DNA of 64,000 nucleotides from an uncultured Acidimicrobiales bacterium. Its GTDB lineage: Bacteria > Actinomycetota > Acidimicrobiia > Acidimicrobiales > JAHEJN01. The stretch's first letter is position 1. Every line of letters starts with the position of its first letter. The DNA lies in assembly GCA_963787285.1 (NCBI GenBank), contig CAWBCM010000017.1, forward strand, positions 1,013-65,012, given 5' to 3'. Positions 1 to 64,000 of this stretch are shown one piece after another. Both the position numbers and the translations under genes were made by a program. The notes below the pieces were generated by a model. That model did no database searches. It worked only from the letters and a program-made list of their open reading frames with translations, and had not been told where the DNA came from.

Positions 1-2153
<2,153 letters not shown>

Positions 2154-2658
2154 GACCGGCCTCGTCGATGTCGAAGGAGTACGAGTCCTTCATCGCGAAC
2201 TCGCGCACGTGCAACAAGCCGGACTTGGGACGCGGTTCGTCTCGGAACTTCCACTGGATCTGATACCAGAGCTGGGGGAGCATCCGGTACGAGCTCACCT
2301 CGGTGGCCAGGCCGGCGATGACCTCCTCGTGGGTCATGCCCAGCGCGAGGTCGGCGCCCTTGCGGTCGGTGAGTCGGAACATCTCGTCGCCCATCAGCTG
2401 CCAGCGGCCCGACTTCTCCCACACCGATGCCGGGTGCAGGGCGGGAAGCAGGAACTCCTGGGCGCCGATGGCGTCCATCTCTTCCCGCACGATCCGCTCG
2501 ACCTTGTCGTGCACCCGTAGCCCGAGCGGCAGCAGCGAGTAGTGCCCGGCGTGGAGCTGGCGGATGAACCCGCCCCGGACCAGCAGTCGATGACTGGCGG
2601 CGTCGGCGTCGCCAGGAGCGTCGCGGAGGGTGGGAATGAAGAGCTTCGACCAGCGCAT
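2154..2658 (-). CDS. proS: Prolyl-tRNA synthetase, 5' part only (~168 aa), truncated at the chimeric junction
   Basis: [15 protein letters not shown]...[44 protein letters not shown]. Similarity stops where the AT-rich DNA begins. Confidence 0.93.
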
Positions 2659-2719
2659 GAGGGGCAACCGTACCGGTCCGATGCTCACCGAGCAGTTGAT
2701 TCGGGCGGATGCGGTGGCC

Positions 2720-3883
2720 TCAGCCGAGGTTCAGGGCCTCGGCGACCAGCTCGATGGGGTGGCGCACGTCGAGCCCCGTGGCCGACAGGTGCAGCAGACA
2801 CCCCGGGTTGGCGCTGGCGACGACGTCGGGGCCGGCTCGTTCGATGGACCCCAGCTTGCGATCGCGGACCTTGCCCGCCAGCTCGGGCTCGAGTACCGAG
2901 TAGGCGCCTCCGGCTCCACAACACAGACCGTCGTCGTCGAGCTCGACGACCTCGCGAACATGGGGTGCCAGTACCGCCCGGACGGGAAGGTGGGCGCGCT
3001 GCACGTGCCGGAGATGGCAGGGGTCCTGTACGGCGACCCGCAGATCGAGCCGCTCGGCCGGAGCGGGCAGCTCGTGGAGGTGATCGGCGAGCCACTCGCT
3101 CACGTCGACGACCCGGGCCGAGAAGGCGACGGCCTCGGGTGTGCCGAGCAGATGGCCGTAGTCCTTCAGTGCAGCACCGCAGCCGGCGGAGTCGACGATG
3201 ATCGGTTCGTCACCGCTCAGGTCGTCGATCACCTGGCGGGCCAGTGATCGCGCCGGGTCGCCGAGGCCGGCGTGGCTGTGCAAGGCGCCACAGCATGGCG
3301 CTCGATCCGCGGTGGGGGTGACGCCGGTCCCGGTCGCCTCGATCACCCGTTGCACCGCGAGATGGGTGTCGCGCTGCCAGGCATCCATCACGCATCCGGT
3401 GAACAGGTACACGTCGGTCCCCGAGACGCGGTACGGCTTGCGCCGAACAGGGAGACGGGCGGGCAGACCGAGGCGTCTCGACGGCACGAGCCGCAGCCGT
3501 TGCGCCACGGCCAGCATCGACGACCCCGCGAGGAGCAGGCGATGCCGCCCCAGAGTCCGAAAAGCCAAGCGCTGCCACCACGGCGTGATGGCGCCGGCCC
3601 TCACCATCGCCTCACGGGTGGCCTCCATCAGGTGACCGAACGGCACGCCACTGGGGCACGCCGTCTCGCAACCGCGACACTGGATACACGACGACATCGA
3701 CTCGATGACGTGGTCGTCGAGCGGGGCGACGCCCTCGTCGAGCATGCGCATCAGTGAGATCCGGCCTCGCGGCGACGCCGTGTCGTCACCGGTGACGCGA
3801 TAGGTGGGGCAATGGGGCAGGCACAGCCCGCACGAGACGCACGCTGCGAGCTCGTCGGCGTCGAAGTCGATGTCGAGCGTCAT
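2720..3883 (-). CDS. glcF: Fe-S oxidoreductase subunit, GlcF-like (two 4Fe-4S motifs plus two CCG domains)
   Basis: [51 protein letters not shown]. Confidence 0.8.
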
Positions 3884-3893
3884 GGCACCCGAG

Positions 3894-6860
3894 TCAGCCG
3901 GCGCGTGCGGTGGCGACTGTTGCGTCGATCTGCTCCTGGGTGACGCCGCAATCGAGGCCCGCCGCAATCACCGGGACCAGTGACTCGTCGCTGAAGGTGG
4001 CCAGGCCCGACGCGATGAGGTCACCTTCGGTCGTCCGCGAGAGCAGCGTCTCGGCGGTACACACGGCGAGCTGGGGATCGACGCCCTCGTCGGTGAGGAG
4101 GTCGAACAGGATGCCGCCGACCAGGCCTTCCGGTCGGTCGGTGCCGAATTGAGTGACGTCGATGGCCGTCGCCTCGCCGCCGTCGGCCGGCTCGGGCGCC
4201 GGCGTGGGCGTGGGCGCCGGGGTGGGCGTCGGGAGCGGTACTGCGGTGAACGCGAGCTCCTGGGCCGTGCCGCTCGACGTCTCGGCCGCGGCGTACAGGC
4301 CGATCCCGGTGGCGATCACCGCCACGGCGCCAATGGCGGCGCCGATGAGCTGCGTGCGGTCGTTGGCTGCGAGTCGCACGGCGCCCGGCTGTTGTTGCAC
4401 GCCGAGCCAGCCCTTCTCGTCGGCCCAGACCACGAGCGGCGGCATGATGACGAGCGCGGCCAGCAGGGCGATGGCGACGTTCAGGGTGACGATGACGCCG
4501 AAGTCTCGCAACAGGGGCAACGGCGACACCATCAACACCGCGAAGCCACCGATGGTCGTGGCGGCCGAGGTGAAGAAGGCCCGACCGGTTCGACCCGATG
4601 CGGTGTCGCTCGCCGCGCGCGGCTCGAGGCCACGTTGTCGCTCCTCGACGTAACGCGCCAGGATCAGGACGGCGAACTCCGAACAGGTTGCGATCACCAG
4701 CGGACCGCCCACGGTCGTGAGCGGGCTCAGGGTGATGCCGAGCAGACCCACGATGATCGAGGAGATCCCGACCGCGAGACTCACCGGCACCAGGGCCAGG
4801 GCGGCGCGGGTCACCGACCGGTAGCGCACCAGCAACCAGAGGGCCACGATGGCCAGGCCCAGGTAGGTGAGGATGGCGCGATTGGCCGACAGGTTCTCGA
4901 GCAGCCCGACACCCACCACGGCCAGACCGGCGGGAACCGCCCGCACCGGCGGGTCGCCGGCGTCGAGACCCTGGTTGAGAATGCTGTCGGCCGGAAGGTC
5001 GAGCGACGCGATGCGGCTCTCGAGATCGGCTTCGAGCTCGGCCACGATCACGGCGCGTCGTTCGAGGCTGGCCGGGGCCAGTCGAAGATTGACCTGAGTC
5101 GCGGTGCCGTCGTCGTTGAGCAGCGCCCGCGCGATGGCCGGCGGCATGACGTCGATCGCCGCTTGCAGCTCGGACGACGTGGGAGCGAGAGCGGTGGCCC
5201 CGGGTATCAAGAGGATCTTGCCCATGGTGTTCACCACGCTCGAGGTGGTGACGACGTCGGGTCGCTGTTCGGCATCGAGGGTGAAGTCCCAGATCACATC
5301 GTTCACGCTCTGATCGAGGATGTTGTTGGCCTCCACCAGAATGCCGAGGGTGGTCGAGAAGCCGGTTCGTTGCTCGAGGGTGTTGACGTCGGCGACGACG
5401 TCGGAGCCCTGATCGATCCACTTGATGGGATCGGACTCGATCTTGGTCTGGCCCTCCACGGCCACACCGACGGCGAAGAGGCCGACGGCGGCGATCACCA
5501 GGATGGGCCCGACTTTCGACGGCACCGATCCGAGGAAGACGACGATGCGTTCGACCACCGATGTCTTGCGGGTGTCGGTGCGGTGCAGGTACTCACGCAC
5601 TCCGAGAACCGTGGTGGGCAGGATGATGCCGCCGACCAGCAAGAGCACCACGCCGATCGCCAGCATCACGCCGAAGTCGCGGATCATCGGCACCTGGGAG
5701 ATCTGGAGCGCCAGGAAGGCGAGGGCTGCACCGACGGTGGCCACCACCAGAGCCGGTCCGACGTTGGCGAGGGTCTCGGAGATGGGGTGCGGATCGCGAT
5801 CGAGGGCGGACTCCTCCTCGATGCGGTTGTGGATCTGGATGGAGAAGTCGATACCCAGACCGATGAGGATCGGCAGGCCCGAGATGGTGACCAGCGACAG
5901 GTCGATGCCGATCAGGCCGAGGACCGAGAACGTCCAGATCACGCCCATCACGACGCTCAGCAGGGGCAACAGGCGCCACCGAACCCGGAAGAGGAAGACA
6001 AGGATCAACGCCATCACCGCGATGGCGGCCAGACCCAGGGTGACCAGGCCCCCCTTCAGGTAGTCGTTGATCTCCCGCAGGTACACGGGCGAGCCGGTGG
6101 TGATCAGCTCGAAGCCCTCGAGTTCGGCGGTGTCGAGCACCTCGAGCACCTTTTCGGTGCCGGCCGACTGTTCGTCGAGGGTGGCGTTGCCCGGCAGCAC
6201 CACGCCACCGACGGCCACCTTCTGGGTGGGGAAGGTGCTGGCGAGCGAGAGCCGGATGGCGCGATCGGCGTCGGGTGGTGCCGCGATCTCGCCGTCGTTC
6301 AGCGCGAACCCGTCGTTGCCGAAGATGAGCAGATCGGCCCAGTCGGGGTTCCCGATCTCCTGGTCGGTCACCGCGCCGAGGCGGGCCAGGCTGATCTGGA
6401 CGTCGGCATTGCGAGCGGTCACGCCGTCGGGGTCGGGATCGCGGGAGGCGGCATTCAGCAGCGCCTCTCGGCCGGGACCCTTGATGAGTGCGTCGCTCCA
6501 CTGGAGGCTGACCCTCGGGGTGATGACCGCAAACGACTCGGGGATGGCCTCGAGCTCGGCGGTGAGCCGTTCGAGCTCGGCGAGGTTGGCGCCCGAGAAC
6601 AGATCGGAGACGTCGTGGTCGTCGTCGGCGGTGAACAACAGCACGACGGTCTCGCCACCGAACTGGCCCTGGAACTCGACGTTGTCGATGGCGGCCTGCG
6701 AGTCCTTGTTGAGGTAGCTGTCCTGGCCGGTGGCGAACTCCACCTGCGACAGTCCGATCAACAAGACGGCGGTGACCGCCACCACGGCCAGGGCAACCAG
6801 CTTCCACTGCTTGCCGAGCTGCAGCCCCGCGGCCCGCCACGTCGATTCCCTCGAAGTCAT
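3894..6860 (-). CDS. MMPL/RND-superfamily membrane transporter with C-terminal Pro/Thr linker and extra domain
   Basis: Two repeats of large loop plus TM bundle; GLGIDFSI motif; RBS-like AAGGGGAG before MTSRE. Confidence 0.85.
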   Translation of the reverse strand: MTSRESTWRAAGLQLGKQWKLVALAVVAVTAVLLIGLSQVEFATGQDSYLNKDSQAAIDNVEFQGQFGGETVVLLFTADDDHDVSDLFSGANLAELERLTAELEAIPESFAVITPRVSLQWSDALIKGPGREALLNAASRDPDPDGVTARNADVQISLARLGAVTDQEIGNPDWADLLIFGNDGFALNDGEIAAPPDADRAIRLSLASTFPTQKVAVGGVVLPGNATLDEQSAGTEKVLEVLDTAELEGFELITTGSPVYLREINDYLKGGLVTLGLAAIAVMALILVFLFRVRWRLLPLLSVVMGVIWTFSVLGLIGIDLSLVTISGLPILIGLGIDFSIQIHNRIEEESALDRDPHPISETLANVGPALVVATVGAALAFLALQISQVPMIRDFGVMLAIGVVLLLVGGIILPTTVLGVREYLHRTDTRKTSVVERIVVFLGSVPSKVGPILVIAAVGLFAVGVAVEGQTKIESDPIKWIDQGSDVVADVNTLEQRTGFSTTLGILVEANNILDQSVNDVIWDFTLDAEQRPDVVTTSSVVNTMGKILLIPGATALAPTSSELQAAIDVMPPAIARALLNDDGTATQVNLRLAPASLERRAVIVAELEADLESRIASLDLPADSILNQGLDAGDPPVRAVPAGLAVVGVGLLENLSANRAILTYLGLAIVALWLLVRYRSVTRAALALVPVSLAVGISSIIVGLLGITLSPLTTVGGPLVIATCSEFAVLILARYVEERQRGLEPRAASDTASGRTGRAFFTSAATTIGGFAVLMVSPLPLLRDFGVIVTLNVAIALLAALVIMPPLVVWADEKGWLGVQQQPGAVRLAANDRTQLIGAAIGAVAVIATGIGLYAAAETSSGTAQELAFTAVPLPTPTPAPTPTPAPEPADGGEATAIDVTQFGTDRPEGLVGGILFDLLTDEGVDPQLAVCTAETLLSRTTEGDLIASGLATFSDESLVPVIAAGLDCGVTQEQIDATVATARAG

Positions 6861-7042
6861 ATGGCTCTCCCCTTGAGTCGGCGCCAAGTATTCCACGACC
6901 GTGGATCTCCGAGCACTTCGGGCGAGTGGCCGGGGTGGCCAACGCACACTTTCCGCTGGGCGGACTGTCGAAATACGCCGACGGGCGCATAGGGTCACGC
7001 CGGGATCGCGGCCCCGCGATCGTCGCCGCCAGGAGTATCAGC

Positions 7043-7879
7043 ATGAAGCTCGTGACCGTGAGGGTCGAAGGAGTCCACCGAGCCGGTCGAGTCGACGACG
7101 GTGTGGTCACCCTTCTCGACTTCGACGACGTGGGTGCGTTGCTGGCCGCAGGCGGTCTCGACGCCGCTCGTTCGGCGACGGGCACCACGGTCGGCTACGA
7201 CCAGTGCGATCTGGCGCCGGTGGTCCCGAGTCCCGACAAGATCGTGTGCGTCGGACTCAACTACGCCGACCACGTCGCCGAGACCGGCCGCGACACGCCC
7301 TCGCACCCCACGTACTTCGCCAAGTACCGCCGTGCCCTCATCGGTCCGAACGATCCGATCGTGTTGCCCGATCCCGCCGTCTCGACCCAGGTCGACTGGG
7401 AGGGGGAGCTGGCCATCGTCATCGGCCGATCGGTCCGCAACGCCGGCGACCGTGAAGCGGCCGCCGCCATCGCCGGGTTCACCGTGCTCAACGACGTGTC
7501 GATGCGCGACTGGCAGATGCGAACCTCTCAGTTTCTCGCCGGCAAGACCTTCGAGGGCTCCACCCCGGTCGGTCCGTGCCTGGTCACCACCGACGAGATC
7601 GGCGACGGCCTGGGCCTCGACATCTCCACCGAGCTCAGCGGTGTGGTGAAGCAGTCTTCCAACACCCGGGAGCTGGTGTTCAGCCCGATCGACATCGTCG
7701 TCGACCTGTCGAAGGTCATGACGCTCGATCCGGGCGACATCATCGCCACCGGTACACCGAGCGGCGTCGGCCGGGCCCGCACGCCCCCCGAGTTCATGGC
7801 GGCCGGCGACACACTCGTCACGACCGTTGCCGGTATCGGCGAGCTCCGCAACGAGATTCTTGCTCCCCGCTCCGCCTAG
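7043..7879 (+). CDS. Fumarylacetoacetate hydrolase family protein
   Basis: KIVCVGLNYADH, DWEGELAIVIG, NDVSMRDWQ, GKTF, PGDIIATGTPSGVG; AGGAG RBS. Confidence 0.92.
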   Translation: MKLVTVRVEGVHRAGRVDDGVVTLLDFDDVGALLAAGGLDAARSATGTTVGYDQCDLAPVVPSPDKIVCVGLNYADHVAETGRDTPSHPTYFAKYRRALIGPNDPIVLPDPAVSTQVDWEGELAIVIGRSVRNAGDREAAAAIAGFTVLNDVSMRDWQMRTSQFLAGKTFEGSTPVGPCLVTTDEIGDGLGLDISTELSGVVKQSSNTRELVFSPIDIVVDLSKVMTLDPGDIIATGTPSGVGRARTPPEFMAAGDTLVTTVAGIGELRNEILAPRSA

Positions 7880-9098
7880 CACCAGCGTCGCCGAGCCCCG
7901 ACAGGGCGAGCGCGAGACGATCGCGTTCCTCGGCGCCCTCACGGGCATCACCGCCATCGGCATCGACGTGTTGTTGCCGGCCCTCGGAGACATCCGTACT
8001 GCGTTCGACCTCGATCCCGACGCCACCCAGGTCTCGTTGCTGGTCACGTTCTACCTCATCGGTCTGGGCCTGGGGCAGCTGCTGTGTGGGCCCTTCGCCG
8101 ATCGTTTCGGCCGTCGACCGGTGATCTTCGTCGGGCTGGCGATCTTCGTCCTCGCCGCCCTCGGCGTGGTGGTCGCCCCCACCCTCGAGGTGGCCATGGT
8201 GTTGCGATTCGTCATGGGTCTCGGGGCGTCGACACCGCGCGCCATGGCCATGGCGGTGGCGCGCGATCGCTGGCACGGCGACGCCATGGCCCGGGTGATG
8301 GCCTTGGTCATGATGTTCTTCATGCTGGCCCCGGCGGTGGCGCCCCTGTTCGGCCAGGCGATCCTCGTTCTCGGTCCATGGGAGGCGATCTTCGTCTTCA
8401 TGGCGCTGGTGGGCGTCCTTCTCGGGCTGTGGTCGTACCGCTTCGAGGAGACGCTTGCGCCGGCCGACCGCATCCCCCTCACCTTCGAGCGCACCCGTCG
8501 CAGCGCCGGGATCGTGGTGGGGTCGCGCTGGGCGATGGGACACGGCCTGTTGGTGATGTTCGAGCTGGGCGCGTTCGTCACCTACCTCGGTAGCTCGGAG
8601 CTGATCTTCGACGACGTGTTCGGCCGCGGGGACCAGTTCGCCTTCTTCTTCGCCGGGGGCGCGCTCGTGATGGCGGCCGCGAACCTGCTCGTGTCGCGTC
8701 TCATTCCGAGGATGGGTGCCGAACGAGTGATCATGGCCATCACGGTGGGGTACGTTGCCGTCGCCGCGCTGTTCTACGTGCTCACTGCGGCCGCGGGCGG
8801 TTCCCCGGCGTTCTGGCCGTGGATCGGTCTGCTGGTGGTGCTCAACGCGTTCCATTCGGTGATGCTGCCCACGGCCAACAGCCTTGCCATGCAACCACTC
8901 GGCCGCTTCGCCGGCACCGGCTCGGGCATCATCGGAACGCTGTCGACGATCGGTGGCGCGGTGCTCGCCTCGCTGGTGAGCGCCACCGTCGACGGATCGG
9001 CGACGCCGCTCGGCGCGGCCTACCTGATTTTCGGCGCGGCCGCGCTGGCATCGTTGCTCTGGGGTCGCCGGGGCTCGCCGTCGGCGCTGGGGAGCTAG
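7860..9098 (+). CDS. MFS efflux transporter, Bcr/CflA family (start uncertain)
   Basis: IDVLLPAL, GPFADRFGRRPV (MFS motif A), about 12 hydrophobic segments. Confidence 0.85.
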   Translation: MLPAPPSTSVAEPRQGERETIAFLGALTGITAIGIDVLLPALGDIRTAFDLDPDATQVSLLVTFYLIGLGLGQLLCGPFADRFGRRPVIFVGLAIFVLAALGVVVAPTLEVAMVLRFVMGLGASTPRAMAMAVARDRWHGDAMARVMALVMMFFMLAPAVAPLFGQAILVLGPWEAIFVFMALVGVLLGLWSYRFEETLAPADRIPLTFERTRRSAGIVVGSRWAMGHGLLVMFELGAFVTYLGSSELIFDDVFGRGDQFAFFFAGGALVMAAANLLVSRLIPRMGAERVIMAITVGYVAVAALFYVLTAAAGGSPAFWPWIGLLVVLNAFHSVMLPTANSLAMQPLGRFAGTGSGIIGTLSTIGGAVLASLVSATVDGSATPLGAAYLIFGAAALASLLWGRRGSPSALGS

Positions 9099-9107
9099 GT
9101 TTCGGCC

Positions 9108-10175
9108 GTGCCCATATTCTCTGCTCACGACCTGCATCGCTTCGTCCAGGGGGTGGTGGTCTCGGCCGGTAGCACCGCCCGCGAGGCCTCCCTCGTCGCG
9201 GTCCAGCTGGTCGGAGCCAACCTGGCCGGTCACGACAGTCATGGGGTGGGCATGTTGCCCCTCTACGTCGAGAACGTCCTGGCCGGTCGCCTCGTCGTGA
9301 ACCAACAGCCCACCGTCGTGCGCGACAGTGGGGCCGTCGTCGTCTTCGACGGCGGTCGGGGCTTCGGGGCGGCCGTGGGCCAGGTTGCCGTCGATACCGC
9401 GATCGGGCGGGTCGCCGAGCACGGTCTGGCGTTGGTCGGGCTGCGCAACAGCTTCCACCTCGGCCGAATCGGTCACTGGGGTGAGCAGATCGCCGCGGCG
9501 GGTCACGTGGCCATTCACTTCGTGAACGTGGCCCGACACTCGGCCCTCGTTGCGCCCTACGGCGGAGCCGACAGTCGTTTCGCCACCAATCCGATCTGTG
9601 TGGCCGTTCCCGGTTCGGGCGCCGAGCCCATGGCCATGCTCGACATGGCCACCAGCGTCATCGCCCTCGGCAAGGCGCGCGTGGCCTTCGAGGAAGGTCG
9701 CCCGGTGGCCGAGGGGGTGCTGCTCGACGCCGAGGGTCGGGTGACCACCGACCCGTCGGGCATGTTCGCCCATCCCCCTCAGGGCGCCCTCGTCGCCATG
9801 GGTGACCACAAGGGGTCGGGCTTGGCGATGATGTGCGAGCTGCTCGGCGCCGCCCTCATCGGTGGCCCCACCATCCAGCCCGAGAACGAGCGCGACGATT
9901 CGATCATCAACAACATGCTCACGATCGCCATCGACCCGGCTGCGATCGGTGATGCCACGGCCTTCCGCCGAGAAGCACAGGCTTTTCTCGACTACGCCGT
10001 CACGGCCCGCCTGCGTGAGGGGTTCGACGAGATCCTGCTGCCCGGTCAGCCCGAACAACGGTCACGCCTCGCCAGGACTGCCGGTATTCCGGTCGACGAC
10101 AACACCGTCGCGCTGCTGGCGGCGGCGGCCGACTCGGTCGGTGCGTCCGAGCTCGGTGCCGCCCTCACGTCCTGA
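9108..10175 (+). CDS. Ldh2-family (malate/lactate/ureidoglycolate) dehydrogenase, YbiC/HcxB-like
   Basis: GHDSHGV, DGGRGFG, HLGRIG, TNPI, DMATS, HKGSGL, PGQPE. Confidence 0.9.
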   Translation: MPIFSAHDLHRFVQGVVVSAGSTAREASLVAVQLVGANLAGHDSHGVGMLPLYVENVLAGRLVVNQQPTVVRDSGAVVVFDGGRGFGAAVGQVAVDTAIGRVAEHGLALVGLRNSFHLGRIGHWGEQIAAAGHVAIHFVNVARHSALVAPYGGADSRFATNPICVAVPGSGAEPMAMLDMATSVIALGKARVAFEEGRPVAEGVLLDAEGRVTTDPSGMFAHPPQGALVAMGDHKGSGLAMMCELLGAALIGGPTIQPENERDDSIINNMLTIAIDPAAIGDATAFRREAQAFLDYAVTARLREGFDEILLPGQPEQRSRLARTAGIPVDDNTVALLAAAADSVGASELGAALTS

Positions 10176-10202
10176 GCGCCGCCCACCACTACAGTCGCCA
10201 CC

Positions 10203-11198
10203 GTGAAGCTGATCATCCAGGTGCCGTGCCTCGACGAGGAGGACCAGCTGCCGGTGAGCCTGCCCGAGCTGCCCCGCGAGGTGGCCGGTTTCGACACCGT
10301 CGAGCACATGATCATCGACGACGGCTCCCGCGACCGCACGTCGCTCGTGGCGGCCGAGCTCGGTGTCGACCACATCCTGCGGCTGCCGCAGAATCGCGGG
10401 TTGGCCACCGCCTTCCAGGCCGGCCTCGATGCCGCGCTCAAGCTCGGGGCCGACGTGATCGTGAACACCGATGCCGACAACCAGTACGACGCCTCGGCCA
10501 TCCCGGCACTGGTCGAGCCGATCCTGGCCGGCCGGGCCGATCTGGTCGTCGGTAACCGCAAGATCAACGAGATCGACGAGTTCTCGTGGACCAAGAAGCG
10601 GCTCCAGGGTCTCGGCAGCTGGGTGGTGCGGCGGGCCAGCGACACCGACATCCCCGACACCACAACCGGCTTCCGTGCCTACAGCCGCGATGCCGCACTG
10701 CGCCTGCTCGTGGTGAATCGCTACACCTACACCATCGAGTCGATCATCCAGGCCGGCCGCATCGGAACCGCGATCGAGAACGTGCAGGTCGACACCAACC
10801 CGAAGCTGCGCGACTCACGGCTGTTCGGGTCCTCGGCCAGCTACATCAAGACCAACGCCGGCACGATCACCCGCGTGTTCGCCGCCTACCGACCGATGCG
10901 GTTCTTCGGCGCCATCTCGGCGTTGATGCTGCTCGGAGCCCTCATCTGCTTCCAGCCCTTCCTCTGGGACTGGATTCTCAACGGCGACCGCAGCGGTCAC
11001 GTCCAGTCGATCATCCTCGGGTCGATCCTCATCGCGGCCGCGGTGCAGGTGGCCGTGCTCGCCGTAGTGGCTGATCTCATAGCGTCCCACCGAACGGTCA
11101 GCCAGCAGACCCTCGAGCGCGTGCGGCGACTCGAGCTCGAGGTCGGCGTGCCCCCCGCGAAGTACACGACCGGTGCCGCACTCCGGGGGTCGCAATGA
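10203..11198 (+). CDS. Glycosyltransferase family 2 (Dpm1/GtrB-like) with C-terminal TM helices
   Basis: IIQVPCLDEE, IDDGSRD, NTDADNQY, DTTTGFRAY. Confidence 0.9.
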   Translation: MKLIIQVPCLDEEDQLPVSLPELPREVAGFDTVEHMIIDDGSRDRTSLVAAELGVDHILRLPQNRGLATAFQAGLDAALKLGADVIVNTDADNQYDASAIPALVEPILAGRADLVVGNRKINEIDEFSWTKKRLQGLGSWVVRRASDTDIPDTTTGFRAYSRDAALRLLVVNRYTYTIESIIQAGRIGTAIENVQVDTNPKLRDSRLFGSSASYIKTNAGTITRVFAAYRPMRFFGAISALMLLGALICFQPFLWDWILNGDRSGHVQSIILGSILIAAAVQVAVLAVVADLIASHRTVSQQTLERVRRLELEVGVPPAKYTTGAALRGSQ

Positions 11199-12151
11199 CC
11201 AATCCCCAGCCCCTCGGTGGCAACGAGATGCCGCGCTTCGGGGGAATTGCGACGTTCATGCGCCTGCCGGGCACCTCGGCGCCGGCCGACGTCGACGTCG
11301 GCGTGATCGGCGTGCCCTTCGACCTCGGCACGTCGAACCGGCCGGGCGCGCGTTTCGGTCCTCGGGGCATACGGGACGAGTCGGTGTTGCTGCGCCCCTA
11401 CAACATGGCCACCCGCGCCGCGCCCTTCGACAGTCTGCGTATCGACGATCTCGGCGACGTCGCCACCAACCCGTTCAACCTGGCCGACTCGGTCGTTCGT
11501 ATCGAGGCCCACTACCGTGCCCTGCTCGCCGACGACGTGGTACCCGCGACCCTCGGAGGCGATCACACCATCGCGCTGCCCATCCTGCGGGCGATGGCGG
11601 ACAAGCACGGCCCGGTGGGCATGGTGCACGTCGACGCCCACACCGACATCAACGACACCATGTTCGGCGAGCGCATCACCCACGGCACTCCCTTCCGTCG
11701 GGCGGTCGAGGAGGGCCTGCTCGACGGCGATCGGGTGGTCCAGATCGGCATGCGCGGTACCGGCTACACCGCCGACGATTTCGATTGGTCCCGCGCCCAG
11801 GGCTTCCGGGTGGTGCAGATCGAGGAGTGCTGGCACCGCTCGCTGACACCGCTCATGGACGAGGTGCGGGCCAAGGTCGGTCGGGGGCCGGTGTACCTGA
11901 GCTTCGACATCGACGGTCTCGACCCCGCGTTCGCTCCCGGTACCGGAACCCCCGAGGTCGCCGGGCTCACCATGCCCCAGGCCCTCGAGATCATCCGCGG
12001 TTGCCGCGGCCTCGACGTCGTGGGCTGCGACCTGGTCGAGGTCGCTCCGATCTACGACACCTCCGGCGCCACCGCGCTCACGGCGGCCAACCTCGTGTAC
12101 GAGATGCTGTGCATTCTGCCCGGCGTCGAGTATCGAGATCCGCCCGCTTGA
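11195..12151 (+). CDS. Ureohydrolase (agmatinase/guanidinobutyrase type)
   Basis: PRFGGIATFMRLP, GARFGP, GGDH, DAHTD, HGTPF, SFDIDGLDPAFAPGTGTP. N-terminus resembles guanidinobutyrase GbuA. ATGA overlap with the upstream GT2. Confidence 0.9.
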   Translation: MTNPQPLGGNEMPRFGGIATFMRLPGTSAPADVDVGVIGVPFDLGTSNRPGARFGPRGIRDESVLLRPYNMATRAAPFDSLRIDDLGDVATNPFNLADSVVRIEAHYRALLADDVVPATLGGDHTIALPILRAMADKHGPVGMVHVDAHTDINDTMFGERITHGTPFRRAVEEGLLDGDRVVQIGMRGTGYTADDFDWSRAQGFRVVQIEECWHRSLTPLMDEVRAKVGRGPVYLSFDIDGLDPAFAPGTGTPEVAGLTMPQALEIIRGCRGLDVVGCDLVEVAPIYDTSGATALTAANLVYEMLCILPGVEYRDPPA

Positions 12152-12165
12152 GATAGACAGAACAC

Positions 12166-12945
12166 GTGCTGATCGTCGTTTCCCCCGCCAAGTCGCTCGA
12201 TTTCGAGTCACCGCTCGCCACCAGGAAGCACAGCGTGCCCATGCTGGTCGACCGAGCAGCCGAGCTCGTGCAGGTGATGCGCGAGAAGTCACCCGACGAG
12301 TTGGCCGACATGATGAGCATCTCGCCTTCGCTGGCCGAGCTGAACTTCGAGCGGTTCCACGACTGGTCGGCGCCGTTCACCCCCGCGAACGCCCGGCCGG
12401 CCGTTCTGGCCTTCAACGGCGACACCTATCTCGGTCTCGACGCGGCCCGGTCCTTCGACGCCCGTGACTTCACCCATGCCCAGAAGACCCTGCGCATCCT
12501 CTCGGGTCTCTACGGGGTACTGCGGCCGCTCGATCTGATCCAGCCCTACCGTCTCGAGATGGGTTCCAAGCTGAAGACCGCCGCCGGCGACACCCTCTAC
12601 GACTACTGGGGCGACACCATCACCCGAACACTGGCGGTCGATCTCGAGGCCAGCCCCGGGTCGCTTGCGTTGGTGAATCTGGCATCGAACGAGTACTTCG
12701 GAGCGGTCGATCCGGCCGGTCTCGGCGCCCGGGTGGTCACCCCGACCTTCCTCGACAGCAAGGCCGGTGCTCCGCCGAGGACCGTCGGCTTCTTCGCCAA
12801 GCGGGCGAGAGGCACGATGGCCGCCTGGATCATCCGCAATCGGGTCCGCAGCGTCAGGGCCCTCGCCGACTTCGACGGCATGGGCTATCGGTACGACCCC
12901 GATCGTTCCACCAACGACGACCCGGTCTTCGTTCGTTCCACCTGA
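12166..12945 (+). CDS. yaaA: Peroxide stress protein YaaA
   Basis: SPAKSLD, LRILSGLYGVLRPLDLIQPYRLEMG, NLASNEY, AKRARG. Confidence 0.93.
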   Translation: MLIVVSPAKSLDFESPLATRKHSVPMLVDRAAELVQVMREKSPDELADMMSISPSLAELNFERFHDWSAPFTPANARPAVLAFNGDTYLGLDAARSFDARDFTHAQKTLRILSGLYGVLRPLDLIQPYRLEMGSKLKTAAGDTLYDYWGDTITRTLAVDLEASPGSLALVNLASNEYFGAVDPAGLGARVVTPTFLDSKAGAPPRTVGFFAKRARGTMAAWIIRNRVRSVRALADFDGMGYRYDPDRSTNDDPVFVRST

Positions 12946-12962
12946 CCGTTCTGGGGGCAGCC

Positions 12963-14168
12963 ATGAGTCACGCGTTCTTCCATCCCTTCGCCGACCCCGC
13001 CAAGGACGAGGACGCCTTCATCGACATCGTTCGCGCTGAAGGCTCGATGCTCTACGACGACACGGGCAAGGGGTACATCGACGGACTGGCCAGTCTCTGG
13101 TACTGCCAGGTGGGTCACGGCCGCAACGAGATCATCGACGCGGTGGCCGATCAGCTCCGCACTCTCGACACGTACAACACCTTCGATCCCTTCACCAACG
13201 ACGCCGCGCGTGCCGCCGCCACGGCCATCATCGCCCGCAGCCCGTTTCCCGACGGCCGGGTGTTCCTCGGTTGCTCGGGCTCCGAGGCCGTCGACACCGT
13301 GTTGAAGCTCGTGCGGCGGGTGGCGCAGATCAACGGGGAGACCGACCGCCAGATCATCGTGCGTCGCACCCGGGGCTACCACGGCACCAACTTCGGCGGC
13401 ACCAGCTCGCAGGGCATCGAACCGAATCGCGAAGGATGGGGCGATCTGGTCCCCCACTTCGTCGAAGTGCCCCCCGACGACATCGAGGCCGCCGCCACCG
13501 TGTTCGCCGAACACGGTGAGCGCATCGCCGCGGTGATCACCGAGCCGGTGCAGGGCGCGGGCGGCGTGTTCCCGCCGGTCGACGGATACCTCGAAGGCCT
13601 CCGGCGCCTGTGTGACGCCAACGGTGCGCTGCTGGTGTTCGACGAGGTGATCTGTGGGTTCGGTCGAACGGGTAGCTGGTTCGGTTCCCAGACCTACGGT
13701 GTCACGCCCGATCTGTTCACCTTCGCCAAGGGCGTCACCTCGGGCTACCAGCCGGTGTCGGGGGTGGCGATGAGCCGAGGGGTGGCCGAGGTGCTCGAGA
13801 GCGCAGGAATGCTGCGCCACGGCTATACGTACTCCGGCCATCCCGCCGGCGCGGCGGCCGTGGTGGCCAACATCGATCTCCTCGAGTCCGACGGCCTGGT
13901 CGAGCGGGCGCTGCATCTCGGCACCTTGTTCGAGGCCGGTCTGTCGGCGATGGCCGCCGACGGCGCGATCGAGAGCTATCGCGGTGTCGGTGGCGTTTGG
14001 GCCGCCGAACTGGGCCGTGACGCCGTCGCGGTGCGTGGATCGCTGCTCGACAAGGGCGTGATCGTGCGTCCGATCGGCACCGCACTGGCCATCTGCCCGC
14101 CGCTCGTGATCACCGACGACGAGGTCGCCACGATGCTCGATGCGATGGCCGAAGCCGTGACCGAGTAG
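12963..14168 (+). CDS. Class III PLP-dependent (omega-amino acid) aminotransferase
   Basis: SGSEAVD, YHG, EPVQGAGG, DEVICGFGRTG, FAKGVTSGY, HGYTYSGHP. Confidence 0.92.
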   Translation: MSHAFFHPFADPAKDEDAFIDIVRAEGSMLYDDTGKGYIDGLASLWYCQVGHGRNEIIDAVADQLRTLDTYNTFDPFTNDAARAAATAIIARSPFPDGRVFLGCSGSEAVDTVLKLVRRVAQINGETDRQIIVRRTRGYHGTNFGGTSSQGIEPNREGWGDLVPHFVEVPPDDIEAAATVFAEHGERIAAVITEPVQGAGGVFPPVDGYLEGLRRLCDANGALLVFDEVICGFGRTGSWFGSQTYGVTPDLFTFAKGVTSGYQPVSGVAMSRGVAEVLESAGMLRHGYTYSGHPAGAAAVVANIDLLESDGLVERALHLGTLFEAGLSAMAADGAIESYRGVGGVWAAELGRDAVAVRGSLLDKGVIVRPIGTALAICPPLVITDDEVATMLDAMAEAVTE

Positions 14169-14172
14169 TGGT

Positions 14173-15495
14173 TCAGTGCCCGAGTGACTGCGCGAGATCG
14201 AGCAGCAGGTGCTCGTTGCCCCATGGCGCCGACAGCTGGGCGCCAATGGGTAGGCCGGTGGGCCCCGTGCCTGCGGGCACGCTCAACGACGGCCAACCGG
14301 CCACGTTGAACAGGTAGTTGTAGGGGAACGTCGCCACATCGACCGCGGTGTAGGTGTCGAGATCGTCGACCGGACCCGCGATGGTGTGGAGCGGAATGGT
14401 GGCCCGTCCGAGGGTCGGTGTGAGGAGTACGTCGTAGGGGGCCATGGCGGTGGCCAGCTGGTGCGTCACCTCGCCCATCGTCACCTGCGAGCGGGTGATG
14501 TCGGCCACGCCGAGAAGGGCGACCTCGCCGAGCGCCTGGAGGGTCATGGGTTCCAGCGTGGTGGAGTCGGCGGGCCGGCCGGTGGCCGCGCAGAGCGCGT
14601 CGACGTCGGCCGCCACCCAGCGCCAGAAGGTGGTGTACCAGGTGCTCATGAGCTGCTCGATGTCGACGGGCGCCTCTACCGGGCGCACACGATGACCGAG
14701 CTGGGTGAGGCGGGTGGCGAGGTCGTCGACAACGGCCACGACGTCGGGATCGACGGGTTCCCCCGCCCAGTGGTCGTGGTTGAGGGCGATCGACAGGGGC
14801 CGACCGGGGCTCGCGGCGTGGGGGCCGACGCCCAGGACCGACAGGCAGAGCCGAGCGTCGCCGACGGTCCGGGTGATCACGAACTCCTCGGCGATGCCAC
14901 CCCATCCGCCCGTCTCCCACGGCACCCGTCGTCGGCTCGGCTTGAGGCCGATGAGCCCGCAGGCCGCCGACGGAATACGGATCGACCCGGCGCAGTCGCT
15001 GGCATGGGCGATGGGAACGATCCCGGCGGCCACGGCCGCCGCCGCCCCACCGGAGGAACCGCCGGCCGAGTACGCCGGGTTCAGCGGATTGCGAGTGATG
15101 CCGTTGGCCGCCGACTCCGTGGAGCCCGCGGCGATGAACTCGGGAACCGCCGAGCGGCCGAGAATCTGCACTCCTGCCTGCTGGAGACGCTCGATGAACA
15201 CGCCGGTGGTCGCGGCCCGGTTCCCGGCCGCCAGACGCGAACCCATCTCGACCAGCCGTCCCGCTTCGGCCGACCCGTAGTCCTTGCGCAGGAACGGCAC
15301 ACCGGCGAGCGGGCCCGTCGACGTGGCGCAGGGGGTGGGATCGTCATACCACTCGACCACCGAGTTGATCTCGGGGTCGATTTCGGCGTGGCGGTCCGTC
15401 GCCGCCGACCGGAGTTCCTCGGGCGTGACCTCGCCCGCTCGGACCAGGGTCGCCAACTGGGCGGCGTCGAGGGTGGAGTACTCGGCGGGGTCCAA
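14173..15495 (-). CDS. Amidase-signature family amidase
   Basis: GVPFLRKD, GGSSGGAAAAVAAG, SDCAGSIRIP, GLKPSR. TTG start 1 nt after the upstream stop. Confidence 0.9.
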   Translation of the reverse strand: MDPAEYSTLDAAQLATLVRAGEVTPEELRSAATDRHAEIDPEINSVVEWYDDPTPCATSTGPLAGVPFLRKDYGSAEAGRLVEMGSRLAAGNRAATTGVFIERLQQAGVQILGRSAVPEFIAAGSTESAANGITRNPLNPAYSAGGSSGGAAAAVAAGIVPIAHASDCAGSIRIPSAACGLIGLKPSRRRVPWETGGWGGIAEEFVITRTVGDARLCLSVLGVGPHAASPGRPLSIALNHDHWAGEPVDPDVVAVVDDLATRLTQLGHRVRPVEAPVDIEQLMSTWYTTFWRWVAADVDALCAATGRPADSTTLEPMTLQALGEVALLGVADITRSQVTMGEVTHQLATAMAPYDVLLTPTLGRATIPLHTIAGPVDDLDTYTAVDVATFPYNYLFNVAGWPSLSVPAGTGPTGLPIGAQLSAPWGNEHLLLDLAQSLGH

Positions 15496-15496
15496 C

Positions 15497-17158
15497 TCAG
15501 TCCGCCAGCTCGATCGGACCCCATTCGGGGTAGGCGTCGCCCGGTCCCGGGTTCTCCGCAGGGCATCCGCCATCGAAGTGGTGCATCACGCCCCACACGG
15601 CATTGAGCGCGGTCTGCACCGCCCCCTCGGCCCATCCGGGCGTGAACGAGATGTCGTCGCCAGCGAGGAAGACCCCTCGCTGGGCGGCCGGCAGGTCGTC
15701 CTGGAGGAAGTGGCCGTACATACGCTGGTTGTAGCGATAGTGACCGGGCAGCGCCCCCTTGAATGCGCCGAGGAAGTCGGGGTCGGCCTCCCAGGACACG
15801 GTGAGGGGCTCCCCGATCACATGGCTGCGGATGGCCACGTTCGGGTAGATGGTCTCGAGCGTGTCGAGGGCCAACGCCGCCCGCTCGGCGGCCGACTTCG
15901 CCAGCACCTTCATCGCATCGCTCATCCATGCGTAGGAGAGGCAGATCACCGCCGGTCGGTCGGGTCCGTTGTCGAAGAGGTAGGTGCCACGGGTGTTGCG
16001 ATCGGTGAGCGTCATGCTCATGGCCGCGCGTCCGGTGACCGGGTCGATGTCGTGCCAGAACGGTCGATCGACCATCACGAAGGTCTTCGACGACTGCGCG
16101 TACCGAGTGCGGTCGAGGGCCATCCACACGGGCTGGCTGAACAGCGTCTCCTCGACGACGAGGTTGGTGGTGAGCAGCCAGCTCTGCATGGCCACCACCG
16201 CCGCCGGGTAGTCACCGACGGCACCGTCGCGATCGGTGATGAGCAGGGAGCCGTCGGGCGATCGATCGATTCGTGCCACTCCCGGTCGGGGCGCGCCGCC
16301 GTGCAGGCTCGACAGTGACGTTCCCGGGGGCCACCCGACGGTCGAGACGGGTGCGTGGTCCCACAGACGGCGTGGGAGCTGTTCGGCGCCGCCCACCACG
16401 AGACGCTGGTCGGACTCGAACTCGTTCAGCACCACGCGGAAGATCTCGAGCATGGAATTGGCGAAGTCGGAGTCCCACCCTCCCGTGCCGAACCCCACCT
16501 GACCGAACACCTCGCGATGCCGGAAATCCAGTTTGGAGAACGCCTTGCTCGTGGCCACGAAGTCATAGAAGGTTCGACCGTCCCATGCGGCGACGATCGG
16601 GTTCCAGAGCATCTTCAACGCGGCGGCGTCTCGCCGCCGCACGGCCTGCTTCAGCTCACCGATGCCCACCTCCTCCTCCAGCGCGGTGTTCCAGGCATCG
16701 GCGATCTCCCGGAACAACGGCGGCAGATCGTCGGGGGTCTTCGCGTAGTGCTGCTCGCCCGCGAGATCGATCAGGGTCGTCGGTGCCGCCGGGGTCAGCG
16801 GGTTCGGAAACGGCGCGGTCTCGAGCCCGACGAGATCGGCGTAGTGGAAGAACGCCCGTCCGGACTCCGGGAAACGCATGCCGCCCAGTTCGGCGATCAC
16901 CTCGGGCGCCCCGGCAAAGGGTTCGGAACGGAGCCGACCGCCGAGACGGCCCGCCTCGTAGACCACCGGACGCAAGCCGAGGCGCAGCAGCTCGTAGGCG
17001 GTGACCAACCCGCCGATGCCGGCGCCGATCACGGCCACCTCGGTGCCGTGGTGGTGTTTCGGAATCGAGCCGAGGCCGCTGGGATGGTGAAGCCAGTCGT
17101 CGAAGGCGAAGGTGAAGTCGGGCCCGAATGCGCTCATCGGGGCATCGGGAGGCGCCAT
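15497..17158 (-). CDS. davB: Flavin-dependent amino-acid 2-monooxygenase (lysine 2-monooxygenase DavB / IaaM family)
   Basis: FGPDFTFAFDDWLHHPSGLGSIP, GAGIGG FAD motif, AELGGMRFP, FGQVGFGTGGWDSDF, GWAEGA; closely recalls Pseudomonas DavB. Confidence 0.85.
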   Translation of the reverse strand: MAPPDAPMSAFGPDFTFAFDDWLHHPSGLGSIPKHHHGTEVAVIGAGIGGLVTAYELLRLGLRPVVYEAGRLGGRLRSEPFAGAPEVIAELGGMRFPESGRAFFHYADLVGLETAPFPNPLTPAAPTTLIDLAGEQHYAKTPDDLPPLFREIADAWNTALEEEVGIGELKQAVRRRDAAALKMLWNPIVAAWDGRTFYDFVATSKAFSKLDFRHREVFGQVGFGTGGWDSDFANSMLEIFRVVLNEFESDQRLVVGGAEQLPRRLWDHAPVSTVGWPPGTSLSSLHGGAPRPGVARIDRSPDGSLLITDRDGAVGDYPAAVVAMQSWLLTTNLVVEETLFSQPVWMALDRTRYAQSSKTFVMVDRPFWHDIDPVTGRAAMSMTLTDRNTRGTYLFDNGPDRPAVICLSYAWMSDAMKVLAKSAAERAALALDTLETIYPNVAIRSHVIGEPLTVSWEADPDFLGAFKGALPGHYRYNQRMYGHFLQDDLPAAQRGVFLAGDDISFTPGWAEGAVQTALNAVWGVMHHFDGGCPAENPGPGDAYPEWGPIELAD

Positions 17159-17201
17159 GGCCGAACGTTAGCCCGCGCCGACGATCCCATCGGACCCTGC
17201 A

Positions 17202-17230
17202 TTGCAGATGAGAATCGTTCTCATTATCGT
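17202..17230 (+). promoter_or_regulatory. Housekeeping-type promoter with a Fur/Zur-like box filling the spacer
   Basis: TTGCAG (17202-17207), 17 bp, TATCGT (17225-17230). The spacer is the inverted repeat ATGAGAA-TCG-TTCTCAT. GTG start 7 nt downstream. Confidence 0.7.
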
Positions 17231-17237
17231 GGCGAGG

Positions 17238-18137
17238 GTGCACACTCGCGCCCTGGCCGTCGGCCTCGTCACCCTCATGGCGACAGCGTGCGGATCGTCG
17301 GAATCCCCCGGTCGGCCACTCGAGGAACCGCCGTCGATCGTGGTCACCACCGACATCTGGGCCGATGTCGTCGGCAACGTCGTCTGCGGCGCCGGACCCG
17401 TCGTGCAGTTGCTCCCGTCGGGAGCGGACCCGCACGGCTACGAGGCCTCCCTCGCTGATCGCGGTGCGCTCGACGACGCCGCCCTCATCGTCACCAATGG
17501 CCTGGGACTCGAAGGCTCTCTCAGCGACACGTTGAATGCGGTCGATGACGTCCCGGTCTTCGCTATGGCCGACCACGTCGACACGCTCGCGCTGCTCGGT
17601 GGAGTGGGCGACGGTGAAGGTGATGATCCCCACGTGTGGCTCGATCCGCTCCGAGTGGCTTCGGCGATGCCGTCGTTGCTCGACGCTCTGGTCGCTGCCG
17701 GCTTCCAGCGGCCGGCCATCGAGCAGTGCATGAACGTCTACATCGATCGGCTGACCGCGCTCGACGCAGAGATCGCTGCCTTGGTGAGCGCCATCCCGGC
17801 CGACCGCAGGTTGCTGGTCACCGGCCACGAGTCACTCGGGTATTTCGCCGACCGCTACGGCTTCACCGTGATCGGCGCAGTGATCGAGGGTGGGTCCTCC
17901 CTCGGAGCCGCCAATCCGGCGGCGCTCGCCGACCTGGTCGACGCCATCGAGGCAACGGGGGTCCCGGCGATCTTCGTCGACGTGAACGTGTCGAGCGACG
18001 ATGCCGAGGTACTGGCCGACAGGACCGGAGTGGAGGTGGTTGGGCTGCCGGTGGAGGCATTCACCGAAGATGCCACCACCTACGTGGACCTCATGAGAGT
18101 CATTGCGGCGCGGGTGACGGCCGCTCTGAGTGGCTGA
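17238..18137 (+). CDS. Metal (Zn/Mn) ABC transporter substrate-binding lipoprotein
   Basis: Lipobox ATAC, DPHGYE, NGLGLE, DPHVWLDP, HESLGYFADRYG. Confidence 0.92.
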   Translation: MHTRALAVGLVTLMATACGSSESPGRPLEEPPSIVVTTDIWADVVGNVVCGAGPVVQLLPSGADPHGYEASLADRGALDDAALIVTNGLGLEGSLSDTLNAVDDVPVFAMADHVDTLALLGGVGDGEGDDPHVWLDPLRVASAMPSLLDALVAAGFQRPAIEQCMNVYIDRLTALDAEIAALVSAIPADRRLLVTGHESLGYFADRYGFTVIGAVIEGGSSLGAANPAALADLVDAIEATGVPAIFVDVNVSSDDAEVLADRTGVEVVGLPVEAFTEDATTYVDLMRVIAARVTAALSG

Positions 18138-18159
18138 ACCACCCCTCTTGTCCGCTATG

Positions 18160-18173
18160 TGAACACTTGTTCA
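18160..18173. promoter_or_regulatory. Perfect inverted repeat TGAACA-CT-TGTTCA, candidate repressor operator
   Basis: Lies in an AT-rich intergenic patch ~70 nt upstream of the monooxygenase. Confidence 0.4.
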
Positions 18174-18241
18174 GTTTTTGCTTTCCTTCACATCCTTTCT
18201 GAATTACCATCGGGCGAACGACCCCAGAGGGAGATCTTTCC

Positions 18242-19468
18242 ATGGCACCGAGCCACACATTCGAAGCGCACTCGCCACTCGCCGAGCGGGCGATCGAGCT
18301 CCTGCCGCTCATCGCGGAGAACCAGTCCTACTCCGATACTCGTGGCGAGCTGGCCCCCGAGGTCGTCGAAGCATTCCACCTCAACGGCATGTTCAAGATG
18401 TGGGTGCCCGAGGATCTCGGTGGTTCCGAGCTCACGCCCATCAAGTCGCTCGAAGTGCTCGAGATCAGCTCGTACGGCGACGCGTCGGCGGGGTGGGTGC
18501 AGATGGCGTCGTGCCTGTCCACCGGCGTCGGTGCTGCCTACATGGGCGAGAGCGCGGTCGAAGCCCTGTACCCGCCCGACCACCGCACGGTGATCGCAGG
18601 CCAGGGCACCCGCCCCGGTTTCGCCAAGACCGTCGACGGCGGTTACATGCTCACCGGCGAGTGGAGCTTTGCGTCGGGACTCAAGCACGGCAACTACATC
18701 CACACCCTCGGCATCATCGAGGAGACGGGGGAGCCCCGTATCTTCGTCGTGCCCGTCGAACAAGCCGTCCTCCATCAGGAGTCGTGGGACGTCCTGGGTC
18801 TGAAGGGCACCGGCAGCATCGACTACGAGATCGAAAACGTGTTCGTGCCCGAGGAATACACCCACTTCGCCTTCACCCGTGACGGCAGTCGCGGCGACAT
18901 CTACAAGCTCGGCATCATCGCCTTCGCCGTGGTGTGCCACTCGGGTTGGGCCATGGGCGTGGGCCGTCGCCTGCTCGACGAGCTCAAGGGGCTGGCCCAG
19001 TCGAAGACGGGTCGGGCCGGTTCCCAGGTCGACTCCGACAAGTTCCATCACGACTTCGCCGTGGCCGAGGCCAAGTTCCGGGCCGCCCGCGCGTTCGTGA
19101 TGGAGTCGTGGCGTGACGTCGAAGAGACGTTCAACGCCGGTGGCGAGATCTCCGTCGAGCAGGACACCAACATCCGCCTCGCGCTCGGCCACATCACCTC
19201 GACCCTGCTCGAGGTGGCCAACTTCGTCTACCTCGCCGGCGGTACCACCGCCCTGCGCCGGGGGCCCATCGAGACCATGCTGCGCGACGTGCACGCCGGT
19301 ACCCAGCACATCACCTCGGGTCCCAGCATGTGGCAGAACTGCGGCAAGCAGCTCGCCGGTCTGGCCGAGGGCATGCACTGGATCCTCCTCGACCTGGTGC
19401 CCGATGCACCGGCCGACGACGCCGCGGCCGACGAGTCCACCGAGCCCGAGCTGGCCCCGGCGGGTTAG
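18242..19468 (+). CDS. Acyl-CoA-dehydrogenase-fold flavin monooxygenase (HsaA/IacA/NcnH-like)
   Basis: GEWSFASG, WDVLGLKGTGS, AGGTTAL, LRDVHAGTQH. Confidence 0.82.
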   Translation: MAPSHTFEAHSPLAERAIELLPLIAENQSYSDTRGELAPEVVEAFHLNGMFKMWVPEDLGGSELTPIKSLEVLEISSYGDASAGWVQMASCLSTGVGAAYMGESAVEALYPPDHRTVIAGQGTRPGFAKTVDGGYMLTGEWSFASGLKHGNYIHTLGIIEETGEPRIFVVPVEQAVLHQESWDVLGLKGTGSIDYEIENVFVPEEYTHFAFTRDGSRGDIYKLGIIAFAVVCHSGWAMGVGRRLLDELKGLAQSKTGRAGSQVDSDKFHHDFAVAEAKFRAARAFVMESWRDVEETFNAGGEISVEQDTNIRLALGHITSTLLEVANFVYLAGGTTALRRGPIETMLRDVHAGTQHITSGPSMWQNCGKQLAGLAEGMHWILLDLVPDAPADDAAADESTEPELAPAG

Positions 19469-20133
19469 CCGAGGAACTCCACGGCGCCCTGCGCCGTGCA
19501 CAACCAGCCGAACACGTGCTCGAAGCTCCACTCGGTTGCCGCGCGCATGAAGTCGGGGCCGGCATGGTTCATGGCGTCGGTCACCAGGATGGGCCAGAAC
19601 TCGTTGAAGAACGCCGACCGCGCCGTGCTCTCGACACACACGTTGGTGGCGATGCCGCAGAACAGCAGATTTCGGACCTGGCGGGCGCGTAGTTCTTCGG
19701 CCAGGTCGGTACGGATGAAGCCGTCGTAGCGAGTCTTGGCCACGACCAGATCGCCAGGCTCGGGAGCGAGTGCGTCGACGATCTGCCAGTCCCAGGTGCC
19801 TTCGACCAGCAACGTGCCGGACAGCTCGGGACGCTGGCGCATGACCACCAGCGCCAGCTCCTTCTGGTAGTTCGGCGATTCGGGACCGCCCCCGGTTGCG
19901 AGGTCGGCGGAGTAGCCCATCTGGAGATACACGACGGGGGAACCGGCCGCGCGCGCGGCGTCGGCGACGAGCCCCGTGGCCTCGACGGCGGGTGCCGCGC
20001 CCGAGATGTCGTGGCCGGCGATGTCGAACATGCCACCGGTCGAGGCGAACGCGTTCTGCATGTCGACGATGACGACTGCGGTGGCCGCGGGCTCTATGTC
20101 GATCGGCTCGGGGCGGGTGGCGAGCGCAGTCAC
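19465..20133 (-). CDS. rutB: Isochorismatase-family amidohydrolase, RutB-like
   Basis: RPEPI..., IVDMQNAF, GGPESPN, GTWDWQIVD, GIATNVCVEST, HAGP, FGW; collinear with E. coli RutB. Confidence 0.8.
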   Translation of the reverse strand: MTALATRPEPIDIEPAATAVVIVDMQNAFASTGGMFDIAGHDISGAAPAVEATGLVADAARAAGSPVVYLQMGYSADLATGGGPESPNYQKELALVVMRQRPELSGTLLVEGTWDWQIVDALAPEPGDLVVAKTRYDGFIRTDLAEELRARQVRNLLFCGIATNVCVESTARSAFFNEFWPILVTDAMNHAGPDFMRAATEWSFEHVFGWLCTAQGAVEFLG

Positions 20134-20139
20134 CGTGAA

Positions 20140-21156
20140 TCAGGCGTCTCGACGGCGCGAGCGGAAGCGGGCGGTCGCCGATTCGAGACTGGGGATCACG
20201 CCCCGCCGGAAGAACAGGAACAGAGCGACGATCACGATGCCATAGAGCATCACCTGGAGCTGGCTGTAGTCGACGAGCCACTCGTCGACGGCGGTGACGG
20301 CCACGGCTCCCAGCACCGGAGCCAGCAGTGAGCCGATGCCACCGAAGGACAGCATGACGATCGTGCGCACGTCGACGTGGCCGAAGGCATAGGTCGACGG
20401 TCCGATGAAACCCTCGGAGTGGGCGTAGAACGCCCCGGCGATGCCGAGCATGAACGAGCCGATCATGCCTGCGTACACCCGGTAGCGGGTCACGTCGATG
20501 CCCGAGAGCTCGGCCGCGACCTCGTCGTCCCGTAGGGCCCGGAACGCCCAGCCGACGTGGGAACGCTGTAGGTAGCGGTAGAGGACGAGATAGGCGAAGA
20601 CCAACGCGAGGAACACGTAGTACGGCGACACCTGATCGGAGAGGAACGTGTCCTTCCCTGCTTCGACCCGCAGGCCCGATTCACCCCCGGTGAGGTCGCG
20701 ACGTCCGAGGATCAGGCTCTGGAACGACAACGAGAACGCGAGGGTGACGATGCCCGTGAAGATCACGTCGAGCGACCGGCTGACGGCGATCCAGCTCAAC
20801 AAGCCGCCCACCGCCGCGGAGATCAAGCCGGCGAGCACGATGCTGATCACCATGGGGATTCCCACGCGGTCGGTGAGGATCGCCGAGCCGAAACCACCGA
20901 TGCCCGCCAGCGCCCCGACGCACAGGAAGAGCTGTCCGGTGCTGCCGAAGATGATGTTGAACGAGATGGTGTAGGCGGTGAACAACAGCATGCCGATGAC
21001 CACGCCCATCATCGAGCGCGAGTCGTGGTACCGCAGCGGAACCAGCGCCAGCAGCGCCACGGTCACCACGATCGGGGCGTAGGCCCGAATCGCCGACGGC
21101 CGGGTCGCGGCCGCAACACCGGGCGCGCGCGACTCGACGTCGGCGGTGACGGTCAT
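20140..21156 (-). CDS. Branched-chain amino-acid-type ABC permease (LivM-like)
   Basis: TGGESG, ALRDDEVAAELSGID, GGIGS. Confidence 0.9.
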   Translation of the reverse strand: MTVTADVESRAPGVAAATRPSAIRAYAPIVVTVALLALVPLRYHDSRSMMGVVIGMLLFTAYTISFNIIFGSTGQLFLCVGALAGIGGFGSAILTDRVGIPMVISIVLAGLISAAVGGLLSWIAVSRSLDVIFTGIVTLAFSLSFQSLILGRRDLTGGESGLRVEAGKDTFLSDQVSPYYVFLALVFAYLVLYRYLQRSHVGWAFRALRDDEVAAELSGIDVTRYRVYAGMIGSFMLGIAGAFYAHSEGFIGPSTYAFGHVDVRTIVMLSFGGIGSLLAPVLGAVAVTAVDEWLVDYSQLQVMLYGIVIVALFLFFRRGVIPSLESATARFRSRRRDA

Positions 21157-22010
21157 GTTCGGCCCCCGAGGATGCCACTCGGGCGGATCACGATGGTGAG
21201 CGCCGCGGCGAGCAGCAACATGATGGTGGTGATGTAGGTGCCGATGTAGAAGGAGCTGATGGTGTTGACGATGCCCAGCACCACGCCGGCCAGGAAGGCA
21301 CCCGAAACGCTCCCCAGGCCACCGACCACGGCGACGATGAGGGCCAGCGTGGTGAAGTCGATGCCGTTGGTGACCGTGACCGGAGCGGTCATCGAGCGGG
21401 TGACCGCCACCAGACAGGCCAGGACGCCACTGAGGGCGAAGATGAAGGTGCGGACCCGGGCAGGGTTGATGCCGCAGAGGCGGGCACCCTCCTCGTCCTG
21501 GATCACCGATCGCACCGCTCGACCCATGGTGGTGAGCCGGAAGAACGCCACCAGGACGGCGCCCACGGCAATGGTGATACCGGAGGCGAGGAGACTGCCG
21601 GTGCGCATGCGAACGCCCAGGATCGGGATGGGGTCACCGCCGATCCGGATGCTGAGGCTCTCGATGGGGTAGCGCCATACCAAGAAGCCGTCGATCACGA
21701 AGCCGACGCCGAGCATGAGCAACAGGCCGAGCAGCACTCGCGGTTCACCGCGCAGCCGGTACACGGGCTGCATCAGGGTGAGATCGAGCAGCAATCCGGC
21801 GATTCCGGCGCTCACCAGACCCACGCCGATGGCGGGTACGAGCGGCAGGCCGGCGTCGAACGACAACGTGGTGATGATGGCGCCCAGCACCGCGAGCTGT
21901 CCGTGAGCGAGATTGAGCACACCGCCGAGGCCGTACACGAGGGACAGGCCGACACCGAGCATGCCGTACTGCAGGCCGAGCACGATGCCATCGAGAATCG
22001 CAGCCTTCAT
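21153..22010 (-). CDS. Branched-chain amino-acid-type ABC permease (LivH-like)
   Basis: GLSLVYG...NLAHG, GRAVR, GGLGSVSGA, RPSGILG. Confidence 0.9.
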   Translation of the reverse strand: MKAAILDGIVLGLQYGMLGVGLSLVYGLGGVLNLAHGQLAVLGAIITTLSFDAGLPLVPAIGVGLVSAGIAGLLLDLTLMQPVYRLRGEPRVLLGLLLMLGVGFVIDGFLVWRYPIESLSIRIGGDPIPILGVRMRTGSLLASGITIAVGAVLVAFFRLTTMGRAVRSVIQDEEGARLCGINPARVRTFIFALSGVLACLVAVTRSMTAPVTVTNGIDFTTLALIVAVVGGLGSVSGAFLAGVVLGIVNTISSFYIGTYITTIMLLLAAALTIVIRPSGILGGRT

Positions 22011-22018
22011 CGTTCTCC

Positions 22019-22729
22019 TCAGGCCACGCCGAGGTAGGCGCGTCGGACATCGGGGTTGCTCGCGAGCTCGTCGGAGGTACCCGAGAGCTGAATGCGACCA
22101 TTCTCCAGCACGTAGCCCCGATCGGCCAGCCCCAGCGCCAGGGGAACCTGCTGCTCGGCCACCAGCACGGTGAGTCCCTGTTGGCGCAGCGCAGCGAGGG
22201 CGCGGTAGGCCTCGCCGGCGAGCTTCGGGGCCAGCCCCGTGGTGGGTTCGTCGAGCATGAGCAGCCTGGGCTCCGACATCAGGGCGCGACCGACGGCCAC
22301 CATCTGCTGCTCGCCGCCGCTCATCGTGCCGGCGTGTTGGCGTTCCCGTTCGGCGAGGCGGGGAAAGAGCTCGAACACGACCGCCATTCGTTCGGGATTC
22401 GGTCGGTTGGGATAGGCGCCGAGCAGCAGGTTTTCCCGCACCGACATTTCGGGGAACAGGTGGCGCTCGGCCGGCACGTAGGCCAAACCGGCCCTGGCCA
22501 GCTGATGGGCGCTGGTGGTGGTGATGTCGTCGCCGGCGAACACGATCGTGCCTGCGCTGTTGTCCTTCATCCCACAGACGGCTCGGAACAGGGTGGTCTT
22601 GCCGGCGCCGTTGGAGCCGATGATCGCAACGGCCTCGCCCTCGTCGACGCTGAAGTCGACCTCGTGGACCACGTCCTGGCCCGAGTATCCGGCGCTGACC
22701 CCGCGCACCTGAAGCAGTGGCTCAGCCAT
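22019..22729 (-). CDS. ABC ATPase (LivF-like)
   Basis: GSNGAGKTT, MSGGEQQM, LDEPTTGLAP, AYLG. Confidence 0.93.
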   Translation of the reverse strand: MAEPLLQVRGVSAGYSGQDVVHEVDFSVDEGEAVAIIGSNGAGKTTLFRAVCGMKDNSAGTIVFAGDDITTTSAHQLARAGLAYVPAERHLFPEMSVRENLLLGAYPNRPNPERMAVVFELFPRLAERERQHAGTMSGGEQQMVAVGRALMSEPRLLMLDEPTTGLAPKLAGEAYRALAALRQQGLTVLVAEQQVPLALGLADRGYVLENGRIQLSGTSDELASNPDVRRAYLGVA

Positions 22730-23465
22730 CGATCGTGGCCCCCTCACCGAGATACGCGGTGATCACCTCGGGCGAACGCATCACGTCGCCGGGGGCTCCG
22801 TCGGCCAGCACGCGACCGAAGTCGAGCACGACGATGCGCTCGGCGAGGCTCATGACGGCGTTCATCACGTGCTCTACCCAGATCACAGTGACGCCGAGCT
22901 CGTCGCGAGCGGTGCGCACGATGTCGATCGACGCGGCCAGCTCGGTGTCGTTGAGCCCGGCCATCACCTCGTCGAGCAGTACGAGTCGAGGTTGTCCCGC
23001 CAGGGCCCTGGCCAGCTCGAGGAATCGCTGCTCGTGCAGGTTGAGCGACCCGACCGCGAAGCCGGCGCGGTCGTCGAGACCGACGAATCCGAGCGCTTCG
23101 GTGGCCCGCCGGGCCGCTTCGGCCTCACCGATACGCCCGGTGGTCGTGCCGAACATCGCCCCGAGCATGGTGTTGTCGAGCACCGTCATGGAGTCGAAGA
23201 TGCGTGGGGTCTGCAGCACCATGGCGACGCCCCGTTTGCGCACCGTGTGCGCCTTGAGACCGGCCAGTTCCCTACCGTCGAAGGTGATGCGGCCCGCACT
23301 GGGCGGTTGCATGCCGCTTATGGCCTTGAGCAACGTGCTCTTGCCCGCACCGTTGGGGCCGACGAGGGCGAGAATCTCACCCTCGTCGACTCCCAGGCTG
23401 ACTCCGTCGACGGCGGGCAGACCCCCGAATCGCTTCTCGACGCGGTCGAGAACGAGAAGGCTCAC
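22722..23465 (-). CDS. ABC ATPase (LivG-like)
   Basis: FGGLPAV, GPNGAGKST, LLDEVMAGLN, VEH, AYLG. Confidence 0.92.
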   Translation of the reverse strand: MSLLVLDRVEKRFGGLPAVDGVSLGVDEGEILALVGPNGAGKSTLLKAISGMQPPSAGRITFDGRELAGLKAHTVRKRGVAMVLQTPRIFDSMTVLDNTMLGAMFGTTTGRIGEAEAARRATEALGFVGLDDRAGFAVGSLNLHEQRFLELARALAGQPRLVLLDEVMAGLNDTELAASIDIVRTARDELGVTVIWVEHVMNAVMSLAERIVVLDFGRVLADGAPGDVMRSPEVITAYLGEGATIDG

Positions 23466-23484
23466 CTGATCGACTGCGAAACCA

Positions 23485-24807
23485 TCAGGGGACGAATGGC
23501 TCGAGCGGCTCGGGTTTGAACAAGAACTCCGGGTACCAGTCGCCGGCCTCGTTGACTCCCTCGGGCGCCGGACCCGGGCCGATCTGGGTGAACAGCGGCT
23601 GTGCCGTGGCCATCTCGCCCCATTCGGTCCAGCCCATCTGGAAGGCGTAGCCCTCGAGGTCGTAGGTCTGACCGTGCAGATACTCGGCCACGGCCGTCGG
23701 ATCGTCACCGACGTTGGCGACGGCGTCGGCCACCATGGTGACGATGCCGAAGCCGGAGACGGCGTCGTCGGACATGAACTCGTTGTCGGAAATCGCCAGG
23801 TAGCGGCGAGCGAGATCCTGATAGCCCTCGCTGGTGTAGTCGGCGCAGGCGAAGTCGGCATAGCGACCGATGGCGGCGTCGCCGGCTCCGCCGACCACGA
23901 GCGCCGGCGGAGTGTAGGCACCGGTGATGGGCACCTCGAATCCGAGGTCGGCCGACTGCACGGTGATGCCACCGGATCCTGGCGGGTGGCCCGTGGCGAC
24001 GATCAGCTGGGGATTGATGCCTTCGAGGCTGCGCAGGTAGGTGGTGAAGTCCTGCTCGGGCACCGGGGCAACCTCGATCTGGAGCGTCACCCCTTCGAGG
24101 TCGGCGAACTGCTCTTCGAGGGCGGACTTGATCGACTGTCCCCAGCCGTAGTCGGCGATGATGGCGCCCACGCTGGTGAGGCCTTCGGCCTCGACGTACT
24201 GCCGGATCGGCTCGGCCACCATCGGCGCGGCGGGAATGCAGGTGCGGAAGGTGTAGCGGCTGTCCTGGGTGAGGATGGCACCCGAGCCGGCCTTCACCAG
24301 GAACAGCGGTATCCCGAGCTCCTCGGCCAACAGGCTGGTGGCGGTGCCGACGTCGCTGGAGATGGGTCCGCCGATGGCGACGACACCGTCTTCGACGAGG
24401 CGCTCGAAGCCGGCGGTGGCCTCTTCGGCGTTGGACTGGTCGTCGGCCTCGACGATCTCGATCATGCGCCCGTCGACGCCGCCCGCGGCGTTGATCTCCT
24501 CGGCGGCCAGCTTCATGCCGTCACGGGCCTGGATGCCCCACGGTGTGAACGGCCCGTTGAACGAGGTGAGCAGCCCGATCTTGATGGGCTCACCGCTGGG
24601 TTCCTCGGCGGGCTCTTCGGCGGCCGGTTCCTCGGCGGCGGGCTCTTCGGCGGCCGGTTCCTCGGCGGCGGGCTCCTCGGCGGCCGGTTCCTCGGCGGCG
24701 GGCTCCTCGGCCGGTGTGGCCGTGTCTTCACTGTCACTGCCGCACGCGGCGGCAACGAGCGCGAACAATGCGAAGAGTGCAATGAACAGCAACGAACGTT
24801 TTCTCAT
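23485..24807 (-). CDS. Liv-type ABC substrate-binding lipoprotein
   Basis: Lipobox AAAC, EEPAA linker, IKIGLL, EEINAAGGVDGR. Confidence 0.9.
   Translation of the reverse strand: MRKRSLLFIALFALFALVAAACGSDSEDTATPAEEPAAEEPAAEEPAAEEPAAEEPAAEEPAAEEPAEEPSGEPIKIGLLTSFNGPFTPWGIQARDGMKLAAEEINAAGGVDGRMIEIVEADDQSNAEEATAGFERLVEDGVVAIGGPISSDVGTATSLLAEELGIPLFLVKAGSGAILTQDSRYTFRTCIPAAPMVAEPIRQYVEAEGLTSVGAIIADYGWGQSIKSALEEQFADLEGVTLQIEVAPVPEQDFTTYLRSLEGINPQLIVATGHPPGSGGITVQSADLGFEVPITGAYTPPALVVGGAGDAAIGRYADFACADYTSEGYQDLARRYLAISDNEFMSDDAVSGFGIVTMVADAVANVGDDPTAVAEYLHGQTYDLEGYAFQMGWTEWGEMATAQPLFTQIGPGPAPEGVNEAGDWYPEFLFKPEPLEPFVP
24596..24715 (-). repeat. Coding 15-bp tandem repeat, about 7 copies of EEPAA
   Basis: Alternating GGCTCTTCGGCGGCC / GGTTCCTCGGCGGCG units directly visible. 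Confidence 0.9.
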
Positions 24808-24958
24808 GGGTCCCCCTGGAGACGAGCCGCCAGAATCCCCTCGTGGCGACGTCGAAAAGCTACCACACGACCTCACCAGGAGCCAGGAGATTCGGACAGA
24901 TGTCTGACATGTGGACATCGTTTGGACAGTGCCGATCGGATTGGGCTAGGCAACTGCG

Positions 24959-26665
24959 GTGACCGACGACCTCGCCTTCACCTCGGGTGGCGCCGTCTTC
25001 GCCCGGCTCCGACAACTCGGCGTCGACGTCGTGTTCACCAACGCCGGCACCGACTTCCCTCCCATCATCGAAGGCCTCGCCGAGGCCCATGCCCACGATG
25101 TCGATCTTCCCGTTGCGATGACCGTCGGGCACGAGCACGTGGCCATGGGCATGGCCCACGGCTACTACTTCGCCACCGGTCGATCGCAGGCGGTGATCCT
25201 CCACACCAACGTCGGCCTGGCCAACGGTTCGATCGGTGCCATCAACGCCGCCACCGATCACGTACCGGTCATCCTCATGTCGGGCCGAACACCAACGGTC
25301 GAGCGGGGGCGATTCGGTGCCCGCACCGTGCCCATCGGCTGGGGTCAGGAGATGCGCGACCAGGCCGCCCTGGTGCGAGAGGCGACCAAGTGGGACTACG
25401 AGCTGCGCTTCCCCGAGCAGGTGGGCGAGCTTCTCGACCGCGCTCACGCCATCGCCAACTCCACACCCAAGGGTCCGGTGTACCTGAGTCTGCCGCGGGA
25501 AGTGCTGTGTGAGCCGTGCCCGCCGGCGGTGCTGCAGGCCGACATCGCCATGTGGCCGGCCACCACCGTCGCCGGCGACGACGTGATCACCCGGGCGGCG
25601 GCCCTGCTCGCCGGCGCCGAGCGGCCGGTGGTCTTCGCCCAACGCGGCGCCGGTACCCAGGCCGGATTCGATGCGCTCGCCCGCCTGTGCGACACCTGGT
25701 CGATTCCCGTGTGCCAGTACTGGGCGGTGGCCAACGCCATCTCGGCCGAGCACCCCACCTACGTCGGCCACGATCCCATGCCGTGGATCGCCGAGGCCGA
25801 CGTCGTACTGGTGATCGACAGCCTTGCGCCGTGGGCGCCCGCCATTCACGAGCCCGCCGATGGCTGTCAGGTCATCCAGCTCGGGCCGAACCCGCTCTAC
25901 AGCCGCTTTCCCGTGCGCAACTTCCGCACCAGCCTCGCCGTCACCACCGAGGTGGGACCCGGACTCGAGCTGCTCGAGACCGCCCTCGGCGCGATCGGCG
26001 ATCGCCACGTCGAGGCCAGAGCAACGCGCCGGGCCGCCATCGACGACCACGTCGCCGCCCATCGCCGGCATGTGGTCGCCACCGCCGCCGAGGGAGCGGC
26101 GACACCGATGTCGAAGGACTACGTTTCGACCTGCATCGGCGAGGCCGTCCGCGGCCACCGGGTCACCGTCCTGTCGGAGCTCGGCGCGCCGATGGAGCCC
26201 CTCGGCCTCACCGAGCACGGAGCGTGGCGTCAGGAGCCCCACTCGGGTGGGTTGGGCTGGAGCTTCCCCTGCGCCATGGGCATGAAGCTCGGCGATCCCG
26301 ATCGGCTCGTCGTCGCCACGATGGGCGACGGCTCCTACATGTTCGCCAACCCGGTGGCGTGCCACCAGGTGGCCGAGGCCTACGAGATCCCGGTGCTCGT
26401 CGTTGTGCTCGACAACTCCGGCTACGGCGCGGTGAGCCAGTCGGTCCGAGGGCTCTACCCGCAGGGTTATGCGGCCAAGGGCGACGACGTGCCCCTCACG
26501 ACGTTGTCGCCCAGTCCCGACTTCGTCCTGATCGCCCAGGCCAGTCGGGCCCATGCCGAACGCGTCGAGTCGAGCGATGATCTTCCCGGCGCCCTCGAGC
26601 GGGCCATCCGTGCGGTGACCGTCGAAGGGCGCCAGGCGCTGCTCGACGTGCGCGTCGAGCGGTGA
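24959..26665 (+). CDS. Thiamine-diphosphate-dependent enzyme (acetolactate synthase/benzoylformate decarboxylase-like)
   Basis: GTDFPPIIE, HEHVAMGMAHGY, GPVYLSLPRE, GDGSYMF...NSGY. Confidence 0.9.
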   Translation: MTDDLAFTSGGAVFARLRQLGVDVVFTNAGTDFPPIIEGLAEAHAHDVDLPVAMTVGHEHVAMGMAHGYYFATGRSQAVILHTNVGLANGSIGAINAATDHVPVILMSGRTPTVERGRFGARTVPIGWGQEMRDQAALVREATKWDYELRFPEQVGELLDRAHAIANSTPKGPVYLSLPREVLCEPCPPAVLQADIAMWPATTVAGDDVITRAAALLAGAERPVVFAQRGAGTQAGFDALARLCDTWSIPVCQYWAVANAISAEHPTYVGHDPMPWIAEADVVLVIDSLAPWAPAIHEPADGCQVIQLGPNPLYSRFPVRNFRTSLAVTTEVGPGLELLETALGAIGDRHVEARATRRAAIDDHVAAHRRHVVATAAEGAATPMSKDYVSTCIGEAVRGHRVTVLSELGAPMEPLGLTEHGAWRQEPHSGGLGWSFPCAMGMKLGDPDRLVVATMGDGSYMFANPVACHQVAEAYEIPVLVVVLDNSGYGAVSQSVRGLYPQGYAAKGDDVPLTTLSPSPDFVLIAQASRAHAERVESSDDLPGALERAIRAVTVEGRQALLDVRVER

Positions 26666-26674
26666 ACGACGCGG

Positions 26675-27574
26675 TCAGGCCGGCTCGATGCGGTCGGCAC
26701 CGAGCACCCGGACCGGCTCGGCGACATGGAGGGTGAGCTGATCGAACGGAATGCCGATGTCGGCGTCGTCGAGGGCCGTCTTGACCCGTTCGATTACATC
26801 GTCGATCACCTTCCACTCCTCGGCGCGCTCGGGCTTGTGCCAGATGTGGAGGGAGAACACGATCGCACTCGCTCCCAGCTCGGTCACGTAGGCGGCCGGC
26901 TCGGGTTGGGGGAGTACCAGACTCGATGTTCGAGCGGCCTCGAGGATGATCTGCCGGGCTCGAGCGACCGGCGAGTCGTAGGCCACACCCACAGGGATCT
27001 CGGAGCGTCGGTGGTCGAAGGCGGTGTCGTTGTCGATCACGTTCTTCAGGACCGCCGAGCTCGGCACGACGACGCGGCGCCCGTCGAAGGTACGGATGGT
27101 CACGTCGCGTAGGCCGATGTCCTCGACCGTGCCCTCGACGTCGTTCGTGCGGATCTGATCACCGATCCAGAACGGGGTTCGCAGCTGGAGGAGGATTCCG
27201 GCGATGAAGTTCCCGAGGATCTCCTGGAGGGCGAAGGCGAGGGCGATACCGCCGACTCCGATGAAGCCCAGCAGTGGACCGATCTGTACGTCGATGCTGT
27301 TCAGCGAATAGACGAAGGCGATCACCATGATCACGAAACTCACGAAACGGCCGACCAGGCGGGCCACTGCGGAGCGGTTGGTCCCCCGCAGCGCGTGTCG
27401 CACGATGCGCGAGGCGATGTTGGCGATGATCACGCCGCTGACGAAGATGATCGCTGCGCCGAGCCAATCCCACAGGCCGAGCTCGTCGGAGATGATCGTC
27501 GTGGAGGACTGACCCTCGAACTGGGCGACGGTGAGGGTGAGGGCGTGCGGCAATGCCAGCCACGTCGTGATCAT
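26675..27574 (-). CDS. Small-conductance mechanosensitive channel family protein
   Basis: GIALAFALQEILGNFIAG, PFWIGDQI, GTVEDIG, VGVAYD, IPF. Confidence 0.9.
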   Translation of the reverse strand: MITTWLALPHALTLTVAQFEGQSSTTIISDELGLWDWLGAAIIFVSGVIIANIASRIVRHALRGTNRSAVARLVGRFVSFVIMVIAFVYSLNSIDVQIGPLLGFIGVGGIALAFALQEILGNFIAGILLQLRTPFWIGDQIRTNDVEGTVEDIGLRDVTIRTFDGRRVVVPSSAVLKNVIDNDTAFDHRRSEIPVGVAYDSPVARARQIILEAARTSSLVLPQPEPAAYVTELGASAIVFSLHIWHKPERAEEWKVIDDVIERVKTALDDADIGIPFDQLTLHVAEPVRVLGADRIEPA

Positions 27575-27717
27575 GGATGCTCCTGTTCGGGATCGGTCGC
27601 CGATTCGATACCTCGGCGCGGCCCAATCCTCCCATGTGCGAACACCGTGAAGTTTCGAACCGACGACAAGATTTGCGACCCGGTCTGAACAGTGGTGCCA
27701 CTGACTAACGTCAGGGC

Positions 27718-28668
27718 ATGCAAAAACTTCTCGGTCGCGCTGCCGACGCCGTGCTGGAGGGCACCGTCGTCGGCAGCTTCTCCAAGATCGGCGCGGTCGT
27801 GCGCCCTCGGGTGCTCGATTGGACGGCCGAGCTACCCGACCTCAGCGGTCAGCGAGCGGTCATCACCGGTGCGACGAGCGGTATCGGTCGCGCCGTGGCC
27901 GACGGGGTGGTCGCGCTCGGTGCCGACGTGATCGTCACTTCCCGGGCGCTCGACCGGGCCCAGTCGGTGGCCGACGACATCAGCGCCGACTCGGGACGCG
28001 ACGCCGCGACGGGGATGGCGCTCGACACGGGCGACTTCGATCAGATTCGCGACTTCGCCACCGAAGTTGCCGCCGGCGGCGCTATCGACATGCTCCTGCA
28101 CAATGCAGGTGCCCTGACCGCCGAGCGTCGTATCAACCCATCGGGCATGGAGCTCACGCTCGCGTCCCACCTGGTCGGTCCGTACCTGCTCACCAAGCTC
28201 CTTCGACCCTCGCTCGCCCTCGGTGCCCGCGTCATCTGGATGTCGTCGGGCGGCATGTACACCGAGCCACTGGTGGTGAAGCGCCTCGAGATGAGTGAGG
28301 ATCGCTACCGCGGTTCGGTTGCCTACGCCCGCGCCAAACGAGCGCAGGTCGAGCTGGTTGCCGAGCTCGGGCCGTCGTGGGCGCCGCAGATCGTGATGCA
28401 CGCCATGCACCCCGGCTGGGTCGACACTCCTGGCGTCGAGACTTCACTGCCGCGGTTCGGCAAGATCATGGGGCCCATCCTCCGCGACGCCGAGCAGGGC
28501 GCCGACACGATGGTCTACCTGGCCGCCACCGGTGGCGGCGACGAAGATCCGGGCCAGTTCTGGCACGACCGCCGTCCCCGCCGCAGCTGGTACCTGCCCA
28601 AGACCAAGCCCGATCCGGCCGAGCGGGTCCGCCTCGTCGAGTGGCTCGACGAGGTGACGGCGTCATGA
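27718..28668 (+). CDS. Short-chain dehydrogenase/reductase (DHRS12-like)
   Basis: TGATSGIG, HNAG, SSGGMY, YARAK, HPGWVDTPG. Confidence 0.9.
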   Translation: MQKLLGRAADAVLEGTVVGSFSKIGAVVRPRVLDWTAELPDLSGQRAVITGATSGIGRAVADGVVALGADVIVTSRALDRAQSVADDISADSGRDAATGMALDTGDFDQIRDFATEVAAGGAIDMLLHNAGALTAERRINPSGMELTLASHLVGPYLLTKLLRPSLALGARVIWMSSGGMYTEPLVVKRLEMSEDRYRGSVAYARAKRAQVELVAELGPSWAPQIVMHAMHPGWVDTPGVETSLPRFGKIMGPILRDAEQGADTMVYLAATGGGDEDPGQFWHDRRPRRSWYLPKTKPDPAERVRLVEWLDEVTAS

Positions 28669-29069
28669 CCCGCTTCGTCCCTGCCTCCGATCTCGGCGGA
28701 TCGTTCTTTCCGTACCGGTTCGACAACCGCTGGAAACCCATGTTCGTGGCGCTTCGTGTCGGCGAGAGCGACGGGGTAGCGGTGCTCGACGACAGCCTGG
28801 TGGCGACGTTTGGACGGTGGCGGGTCGAGACGCCCCTCGCCAACATCGACCACACCGAGATCACCGGGCCCCATCGGTGGTACACCGCCGTGGGGTTGCG
28901 CCTCAGCTTCACCGACGACGGCATCACCTTCGGCACCAACAGCCGGGCCGGCCTCTGCATCGCGTTCATCGAGAAGATCCCACGGATCATCGGTCCGCGT
29001 GCGCACTCCGCGCTGTGGGTGAGCGTGGCCGATCCGGCGGGGCTTGCGTCAGCGCTTCTCCAGGAGTGA
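28665..29069 (+). CDS. Conserved actinobacterial hypothetical protein
   Basis: ATGA overlap with the SDR; GC3-biased codon usage. Confidence 0.7.
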   Translation: MTRFVPASDLGGSFFPYRFDNRWKPMFVALRVGESDGVAVLDDSLVATFGRWRVETPLANIDHTEITGPHRWYTAVGLRLSFTDDGITFGTNSRAGLCIAFIEKIPRIIGPRAHSALWVSVADPAGLASALLQE

Positions 29070-29897
29070 TCGCGGCCAGCAACCTCGATTCCGGACCACG
29101 TTGATCTCGGCCCCGTAGAGGTTCACCCGGGCCAGGAGATGAAACCATGTGAGCAGACCGATCACCACGGCGAAGGTGCCGTAGGTGTCGCTGGCATTCT
29201 CGACGTAGCGCGCCACCAGCACCGATCCGAGATTCTGGAGCAGAAACGTGCCGACTCCGGCGAACAGCGCACCGGGCCAGTGATCCCGCCAGGTCAGCGA
29301 TCGGGCGGTGAGGATCTGGAACGCCAGCCACGCCACGCCGACGTTCACCGCGATGTTGCCCACGGTGATGGCGACGCGTGCCACATTCGGGAGGCCGAGG
29401 CGGGCGACGACGTTGGTGAGCACCGTGGCGCCCACCAGGCCGGCCCCGAACACCACGAGCATGAGCAGACCACGCAGCCGGGCTTTCGCAGCGTTTGGTC
29501 GATCTTCGACGGGAATGTCCCAGACCTCGTTGAGCGCGTACTGGGCGGCGGTCATCGCACCGATGCCCGCCCACAGGGCGGTGCCGAGGCCGATGACGAG
29601 TGCGAAGCCCGACCCCCCGAGTGACTCCCCCGAGATGGTGGGTCCGACCACCGGGAATCCGCTCAACGTCGAGTCGACGATGTCGGCGCGCCACTCGGGC
29701 TTGCTGTCGAGGGCGAACCCGGTGAGCGACACCATGGCGAGCAGCGCAGGGAAGACGCTGAAGAAGCCGTAGTAGGCCACAACCGCAGCCAGTCGACTGC
29801 CCCGGTCGTCGCCGAACTTCTTGATGACGCCGTAGGTGAATGCGGTCGGACGGAAACCCTGCTGGAATCGATCGATTCGCGCGAGAAGAGCCTTCAC
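29049..29897 (-). CDS. YihY/BrkB family membrane protein
   Basis: KKFGDDRG, AYYGFFSVFP, YGTFAVVIGLLTW, GAEIN. Confidence 0.88.
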   Translation of the reverse strand: MKALLARIDRFQQGFRPTAFTYGVIKKFGDDRGSRLAAVVAYYGFFSVFPALLAMVSLTGFALDSKPEWRADIVDSTLSGFPVVGPTISGESLGGSGFALVIGLGTALWAGIGAMTAAQYALNEVWDIPVEDRPNAAKARLRGLLMLVVFGAGLVGATVLTNVVARLGLPNVARVAITVGNIAVNVGVAWLAFQILTARSLTWRDHWPGALFAGVGTFLLQNLGSVLVARYVENASDTYGTFAVVIGLLTWFHLLARVNLYGAEINVVRNRGCWPRSLLEKR

Positions 29898-29905
29898 CGT
29901 CGGGA

Positions 29906-30619
29906 TCAGCCCACCGGCGCGATCGATTGGTCGGCTGCGTTGGAAACCTCGCGCCAGTGGGCTCGGGTGTTGCCCACCGCGGGTATGCCGCCCGAATCCT
30001 TGAGCATGCGGGCGGTGTGGATGAGGTTCCACACCATGAAGGTGGTGTTCTTGTTCGTGAACTCGCTCTCGTAGCCGGTGGGCGGGTCGCCCTTCTCTCC
30101 CGGGTCGCCGTAGCTGGCCCCCGGGCCGATCTCACCGATCCAGCCGCAGTCGGCCTGGGGCGGGATGGTGTAGCCGATGTGCTGCATGGCATAGAGCACG
30201 TCACGTGACACCGCCTTCACGCCGTCCTCGTTGCCCGTGACGATGCAGCCGGCCGTCTTGCCGTAGTAGAGGTATTGGCCCTTCTCGTTCGTGTTGCCGC
30301 TGTACGCGTACATGCGCTCGATCACCAGGGCGGCCACGCTCGACATGACACCGAGCCAGATGGGCGACCCGAGAACCAGGATGTCGGCCGCCATGATCTT
30401 CTCCTGGATCGACGGCCACTCGTCGGTGAAGCCGAAGGTGTCGCCGAGATCCTCCTCCATGCCGAAGGCGATTCGGTGATCGAGGGCGTACAGGGTCTCG
30501 ACGGTCACCCCTTCGTCGCGCATGACGCCTGCGGCGCGGTCGATGAGGCGCTGCGTGTGGGAGCCGGTGGCGTCGGCCTTGATGGAGCAGTTGATGAAGA
30601 GCGCGGAGAGTTCGGTCAT
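29906..30619 (-). CDS. Flavodoxin-like / NADPH-dependent FMN reductase family protein
   Basis: INCS, ADILVLGSPIWLG, GNEDG, GYTIPPQAD. Confidence 0.88.
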   Translation of the reverse strand: MTELSALFINCSIKADATGSHTQRLIDRAAGVMRDEGVTVETLYALDHRIAFGMEEDLGDTFGFTDEWPSIQEKIMAADILVLGSPIWLGVMSSVAALVIERMYAYSGNTNEKGQYLYYGKTAGCIVTGNEDGVKAVSRDVLYAMQHIGYTIPPQADCGWIGEIGPGASYGDPGEKGDPPTGYESEFTNKNTTFMVWNLIHTARMLKDSGGIPAVGNTRAHWREVSNAADQSIAPVG

Positions 30620-30641
30620 GGCCTCAGCTTTCCACAATGGG

Positions 30642-31847
30642 TCACGCCAGTGGGGTGCCGTCGGGGCGCAGGACGGTGTAGCCGCCGGTCGGTTCGCGTT
30701 GGATCTGGAAGCGGTGGTTGTGCTTGTGTCGGTTGTGACGTCCGCAGAGTGGTGCCCCGTTGCCGGCGTGGGTTCTTCCGCCGTGTTGATGTTCGTGCAA
30801 GTGGTCGACTTCACAGGAATCGGCGGGTGTGTCACAGCCCGGCCAGATGCATCGGGGATTCGTGACCAGCACGGCGTGACGGGCCGAGCCCGTGAAGTAT
30901 CGAGCAGTGCCGAGGTCGATGGTGACGCCTCGTGCATCGACCACCACCCGTCGGACCCTGGCCCACAGCCCGACCACCATCGCCTCGGTGGGATCGACCG
31001 GAACGCCGTTGAATGTGGAGCAGCGATGGGTGGCCGCCTCCAGCCGGGGCGCGGCGTCGAATTCGAGCGCGGTGGCCACTGCTTCGAAGTTCCTCGGCCG
31101 ACCAGACGATGTTGTGGGTGGGCACCGACACCGACCCGACGGTGGAGTTGGCGGCATCGTGGAAGATCTGCACGAGCGCGTCGTGGCGCCGCTGGGCGGT
31201 CGTGCGAGGGAGATGGCCAGCCGTGGCCTGGTCGCCGTGTTCAGCTCGGGCTTTCTCCCAGTCGGCCTCGTACTCGGCCCGGGTGTAGGAGGGTGGCGTT
31301 GCGGGCCTCGTGGTTTCGTTGGTTGCGATCGGCTGCGCCGTCCGCATCGACCAGCCGCTCCCACTCGCGCACCACCTGATCGAAGTCGCGAAACGACAGC
31401 GACGCCGCCTGATCGAGGAACCAGGACTGCGCCGGGACCATGTGATCGCGCGACTCGGGCATTGGCAAACACCTTGGCGAGCGTCGACATGTGGGCCAGG
31501 CCCAGCTGTCCCGACGAGAATGCCGCCGCGACCTCGCCGAGCTGCCCGAGCATGCGCCGATTTCGATCTCGTCGACTCGATTCGGCCGACGACAGGCCCG
31601 CGTGGTGCTCGACCATGCGCTTCGCCGAGAAGTGGCCGTCGCCGGCGTGCAGGTTGCCGGCGTCGATGGCGGCGAGGAGGTCGACCCGGAGTTGCTCGAC
31701 CCGACGGTGGATGGTCTCGATGGCGTGAATCCACGCAACCGCATCGGTCGGATCGGCCGGGGAGACCCCGACCGCCGACAACTGTTCGAGTCCGGTCGCA
31801 ACGAGCCCGAAGGCTGCTGCCGAATGGTCATCTCGGACCCGATCCAT
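30642..31847 (-). CDS. DUF222 (13E12-repeat) HNH endonuclease-domain protein; several frameshifts
   Basis: QRRHDAL in an alternate frame; C-terminal ARYFT, CIWPGC, CEVDH, GGRT, LCGRHN. Frame changes near 31445, 31290 and 31095. Confidence 0.8.
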   Translation of the reverse strand: MDRVRDDHSAAAFGLVATGLEQLSAVGVSPADPTDAVAWIHAIETIHRRVEQLRVDLLAAIDAGNLHAGDGHFSAKRMVEHHAGLSSAESSRRDRNRRMLGQLGEVAAAFSSGQLGLAHMSTLAKVFANARVARSHGPGAVLVPRSGGVAVVSRLRSGGARVGAAGRCGRRSRSQPTKPRGPQRHPPTPGPSTRPTGRKPELNTATRPRLAISLARPPSGATTRSCRSSTMPPTPPSGRCRCPPTTSSGRPRNFEAVATALEFDAAPRLEAATHRCSTFNGVPVDPTEAMVVGLWARVRRVVVDARGVTIDLGTARYFTGSARHAVLVTNPRCIWPGCDTPADSCEVDHLHEHQHGGRTHAGNGAPLCGRHNRHKHNHRFQIQREPTGGYTVLRPDGTPLA

Positions 31848-31974
31848 ACCTCCGAAACTACCCAACAGGTGTGACAGCGAACCCGCCGAAACGGCAGGTC
31901 AGCAGCAAAACGGTCAGGGAATCGTCCGACGTCTGGAACACTGCGGTCACATCCCTAACCAGGAGCGTGCACCC

Positions 31975-32748
31975 GTGACAGAGAATCGAAGTAGCGGCGT
32001 GGCGGTGGTCACCGGAGCGAGTCGGGGCATCGGGGCCGCGATCGCACACCGGCTCGCCCGTGAGGGGCTGGCGGTGGCCTGTGGTGCCACGACCGCCGCC
32101 AATGCCGAGTACGTGGCCGCGGCCATCCGAGCCGAACACGGCGTCGATGCCATCGCGCTCGCCCTGCAGGTGAGCGACGCCGAATCCGTCGAGGCGGCGA
32201 TGACCGCGATCGAGGACCGCCTCGGACCGGTGACGCTGCTGGTTGGCAATGCCGGAGTCGCCCACGTCGAGTCGTTCCTGCACATGGCCGTCGCCGACTT
32301 CGACCGGGTGCTCGACGTCAACCTTCGCGGGGTGTTCGTCTGCGGCCAGGCGGCGGCCCGTCACATGGTCGCGTCGGGAACCCGCGGTGCAATCGTCAAC
32401 ATCGGCTCGATCGCCGGTGTGAATGCCTTCCCGCAGCGGGCTGGCTACTGCGCGTCGAAGGCGGCGGTGGCCCATCTCACCAAGGTGATGGCGCTCGACC
32501 TGGCCGACCACGGTATACGGGTGAACTGCGTCGCTCCGGGCTACATCCGAACCGACATGGTGCAAGGCGTGATCGACGACGGCCGCCTCGACGAGGGCCA
32601 GCTCCGCCGCCGCATACCGATGCACGAGCTCGGCACGGTCGAAGACATTGCCGCAGCGGTGGCCTGGATGGCGTCCGACGAGGCCCGGTACGCCACGGGC
32701 GTCACCCTCGTGATCGACGGTGGCTGGGTGGCCCACGGTCACGTGTGA
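31975..32748 (+). CDS. SDR oxidoreductase (FabG-like)
   Basis: TGASRGIG, GNAG, YCASK, VNCVAPG, IDGG; AGGAG RBS. Confidence 0.92.
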   Translation: MTENRSSGVAVVTGASRGIGAAIAHRLAREGLAVACGATTAANAEYVAAAIRAEHGVDAIALALQVSDAESVEAAMTAIEDRLGPVTLLVGNAGVAHVESFLHMAVADFDRVLDVNLRGVFVCGQAAARHMVASGTRGAIVNIGSIAGVNAFPQRAGYCASKAAVAHLTKVMALDLADHGIRVNCVAPGYIRTDMVQGVIDDGRLDEGQLRRRIPMHELGTVEDIAAAVAWMASDEARYATGVTLVIDGGWVAHGHV

Positions 32749-32849
32749 GCCGCGGCGGTTTCGGGTGACTGCGCCGCCACCAGCATGCTGAGCAAAACGA
32801 CCTCCCGGACCGACGACACCAGTGGGCGGGGTGGTGCGCTGCGGTGTGG

Positions 32850-33977
32850 TCAGTCGCGGCGGATCCTCGTACGGATCGTGTCGGCACGGGTCTGGCGCAG
32901 GAACTCGCCGAAGTCGGTCCCGCCGGTGCCCTTGGCGTTCGCGTCCATGCCCGACGGTACGGCGATGTAGTCGTGGGCGAGCCTCATGTGGAGGCCGCGG
33001 AAGCGTTCGATCTCGTGGACGACGTCGTCGAAGGCCGCGGCCAGGTCGGACCCGCCGCAGGTCGCCCGCTCACGTACCCGGGACTGCGCGGTGACGTCCT
33101 CGACGAATCGCCGGTGCGGTGGCGGCATGTAGGTGCGCATCTTCGCCAGGTACGCGCCCGTGGTGCCGGTGGGGTGGTGCACCGACACCAGGGCGTCCAT
33201 CGCCTGTATCAGCGAGCTCTGCGCGGCCGAGCCACCGATGTAACGGCGGGGCTCGTCGGAGATCCCCTCGTACACGACGCCGGGCTCGGGCCAGCCCGCC
33301 ACGTACGGGCGGATGCGGTGGTAGAAGACGTAGGGGTCGCACCACTCGTAGGTCCGGTCGGTGGCCACGTACACCGGACCCATGGCCGCGGCGATCGAGT
33401 GGAGGCCTTCGGCGAGGTCGGCATCGGAGCCGTCGGTCGAGCTCGTGACCACGTCGCTGATGAGCGGCAACAGCGGCGCGCCGGCCAGCTCCACACCGAG
33501 CGCGGAGACGAAGAACCAGGTCTCGTCGACCCCACCGTGGAACGAGGCGAGCATCGCCGCGTTGTCGGGGCTGAGCGGAAGCGAGCGGTCGACTCGACGC
33601 CAGTTCCGAAGTGACATGCATCCGTAATGCACGATCGGTGGCCGTCCCATGGCGTCGGCCAGCGTGCACAGCGGCAACGCAAGGGGCCCGGGGATACGCA
33701 GCCGGGGGCGGTCGGCCGACCAGACGTAGGCATTGGCGAGGACGGTCGTCAACAGCAGCGCCCGTTCCCGTTCGAGGGTCGAGGTCAACGAGTCGACGTC
33801 GAGATCACCGAGGCCGCGTACGGCGTCGACGATCCGACCGTTGCGCATGAGGGTCGACAGATCGGCCGCCACCTGGTCGAGAATCTCGAAGTCGCCCGGT
33901 AGACGCTCGAGCGGGTCGACGCCGGGAGCGAAGCCGTGGGCAGCATCGATGTCGTAGTCAGCGAGGGTCAGCATCAT
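32850..33977 (-). CDS. Indoleamine 2,3-dioxygenase family heme enzyme
   Basis: GRPPIVHY...NW, DETWFF, FYHRIRPY, GGSAAQSS, MRTYMPPPHR, FRGLH...YI, KGTGGT. Confidence 0.88.
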   Translation of the reverse strand: MMLTLADYDIDAAHGFAPGVDPLERLPGDFEILDQVAADLSTLMRNGRIVDAVRGLGDLDVDSLTSTLERERALLLTTVLANAYVWSADRPRLRIPGPLALPLCTLADAMGRPPIVHYGCMSLRNWRRVDRSLPLSPDNAAMLASFHGGVDETWFFVSALGVELAGAPLLPLISDVVTSSTDGSDADLAEGLHSIAAAMGPVYVATDRTYEWCDPYVFYHRIRPYVAGWPEPGVVYEGISDEPRRYIGGSAAQSSLIQAMDALVSVHHPTGTTGAYLAKMRTYMPPPHRRFVEDVTAQSRVRERATCGGSDLAAAFDDVVHEIERFRGLHMRLAHDYIAVPSGMDANAKGTGGTDFGEFLRQTRADTIRTRIRRD

Positions 33978-35008
33978 CGCAGGGGTGGGTCGGTGCACAC
34001 GTCGGCCCCAGGAGCGCGATCGGGTCGGAACACCCGAGGCGGACGGCCGAAACCAGTGCCCGCTCGATCGGTGGTGAGGTACGCCTCGATCGCATCGGTC
34101 AGTGCCTCGGTAGCGGTCACGATGTACTCCTCGGTGGCGAAGAGCTCGGCTTCGGCCGGGTTGGCGATGTAGCCCATCTCGATGATGGCGGTCGGGGTGG
34201 CCGGCCGTCGGATGATGCCGTATGCGTCCCGACCGTCCTCGAGCAGCGTCCGCAGCACACCGGCATCGGGTGCGGTGGTCCACGCCACGTCGAGCCCGCC
34301 GAGAGCGTCGCTCACCTCCTCGTAGAGCAGTCCCCCGAGGCGAGCCGACTCGTCGGAACCGGACTGGACGAACACTTCGGTACCGGGTGTGTCGGAGGCG
34401 TTGCCGGCCGGGGCGTTGTGGTGGATCGACACCATGAGGGCGGCGTCGAGATCGTCGGCGAAGGCCGCTCGAACGTCGAGGGGCACGAGGTAGTCACCGG
34501 TGCGGGTGAGCGCGGTTGCGAAGCCACGAGCGGTGAGCTCCTGCTGCGCTGCGGTCGCGACCTCGAGGTTCAGTGCTCCTTCGGTCACACCGTTGGCTCC
34601 GACGGCGCCCGGATCGGCGTCGCCGCCATGGCCGGGATCGAGGACCACCAGAGGTGCGGTGATGGGCTCGCCGCCGATGACGATGGCCTCGTTGCCGCAG
34701 GGTGTGCGCACCGCGTGGTTGTCGCCGACCGAGGCGAGCACGATCACCGGGATCCCCGTGGTGGTGAGGATCGCCTTCGGTGGTGGCTGCGGCGTCGGCG
34801 TGGGTTCCTCGGGCGCGGGGGGTGTCGAGGTCGGGGCCGCGGTGGGCTCCGGTGAACCAGCGACGGCAACCGGCTCCGGGAGGTTGACCGGTAGGGCGGT
34901 CGTCGGAGCCGCGCAGGCCGACAGCAGAACCACGGCCACCACTAGTCGACTCCCCGGCGCTCGCACGACGTCGAGTCTGGCACCAACGAACCCGGGACCG
35001 GCGCGCAA
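33974..35008 (-). CDS. N-acetylmuramoyl-L-alanine amidase (Amidase_3), lipoprotein; start uncertain
   Basis: LDPGHGG, E, LTRTGD, VSIHHNA, IIEMGYIAN; lipobox LSAC. Confidence 0.88.
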   Translation of the reverse strand: MRAGPGFVGARLDVVRAPGSRLVVAVVLLSACAAPTTALPVNLPEPVAVAGSPEPTAAPTSTPPAPEEPTPTPQPPPKAILTTTGIPVIVLASVGDNHAVRTPCGNEAIVIGGEPITAPLVVLDPGHGGDADPGAVGANGVTEGALNLEVATAAQQELTARGFATALTRTGDYLVPLDVRAAFADDLDAALMVSIHHNAPAGNASDTPGTEVFVQSGSDESARLGGLLYEEVSDALGGLDVAWTTAPDAGVLRTLLEDGRDAYGIIRRPATPTAIIEMGYIANPAEAELFATEEYIVTATEALTDAIEAYLTTDRAGTGFGRPPRVFRPDRAPGADVCTDPPLR

Positions 35009-35018
35009 TCGTTGTCGC

Positions 35019-35813
35019 TCACACGCCCACGTCGCGCCGAGCGAACCCGAACGTGCCGACGGCGACCAGCCCGACGACGAGCCCGACCATGATCGACAGA
35101 TCGACGACCTGGAGTCCGTTGCTCAGCGGCGAGCCGCCGTTGAGCCATGCGAACGGCGACAATCGGTCGGTCCACTCCAGCCCGTCGACCTGAGGGAGGA
35201 TTCCGTTGGCCGCGAAGCCGAACACGCCGAGTGCGGCGCCGGCACCGATGGCCGGGCCGCGGCGGCCGGTGATGGCGCCCACTGCGTAGGCGAGGGCCCC
35301 GAACACCATGCCGAACAACACGAGATGCAGGTGCATGGCGAGGAGGTCACCGATGGAGATGCCGGTCAGGTCGAAGGGCTTCACCAGTGCGACGATCACG
35401 ATCAGGAGACCCAGAGAGATCATCACCAGGCTGACCACCAGTGCCGCGCCGCGCTGGAGTGCCACCCGAGGTCGACTCACCGGGTGAGCCAGGACGAGGT
35501 CGAGGGTCCCTGCCTCCTCGTCTCCGGCGATCAAACGAGCCCCCGCCGACACCGCGTAGACGATCACGAGTACGGCGACGACGAGGCCGTACACCGTGGC
35601 GCTCAGGTACCCGGAGGGAGTGGCGATGTCGGTGTAGTTCAGTGCCTCGAGCAGCCCGCCGGGGTAGTTGTCGATGGCGTCGCGCATGGCGGGGTTGTCG
35701 ATCGTCGGCCAGAACGCGGCATACATGCCACCGACGGCAGCGACGGCGACGGTCCACGTGGCGATCGACCGTCGACGATCCCACAACCATTTGGTGAAGG
35801 GGTCAGTCGCCAT
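35019..35813 (-). CDS. ABC-2 type exporter permease
   Basis: IAGDEEAGTLDLVLAHPVSR, SPF, FARRDV. Confidence 0.88.
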   Translation of the reverse strand: MATDPFTKWLWDRRRSIATWTVAVAAVGGMYAAFWPTIDNPAMRDAIDNYPGGLLEALNYTDIATPSGYLSATVYGLVVAVLVIVYAVSAGARLIAGDEEAGTLDLVLAHPVSRPRVALQRGAALVVSLVMISLGLLIVIVALVKPFDLTGISIGDLLAMHLHLVLFGMVFGALAYAVGAITGRRGPAIGAGAALGVFGFAANGILPQVDGLEWTDRLSPFAWLNGGSPLSNGLQVVDLSIMVGLVVGLVAVGTFGFARRDVGV

Positions 35814-36706
35814 CGGCGTCTCGCCCGTACGAATGAAAGAACAGCTCGGTGAGGTCGGGCTCCTCGGCGGAGATCGTGACGACGCCGTGGCGAACGATGG
35901 CCTTGAGGAAGTCGTCGGCCCGACCGTCGAGGCGGCAGGTGAAGAGCGATCCGTCGATCGCGGCGTCACTGACGCCCGCCACAGCCGCGAGCTCCGCGAT
36001 GGGCACAGGATGATCGAACAGGACCTCCACGTGTCTCACCGATCGCTGTCCGAGCTCGTGGATGCTCTCGACGGCGACCAGGCGCCCGGCGCGGATGACT
36101 CCGACCCGGTGGGCGCACCGTTGCACCTCGCTCATGACGTGCGACGACATGAACACCGTCCGTCCCTCCACCGCGACCTCGCGCGTCAAGGCAACGAACT
36201 CGGCCTGGAGGAATGGGTCGAGTCCACTGGTCGGCTCGTCGAGGACGAGGAGCTCGGGCTCGTGCATGAACGCCTGGATCACCCCGATCTTCTGGCGGTT
36301 GCCAGCGCGAGAGCGTCTTCACCTCGCGAGTCGTGTCGAGCCCCAGCCTCTCGGCCAGATCATCGATGCGGGTCGCCGTGACGCCACCCCGGAGGTTGCC
36401 CAGGTAGGTGAGGATCTCACGCCCGTTCTGGCGGCCGTCGACCACGAAGTCACCGGGCAGGTAACCCAGTCGCCGCCGCAGCTCGACTCCCTCTGACCGA
36501 GGATCGAGGCCCAGAACCTCGATTGCGCCGCTGGTCGGTCGGATCAGATCGAGGAACAGGCGAATCGCCGTGGTCTTGCCGGCACCATTGGGGCCGAGGA
36601 ACCCGAACACCTCACCGGTGAACACCTCGAGATCGAGACCGTCGAGGCCCCGAGCGGTGCCGTAGTCCTTGACCAGCGCCTCGGTTCGAATTGCAGCTTC
36701 GGGCAC
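35803..36706 (-). CDS. ABC exporter ATPase; one frameshift near 36305
   Basis: GPNGAGKTT in one frame; LDEPTSGLDP and SSHVMSEV in the next. Confidence 0.88.
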
Positions 36707-36710
36707 GGCG

Positions 36711-37916
36711 CTAGGTCCCGACGAACGAGGTGAATGCATCGGCGAGAGCCCGGAGGGTGTTGCCCGGGAAGGTCTCGTGGCAGTAGGGGAGCGCCGCGGC
36801 CATCGACCCGACCTTCGGCTCGTAGCTCGCGGCCGCCATGCGCGGGTTCAGCCACACGACACGGTGTGATCGTCGATGCAGGCGGGCCATGGCCTTTGCC
36901 ATCGCCTCGGGTGCGTCGCTGTCCCAGCCGTCGGAGGCGATGACCACGACGGCGCCGCGAACGCACGTGCCGTGATGGCTGCGGAGCAGGGCGTCGATGT
37001 TGGCGGCGATGCGGGTGCCCCCGAAGCGGTCGTCGAGGAGACGGTTGGCCTGTTCGATGGCCGCCTCGGCCGATTTGACCCGGAGCGCCGTGGTGAGGCG
37101 GGTCAGATCGGTGGAGAACGCAAAGGTCTCGGCATCGGCATGCAGGGTGACGGCCCGGAGGAGGTGGAGGTAGGCGTTGGTGTGGGCCTGCATCGACTGG
37201 CTCACGTCGCAGATCATCACCAGTCGACGAGGCTTCACGAGCGGTTCGTTCCAGACGAGACGAACCGCCTCGTAGCCCGAGTGTCGGGCCGCCACCAGTG
37301 TGCGACGCAGCGCGAGCGTGGCACCGGTGGACGCGGGTCGTTGCCGACGGGTTCGCCGGGTGGGCCAACGGAGGAAAGCGTGCTCGAGCCAGCGTCCGAC
37401 GAGCGCCAGGTCGGCGTCGCTGAGCTCCTCGAAGGGCACGTCGGCGAGGTGGTCGAGGTGGCTCGGGAGCCGCTCGGGTACGACGATTCCGTCGTCGGGC
37501 GCATCGTCGGCGTCGTCGCGGACGGTGGGAAGCGTGGCCCATGGCAACCCCTCGCCATCGACCTCCTCGGCCGCGTCGGCGGGCACGCGTGCGTGGGCCT
37601 CGTCGGCCGCAGGCGGTGGCGCTGGACCAGGAGGACTATTGCGCCGGGCGTTGGGATCGAGGGGCAGAACAGCGTCGGCGAACACCGCGACGAAAACCCG
37701 GTCGAACACCGGGAGATCGCGGTGATCGTCGATGAGCGTCGTGCGGGCCAGCCAGTAGAGCGCGGTGGTGTCGGTCGGCATGCAGGCGTCGAGCGCCCGG
37801 GTGAACGTCTCGGCACGATTGATGGCCACCGCGACGCCTGCCCGTCGGAGTCGCTCGGAGAACGACACGGCGAACGCGGCGCGGTCGACGCCGCGCAGCA
37901 GCATCGGCTCAGCCAT
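36711..37916 (-). CDS. coxE: CoxE-type VWA-domain CO dehydrogenase maturation protein
   Basis: DVSQSM MIDAS motif, GGTRI, IASDGWD, WLNP; lies in the cox operon. Confidence 0.88.
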   Translation of the reverse strand: MAEPMLLRGVDRAAFAVSFSERLRRAGVAVAINRAETFTRALDACMPTDTTALYWLARTTLIDDHRDLPVFDRVFVAVFADAVLPLDPNARRNSPPGPAPPPAADEAHARVPADAAEEVDGEGLPWATLPTVRDDADDAPDDGIVVPERLPSHLDHLADVPFEELSDADLALVGRWLEHAFLRWPTRRTRRQRPASTGATLALRRTLVAARHSGYEAVRLVWNEPLVKPRRLVMICDVSQSMQAHTNAYLHLLRAVTLHADAETFAFSTDLTRLTTALRVKSAEAAIEQANRLLDDRFGGTRIAANIDALLRSHHGTCVRGAVVVIASDGWDSDAPEAMAKAMARLHRRSHRVVWLNPRMAAASYEPKVGSMAAALPYCHETFPGNTLRALADAFTSFVGT

Positions 37917-37940
37917 GGAGGCGCCGACGGAGCGCGAGGA

Positions 37941-38829
37941 TCATCCCGCAGCTTCGCGGTAGCCGAGATCGTCGAGGGCGTCGCGAACGGTTTCGAGATC
38001 GTCGGGAGTCTTGACCACGGCGCCGAGGGTGCGCAACACGTCGGCGCGCACGAGATCAGCGGTGCCGAGGGTGACGAGGGCCGACACCCAGTCGATGGCC
38101 TCGGCCAGTCCGGGTGCCTTGTCGAGATCGAGGTCGCGCACCCGGCCGACGAAGTCGGTGGCGGCTCCGATCGAGCGCGTCGGTGCCCGACGGCACGTTC
38201 CGACGAACGATGTCAGCGGCGTGCGCCGGTGACGGGTACTCGATCCAGTGGTAGAGACATCGACGCTTGAGGGCATCGTGGAGCTCGCGACTGCGGTTGG
38301 AGGTGAGAATCACGATGGGTGCCATTGCGGCGGTGAAGGTACCGAGCTCGGGAACAGTCACCGACTTCTCGCCGAGGAACTCGAACAGCATGGCTTCGAA
38401 CTCGTCGTCGGCTCGGTCGATCTCGTCGATCAGCAACACCGGTGCGATCGGTCCGGGGTGGCGTACGCACCGCAGGATCGGCCGCTCGAGGAGGAACTCC
38501 TCGGTGAACAGGTCGGCCTCCTCCAGCCGGGTCCCGTGCGCCTCGCCGAGCCGTATGGCAAGAAGCTGACGCTGGTAGTTCCACTCGTAGAGCGCTTCGC
38601 CGGAGGTGAGACCCTCGTAGCACTGAAGGCGCACGAACGGTGCGCCCATGGCGGCCGCCATCGCCTTGGCCGCGGTGGTCTTCCCCACGCCGGGCTCGCC
38701 TTCGAGCAGCAGTGGCTGACCCAACGTCGCGGCGAGGTACAAGGCGGTTGCAAGGCCCTCATCGGCCAGGTAGTCGACCGTGTCGAAGCGCGCCCGAACG
38801 TCGGCCACGTCGGTGAAGGGCCCGCTCAC
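37941..38829 (-). CDS. coxD: CoxD MoxR-family AAA+ ATPase; frameshift near 38190
   Basis: LEGEPGVGKT, RLQCYEG, YEWNY, LIDEIDRAD, ELHDALKRRC; KAPGLAEAIDW in the next frame. Confidence 0.9.
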
Positions 38830-39425
38830 GGGTGGATCTCCTCGGCATCGAGAAGGGCGAGGTAGTCGTCCCAGGTGTCGACATCGAGGGGTACTTCGTC
38901 GTCGACAGGATGCTCGGCCACTCGGTCGGGCTGAGCCTCGAGCAGCTTCCAGACACCCTTGTCGCCGTGCAGGCGTCGGAGGTCGTCGAAGACGCGGCGG
39001 TGAAACCAGAACGGATGGCCGCGGCCGTTGCGGTAGCGGCACACCGCCAGCGGGGGAGCGGCCGGGTGGGCCGTCATGCCGACCAGGCCGCGCACGACCG
39101 CCGGGTCGACATCGGGCTGGTCGCCGAGGAGCAGCACGACGCCGTCACTTCGGGGGTCGACGGCGTCGAGTGCGGCGACGATCGACGATGAGCAGCCCGC
39201 GGCGTGATGGAGGTTCTCGACTACTTCGAAGCCGTCGAGGTCGACCTGGTCGCGTACCTCCGGCGAGGCGCCGCCGAGGGTGACGATCAGCTGGTCGAGC
39301 CGGCAGGAACGGGCCACGGCCAACGTGGTGCCGAGCAGTGTCGTGCCGCGGTAGGGCAGGAGTTGCTTCGGCTGTCCGAGGCGTTGTGAGGCGCCGGCGG
39401 CCAACACGAGTCCGGTGATGAACAC
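38826..39425 (-). CDS. mocA: Molybdenum cofactor cytidylyltransferase-like nucleotidyltransferase
   Basis: LAAGASQRLGQPKQLL, LGDQP, GHP, GDKG, DVDTWDDY. Confidence 0.85.
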   Translation of the reverse strand: MFITGLVLAAGASQRLGQPKQLLPYRGTTLLGTTLAVARSCRLDQLIVTLGGASPEVRDQVDLDGFEVVENLHHAAGCSSSIVAALDAVDPRSDGVVLLLGDQPDVDPAVVRGLVGMTAHPAAPPLAVCRYRNGRGHPFWFHRRVFDDLRRLHGDKGVWKLLEAQPDRVAEHPVDDEVPLDVDTWDDYLALLDAEEIHP

Positions 39426-39427
39426 GT

Positions 39428-40324
39428 TCAGCCGGCCACGTCGAGGTCGTCGGCGTACCGGGTGCGACAGCCCGGATTGCAGAACCAGAAGTCGGTGCCG
39501 TCGGCATGCAGGTGCGGAGTGTCGGGCCTGACCACCACCGTCATGCCGCACACCGGATCGACGGCTTCGGTCGGCGGCTCGACGCGACGCGACGACGGAG
39601 GCGCGACCAGCCCCTGCATGCGAACCGCGGCAACCACCTGGGCCATGATCGAGAGCGCGATCTCGTGGGCGGTGCGGGCGCCGATCTCGATACCGACGGG
39701 CGTGTGCACGCGTGCTCGCTCGTCGACGGTGAGCTCCATGGCATCGATCACCGCCGAGCCCCGCCTGTGACTGGCCACCAGCCCGATGAAGCCGGCGCCG
39801 GCATCGAGCGCGGCGCGAAGGACGGCCTCCTCGTTGCGGCCGTGGCTCGACACGATGACCGCGGTCGCGGCGTCGTCGAACTCGCCGGGGACATCGGTAC
39901 GCACCGCGAAGCCGAGCGGAGCCGCCAGCTCGGCCAACGCCTGGGCGATGGGCGTGTTGCCGGCCACGGTGAGGACGGGCGCGGGAAGGCGCGGCTCGAG
40001 GAACACCTCGATGGCCCCGCCCGACAGGCACGGATTGACGACGGTCTGGGAACCGGGCGAGTCGGGGAACACCTCGTCGCCGTCGGGCAGAATTCTCAGC
40101 AGAAGTGTGTCGGCCGTGTCGATCACCTTCATGGCCGCCGTGCGTACCGACTCCTCGGCGCACTGGCCGCCGACGAATCCCTCGATCGAACCGTCGGCCA
40201 GGACGATCGCCCCGTCACCGGGTCGAGCCGACGTCGGGCACTGGGCCCGGACGACGGTGGCCTGCACGAACGGGACTCGACTGGTGATCAACTCGCTTGC
40301 TCGAGCGGCAATCGACTGCGCCAT
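39428..40324 (-). CDS. XdhC/CoxF-CoxI family maturation factor with C-terminal YHS domain
   Basis: GFVGGQCAE, NPCLSGGAIEVFLEP, PVGIEIGART..EIALSI; then DPVCGMTV...FCNPGC. Confidence 0.88.
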   Translation of the reverse strand: MAQSIAARASELITSRVPFVQATVVRAQCPTSARPGDGAIVLADGSIEGFVGGQCAEESVRTAAMKVIDTADTLLLRILPDGDEVFPDSPGSQTVVNPCLSGGAIEVFLEPRLPAPVLTVAGNTPIAQALAELAAPLGFAVRTDVPGEFDDAATAVIVSSHGRNEEAVLRAALDAGAGFIGLVASHRRGSAVIDAMELTVDERARVHTPVGIEIGARTAHEIALSIMAQVVAAVRMQGLVAPPSSRRVEPPTEAVDPVCGMTVVVRPDTPHLHADGTDFWFCNPGCRTRYADDLDVAG

Positions 40325-40343
40325 GGTGACGGGCTCCTGGGCC

Positions 40344-42733
<2,390 letters not shown>

Positions 42734-42737
<4 letters not shown>

Positions 42738-43228
42738 GAGGCACCTCCGACGGTCGACGGGGGATTCGGATCTCGGCGTTGGCCGCCCACTGGATGGAGC
42801 GCACGATGGTGGAGTACCCGGTGCACCGACAGATCTGACCCGAGATGGCTTCGCGGATCTCGTGCTCGGTGGGGTCGGGATTGTCGGTCGAGCAGGGCTC
42901 GAGCGGTCATCATCATCCCCGGGGTGCAGAAGCCGCACTGGAGGCCATGGCACTGCATGAATCCCTCCTGCACCGGATCGAGGACGCCGTCGACCTCGAG
43001 GCCCTCGACGGTGCGGACCTCGCGCCCGCCGGCCATGGCGGCCAGCACGGTGCACGACTTCACGGGTTCGTCGTCCATGAGCACCACACAGGTGCCGCAG
43101 TTGCTGGTGTCGCAGCCCCAGTGGGTGCCGGTGAGGCCGAGGTGATCGCGGATGAAGTGCACGAGGAGCAGTCGCCCCTCGATCTCGCTGGTGACTTCCT
43201 CACCGTTCACGGTCATGGTTACGTGCAT
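42734..43228 (-). CDS. coxS: CO dehydrogenase small [2Fe-2S] subunit; frameshift near 42885
   Basis: [21 protein letters not shown]; GQICRCTGY in the next frame. Confidence 0.93.
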
Positions 43229-43229
43229 G

Positions 43230-44117
43230 TCAGGCCTCCTGACCGTTGGTTCCGGTGATTCGGGCCACCGAGCGTCGCAAGGCCCGGCGGGTGAGCTCGT
43301 CGGCCAGGTGGCGCTTGTAGGCCACCGTGCCTCGGGAGTCGGCGCTCGGTCGCGACGCCTCGGCGGCGAGGGCGCCGGCAGCGGCGTACAGCTCTTCGGA
43401 GGGCACCTGGCCGCGAAGCGCCTCGGAGATCGCTCCGATGCCGGTGGTGTTCGGGCCGACGGCGGCCAGGCCGACCCGGGCGTCGCTGATGGTGTCGCCG
43501 TCCATCCACACGGCCGCACCCGCGGAAACGATCGCCCAGTCACCGGCGCGCCGTTCGACCTTCTCGTAGGCGCTCGAACCGTTCGGGCGGATCGGAATGC
43601 GGATCTCGGTGAGCATCTCGGCGTCCTCGACCGCGGTCTCGTAGGGCCCGCGATGGAATTCGTGCATGGTCAGCACCCGTTCGCCGTCGGAGGAGCGGAT
43701 GACACAGCTGGCGTCGAGGGTGGTGCACACCGCCGACAGGTCCTCGGCCGGATCGGCCTGGCAGAGCGAGCCGCCGAGGGTGCCACGGTTGCGTACGACC
43801 GGATCGGCGATCACCTTCTCGGCGTCGCGAAAGATCGGGAAGGCGGCCGCCAGCTCGTCGGACTCGAGCAGCTCACGATGCCGGGTCATGGCACCGATGC
43901 GGAACTCGTCGCCCTCGACCCGGATGTAGCCGAGCTCGTCGTGCAGATCGTTGATGTCGATCAGGTACTCGGGCGTGGCGAACCGCAGCTTCATCATCGG
44001 CAGGAGGCTGTGGCCGCCGGCGACGAGCCGGGCCTCGCTCCCGAGCCTCTCCAACAGCGCGATCGCGTGATCGACGCTGGTGGCACGTTCGTACTCGAAC
44101 GGTGCTGGCACCTGCAT
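43230..44117 (-). CDS. coxM: CO dehydrogenase medium FAD subunit
   Basis: [41 protein letters not shown]. Confidence 0.94.
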
Positions 44118-44177
44118 GGCTTCCCCCTACTTCCGTGGTGTCGCCACCTTGGGTCGCCGGCGGGGCGCGCGTCAACA

Positions 44178-44203
44178 CCAACCTAAGCGGTTGGTTAAGT
44201 TGG
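44178..44203. promoter_or_regulatory. Inverted repeat between coxM and the LysR gene, candidate LysR operator
   Basis: CCAACCTAA-N8-TTAAGTTGG (one mismatch), overlapping the LysR -10 TAAGTT. Confidence 0.55.
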
Positions 44204-44207
44204 GTTG

Positions 44208-45164
44208 GTGACTCCTGCACAACTGCGTGCGTTCAGCACGGTCGTTCGTCTGGGAACGGTGAAGGACGCGGCCGGCGAGCTCGGCGTGTCCGATGCGGCG
44301 GTGTCGGGACACGTGGCCCAGCTCCGCAAAGAGCTCGGCGACAAGCTGTTCACCCGGTCGAAGTCGGGCCTCGCCTTCACGCCCGGCGGCCTCCGCCTGG
44401 CCACCCGGGCCCACGAGATCCTCGGGCTGCAGGATCAGACCGTGCGCGAGGTGAGCGAGGCGGGCCAGGGGCGACGGGTGCTGCGCCTGGCCGTGTCGAG
44501 TCTCTTCGGCGAGTACGCCGCCCCGGGGTTGATCGGACTGTTCTCGACCAGATCCGACGACCTCGACGTCGAGATGAGCGTGCGTCCCCCCGGGCACTTC
44601 GCGGCCTTGTTGGCTGGCCGGTCCGCCGACATGGCCATCGGCCCGACGATGCAGTCGCTCGACGAAGCGATCGGTCAAAAGCCCTTCCTGAAGTACCAGG
44701 TGGTGGCCGTGGCCGGGCCGACCCATCCTCTGGCTCGGCAGCGGCTGAGCGCAGCTCAGCTCTCGAAGCAGATCTGGTTGCTCGGGCCCGAAGCGGCCGA
44801 CGGTCGGGGAGTGGTGACGGCGATGGTTGCGGCGCATCGGGTGCCCGAGGCGAACCAGCGCATCTTCCAGAGCCACGCGGCCGCGCTCGAGGAGACGCGT
44901 CGCGGTCGCGGAATCGGCCTGGCCGTCGAGTTCTCGGTCAACCAGGATCTGGCCGATGGTCGGCTGGTGCGCGTCGAGGGGCCCGGAACCCAGAGCGGGG
45001 GAACGTGGAGCGCGATGACCCTGAAGGGAACCGATCAGGCGTCGGCGGCGGCCGAGCTCGGCCGCTTCATCACGACGCCGCGGGCGACCCAGGCCATGCT
45101 CAATGGATCGGGCGCCGACATCTCGCGGTTTCGCCCTTCGGTGCACATCACGCTGTGGCGGTGA
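44208..45164 (+). CDS. LysR-family regulator divergent from cox (CutR-like)
   Basis: TPAQLRAF...AAGELGVSDAAVS...LRKELGDKLF.R HTH; position matches mycobacterial cutR. Confidence 0.9.
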   Translation: MTPAQLRAFSTVVRLGTVKDAAGELGVSDAAVSGHVAQLRKELGDKLFTRSKSGLAFTPGGLRLATRAHEILGLQDQTVREVSEAGQGRRVLRLAVSSLFGEYAAPGLIGLFSTRSDDLDVEMSVRPPGHFAALLAGRSADMAIGPTMQSLDEAIGQKPFLKYQVVAVAGPTHPLARQRLSAAQLSKQIWLLGPEAADGRGVVTAMVAAHRVPEANQRIFQSHAAALEETRRGRGIGLAVEFSVNQDLADGRLVRVEGPGTQSGGTWSAMTLKGTDQASAAAELGRFITTPRATQAMLNGSGADISRFRPSVHITLWR

Positions 45165-45173
45165 CCGTGACCT

Positions 45174-45833
45174 TCAGCAGGTCCAGCTCATGTCGGACAG
45201 GCCGATGCGTTGATTGGCTCCGCCGGTGCTCACCGCATTGGTGTAGCGGAAGGCGAACGACGTGATCGGTCCGGCGTAGGTGAGAGTCAGGTTGCCCCTG
45301 TTGTCGGTGTCGCCGAAATTGGTGTTGAGCAGGCTGTTGCGGAAGAGGTTGCCAGCGGTGCCATTGCCGATGACGGTACTGCCGGCGGGAATGGTCGACG
45401 TGTAACCAGTGGTGAGCATCAGGATGCGATCACCCCAGCCGCCGACCAGGTTGTCGATGTCGTAGAACGTGAAGACGACGTTCGACACGGGTGCGCTGAA
45501 CGTGAAGGTGACGTTCTGGCCGATGCCGATCGCGTTGGGAAGCTGCTGGAACTGCAGTGCCTTCTGATTGAACGAACCGTTCGGCGACGCGCGAATCGTC
45601 CGGTTCGTCGCCAGGAGGGTGGTGCCGGCGAGCGGGGCCACGGTCAGCGTCACCGAGACGCCGTTCACGACCGACGTTGTGTAGGTGGAGCCGGTCACCA
45701 GCGAATCCCAGTCGAGTGTGCCTGGCATGCAGCTCACCATCGCCGCGGCGGCATCGAGCCCCGTGACCGACGGAGCCACCCATGCTGCGACGCCGGCGAC
45801 GCCACCGATCAGAAGGCGGCGACGATCGGTCAT
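45174..45833 (-). CDS. Secreted hypothetical protein with twin-arginine-like signal
   Basis: DRRRLLIGG..AAWVAPSV..AAAA; T/N/G-rich, beta-strand-like mature part. Confidence 0.7.
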   Translation of the reverse strand: MTDRRRLLIGGVAGVAAWVAPSVTGLDAAAAMVSCMPGTLDWDSLVTGSTYTTSVVNGVSVTLTVAPLAGTTLLATNRTIRASPNGSFNQKALQFQQLPNAIGIGQNVTFTFSAPVSNVVFTFYDIDNLVGGWGDRILMLTTGYTSTIPAGSTVIGNGTAGNLFRNSLLNTNFGDTDNRGNLTLTYAGPITSFAFRYTNAVSTGGANQRIGLSDMSWTC

Positions 45834-45983
45834 GAGCATCGAGCCCCACGTGGGCGTCGAGACCCTAGATGGTTCTTGCTGATATCTGGCCATTCGGTTG
45901 ACACTCGAGCATCCAGCGACGGGGATTCGAACCGTGGGCTGCGCGCAAGCTACCCGGTCGACGGAGCGATGTCGATTCAGCCG

Positions 45984-47903
45984 TCATGGTTCGTCGTCGG
46001 CCGACGGCTGCTCGAGCTGTTGGAGCATCAGGATGCCCGCGACGTTCATGAAATCGTGCTCGGTGACCAGCCCGACGAGCACGCCGTCGTCGACCACGGG
46101 GAGGGCGCCGATCCCGAACGATCGCATGATCTCGAGCGCTCGCAGCGGTGGCATCGACGGTGCCACGCACACCGGGTCGCGCTGCATCACGTCACCCACG
46201 CACAGCTCGGCCCAGCGGGCGCCGTCGTCGGCCATCACCCGCAGCAGGCGGCGGTACGAGAGGATGCCGATGATCCCGTCCTTGTCGTCCTCCACCAGCA
46301 CCTGACGGAGCCGGTGCCAGACCATGAGGTTGGCCGCCAGATCCAGCGGATCGTCCTCGGCGACCGTGACGAGCTCGCTCACCATGATCTGCTCGATGGA
46401 TTGGAAGTTGTACTGCCAGCTGCCGCCCTCCTCGAGGCTGGCCGCCGACCATTCCGACACCGGGTTCCCGACCTGTTGGCGGGCGGCGATGGCCGCAGTG
46501 AGGCTGTTGAGTCGCTGCCCGAGCGAACCCTGCTGGCGCATCGACAGCATCGATGAGACCTGCCAGCGCGAGCCCGTGTACCCCGACTTGACCCGGCGTT
46601 CGACGATGCCCAGGTAGTGGTCGCGGTCGGCCGGGGACACCCCAGCGGCATCGAGCCCCTCGGCGGCGACGGGCAGGAGCACGTCGAGGAGGAGCTCGGG
46701 TGCCGGCCGCTCCTGGCCGTCGATCCAGGTGAGCGACGACGACAGCCCCTCGCGGGCCGCGTTGACGAAGTTGTACCGCGTCGTGGCGAACTCCGTCATG
46801 CGGCTGACCTCGGGATGCTGGGCGCCGATGCCCCGCATCAGGCCGAGCCACAGCGCCGCGTTGGCCATCTCGTCGGCGGTGGTCGGACCTGACGGCAGCA
46901 CGCGATTCTCGATCCGCAGATGCGGCACGCCGTCCATGACTCCGTAGCAGGCCCGATTCCATCGCCACACCGTGCCGGTGTGCAGCCGCACTGCCGCGAG
47001 GTCGGGGATCTCGCCCCGGGCGAGCACCTCGAAGGGATCCTCGTGGGCGTCGGGCGCCAGCAACGGCCGGAAACGGGTGATGTCCTCCTTGAACAGCTCG
47101 GCCACCGACTCGTGGACCCAGTCGGTGCCGAAGGTGACCCGTCCGGAGCGTTGCCGGAGGCTGTGGCTCGACCGACGGGTGTCGACGGACTGTTCGAACA
47201 GCGGTATCCGGGTCTCGGCCCACAGCTGCTTGCCGAACAGGATCGGCGAGTTGGTGGCACACGCCAAGGTCGGGCCGGCCAGCAACTGGGCCACGTTGTA
47301 GAGGTTGGCGAACTCCGCCGGCGCCACCTGGAGGTGGACCTGGAAGCTCGCGTTGCAGGCTTCGGCCATCACCGAGTCCTGACGTACGTGCAGCTCGTCG
47401 GCGCCCGAGATCTGGACGTGGAGGTCTTCGCCGCGCAGGTCGAGCAGTGCCTGGTTGAGCGCGAGGTACCGGGGATTCTGCACCATGTTCGACAGCGCGA
47501 GACTGCTCATGCGAAGGGTCGGCAGGATGCCGGTGAGCACGATCTCCTGCTCGAGTCGATGGCCCGCTCGACGAGCAAGTGCGAGCAGCTCGTCGAGCTG
47601 AGCGTGCATGTCGCTGAAGCACGATCCGGCAAAGGGTTGCGGGTCGAGATTCACCTCGAGGTTGAACGCACCGATCTCGGTCGTGAAGTGCGGATCGGCG
47701 ATGACCTCGAGCATCTCGAGGGCGGTCGGCGATGGTTGCCAGCCCCGATCGACCAGGAAGAACTCCTGTTCGGCGCCGATGCGCGGGTTCCCGGTCTCGA
47801 ACATCTCGTGGTCGAGGAGGTGCTCGAGGGCGTGCACATCGCGCAGCATCCAGTTCACCGCGGCCCGGCGCTGGGCGACTCCGGTGGCCGTCTGGGCTCC
47901 CAC
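45984..47903 (-). CDS. Glutamate-cysteine ligase (GCS2)-like carboxylate-amine ligase fused to a C-terminal CBS pair
   Basis: IGAEQEFFLVD, TTEIGAFNLE, EACNASFQVHLQV, NSP, ETRIPLFEQS, GTVWRWNR, HLRIENRVLPSGPT; CBS motifs IEQIM.., VGDVM.., LPVVDDG.LVGLVT. Confidence 0.88.
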   Translation of the reverse strand: MGAQTATGVAQRRAAVNWMLRDVHALEHLLDHEMFETGNPRIGAEQEFFLVDRGWQPSPTALEMLEVIADPHFTTEIGAFNLEVNLDPQPFAGSCFSDMHAQLDELLALARRAGHRLEQEIVLTGILPTLRMSSLALSNMVQNPRYLALNQALLDLRGEDLHVQISGADELHVRQDSVMAEACNASFQVHLQVAPAEFANLYNVAQLLAGPTLACATNSPILFGKQLWAETRIPLFEQSVDTRRSSHSLRQRSGRVTFGTDWVHESVAELFKEDITRFRPLLAPDAHEDPFEVLARGEIPDLAAVRLHTGTVWRWNRACYGVMDGVPHLRIENRVLPSGPTTADEMANAALWLGLMRGIGAQHPEVSRMTEFATTRYNFVNAAREGLSSSLTWIDGQERPAPELLLDVLLPVAAEGLDAAGVSPADRDHYLGIVERRVKSGYTGSRWQVSSMLSMRQQGSLGQRLNSLTAAIAARQQVGNPVSEWSAASLEEGGSWQYNFQSIEQIMVSELVTVAEDDPLDLAANLMVWHRLRQVLVEDDKDGIIGILSYRRLLRVMADDGARWAELCVGDVMQRDPVCVAPSMPPLRALEIMRSFGIGALPVVDDGVLVGLVTEHDFMNVAGILMLQQLEQPSADDEP

Positions 47904-47924
47904 GTCAGATCCTCCCCTGGGCCG

Positions 47925-48654
47925 TCATGTCAGCTCCGCCAGGTATCCCGGCAGCATGGCGCGCCAGGTCTGCCAGTCGTGGGGCCATTCTGGCCCCCAC
48001 GGGTCGACCCGGTTCGGGACACCCGCCTCGCCCAGCACGTGGGCGGCCTGCCAGGTCTCGCCGATGTCCTCGTTGGCCCCGCCGCCGCAGGCGAGGACAA
48101 CGGATCGTTGGCGCAGGCGATCGAGCTGGTCGCCATCGACGGCGCCGAGGTAGTGCACCGGTGAGGCCCAGAGGAAGTTCTCGTCGGACGGGCCGTTCAG
48201 GAAGCGGCCGAGGTCGTAGGTGCCGCTCATGCAGATGGCCGTGGTGAAGACGTCGGGATAGCGGCACAAGGACGCCAGGGCGTTGTAGGCACCGATCGAC
48301 GCTCCGGCGGCGATGATCTCGATGGTGTCGCTGTGGCAGTCGGCGCGGATGGCGGGCACCAGCTCGTGGCCGACGAACTCGACGAAGCGGCGCAGGATCC
48401 AGCTCAGGTGCCGACTGTCGCCCTCGTGGGTCAGCATCGCCCGCCCGTTGACGCTGTCGCAGGAGTAGATCTTGATCCGCCCCTCGGCGATGAGGTCGGA
48501 ACAGGCTTCGACCACGTGGAAGCGCTCGATCTCCTCGGCGTCGCCGCCGGCGGTCGGGAAAGACGAGCACCGGGCGGCCGATATCGCCCCAGCGGGCGAC
48601 CTCGACGGTGCGGTCGAGGTGGACCGAATGCCACCGGTCGGTGAGCTTGGTCAT
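47925..48654 (-). CDS. Alpha/beta-hydrolase (putative esterase); frameshift near 48560
   Basis: WGDIGRPVLVFP-TAGGDAEEIE across the indel, GASIG nucleophile elbow, MSGTYD, WPHDW. Confidence 0.85.
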
Positions 48655-49893
48655 GGGCGCTCGCGTCCTCGCGCCACTGCTGGATGCGCGACCAGAACAT
48701 CTCGGTGAACTCGTCGACCTCGTGCTCGGGGTACATCGCGGCGACCTTCTGCCGGACCGCGTCGTGCGCGGTGTCGGTGCCGAAGAAGTCCCAGAGCACC
48801 TGATCGAGATGCGACGAGGTGCTCGGCGCAGAACGCCTCGAACTCGTCGGCCTGGAGACGCTCGCGGGCGATCGCGGCGTAGCCCCTCAGCTTCTCCTCG
48901 TACGGGAGCGTCGGTGTCGGCGATGTCGAAGTAGGGCTGCCAGTCGAGGTTGGGTCGCATCGGCCGCTTGCGTGGCGGCGCAGAAGAGCGACCAGCGGAG
49001 GTTGGCGCCGATCAACCAGGGGAAGTGGTAGTGCAGCGAGGTGACCTGCGAGTCGGGGCACGGGTTGGCGAAGTCGATCGGGAACCAGCGGCCGTCCTGG
49101 CGCAGCGCCTCGCACGAGTTGAAGTCCCAGCCGAAGAACGAGTTGATCGTGAGCGTCGTGTCGATCAGATGCTGGCGCTGGTCGTCGGGAAGGGCGCCGT
49201 CGTCGGACGTGTAGCGATCGTGCAGCGGTGCGCCGGGGTCGTAGCGCACCACGCGCACCTGCGGGCCGAGCCCGACGCAGCGGATGAACAGGTCGTGGGG
49301 ATCGACGGCCTGCTGCAGATGCATCAGGTAGGTGCCGCTCTCGTCGTAGAGCCGCTGGAGGTCCTCGGCGTCGTCGATCCGGCTCACCCCGGCCCAGCCG
49401 CCGCCGTCGTACGGCTTGATGTACATCGGGTAGCCGACCTTGTCGCCCAGCTCGTCGAGGTCGAACATCTGGGCGTAGCGCTCGAGGGTGACCTCGAGGT
49501 CGGCCTGTGAGTCGTAGCTCTTCGGCGGCACCATCCACGTGGTCGGGATCGGCATGCCGAGGCGCATCATGGCGCAGTACGACGTGTGCTTCTCGTTCGA
49601 CTGGATCGACCACGGGTTGTTGAACACGTACAGGTCGTCCATCAGAACGGCCTTCTTGATCCACTCGCGGCTGGTGCCGTACCAGTGCGTGAGGCGGTCG
49701 ATGACCAGGTCGTAGCGAACCGGTTGGCGAAGGTAGAACGGTTCGATCGTGACCCGTTCGACGTCGAAGCGGATGGCGTCGCCGTTCGATGGCCACGGCG
49801 AGGTCGAGGCGATCGAGCATCTGCTTCGTAACAGATCGGCCAGCACAGGTCGGCGCCGAGCGACAACCCGATGACGCGCCGCACATCAGCCAT
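48651..49893 (-). CDS. ATP-grasp ligase (RimK/glutathione-synthetase-like); frameshifted
   Basis: IDRLTHW, NNPWS..EK, VGYPMYIKPYDGGGWAGVS, LQQAV, DFNSCE, IDFANPCPD; indels near 49830, 49790, 48960, 48895 and 48810. Confidence 0.85.
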
Positions 49894-51059
49894 GTGAATC
49901 CCCTGAGTCGGTCGCAGGCAAGGTAGCAGAGGGCGGGGGCCGCTCGAATGGCCGTACCTCGCGAGGGCGGAACGCGTCGGCGAACAGCCACGGAAGGGCC
50001 ACGCCGAGCATGTCGCGCCAACATCCCCACGTGTGGCCGTCGAGGGCCTCACCGGCGATCGACTTGCATGCCGGTGTCCTTCAGGATGGGCCGCAACGCG
50101 CGGTTCTCGCAGATCAGCGGTTCGAACACCCCACAGCTCATGAAGACCCGGTCGGCGACGGCGACGGGATCGGCAACATAACGCCGGACGAAGTCACCCA
50201 CGGGCACCCAGATCGCGTCGGTGCGGTCGAGGCAGCCGACGCCGACGCCGGCGAAGGAGCCCGACTGCAACATCAGCCGCCCGAAGCTGTCGGGGTAGCG
50301 GGCGGCGGTCGACAGCGTGGCGACGGCGCCGAAGCTGGCGCCGCCCAGGCACCGGGCGTCGCGTCCCTCGAGCAACGGGAGGTGCGCCTCGAGGTACGGC
50401 ACGAGCTCCTCGGCCACGAATCGGGCATGGCGTTCGTCGTCGGCGTACTCGACGAGCCGATCGTGGGGATCGCAGAACGCAACCACGAGCTCGGGTACCA
50501 GACCTCGGTGGATGAGGTTGTCGAGCACGGTGGACGCGGCGGCGTAGTGGAGGTAGTCGGTGCCGTCGTGCAGGACCATCAGCGGATACCGGTGCTCGGG
50601 ATCCGTGCGGAACGACGCGGGCAGGTACACCGTGACCGGTACCGGTCGACCGAGCGCGGCACTCGGAATGGTCAGTGAACGGTGTGATCCGGGCTCGGCC
50701 GATGCGTCGTGCAACGCCCACGGCGGCACCTCGTAGCCGTGCGAGCGACAGACCGAGTTCTGTCCGAAGGGATTGCGTGCCTCGTACGGGTTGAGGGGAT
50801 CCTCGATCACCCGGTGGTTGCCGTTCTCGCAGATCTCGAGCTGGTACTCGAGTCGGGTTCCCTCGGGCAGCCCGAGCGCAAGCAGCCACCACGTCGACTC
50901 GCCGAGACGCTCGAAGTGCAGGTCTTCGGGCAGGCCGATCCCGAAGTGCACCAGGCGGACCGACTCGACGTCGCCGCGATAGGCGAACGTGGTCGCTCCC
51001 TCGGCGAGGAGGGGGAAGCCGCGGTCGAACACCAGACGATCGAGTACCAACGGCGTCAT
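49886..51059 (-). CDS. Enterochelin-esterase-like alpha/beta-hydrolase with N-terminal Ig/CBM48-like domain; frameshift near 50060, start may be 51105
   Basis: RLEYQL, DPLNP, VYLP, HDGTDY, RLVEY, GASFG, QSGSF; DGHTWGCWRD in the next frame. Confidence 0.85.
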
Positions 51060-51101
51060 GGCAGGGTCGAGGTCGAGCCGCGGCGCGAGGACCGCCTCGG
51101 C

Positions 51102-52328
51102 TCATGCGGCGTGCACCTTCACCTTGCGGCCGATGTCGTCGAGCACATCGCGCAGGCGATCGAAGTCGGGATGGCGAGCCCGAATCCAGGCATTGGCCAT
51201 GTAGCCGGCGGCCACCGGCTGGGTCGGGGTGCCGACCTCGGGGAGGTGGGCGTCGATGATGAGGTCGCCGTAGCGCTCCTGGATCTCGTCGATGCCCGAG
51301 TAGCCCGAGATCGACCCGTCGGCTTCGGGCCGGAGGGCGATGATGCCTGCCGAGAACCGACGCGACGGCAGTCTGACGAGGGCGCCCGTGCACGATGGCC
51401 TCGGCCCACTCGCGGTAGATGTCGATGTCGTTGCCGGCGCCGTAGAGGTCCCACGCCCTCACGCCGGGAGGGCGGCAGCCGATCTCGGAGAACTTCAGAC
51501 CCTTCGGCCCGGCGAACCACTCCATGTGGGTCGCCGAGGTCCCGATGCCGAGGGCATCGATGACCCGTCGACCCATCGCCTTGACCTCGTCGTAGCCGGG
51601 GGCGGAGTCGACACGGTTGGTCGCGATGAACTGGGGCGAGATCCAGCGCGTCCGCATGGCCTCGAGGACGTTCGGGTAGTAGTGGCTGACGAACTCGTGG
51701 ACGACCTCGCCGTCGACGGTGATCGTGTCGTAGAAACCTTCGTGGCCCTCGATGAACTCCTCGACGGCCACGGTGGCGCCATGAGCCAGGCCACTGCCGG
51801 CGATGGCTCGCTCGAGGTCGTCGTCGTCGTCGACGCGGTGCGTTCCCGATGCGCCGGCACCGTCGGGTGGCTTGATGATCAGCGGGATAGCCCGACCTCG
51901 GCGGCAAAGGTGCGCACCTCGTCGGCGGTGGCCGCCCCGGTCGATTGCGCGCACGGGACGCCGGCGCCGCGCAGCACTTCCTTCATCGCCGGCTTGTCAC
52001 GGCAGAGGTGGGCGGTGCGCACCGAGGTGCCGGGGATGCCGCAGGCCTCCCGGACACGGGCGGCGGTCATGATGTGGGCCTCGACGGTCGCCTCGAGCCG
52101 GTCGACCCACAGACGGTCCTGGATCCACCGAACGGCCCGCTCGACGGAGTCGTCGTCGACCACCGAGCCGACCTGCTCGTAGTGCGTCAACCACCCGGCG
52201 ACATCGTCGTCGAGACCCTCCTTGGGTCGCTCGCCGATACCGATGACGGTTGCGCCGGCCTCGGCCAGCGCCCGTGCGAACTGCTTCTGGTTGTCGGGAA
52301 AGCTCGGCTCGAGCAGGATCACGTTCAC
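51102..52328 (-). CDS. ATP-grasp domain ligase; frameshifts near 51890 and 51360
   Basis: CRDKPAMKEVL, PLIIKPPDGAGASGT, EEFIEGHE, THMEWF, FSEIGCRPPG. Confidence 0.87.
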
Positions 52329-52405
52329 CCCACAGTTGTACCCGCTACCGCGGCCGCCGTCGTCCGGTCGACGTCGCGGTGACGGGTGCAGTACGGTCGC
52401 TCACC

Positions 52406-53627
52406 GTGGTGAATGTCGTGTTCGTTGCCCCGTACGTGCTCGATGCGACCAACCGTTTCCTCGGTGCGATGGTGCAGGTCCCGGGCGCCGATGTCGCCGT
52501 CGTGAGCAGCGATCCGCTCGAACGATTCCCCGACCACATCCGTGACGGACTCGTCGGCCCACTGGCGGGTCGACGACTGCCTCGACGTCGACCAGCTCGC
52601 CACCGCGGTGGCGGCGCTGCACTCCGCCCGCGGTGTCGACGTGCTCACGGCGATCCTCGAGAACCTGCAGGTGCCGATGGCCGAGGTCCGAGAACGGCTC
52701 GACCTTCCCGGCATGGGTGTCGAGGTGGCCGAGAACTTCCGCGACAAGGCTCGCATGAAGGCGGCCTTCGAGGCGGCCGGCATTCCGTGCGCCCGCAATG
52801 CCCGGGTCGACTCGGCGGCGCAGGCGCGTGACATCATCGGGCGCTGGCAACCGCCGGTGGTCGTGAAACCGCTCGCCGGAATGGGAGCTCGCAACACCTT
52901 CCGCATCGACGACGCAGAGACGATGGAGCGGTGGTTGGCGCACCGCCCGCCGTCGCAGGACGCGCCCGTGTTGCTGGAGGAGTTCCTCGTCGGTCAGGAG
53001 TTCTCCTTCGAGAGCGTGCTGGTCGACGGCGAGCTCGTGTGGCACTCGATCGGCCGCTACGACCCGACGCCGCTGACCGTGCTCGAGAACCCGTGGATCC
53101 AGTGGTGCATCGTGCTGCCTCGGGAGATCACCGGCGACGAGTTCGCCGACATTCGCGACGTCGGCACGCGCGCCGTCAAGGCGTTGGGGCTGACCACCGG
53201 GCTGTCACACCTCGAATGGTTCCGACGGGTCGACGGTTCGCTGGCGATATCCGAAGTGGGTGCGCGGCCACCGGGGGCGCAGATCGCGTCGCTGATGTCG
53301 TGGGCCCACGACACCGACATGTACGCGGCGTGGGCCCGACTGGTGGTGCACGGCCAGTTCGATCCCCCGGAACGCCGCTATGCCGTCGGTGCGGCGTACC
53401 TTCGAGCCCAGGGTGCGGGCCGGACCATCACGTCGATCACCGGGATCGATCGCGTGAGTCCCGACACCCATGCCCTGGTCGTCGAGTCGCGGTTGCCCGA
53501 GATCGGCAGCCACGCCGCTGACACCTACGAGGGTGACGGCTACGTGATCGTCCGGGGGGCCGACACCGGCGAGGTCGACGCCGCCCTCCGCGACATCGTC
53601 TCGACGATCAGAGTGGAGTGCGGCTGA
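52406..53627 (+). CDS. ATP-grasp domain ligase; frameshift near 52555
   Basis: FRDKARMK, VVKPLAGMGA, EEFLVGQE, SHLEWF, ISEVGARPPG. Confidence 0.87.
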
Positions 53628-54846
53628 TGGATGTGGTGTTCCTCTCACCGGGCTATCCGACCGACATCCCGTTGTTCGTCTCGGGCCTGGCCGCCGTCGG
53701 GGCCCGGGTGATCGGCGTCGGCGATCAACCCGTCGACTCCCTGCCCGAACGGGCGAAGGCCGCGCTGTCCAGCTACATCGAGATCGGGTCGTGGGCCGAC
53801 GAAGACGCGGCGATCGCCACGGTGCTCGGCCGGCTCTCGGGCCGCAACGTCGATCTGGTCGAGACGCTGTGGGAGCCGACCATGGTCATGGCCGCGCGCC
53901 TTCGGGAGGCCATCGGCGTCCCGGGAATGACCGTCGAGCAGACCGTTCCGTTCCGAGACAAGGGCGAGATGAAGAAGATGGTCGAGGCCGCCGGCCTGCG
54001 CACCCCCCGCTCCGTGCGGGCGTCGACTCGTGACGCCTGCCGGGAGGCGGCGGCCGGCATCGGGTATCCGGTCATCATCAAGCCGATCGCCGGTGCAGGG
54101 GCCATGGACACCCACCGGATCGAGAACGAGGCCGAGCTCGAGGAGGTGCTCGCCGGGTTGGGTCACGTGCCCGAGGTGAGCGTCGAGGAGTTCATCTCCG
54201 GCGACGAGTTCACCTACGACACGGTCTGCGCCGCCGGATCCATCGCCTTCGAGAACGTGTGCGAGTACCGCCCGAATCCGCTCATCGGCAAGCAGGTCGA
54301 GTGGATCAGCCCGCAGGTGATCGCCTGGCGGGACCTGACCGACCCGTTCATCGCCGACGGGGTGGCGCTGGGGCGCAAGGTGATCGAGGCGATGGGCGTG
54401 CAGAGCGGGTTCACCCACATGGAGTGGTATCGCACGGCGAACGGCGAGGTCGTCTTCGGGGAGATCGGCGCCCGATCGCCCGGGGGTCGCCTGACCGACA
54501 TGATGAACTACGCGTGCGACACCGATCTCTACACCGGCTGGGCCGAGGCCGTCTGCTACGGCACCTTCGGTCAACCCCGACCGAACGCCGGTACAACGTC
54601 GGTCAGGTGATCAAGCGGGCCCAGGGTTCGGGCGTGGTCACCCGAATCGAGGGACTCGGCGCCATGATGGCCACGATGGGCGAACACGTGGTCAACGTCG
54701 ATCTCGTTGCGCTGGGGGCGCCGCGGCGGGACTGGCGGGCAACCGTCTTGTCCGACGGGATCATCGTCGTGCGCCATCCCGACCTCGACACCACCGTGGC
54801 GATGGTCGACCGCATCGCCGCGGACGTCCATTTGTTCTGCGACTGA
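53627..54846 (+). CDS. ATP-grasp domain ligase; frameshift near 54580
   Basis: FRDKGEMK, YPVIIKPIAGAGA, EEFISGDE, THMEWY, FGEIGARSPG; TGATG overlap with the upstream gene. Confidence 0.87.
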
Positions 54847-54917
54847 CCGAAGGGTGGCCATGGCGCTCCGCTAGTGTCGACCAGCATCGGTGAGCTCGCA
54901 ATGGTGGTCGAAAACGC

Positions 54918-55700
54918 ATGACGTCGAGCCGGGGCATGGTCGCGGCAGTGGTCCTGACGGTGGCTTCGTTGGGGGCGGGTTGTTCGGCGGAGGTCACGTT
55001 GCCCGTCGAGAGCTCGGTCGGCACCGAGGTTCCCGAGCCGACCACATCGGTGTCCCCGGAACCCGAGCCGACCACGCCCGCCGCCCTCCCCACGCCCGCG
55101 CCCAGCCCGAGCGGCACCGCACCCAAGCCCACGCTCGAAGTGCCGCCGCCGCAGTCGGTGGGAGCGCTGGGCGAGATTCGCGGTGTGGCCGAGCTCCCGC
55201 CCGGGGATCCGGGCTACGACGCCTTCGTCGAGGTCGGGGACGACCAGGGCCTGATCACCGTGTCGGCGCCCGCCGTGTGGACCGACGTCGACGGACGACC
55301 GTGGTCGGGTGGGGACTTCGTCGATGGCGACGATCTGATCGGACCGGCGTTGAGCGTCTCCACCGACGTTGCGGCGTTCAACGCGGGATGGGGGACGCCC
55401 GGCGTGTTCATCGGCGCGTCCGACCGGCTCCCCTTCGAGTCGCCCGAGGAGGTCCTGGAGGCGTCGTCGTTCGGTGACGAGTGCGTCCTCGAGAGCACGC
55501 GACCCTACGACGACGGCGTCTACCGCGGTGCCTTCGACCTGTACATCGACTGTGGCGCCGAACGGAGCGTGTTCGTGAACCTCGTGGCCGAGCCGGCGGA
55601 CGGGTCCTTCCTCGTCCTCGTGCAACTCGTCGCAGTGAGCGACGCCGACTGGAATGCTCTGGCCACGATCCTCGACACGTTCCTGGCCGATCTGGCCTAG
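54918..55700 (+). CDS. Hypothetical lipoprotein
   Basis: Lipobox GAGC, Pro/Thr linker, acidic globular domain with a Cys pair. Confidence 0.75.
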   Translation: MTSSRGMVAAVVLTVASLGAGCSAEVTLPVESSVGTEVPEPTTSVSPEPEPTTPAALPTPAPSPSGTAPKPTLEVPPPQSVGALGEIRGVAELPPGDPGYDAFVEVGDDQGLITVSAPAVWTDVDGRPWSGGDFVDGDDLIGPALSVSTDVAAFNAGWGTPGVFIGASDRLPFESPEEVLEASSFGDECVLESTRPYDDGVYRGAFDLYIDCGAERSVFVNLVAEPADGSFLVLVQLVAVSDADWNALATILDTFLADLA

Positions 55701-55707
55701 CCGTCGG

Positions 55708-56497
55708 TCAGAGCGCGATCGAGGCGCGCAGGCTCGGGGGTATCGGCTCGATTCGGTGTTGGTCGGCCAGGTTCTGCCACCAGTTCTCGAACTCGACGGC
55801 GTCGAGTCGGTTGTGCCAGCCGAGGTTGCGCGACCGGGTGCTCTCGTCGTAGTCGGCGTAGGTGGAGATTCGGAGCTTCTTGGTCAATGCAACGCCGGCG
55901 TCCATCGTGTGGAGATGGACCAGGAGCAGCTCTTCGTCTCGGGGAAACGAACCGTGCGCCTGGTGGAACCCGTGTTCGTACTCGGACCGGCCGGGTCACC
56001 ACGGTCGCCTTGTCGAAGTTGAGCCGTCGGAACCACAGCGACCTCTGGGCCAGGATCGGCCGCGTGAGGTCGATGGGCGCCTCGGTCTCGCGGTCGTGCC
56101 AGAGCTGATAGCCGGTGCAGCGCACGGCGGGGCCGTCGAGGAGGTCGGCGAAGCTCGACAATCCGGCCGGGTGCCAGATGATCTCGTCGGACTCGGCGAA
56201 GATCACCACACGATTCCGGCGGAGCAGTTCGGCCTGGAGCTCCTCGATGCGGCGGGTGTACCACTCGAAGTCGTCGTAGGCCGCGTGATCCTCGCGGTGC
56301 AGCGTGCACCCGTAGCGATCGCGCACCGCCTCGGCGCTACCGTCGGTGCCGAGATGGTCGAAGACATGCACACGCTCGGCAGGGAAGAATCGCCGGTAGT
56401 ACTCCACCCAGATGGGAAGGAACACCGACTCGTTGCGGGCCATGGTGAACACCGCTGTGCCGGCCGGTCGATCGTTGGGCCCTGACGACATGGACAT
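55708..56497 (-). CDS. GT-A fold glycosyltransferase (Glyco_tranf_2_4-like); frameshift near 55985
   Basis: TMARNESVFLPIWVEYY, FDHLGTDGS, AESDEII, GFH and LVHLH in the next frame. Confidence 0.75.
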
Positions 56498-56566
56498 GAG
56501 GAGAGACTTCCACGACTCGACCCCTCGCCGAGGCCACGGCCGCATCGGTCGCCGGTGTCGGTTGCG

Positions 56567-57406
56567 ATGAGGCGCCTCCGCCGATCACGCGTCGGCTGCA
56601 TCTTCCGTGGGCGGCTCGGCAATCAGATGCTGACCACGGCCGCCACCTTGGCCCACGCATGGGATCACGATCTGCGGCCGGTCTTCGGGTACTGGCAGCG
56701 AACCAATATCAGTGCGGTCGAGCACACGGGTTGGAACACCGTGACCCGAGCCTTCCCCCGACTGGCCACCGGTCCCTTCGCCTACTTCGGCCCGTCGACC
56801 TACGTGATCCGCGAGCGCGATCACACACCGACGAACCGACCCCTGCGCCACGTTCCGGGCCACGATCGCATGCTCGACGGGCTGTTCTCCGACGAGCGGT
56901 ACTTCGTGCGCCACCGGGCTCGGTTGCTCGACATGTTCCGACTCCCGCCCCGCCGTGCGCAGCCGTTGCGCGAGAAGTACGCGGCGGTCCTCGACGGCAC
57001 GACGGTGAGCCTGTCGGTGCGTCGTGGCGAGTACGCCCAGCCCGGACAACAGGTCCTCCGCCGCCTCGATCTCGAACCCGAGTGGTATCACCGGGCGCTC
57101 GAGCAGATCCCCGAGGTCGATCGCGCCCTGGTGTTCTCCGACGACCCGGAGTGGTGTCGTGAGCACCTGCGCATCGATCTCCCGACGACCATCGTGGCGG
57201 GCAATCGCGCCGTCGACGACATGATCCTGATGTCGTGGTGTGACCACCACGTGATCCCCAACTCCACCTTCGCCTGGTGGGGGGCTTGGCTCGACCCCGA
57301 TCCCTCGGCGGTCGTGGTGCAGCCCGACCGCTGGGTCACCGACTTCGGCCGCGGGCGGCTCGGCGACTGGAACTGCGGGAACCCCACCGGCTGGGTTCAG
57401 CTCTGA
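56567..57406 (+). CDS. Alpha-1,2-fucosyltransferase-like (GT11)
   Basis: GRLGNQM, SVRRGEY (variant of HxRRGDY), VFSDDPEWC, NSTFAWWGAWL. Confidence 0.88.
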   Translation: MRRLRRSRVGCIFRGRLGNQMLTTAATLAHAWDHDLRPVFGYWQRTNISAVEHTGWNTVTRAFPRLATGPFAYFGPSTYVIRERDHTPTNRPLRHVPGHDRMLDGLFSDERYFVRHRARLLDMFRLPPRRAQPLREKYAAVLDGTTVSLSVRRGEYAQPGQQVLRRLDLEPEWYHRALEQIPEVDRALVFSDDPEWCREHLRIDLPTTIVAGNRAVDDMILMSWCDHHVIPNSTFAWWGAWLDPDPSAVVVQPDRWVTDFGRGRLGDWNCGNPTGWVQL

Positions 57407-57446
57407 GCGTCGCGCCCTGCGAGGCGTGCGGTCGGTGACGATGTCA

Positions 57447-57971
57447 TCAGGGTGAGATCGGCCGCCTGGCGCTGGCCGCCATGGGGTTGCCGTCGGCACC
57501 GAAGGCGATGACCGACCACGTCATGCCGTTCGAAACGGCTGGTCCGAGGGCATCTTCGTCGAGCTTCGGTGCGCCCCCGACCGGGACCGAGGTGTCGGAG
57601 GTGCGCCAGCCCCAGTAGATCTTCTCGGCGGGGGAGAACAGGGCCACGATGTAGTAGTCGGCTCCCTCGATCGATGCCCACTCGAGCACCGGCCTCCGTC
57701 CGCCGCCCTGCGTCTCGGTGGTCTGCTCGAGTCCGGGAAGATCCAGATCGGCGGCGAACGCCGGGAAGTCGACGGAGGGGGTGGCGGCAGCAGTCGGCGT
57801 TGGCGCAGCGGCGGTGTCGGCGGCCGGGGCCGTGGCCGTGGGAGTCGCCTCGGTAGGTGTGGTCGCGCTCGGAGTCGGTGGCGTCGTCGTGGCCGGCAAC
57901 TCCGTGTCGTTCCCGCCGCAGCCCCAGCCGAAGACCGCAAGAGCGAGGAGAAGAGGGATCAGTCGTCTCAT
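57447..57971 (-). CDS. Hypothetical lipoprotein
   Basis: Signal MRRLIPLLLALAVFGWGC, Thr/Pro/Ala linker, beta-rich domain; ATGA overlap with the upstream gene. Confidence 0.75.
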   Translation of the reverse strand: MRRLIPLLLALAVFGWGCGGNDTELPATTTPPTPSATTPTEATPTATAPAADTAAAPTPTAAATPSVDFPAFAADLDLPGLEQTTETQGGGRRPVLEWASIEGADYYIVALFSPAEKIYWGWRTSDTSVPVGGAPKLDEDALGPAVSNGMTWSVIAFGADGNPMAASARRPISP

Positions 57972-59093
57972 CCGGCCCCTCCCAGCAGGCTGATCACGAT
58001 GGCGAGCGAGGACGTCGTCACCCTCCTGCGCGTCGGGATGGTCGGCGGCTGCCCGGGCATCGCTTTGCATGCGCTGCTCCATGAAGTCGGCGCCCTCGGC
58101 GTTCACCGCGCCCTCGCCGATCGCCCCGCCACTCGACAGAATCGCCACGAGCTGGACGAGATCGCGGAGGTCGACCTTGCCGTCGGCGAGGATCTGGTTG
58201 TCCATGGTGAGATTACCGAGCGTGAGCATCATGTTCGTCAGGGCGTTGACGTACTCCGCGATGACGTCGTCGCCGAACTGGGCCCGTTCACACAGCGTCA
58301 GGTTGTTCAGTTGATTGACGAGGACCACGGCCCTCGTCACGAGATCCCAGACCGTGTCCCAGGGGACCACGGGCACCCCTTGAATTTGGGGCTGTAGCCA
58401 CACCGTCTCCATCTGCTGTCGAAGGGCGACGATCTCCGGGATCACCTCCTCGATCTGCTCGCGGGCCTCCTGGTCGTCATCGGGCGGTAGGAGCAGGGCG
58501 TGCCAGTTTCCGGCGAAGGTGGGGGAGAACTGCTCGGCTCCGAGCATCGTGTTCCACGACATGATCCACTCACCCCACGCGTCGTTGCACAGAATGCCCG
58601 ACACTTGCAGCGCAATGGGACCGAAGGGGTCGGAGGCCTCGATCGGCATGCTGAAGCCGGCGTCGGCCTCGATGAAGGTGCCGGTCGACTGGATCGTGGA
58701 TGCGCCCAGGTTGAGCTCGCTTCGGGTGCCGGTGATGGGGCCCGCAGCCGAGTGCAGCAGGCCGACCTCCCCGTTGAGTTGTCCAGCAGGCGTGGCGAAG
58801 GTGAGAGTCCATCCCGTCACACCGTCGGTGAGCTCCCATTGACCGGTGGTGGAGCCCGAGAGCGGAACCTGCATCGCGAGGTCGACGGCGAAGGTGCCGT
58901 TGATGGTGATCTTGCCGCCGGCGGCAGTCGCCTCGGTTCGGCCGCCGGCCTCGGCGGAGCCCGTCCAACCACCGGGGGTCAGCTCGTCGAAGCCATCGAC
59001 TCCGGCTCCGGCCGGCGGCACGAGCGTTGCCGTCAGAGCAAAGGCCGGCACCAGAAGGCCCAATCGAAACCACGACCGCCCGACATTCCGCAT
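57968..59093 (-). CDS. Secreted hypothetical protein; probable frameshift near 58005
   Basis: Signal peptide ending PAGA; G/T-rich beta region then a helical region; -10 TACTGT 6 nt before ATG. Confidence 0.7.
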
Positions 59094-59154
59094 GGAGGAA
59101 CAGTAATGGGTGTTCCGTGTGGCCGCTCGGGGAGCGAGGCCAACACGATTCACG

Positions 59155-59811
59155 CTAGTCGTAGGTGTTCCATCCGGCGGCGCCGCCTCTGCTCGGTCGG
59201 GCGCGGCCGGGAACCCGCCGGGGCTCTCGATGTCGGGTCGTCGTGGGTTCGTATCTGGGGTGGCCGCTCAGGACGACGCGGACGATCTCCTCGAGGTGGT
59301 TCGCGACGTCTTCGGCAGGGAGGATCTCGATGGGACGCCACAGGCCACCGGTCGCGGCGATGGCGGCGATGGTTGCGGCGCCGGTCGGTTCGGGACCGGT
59401 GATCGCTCGGCGGAGTCGCTGCGTGGCCCGATCCAGGCGCTCGCCGAACGCTTCGTGCGTGGCCAGGTAGGTGTCCCGACGGATCAGAACGGCGACGTCA
59501 CGGTGCGCCAAGACGACCGCCACGAAGTCGGTCACCAGTCGTTCGACGCCCTCGGGCCACATCGGTTCGGCGGGGTGGGTCGCCATCGTGCGTTCGAGCT
59601 CGTCGAGGAACCCATCGGCGAGCGTGTGCAGGAGATCGTCGGTGGTGGCGAAGTGGTACCGCACCGCGGTCGAGGTCATGGCCACCGCTCGGGCGATGTC
59701 GGTCGGGGTGACGTTGAGAACGCCATCGGTGCCGTAGAGCCGCAGTGCCGCGGCGAGCACCTCGGGTCGGCGACTCGGGCGGCCCGCTGATCGCACTCCG
59801 GGAGCGTTCAC
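59155..59811 (-). CDS. TetR-family transcriptional regulator
   Basis: EVLAAALRLYGTDG....DIARAVAMTSTAVRYHFATTDDL HTH. Confidence 0.82.
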   Translation of the reverse strand: MNAPGVRSAGRPSRRPEVLAAALRLYGTDGVLNVTPTDIARAVAMTSTAVRYHFATTDDLLHTLADGFLDELERTMATHPAEPMWPEGVERLVTDFVAVVLAHRDVAVLIRRDTYLATHEAFGERLDRATQRLRRAITGPEPTGAATIAAIAATGGLWRPIEILPAEDVANHLEEIVRVVLSGHPRYEPTTTRHREPRRVPGRARPSRGGAAGWNTYD

Positions 59812-59962
59812 TTTCGACACCCTATGACGGAAACTTGATTGGGACAAACTATCACCGCCGATAAAACTTGATTCGAATGAAGTTAAGCCGCACGATCTCG
59901 TGAGATCCCGCGAACGCAGGGATCCCGCACTGCAGGTTGCAGCGCCGCGACCGGAGGTCGCC

Positions 59963-60568
59963 ATGAGTCTCGAAGTACCGCCAGCCATCTCGACGGACCG
60001 CCTGCCCGAGCCCATTCCCACGCCGCCCATGCCTCCGGAGAACACCACGATTCGCCGCGCGATCCGAGTGGTCCTCGCTGCGATGGGCTTCGTACTCCTG
60101 AGTGCCGTTCTGGCGGTCGCCGCCCTGGTCTTCGGCGGTTCCAGCGACGACGGCGTCGAGACCAGGGCCGCCGAGCAGACCACGGCGCCCGTTTCGGCCG
60201 CTCCCGTCGAGCGGCCCGCCGTCGACTCCACCTCCGCATCGGCCACCATCGATGATCCGGCTGCGCTGCTCTTGGCCTTCGGCGAGGCGTGGCGCACCGC
60301 GAACTGGGCGCAGATGCAGACCCTGGCAACCCCGGGTGTCGTCGCCACCGCACAGGAGTGGTTCAGCGAGGACGGCTACCCCAGCATCACCACCGACAAC
60401 ATGCAGGCCGTCCTCGACACCTGCATGGCCGTCGGCAGCGGTGGCGTGCAGTGCCAGTTCATCTACGCACCGCCCGAGGGCTACGGGCTGATATTCGACG
60501 CCACCTACACGGAGGGCGCGGCCGGCCTGATGCTGAGCCAGCTCAGCTTCGGCGGCGACGCCGGCTGA
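59963..60568 (+). CDS. Hypothetical single-pass membrane protein
   Basis: GGAGG RBS; Pro-rich N-terminus, one TM, small domain with two Cys. Confidence 0.7.
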   Translation: MSLEVPPAISTDRLPEPIPTPPMPPENTTIRRAIRVVLAAMGFVLLSAVLAVAALVFGGSSDDGVETRAAEQTTAPVSAAPVERPAVDSTSASATIDDPAALLLAFGEAWRTANWAQMQTLATPGVVATAQEWFSEDGYPSITTDNMQAVLDTCMAVGSGGVQCQFIYAPPEGYGLIFDATYTEGAAGLMLSQLSFGGDAG

Positions 60569-60663
60569 CAACCACGTCGTACCCGGCTCTTTCCCCGACG
60601 CGAACGGACACAACCCCGTCTGCCGAACGGTCGGAGCCGATCCCCGCCACTAAGGTCGGCCGG

Positions 60664-62259
60664 GTGCGACTTCGCCGCAACCTGATGGGCGGGCTGATGG
60701 CCGCCATGGTTGCCGCGACCCTGATCTCCGTCGGGCCCGACCCCGTCGGCGCGGTGAACGCGAGCCGCTGGTACTTCACCGACAGCCTCGCCGGAGGACC
60801 CGCACAGTTCGAGGTCGACTTCGGGCCGATGCACGGCGCCGACTTCTTCGTCGGCGACTGGAACGGCGACGGCACCGATGACATCGCCCATCGGAGGGGC
60901 AAGGTCATCACCCTTCTCGACATCCCGACCGGCAACACGGCGCAGATCGCATTCGGCAAGGCAGGCGACGAGATCTTCGTCGGTGACTTCGACGGTGACG
61001 GCGTCGACACGTTCGCAGTGCGGCGAGGCAATGTGTTCCTCATCAAGAACCGGGTGGCGTCGGGTCCCGCCGATTTCGCCATCGGGTTCGGCAAGGCCAC
61101 CGACGAGGTGCATGTGGGCGACTTCGACGGTGACGGGGTCGACACGTTCGCGGTCCGCCGTGGCAACGTCTACTTCGTGCGCAACTCCGTCACCACCGGC
61201 GTGGCCGACGGTGTGTTCGGCTACGGCAGAGCAGGCGACCAGGTACAGGTCGGCGACTGGGACGGCGATGGCCGCGACACGTTCGCGGTGCGGCGCGACA
61301 AGCTCGTCTATGTCCGCAACGACTTCGCCACCGCACCGGCCGAGTTCTCCTTCGCGTTCGGCAAAGCCGCCGACGAGCTCCACCCTGGCGACTGGGACGG
61401 CGACGGCCGCGACACGTTCGCAGTGCGACGCTTCGACCCGCTGGTCACGTCGATCCGCGCCGCGTTCATGTACCCCTGGTTCCCGTTCGCGTGGCTCCAG
61501 GGCTTCTCCCCGTTCACGAACTACACGCCCACGCTGGGTCTCTACAACTCCTCCGACGAGGCCACGATCCGCACCCAGCTCGACCTGGCCGGCCGCGCCC
61601 ACATCGACGCGTTCATCACCTCGTGGTGGGGCCCCGGCCATCACACCGACGATCCGCTCCCGACCTTGCTCGCCACGACGGTGGCCCCCGATTCGCCCAA
61701 CCCCGACATGAAGTGGGCCATCTACTACGAGGCCGAGGGCTACGGCGACCCCACGGCTGCGGAGATCAGCGCCGACCTCGACTACCTGGCCTCGAGGTAC
61801 TTCAGCCACCCCGCTTATCTGCGAGTCGACGGTGACCCGGTGGTCTTCGTGTACAGCGACGGCGGCGACGGAGCCGACATGACCCAGCGATGGCGTGATG
61901 CCGAGACAGCCTTCGGCTCCGGCCTCTACACGGCGCTCAAGGTGTTCTCGGGTTACCGCGACGTGGCCGACCAGCCCGACTCATGGCACTACTACGGACC
62001 GGCCGAGCAGTACGTGGACCTGTACCCGTACTCGGTGAGCATCTCGCCGGGGTTCTGGCTGGCGGGCCAGCCCCCACGGCTCGACCGCTCGCCCAGCCGG
62101 TTCAACAACGAAGTGCAGACCATGAACGACTCCAATGCGGCCTGGCAGCTCATCACCACGTGGAACGAATGGGGCGAAGGCACCTCGGTCGAACCGGCGG
62201 TCGAGTTCGGCACCACCTACATCGACATTCTCGCCGCGAACCCGCCACCGGTGGGGTGA
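60664..62259 (+). CDS. Secreted protein with five FG-GAP/VCBS-like repeats and a GH99/GH71-like glycoside hydrolase domain
   Basis: Repeats GD(F/W)xGDGxD..AxRR; YPWF, SWWG, AIYYE, HPAYLRVDG.PV, ISPGF, TWNEWGEGTSVEPA. Confidence 0.82.
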   Translation: MRLRRNLMGGLMAAMVAATLISVGPDPVGAVNASRWYFTDSLAGGPAQFEVDFGPMHGADFFVGDWNGDGTDDIAHRRGKVITLLDIPTGNTAQIAFGKAGDEIFVGDFDGDGVDTFAVRRGNVFLIKNRVASGPADFAIGFGKATDEVHVGDFDGDGVDTFAVRRGNVYFVRNSVTTGVADGVFGYGRAGDQVQVGDWDGDGRDTFAVRRDKLVYVRNDFATAPAEFSFAFGKAADELHPGDWDGDGRDTFAVRRFDPLVTSIRAAFMYPWFPFAWLQGFSPFTNYTPTLGLYNSSDEATIRTQLDLAGRAHIDAFITSWWGPGHHTDDPLPTLLATTVAPDSPNPDMKWAIYYEAEGYGDPTAAEISADLDYLASRYFSHPAYLRVDGDPVVFVYSDGGDGADMTQRWRDAETAFGSGLYTALKVFSGYRDVADQPDSWHYYGPAEQYVDLYPYSVSISPGFWLAGQPPRLDRSPSRFNNEVQTMNDSNAAWQLITTWNEWGEGTSVEPAVEFGTTYIDILAANPPPVG

Positions 62260-62290
62260 GCCGGCTGAGGCAGACTCCGCTCCTGTGCGG

Positions 62291-62909
62291 TCAACCCATC
62301 ATGGAGCGGAGTGCGGCCACCGCCGCAGCACGATTGTCGACCGCGAGCACGCGGAACACCGTCTCCAGGTGCTTCTTGACGGTGCCCTCGGACATGCCGA
62401 GCTCGCGGGCGAGCTGGGAATTGGTGCCACCGGTTCGGGCCAGGGCGATCGCCACGTCGGTCTGCCTCGGCGTGAGGCCGACGTCGACGAGCGGCGCGGC
62501 CTCGGCCGACTCGTCGGCGACCCGACGCATCAGCACGACGGTGGGTCCGAGTTTCACCGGGTGCACGACACAACGCCAACGGGCGTTCCCGATGGTGACG
62601 TCGTGGGTTCCCGTAGAACCGAGGCAATCGGTCGCGACAGAGACGGCTTTGCCGAGCAGGTCGGCGCCATCGGGGCGACCGTACTGATCGCGGACAGGCT
62701 GGAGCCCGGTGCGCTTCCCGTTCCGACCGACCTCGTCGGCGTCCCGGAGCCGAGCACGGCCGGAACCGTCTTCTTCGCGGCGAGCGGCACCGACGACTTC
62801 CAGTTCTTGCTCGACCGGTCAATCGGGTCGGATCCTCCAGATCAAGTGCGGCGAGTTGCTGGTGGTCGAGTCCCGAGCCGGGGAACGACGCCACGGTGTC
62901 CAGCGGCAT
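62291..62909 (-). CDS. LuxR-type HTH regulator; frameshifted N-terminus, start uncertain
   Basis: LTPRQTDV....TNSQLARELGMSEGTVKKHLETVFRVLAVDNRAAAV. Confidence 0.72.
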
Positions 62910-62928
62910 CGTGCCGCGTACCGCACCC

Positions 62929-63852
62929 CTAGTAGGGCCACCTGACCCGGGGACGGCCCGCCCTGATCCCGAGGTGGATGAATCCCTTCGGCGCGCCGAA
63001 TCCGACCGAGTACGGCCAGTTGTCGTCGCAGTACTTCTGCACACGGTTGATGTCCACGTTCTCGATGACGAAGTCGATGGCACCTTCCCCGGGGCGGTAG
63101 AGGTGTTCGGAGCCCTCGGCGCCCTTCACCCGACGATTGACCTCCGGAGGCCGATGTCCGCTGGTGATCGTGACCGGGTTGTTCCCGAAGTTCGCGCGCG
63201 CTCTCTCGACGAAGAGGCAGAGCTCGAGGCAGATGTCGCACTGCCCCTGGTTCTGGAAGCGCCGCTCCTCTTCGAGCATGGCGATCTCGCCGTAGGTGAT
63301 GTGCTCGGTGACCTTCATGGAAAAGCCACTGCCCGGGCTTATGCCCTGTGCCGCCTGTACTTCCTTGCCGTGAGGCATCTCGAGGGGGGCCGTGTGCATC
63401 GGCACGATGTCGATGTTGTGGGCGACGGCATACCCGCGCTGGCCGTCCTGTTCGACCAGGTACCAAGGCTTGCCCTTGTACAGCTTGCCTCGCACCTCTC
63501 CGAGCACCATGCATGTCGAGCCGCGGTCCATCTTGAAGGCAACCGGTTCGCTGGTCGTGGCGCCGGTGCGAACGTTGGTGAAGCTCTGCACGTTCTCGTT
63601 GACCCGTCCCTGCCTCACCACCACGTCGATGTTGAAGGCTGCGCTGTAGCCGAGTTGGCCGTCCTGTTCGACCTCGTACCACGGCTTGCCTCGGTACGGC
63701 TTGCCCGCGACCTCTCCGAGCACCGTGCATATCGAGCCGCGGTCCATCCTGAAGGCAATCGGTTCGTCGGTTGCCGGACCCGTGCGGACATTGGTGAAGC
63801 TCTGCACGTTGTTGTTGACCACCCCACGCACCAAGGTCAGCGACTCAGGCAT
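62929..63852 (-). CDS. Cell-wall peptidase: two SH3b-like repeats plus a peptidase M15A domain
   Basis: GAGGAGG RBS before MPESL; NVRTG...WY.VEQDGQ.GY twice; ITSGHRP..N, SEHL, AIDF, FIHLGIR zinc motifs. Confidence 0.85.
   Translation of the reverse strand: MPESLTLVRGVVNNNVQSFTNVRTGPATDEPIAFRMDRGSICTVLGEVAGKPYRGKPWYEVEQDGQLGYSAAFNIDVVVRQGRVNENVQSFTNVRTGATTSEPVAFKMDRGSTCMVLGEVRGKLYKGKPWYLVEQDGQRGYAVAHNIDIVPMHTAPLEMPHGKEVQAAQGISPGSGFSMKVTEHITYGEIAMLEEERRFQNQGQCDICLELCLFVERARANFGNNPVTITSGHRPPEVNRRVKGAEGSEHLYRPGEGAIDFVIENVDINRVQKYCDDNWPYSVGFGAPKGFIHLGIRAGRPRVRWPY
63400..63815 (-). repeat. Tandem 216-bp intragenic duplication (72 aa)
   Basis: TTGGTGAAGCTCTGCACGTT occurs at 63575 and 63791, with high identity continuing across the units. 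Confidence 0.88.
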
Positions 63853-64000
63853 TCTGATCCTCCTCGATCGGACTGCCCGGATTCGCAACGCTATTCCGTA
63901 GCGCGTCGAGGCACCGGAGCGCCTCCTCGGCCCGGGCTGCCGGAACGAGGAGATGATCGTGGAAGAACCCGGCGAGAACGTTGCACGGAATCGATGCCGC

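Follow-up and report, generated by a model that had tools for sequence, protein, structure and literature searches.

A putative ligase and esterase gene module of Acidimicrobiia and other phyla, with a possible role in alpha-glucan modification

Gene content of the cluster

The window, by which we mean the whole 64,000-nt stretch analysed from an uncultured Acidimicrobiales bacterium, carries at positions 45984-54846 seven genes, five of them for ATP-dependent ligases and two for serine esterases. G, E2, A2, E1, and A1 run leftward, and A3 and A4 run rightward. A preliminary description of the window had proposed these packed genes in two divergent units, and each gene was found where it had been placed.

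45984..47903, minus strand: G, GCS2-like ligase with a CBS pair (CBS and GCS2 profile scores)
47925..48654 (approximate), minus strand: E2, small PF00756 serine esterase, 242 aa in the sister genome G002 (PF00756 score)
48651..49893 (approximate), minus strand: A2, divergent ATP-grasp ligase, 411 aa in G002 (fold; no Pfam family)
49886..51104 (approximate), minus strand: E1, 405-aa serine esterase, Fes-like and CBM48-CE1-like (PF00756 score and fold)
51102..52328 (approximate), minus strand: A1, L-amino-acid-ligase-like ATP-grasp, 407 aa in G002 (Pfam and PDB matches)
52329..52405: divergent intergenic region of 77 nt between the A1 and A3 starts (gene coordinates)
52406..53627, plus strand: A3, ATP-grasp paralogue, 407 aa in G002 (ATP-grasp_4 score)
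53627..54846, plus strand: A4, ATP-grasp paralogue, 405 aa in G002 (ATP-grasp_4 and CPSase_L_D2 scores)

In the intact G002 copy, neighbouring genes of a unit either overlap or are separated by 21 nt, which leaves no visible room for a precursor peptide. The divergent gap of that copy is also 77 nt and probably serves as a shared promoter region. NRPS, exporter, and precursor genes had been described as absent, and none was found within the window; ORF clustering of 80 related loci gave no recurrent exporter family, and no Rfam family reached its gathering score in the window.

A2 is the most conserved gene of the system. A profile search assigned it to no Pfam family; it scored 20.1 bits on rimK_fam (cut-off 143), and its profile matched Ddl weakly (E 5e-4). 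A fold search with the structural model of A2 (pLDDT 72) retrieved ArgX, RimK, and Ddl (E 6e-9 to 1e-7, TMt 0.43-0.65), indicating a predicted ATP-grasp fold, with a C-terminal helical domain of approximately 120 extra residues. Among its 5453 relatives, none of the 120 listed has a functional name or Pfam family; relatives 63-88% identical come from at least eight phyla. In the ESM Atlas, A2 forms its own cluster of 8601 members, which lacks a common Pfam family.

A1, A3, and A4 had been described as clear ATP-grasp paralogues. They are mutually 33-39% identical, and all of them contain the three motifs named at that time, RDKxxMK (at 51981, 52740, and 53954, respectively), HxEW (51514, 53205, and 54413), and E[IV]GxRxPG (51463, 53253, and 54461). 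A1 matches CPSase_L_D2 (33.5 bits) and ATP-grasp (30.7 bits), A3 matches ATP-grasp_4 (27.3-30.9 bits), with ATPgrasp_N and LAL_C2 under the cut-off, and A4 matches ATP-grasp_4 (28.8-32.7 bits) and CPSase_L_D2 (25.3-28.7 bits). The best PDB sequence matches of A1 are L-amino acid ligases (LALs; 4wd3, 1.2e-15; 3vot, 9.6e-11; BacD, 2.9e-8); dipeptide-forming enzymes of this kind are the best solved relatives of A1, A3, and A4.

G (639 aa) consists of a GCS2-like carboxylate-amine ligase domain (approximately residues 1-495) and a C-terminal CBS pair, which score 19.4-19.6 bits (under the cut-off of 21) and 87.2 bits (cut-off 24), respectively. In the ESM Atlas, the clusters closest to G are annotated with PF04107 (score 0.93; 22 of 30 matches). 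The columns EQE, H, E, N, and RIENR are invariant in 17 orthologues, and G is 95.6% identical to its G002 orthologue over residues 1-640.

Both esterases belong to PF00756, with 70.7-75.5 bits for E1 and 44.6-46.8 bits (cut-off 22) for E2. E1 scored 93.9 bits on the enterochelin esterase equivalog (cut-off 222). Its model (pLDDT 90.4) aligns along the whole chain with Fes (TMq 0.66-0.69, TMt 0.69-0.71) and, at TMq 0.55-0.57 and TMt 0.63-0.65, with CBM48-CE1 feruloyl esterases, and the fold search thus agrees with the earlier assignment of E1 as Fes-like with an Ig/CBM48-like N-domain. The PDB sequence matches of E2 are generic CE1-type esterases only. A weak Peptidase_S9 match was also observed in E2. 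Ser257 (GASFG) and His357 (DGH) of E1 are invariant in 26 sequences, as are Ser119 (GxSxG) and His225 of E2 in 24 orthologues. We propose from these residues that E1 and E2 are probably catalytically competent CE1-type serine esterases.

Frame breaks in the cluster

The suspected frameshifts are present in the record. Six of the seven genes are frame-broken, and G is the sole unbroken frame. Compared with G001 as well as G002, the cluster contains 14 insertion events between 48556 and 54575, of which 12 add one letter and two add two letters, and no frame-breaking deletion.

E2: insertion at about 48555-48556; one break, two frames
A2: six insertions at 48657 (two letters), 48816, 48903, 48968, 49785, and 49823
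E1: break near 50059-50061
A1: insertions at 51101, 51369, 51884, and 51891; three segments in frames -3, -2, and -3
A3: break at 52546
A4: two-letter insertion at 54575

Decay of the cluster had been raised earlier as a concern, and the breaks look instead like assembly artefacts. All seven genes are intact in G002, and G001 has a single break, in G. Dropping the extra letters leaves no internal stops in the seven genes, except for one in G. Among the matches listed, metagenome contigs of 98-99% identity lack the inserted letters at 10 of the 14 events. The dN/dS values between the genome of the window (G000) and G002 are 0.105-0.143 for the seven genes, similar to those of five neighbouring genes (0.042-0.255). 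If the insertions were real, the genes would be pseudogenes here, whatever their role elsewhere. The concentration of the breaks, with six of the seven cluster genes but only about 2 of the 28 other syntenic window ORFs being frame-switched, fits such decay, and part of the metagenome contig depth sides with the window at about 48555 and 48967. In addition, the metagenome runs contain only 0.19-0.34 of the sampled words and thus may represent another strain. However, events that are insertions without exception argue against decay, comparable insertion clumps occur in other genes (34856-36304 and 42502-42886), and the insertion at 42566 is likewise missing from metagenome contigs. Further defects of the assembly are a chimeric, eukaryote-like start of 2.1 kb, a glgB that is split, and a glgA (contig 7) that contains a TGA. 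Decay in this genome is therefore unlikely, and the frame breaks are very probably insertion errors of the assembly.

Conservation and linkage to glycogen genes

The genes are strongly co-conserved across phyla. Among 80 loci, all fetched by the presence of A2, the core E1-A2-E2 is nearly constant (E1 in 74 and E2 in 73), and A1, A4, G, and A3 occur in 52, 43, 39, and 35, respectively. The lineages bearing A2, as named in the records, include Acidimicrobiia, Eisenbacteria, Binatia, Myxococcota, Gemmatimonadota, Planctomycetota, Acidobacteriota, and Gamma- and Alphaproteobacteria. Outside the lineage of the window, the operon has gained a GlgA-type GT5 (27 loci), an S51-like peptidase (48 loci), and AstE/AspA-like hydrolases (8 + 3, i.e., 11 loci). 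The nucleophile-elbow and His motifs of the S51-like protein align to dipeptidase E structures, with Pfam E values of 9e-5 to 0.004, under the cut-off, and a PDB profile E value of 0.13. No S51-like gene was found in the genome of the window, which is 87% complete. A search for curated families and publications found none that gives these genes a pathway, and no description of the module was found in the literature. The module is real and widely conserved, yet unnamed, and as judged from sequence it appears to be functional.

The GT5 passes NCBIfam glgA (549.9 bits, cut-off 328) and is the single strong PF08323 match in all three large genomes checked. Of the other alpha-glucan genes, glgB, glgC, GH77, and GH57 are present in 5, 2, 8, and 5 loci, respectively. 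Among loci of at least 17 kb from outside Acidimicrobiia, 22 of 32 contain an alpha-glucan gene. In one locus (L038), 4-nt overlaps join GT5, A1, S51, and E1. One cluster (G042) is directly flanked by glgC and glgB, and another (G041) by glgB. Two genomes of the window's class show the same linkage. In G074, glgC, glgA, and glgB are interleaved with the module, and G172 has the order glgB(-) E1 A2 E2 glgA(+) glgC(-) with gaps of 8-21 nt. The latter is the minimal form found, lacking LAL ligases, G, and the peptidase. None of the 19 Acidimicrobiia-type loci, the type of the window's lineage, has a glycogen gene in the cluster, and the glgA, glgC, and glgB genes of G000 are on a contig other than that of the module. 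In genome counts that include related, and hence not independent, genomes, GlgA is present in 11 of 11 A2-positive genomes versus 27 of 140 others in the sample of a first class and in 13 of 13 versus 86 of 108 others in that of a second (99 of 121 overall), giving 24 of 24 A2-positive genomes.

The preliminary description had listed aminoacylation of a glucan among its options. Its account of gene content and paralogy stands, and this option is strengthened by the interleaved glg genes in many lineages and by the co-occurrence of A2 with GlgA, but not by the window's own lineage.

Possible functions and known systems

The analysis shows the gene content, predicted folds, catalytic motifs, conservation, and glg link. 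Because the module lies inside a glycogen synthesis operon in many other phyla, it may serve to attach amino-acid groups to glycogen and to take them off again. We tentatively propose, with a probability of roughly 0.4, a cytoplasmic system that writes and erases acyl or aminoacyl esters on alpha-glucan, for which we infer the substrate, bond type, direction, and regulation as follows. The core would be the A2 ligase flanked by E1, with its CBM48/Fes-like N-domain, and E2, extended in the window's lineage by the CBS-regulated G and the LAL-like A1, A3, and A4. The ligases would turn a carboxylate, most likely an amino acid, into an acyl phosphate, attach it to a hydroxyl of glycogen or a malto-oligosaccharide, and lengthen it to a short peptide. 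Ester-linked groups would be stripped by the esterases or handed on via an acyl-Ser intermediate, with help in removal in other phyla from the S51-like peptidase and the AstE/AspA-like hydrolase, and the CBS pair of G would couple the cycle to adenylate levels. ATP-grasp enzymes are able to form esters, as in VanA and the graspetide ligases, and the predicted fold of E1 is shared by Fes, which hydrolyses aminoacyl esters, and by the CBM48-CE1 sugar esterases. We know of no example of amino-acylated glycogen, and none was found in the literature.

Several observations count against a glucan substrate. In the models, E1 resembles Fes at least as closely as the CBM48-CE1 enzymes, GlgA is common anyway in the second class, and gene neighbourhood can mean co-regulation rather than a common substrate. 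The LAL-type ligases, S51-like and AstE-like proteins, and GCS2-like G suggest peptide chemistry, for which a sugar is not required. It is possible, if somewhat doubtful, that the product of the module is a free cytoplasmic oligopeptide or poly-amino acid, made and recycled for storage, osmotic, or stress purposes. Its link to glycogen would then be one of co-regulation only, with the compound accumulating as a second reserve in the same circumstances, built by the LAL-like ligases, A2, and G and degraded by the S51-like, AstE-like, and alpha/beta hydrolases. The separation of the module from glg genes in the window's lineage and the Peptidase_S9 match of E2 agree with such a product. However, the minimal E1-A2-E2 form sits directly in a glgB/glgA/glgC locus, overlapping stop and start codons run from glgA through E1, the predicted fold of E1 is that of sugar and aminoacyl esterases rather than peptidases, and the S51 assignment is weak by sequence.

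A2 could also be a protein-tail ligase of the RimK/LysX/ArgX kind acting on the C-terminal ...VYE of E1, or on GlgA, with the other ligases and the S51-like peptidase extending and trimming the tail in a protein modification or carrier-protein pathway. Consistent with this, the best fold matches of A2 include ArgX with LysW and RimK with S6, and 47 of 74 loci have an E1 with the ending ...[VIM]Y[ED]. Of the 65 loci that could be evaluated, 40 have both this ending and the S51-like gene, 21 have neither, 4 have S51 only, and none has the ending only, although this co-occurrence largely tracks phylogeny. Ddl-type small-molecule ligases match A2 equally well, and because the tail is absent from the window's lineage and from others in which A2 and E1 are intact, its modification cannot be the core function; we consider this role quite improbable. 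A glutathione-like low-molecular-weight thiol or gamma-glutamyl compound, made by the GCS2 ligase and ATP-grasp synthetases and recycled from acyl adducts by esterase-D-like thioesterases, would suit G, and PF00756 covers S-formylglutathione hydrolases (FrmB ranks 49th among the E1 fold matches). One Atlas cluster neighbouring A2 is auto-named 'Glutathione synthase family protein'. Nevertheless, minimal forms lack G, as do 41 of the 80 loci (contig ends truncate some of these), EgtA and GCS2 score under the cut-offs, and the glg linkage, three LAL paralogues, and CBM48/Fes-like domain would be left unexplained, making a thiol pathway highly improbable.

The ATP-grasp core of A1, A3, and A4 is common to the L-amino acid ligases RizA (4wd3), BL00235 (3vot), and BacD, whose flanking domains ATPgrasp_N and LAL_C2 are matched weakly. 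In contrast to these enzymes, the cluster ligases score 22.6-39.4 bits on the BacD equivalog (cut-off 850) and reach no curated LAL family, and three conserved paralogues per system are linked to esterases and glycogen genes rather than to an antibiotic cluster. RimK, LysX, ArgX, and the D-Ala-D-Ala ligases share the predicted fold of A2, whereas the helical domain, the nearly constant esterase pair, and an identity of 63-75% maintained between phyla are particular to A2. The N-terminal part of G resembles YbdK/GCS2 carboxylate-amine ligases and EgtA (13.9 bits versus 370.8), but is under the Pfam cut-off and fused to the CBS pair. Fes and the CBM48-CE1 feruloyl/acetyl-xylan esterases share with E1 an N-terminal beta-sandwich, an alpha/beta hydrolase domain, and the conserved Ser and His. 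E1 is nevertheless no enterochelin esterase orthologue, has no siderophore or xylan genes alongside, appears by eye to lack a signal peptide, and outside Acidimicrobiia ends in the conserved ...VYE.

At the level of the whole system, cyanophycin synthetase and cyanophycinase pair an ATP-grasp ligase with an S51-family hydrolase in a storage-polymer setting, as does the module in other phyla; unlike there, CphA models give 25-43 bits (cut-offs 850-877), Mur-ligase domains are absent, and the window's genome yielded no S51-like gene. The amidoligase neighbourhoods treated by Iyer, Abhiman, Burroughs, and Aravind in 2009 (Mol Biosyst 5:1636) reportedly combine ATP-grasp/GCS2-type ligases with hydrolases, with predicted roles in peptide synthesis or protein modification, and the module appears to be of the same general kind.

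Gene organization and integrity of the reading frames

A preliminary description had proposed seven genes in two divergent units at 45984–54846, and the coordinates and domain matches bear out this arrangement. Because the region has a G+C content of 68%, ORFs were chosen by third-position G+C.

Genes of the cluster and of its left flank (window positions; strand; assignment)
39428–44126; −; molybdopterin dehydrogenase set of three subunits, xanthine/CO-dehydrogenase family (FAD-binding, MoCo-binding)
44205–45164; divergent from the molybdopterin dehydrogenase set; LysR regulator, left of the cluster
45984–47903; −; G, GCS2-like ligase with a CBS pair (CBS pair 87 bits; GCS2 19.4 bits, Pfam cut-off 21)
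~47925–48654; −; E2, PF00756 esterase
~48651–49893; −; A2, ATP-grasp ligase in no Pfam family
~49886–51104; −; E1, PF00756 esterase
~51102–52328; −; A1, ATP-grasp ligase
77 nt; divergent gap between A1 and A3 (spacing in the intact G002 copy)
52406–53627; +; A3, ATP-grasp paralogue
53627–54846; +; A4, ATP-grasp paralogue

The molybdopterin dehydrogenase set is syntenic in the same-genus genome G002 and has no relation to the ligase–esterase cluster. To the right lie unnamed genes and a GT11 glycosyltransferase. Between the LysR gene and G, a 239-aa ORF (45174–45893, −) has no Pfam or NCBIfam match. It is partial in the second same-genus genome, G001, and missing from G002, where 20 bases occupy its place, so that it looks like a lineage-specific insertion beside the cluster. 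An Rfam scan at the gathering score of the window and of four fetched loci (L038, L042, L050, and L072) matched zero families and thus gave no riboswitch clue to a ligand.

The window covers positions 1013–65012 of contig 17 in an assembly of 3.2 Mb in 21 contigs that is 87% complete. G001 and G002 carry the cluster region at 87–89% DNA identity. G001 has a single break, located in G, and all seven genes are intact in G002, with start and stop codons overlapping or nearly abutting. A graspetide/RiPP cluster was rejected: within each unit of the G002 copy the genes overlap or are separated by 21 nt, and 77 nt divide the two units; there is no precursor gene and no space for one, as the preliminary description had stated of precursor peptides. 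A three-way alignment with both relatives revealed 14 frame-breaking events in the window (48556–54575). Each of them inserts letters that neither relative has (one letter in 12 events and two letters in two), and many lie outside homopolymers. The rest of the 64 kb contains only small insertion clumps at 34856–36304 and 42502–42886, and about 2 of the 28 other syntenic ORFs change frame.

Logan contigs from four sediment-labelled metagenome runs (two studies) were compared over 40000–58000. These runs share only 0.19–0.34 of the sampled words with the window, too little for a claim on strain or source. Some contig pieces are 98–99% identical to the window. The extra letter is absent from all covering contigs at 48816, 48903, 49788, 49823, 50061, 51371, 52549, and 54580+54583, and is missing in only part of the contig depth at 48555 and 48967. 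This amounts to 10/14 events among the rows listed, which do not include the events at 48657, 51101, 51884, and 51891. With the extra letters dropped, one internal stop is left, in G, and the dN/dS values of the seven genes relative to G002 are 0.105–0.143 (0.042–0.255 for five neighbours). The preliminary description had noted that its proposal would fall if the frameshifts were real and the cluster decayed. We consider the breaks very probably to be insertion errors of the assembly; a very recent decay private to the window's strain is an unlikely alternative. Clumped insertions of this kind can mimic a decayed cluster, which is a lesson for annotation.

Compared with G002, the two clumps outside the cluster add one or two letters at a time, and they are likely errors of the same kind. 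The clump at 42502–42886 lies within the molybdopterin dehydrogenase large-subunit gene and totals six letters, which leave the ORF open; the letter at 42566 is absent from a metagenome contig. The start of the window appears to be chimeric, a eukaryote-like piece fused to bacterial sequence, because some 2,150 bases at 40.7% G+C (positions 1–2155, against ~68% elsewhere) encode an interrupted SNF2 helicase (SNF2-related domain, 158.8 bits; Helicase_C, 75.8 bits) that is frame-split with intron-like gaps. From 2156 onward the window is syntenic with G002. The glg locus of the same genome (glgA, glgC, and glgB) is on a separate contig, contig 7, at 58–65 kb (L097 and L100). There, glgB is divided over two frames and a TGA lies inside glgA; indels or wrong bases in the assembly are the suggested cause.

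Family assignment of the ligases and esterases

Protein family tests were run on the intact G002 proteins, and none of the seven reached the cut-off of a curated NCBIfam model. A1, A3, and A4 had been described as paralogues; they share 33–39% pairwise identity, and all three motifs on which the proposal was based are present in each. A1 belongs to the ATP-grasp superfamily by CPSase_L_D2 (33.5 bits, cut-off 19.8) and ATP-grasp (30.7 bits, cut-off 27), and A3 and A4 by ATP-grasp_4 (27.3 and 28.8 bits, cut-off 27). The closest solved sequence relatives of A1 are the L-amino acid ligases (LALs) 4wd3, 3vot, and BacD. Although LALs are the nearest solved kin of this set, the three proteins fall below the cut-offs of the LAL flanking domains (LAL_C2, 19.6 bits against 29.4; ATPgrasp_N, 19.5–23.4 against 27) and of the LAL equivalogs (BacD, at most 39.4 bits against 850; DdaF, 18.9 against 840). 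A cyanophycin system was rejected, with cya_phycin_syn scores of 25–41 bits far under the cut-off of 850.

The CBS pair of G is well supported (87–88 bits in two stretches, cut-off 24), and the alignment profile of G matched CBS-pair structures in the PDB down to 1.5e-25. The 60 PDB matches listed were exclusively CBS-domain chains, and none among them is a solved relative of the ligase domain. This domain scored 19.4–19.6 bits for GCS2 (PF04107), below the gathering score of 21. The language-model features of the ESM Atlas favour GCS2 clusters (0.93), which we take as a lead only.

A2 matches no Pfam family and scores far below the cut-offs of the RimK models (TIGR00768, 20.1 bits against 143.4; LysX, 17.8 against 275.6). 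A profile built from 12 orthologues matches D-Ala-D-Ala ligases weakly (E 5e-4). The AlphaFold model is of moderate confidence (mean pLDDT 71.8) and shows a predicted three-domain ATP-grasp fold with an extra C-terminal helical domain. Foldseek matched it to ArgX (3vpc, the top match, E 6.3e-9), followed by RimK and Ddl (E 6e-9 to 1e-7 overall). Invariant columns are K159, DGGGW, and D273..N276. A complex prediction of A2 with E1 (L042 sequences, two runs without controls) scored 0.00, which has no bearing on whether the two bind. A2 has 5,453 relatives in a set of 8,000 scored candidates, and its cluster in the ESM Atlas counts 8,601 members. The 120 matches listed (65–88% identity to the query) carry no functional name and no Pfam family, and their source names, where given, are "hypothetical protein". 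A2 represents a family thousands strong, at 63–88% identity from Actinomycetota to Proteobacteria, that has no Pfam family or curated name.

A fusion search returned five long proteins; of the four examined, one (P0121) is apparently a clean A2–E2 fusion. This 723-aa protein, in which a linker of ~70 residues joins the two, is a single Rosetta-stone hint that A2 and E2 cooperate, but it is one metagenome sequence and too little to build on. P0122 and P0125 are apparent read-throughs over frame errors, and P0123 consists of A2 followed by a long hydrophobic tail.

The preliminary description of E1 (Fes-like) and E2 (small) as esterases is supported by PF00756 (75.5 and 46.8 bits, cut-off 22), which places both in the CE1 type. 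The GxSxG serine and the histidine are kept in every aligned sequence (S257 and H357 in 26 E1 sequences; S119 and H225 in 24 E2 sequences). The E1 model (pLDDT 90) has, by predicted fold, a CBM48-like N-terminal beta-sandwich before the CE1 domain. Over its full length it aligns with Fes at TMq 0.66–0.69 and TMt 0.69–0.71, and with the CBM48-CE1 feruloyl/acetyl-xylan esterases (6rzo, 7b5v, 7b6b, and 8bbp; 356–367 columns) at TMq 0.55–0.57 and TMt 0.63–0.65. Fes thus fits the fold as well as or better than the CBM48-CE1 enzymes do, yet E1 is not a Fes orthologue: it scores 93.9 bits against a cut-off of 222 for the enterochelin esterase equivalog NF007758. An NRPS-independent siderophore cluster was rejected on this ground and for the lack of siderophore genes.

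Conservation and linkage to glycogen genes

A scan for A2 with one genome per species detected at least 583 loci, the best 80 of which were examined. They come from Acidimicrobiia, Eisenbacteria, Binatia, Myxococcota, Gemmatimonadota, Planctomycetota, Acidobacteriota, and Gamma- and Alphaproteobacteria. Co-conservation of the cluster genes, a test set by the preliminary description, was borne out: among these best 80 of at least 583 loci, many of which are cut by contig ends, A2 is present in 80, E1 in 74, E2 in 73, A1 in 52, A4 in 43, G in 39, and A3 in 35. The system is patchy in the window's own class (11/151 sampled genomes). A divergent core at L012 (G021:C117, 7405–11820) has the order E1-E2-A2-G, 32–44% identity, and a G without the CBS pair; it represents a second subfamily of the system within the same bacterial order. 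No functional clue came from the genes around it (MFS, ankyrin, enoyl-CoA hydratase, and DUF4388). In the class of G043, six genomes have a shorter (~320–350 aa), distant A2 relative (E 1e-32 to 1e-47).

In lineages other than the window's, the operon is extended to [A4 A3] GT5-A1-S51-E1-A2-E2-G-AstE and includes a GlgA-type glycosyltransferase (GT5), an S51-like peptidase, and an AstE/AspA-like hydrolase, found in 27, 48, and 8 + 3 of the best 80 of at least 583 loci, respectively. The alignment profile of the S51-like protein matched PDB entries weakly (best E 0.13, a peptidase E-like protein), with its motifs aligned, and no S51-like match was found in the 87% complete genome of the window. 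E1 ends in Y[ED] in 47/74 sequences, and outside Acidimicrobiia (L033–L096) it has the conserved ending ...PGPLWMVYE. In 65 evaluable loci, the ...VY[ED] ending and the S51-like gene occur together in 40 and are both absent from 21; the S51-like gene occurs alone in four and the ending alone in none. The window's lineage has neither.

The module-linked GT5 is GlgA according to TIGR02095 (549.9 bits, cut-off 328.45) and NF001899 (469.4 bits, cut-off 459). At L038, 4-nt overlaps connect GT5/A1, A1/S51, and S51/E1, and GT5 is the sole strong Glyco_transf_5 gene in all three large genomes examined. Other genes adjoining the module are GH77 amylomaltase (8 loci), GH57 (5), glgB (5), and glgC (2); in G042, glgC and glgB directly follow the module, and in G041 glgB precedes it. 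The suggested check for co-occurrence with glycogen/alpha-glucan genes therefore revealed a linkage outside the window's lineage, with an alpha-glucan gene in 22/32 non-Acidimicrobiia loci 17 kb or longer versus 0/19 Acidimicrobiia-type loci.

Two genomes from other families of the window's class have the linkage. G172 has the arrangement glgB(−) / E1 A2 E2 glgA(+) / glgC(−), with gaps of 8–21 nt and no ligase besides A2, and G074 mixes A3, A4, S51, E1, glgC, glgA, E2, A2, and glgB. The minimal operon form is thus of four genes, E1-A2-E2-glgA, and the invariant core of one ATP-grasp ligase flanked by two carboxyl-esterases can stand alone within a glg operon. GlgA is present in 11/11 A2-positive genomes of the window's class sample versus 27/140 others, and in 13/13 genomes with a strong A2 versus 86/108 others in the class of G043; these counts are not independent tests because the genomes are related. 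In the latter class, GlgA lies within ~7 kb of A2 in 7/13 genomes, five of which have a second GlgA elsewhere, suggesting that the module-adjacent copy may be a dedicated synthase paralogue. Bacterial glycogen metabolism is commonly regarded as a complete pathway, and the recurrent insertion of the module in glgA/glgB/glgC operons suggests an extra, unrecognised step.

Proposed function and comparison with known systems

Acyl phosphates produced by ATP-grasp enzymes are attacked by amines, thiols, or hydroxyls. CE1/PF00756 enzymes catalyze ester hydrolysis or transfer on sugars, and aminoacyl esters are the substrates of Fes. The N-domain of CBM48 proteins binds glycogen, and E1 has an N-domain of that kind. 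From these properties of the ATP-grasp, CE1/Fes, and CBM48 families and from the place of the core within glg operons, we tentatively propose, at a probability of about 0.4, a cycle in which acyl groups (probably aminoacyl) would be written onto an alpha-glucan through ester bonds and erased again. In larger forms, the window's included, the LAL-type ligases and the CBS-gated GCS2-type ligase would lengthen the acyl groups, and the esterases would remove them, as would the S51- and AstE-like peptidases in other phyla. Beyond the terms "ligase" and "esterase", all steps of this mechanism are ones that we infer. If the cycle exists, both the polymer modification and this role of ATP-grasp enzymes would be new.

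In the main rival, the module would make a reserve of free peptide or poly-amino acid that is co-regulated with glycogen. It suits the peptide-type enzymes of the module and the position of the module, unlinked to glg genes, in the window's lineage, and we consider it somewhat less likely than the cycle on alpha-glucan. A free peptide product would still be new and widespread, a reserve or stress compound with a link to carbon storage. The E1 ending that tracks the S51-like gene would suit a protein-tail pathway, which we rank, like a glutathione-like thiol product, as a minor alternative. Returning to the esterified glucan, its broadest form is a rather unlikely one, in which numerous bacterial phyla would attach amino acids or short peptides covalently to their glycogen through ester bonds. 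A2 would write the first ester, LAL- and GCS2-type ligases would extend it, and its removal would fall to the CBM48-bearing and small CE1 esterases together with S51-/AstE-like peptidases. Such glycogen would be a joint carbon and nitrogen store, or a regulated scaffold. No description of this polymer modification was found in the literature searched.

The preliminary description knew of no assigned product, in keeping with the absence of any curated family match or published description in the literature searched. No paper on an ATP-grasp/esterase/glycogen cluster was found in the full-text literature searched, and a 2009 amidoligase survey or its supplements may list it; that survey (Iyer et al.) reportedly covered amidoligase gene neighbourhoods. 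The parts of the system are known superfamilies, and their combination and the glycogen context are absent from the literature searched. In its broad kind it is one of the amidoligase-plus-hydrolase systems; the decoration of glycogen, if right, would be categorically new.
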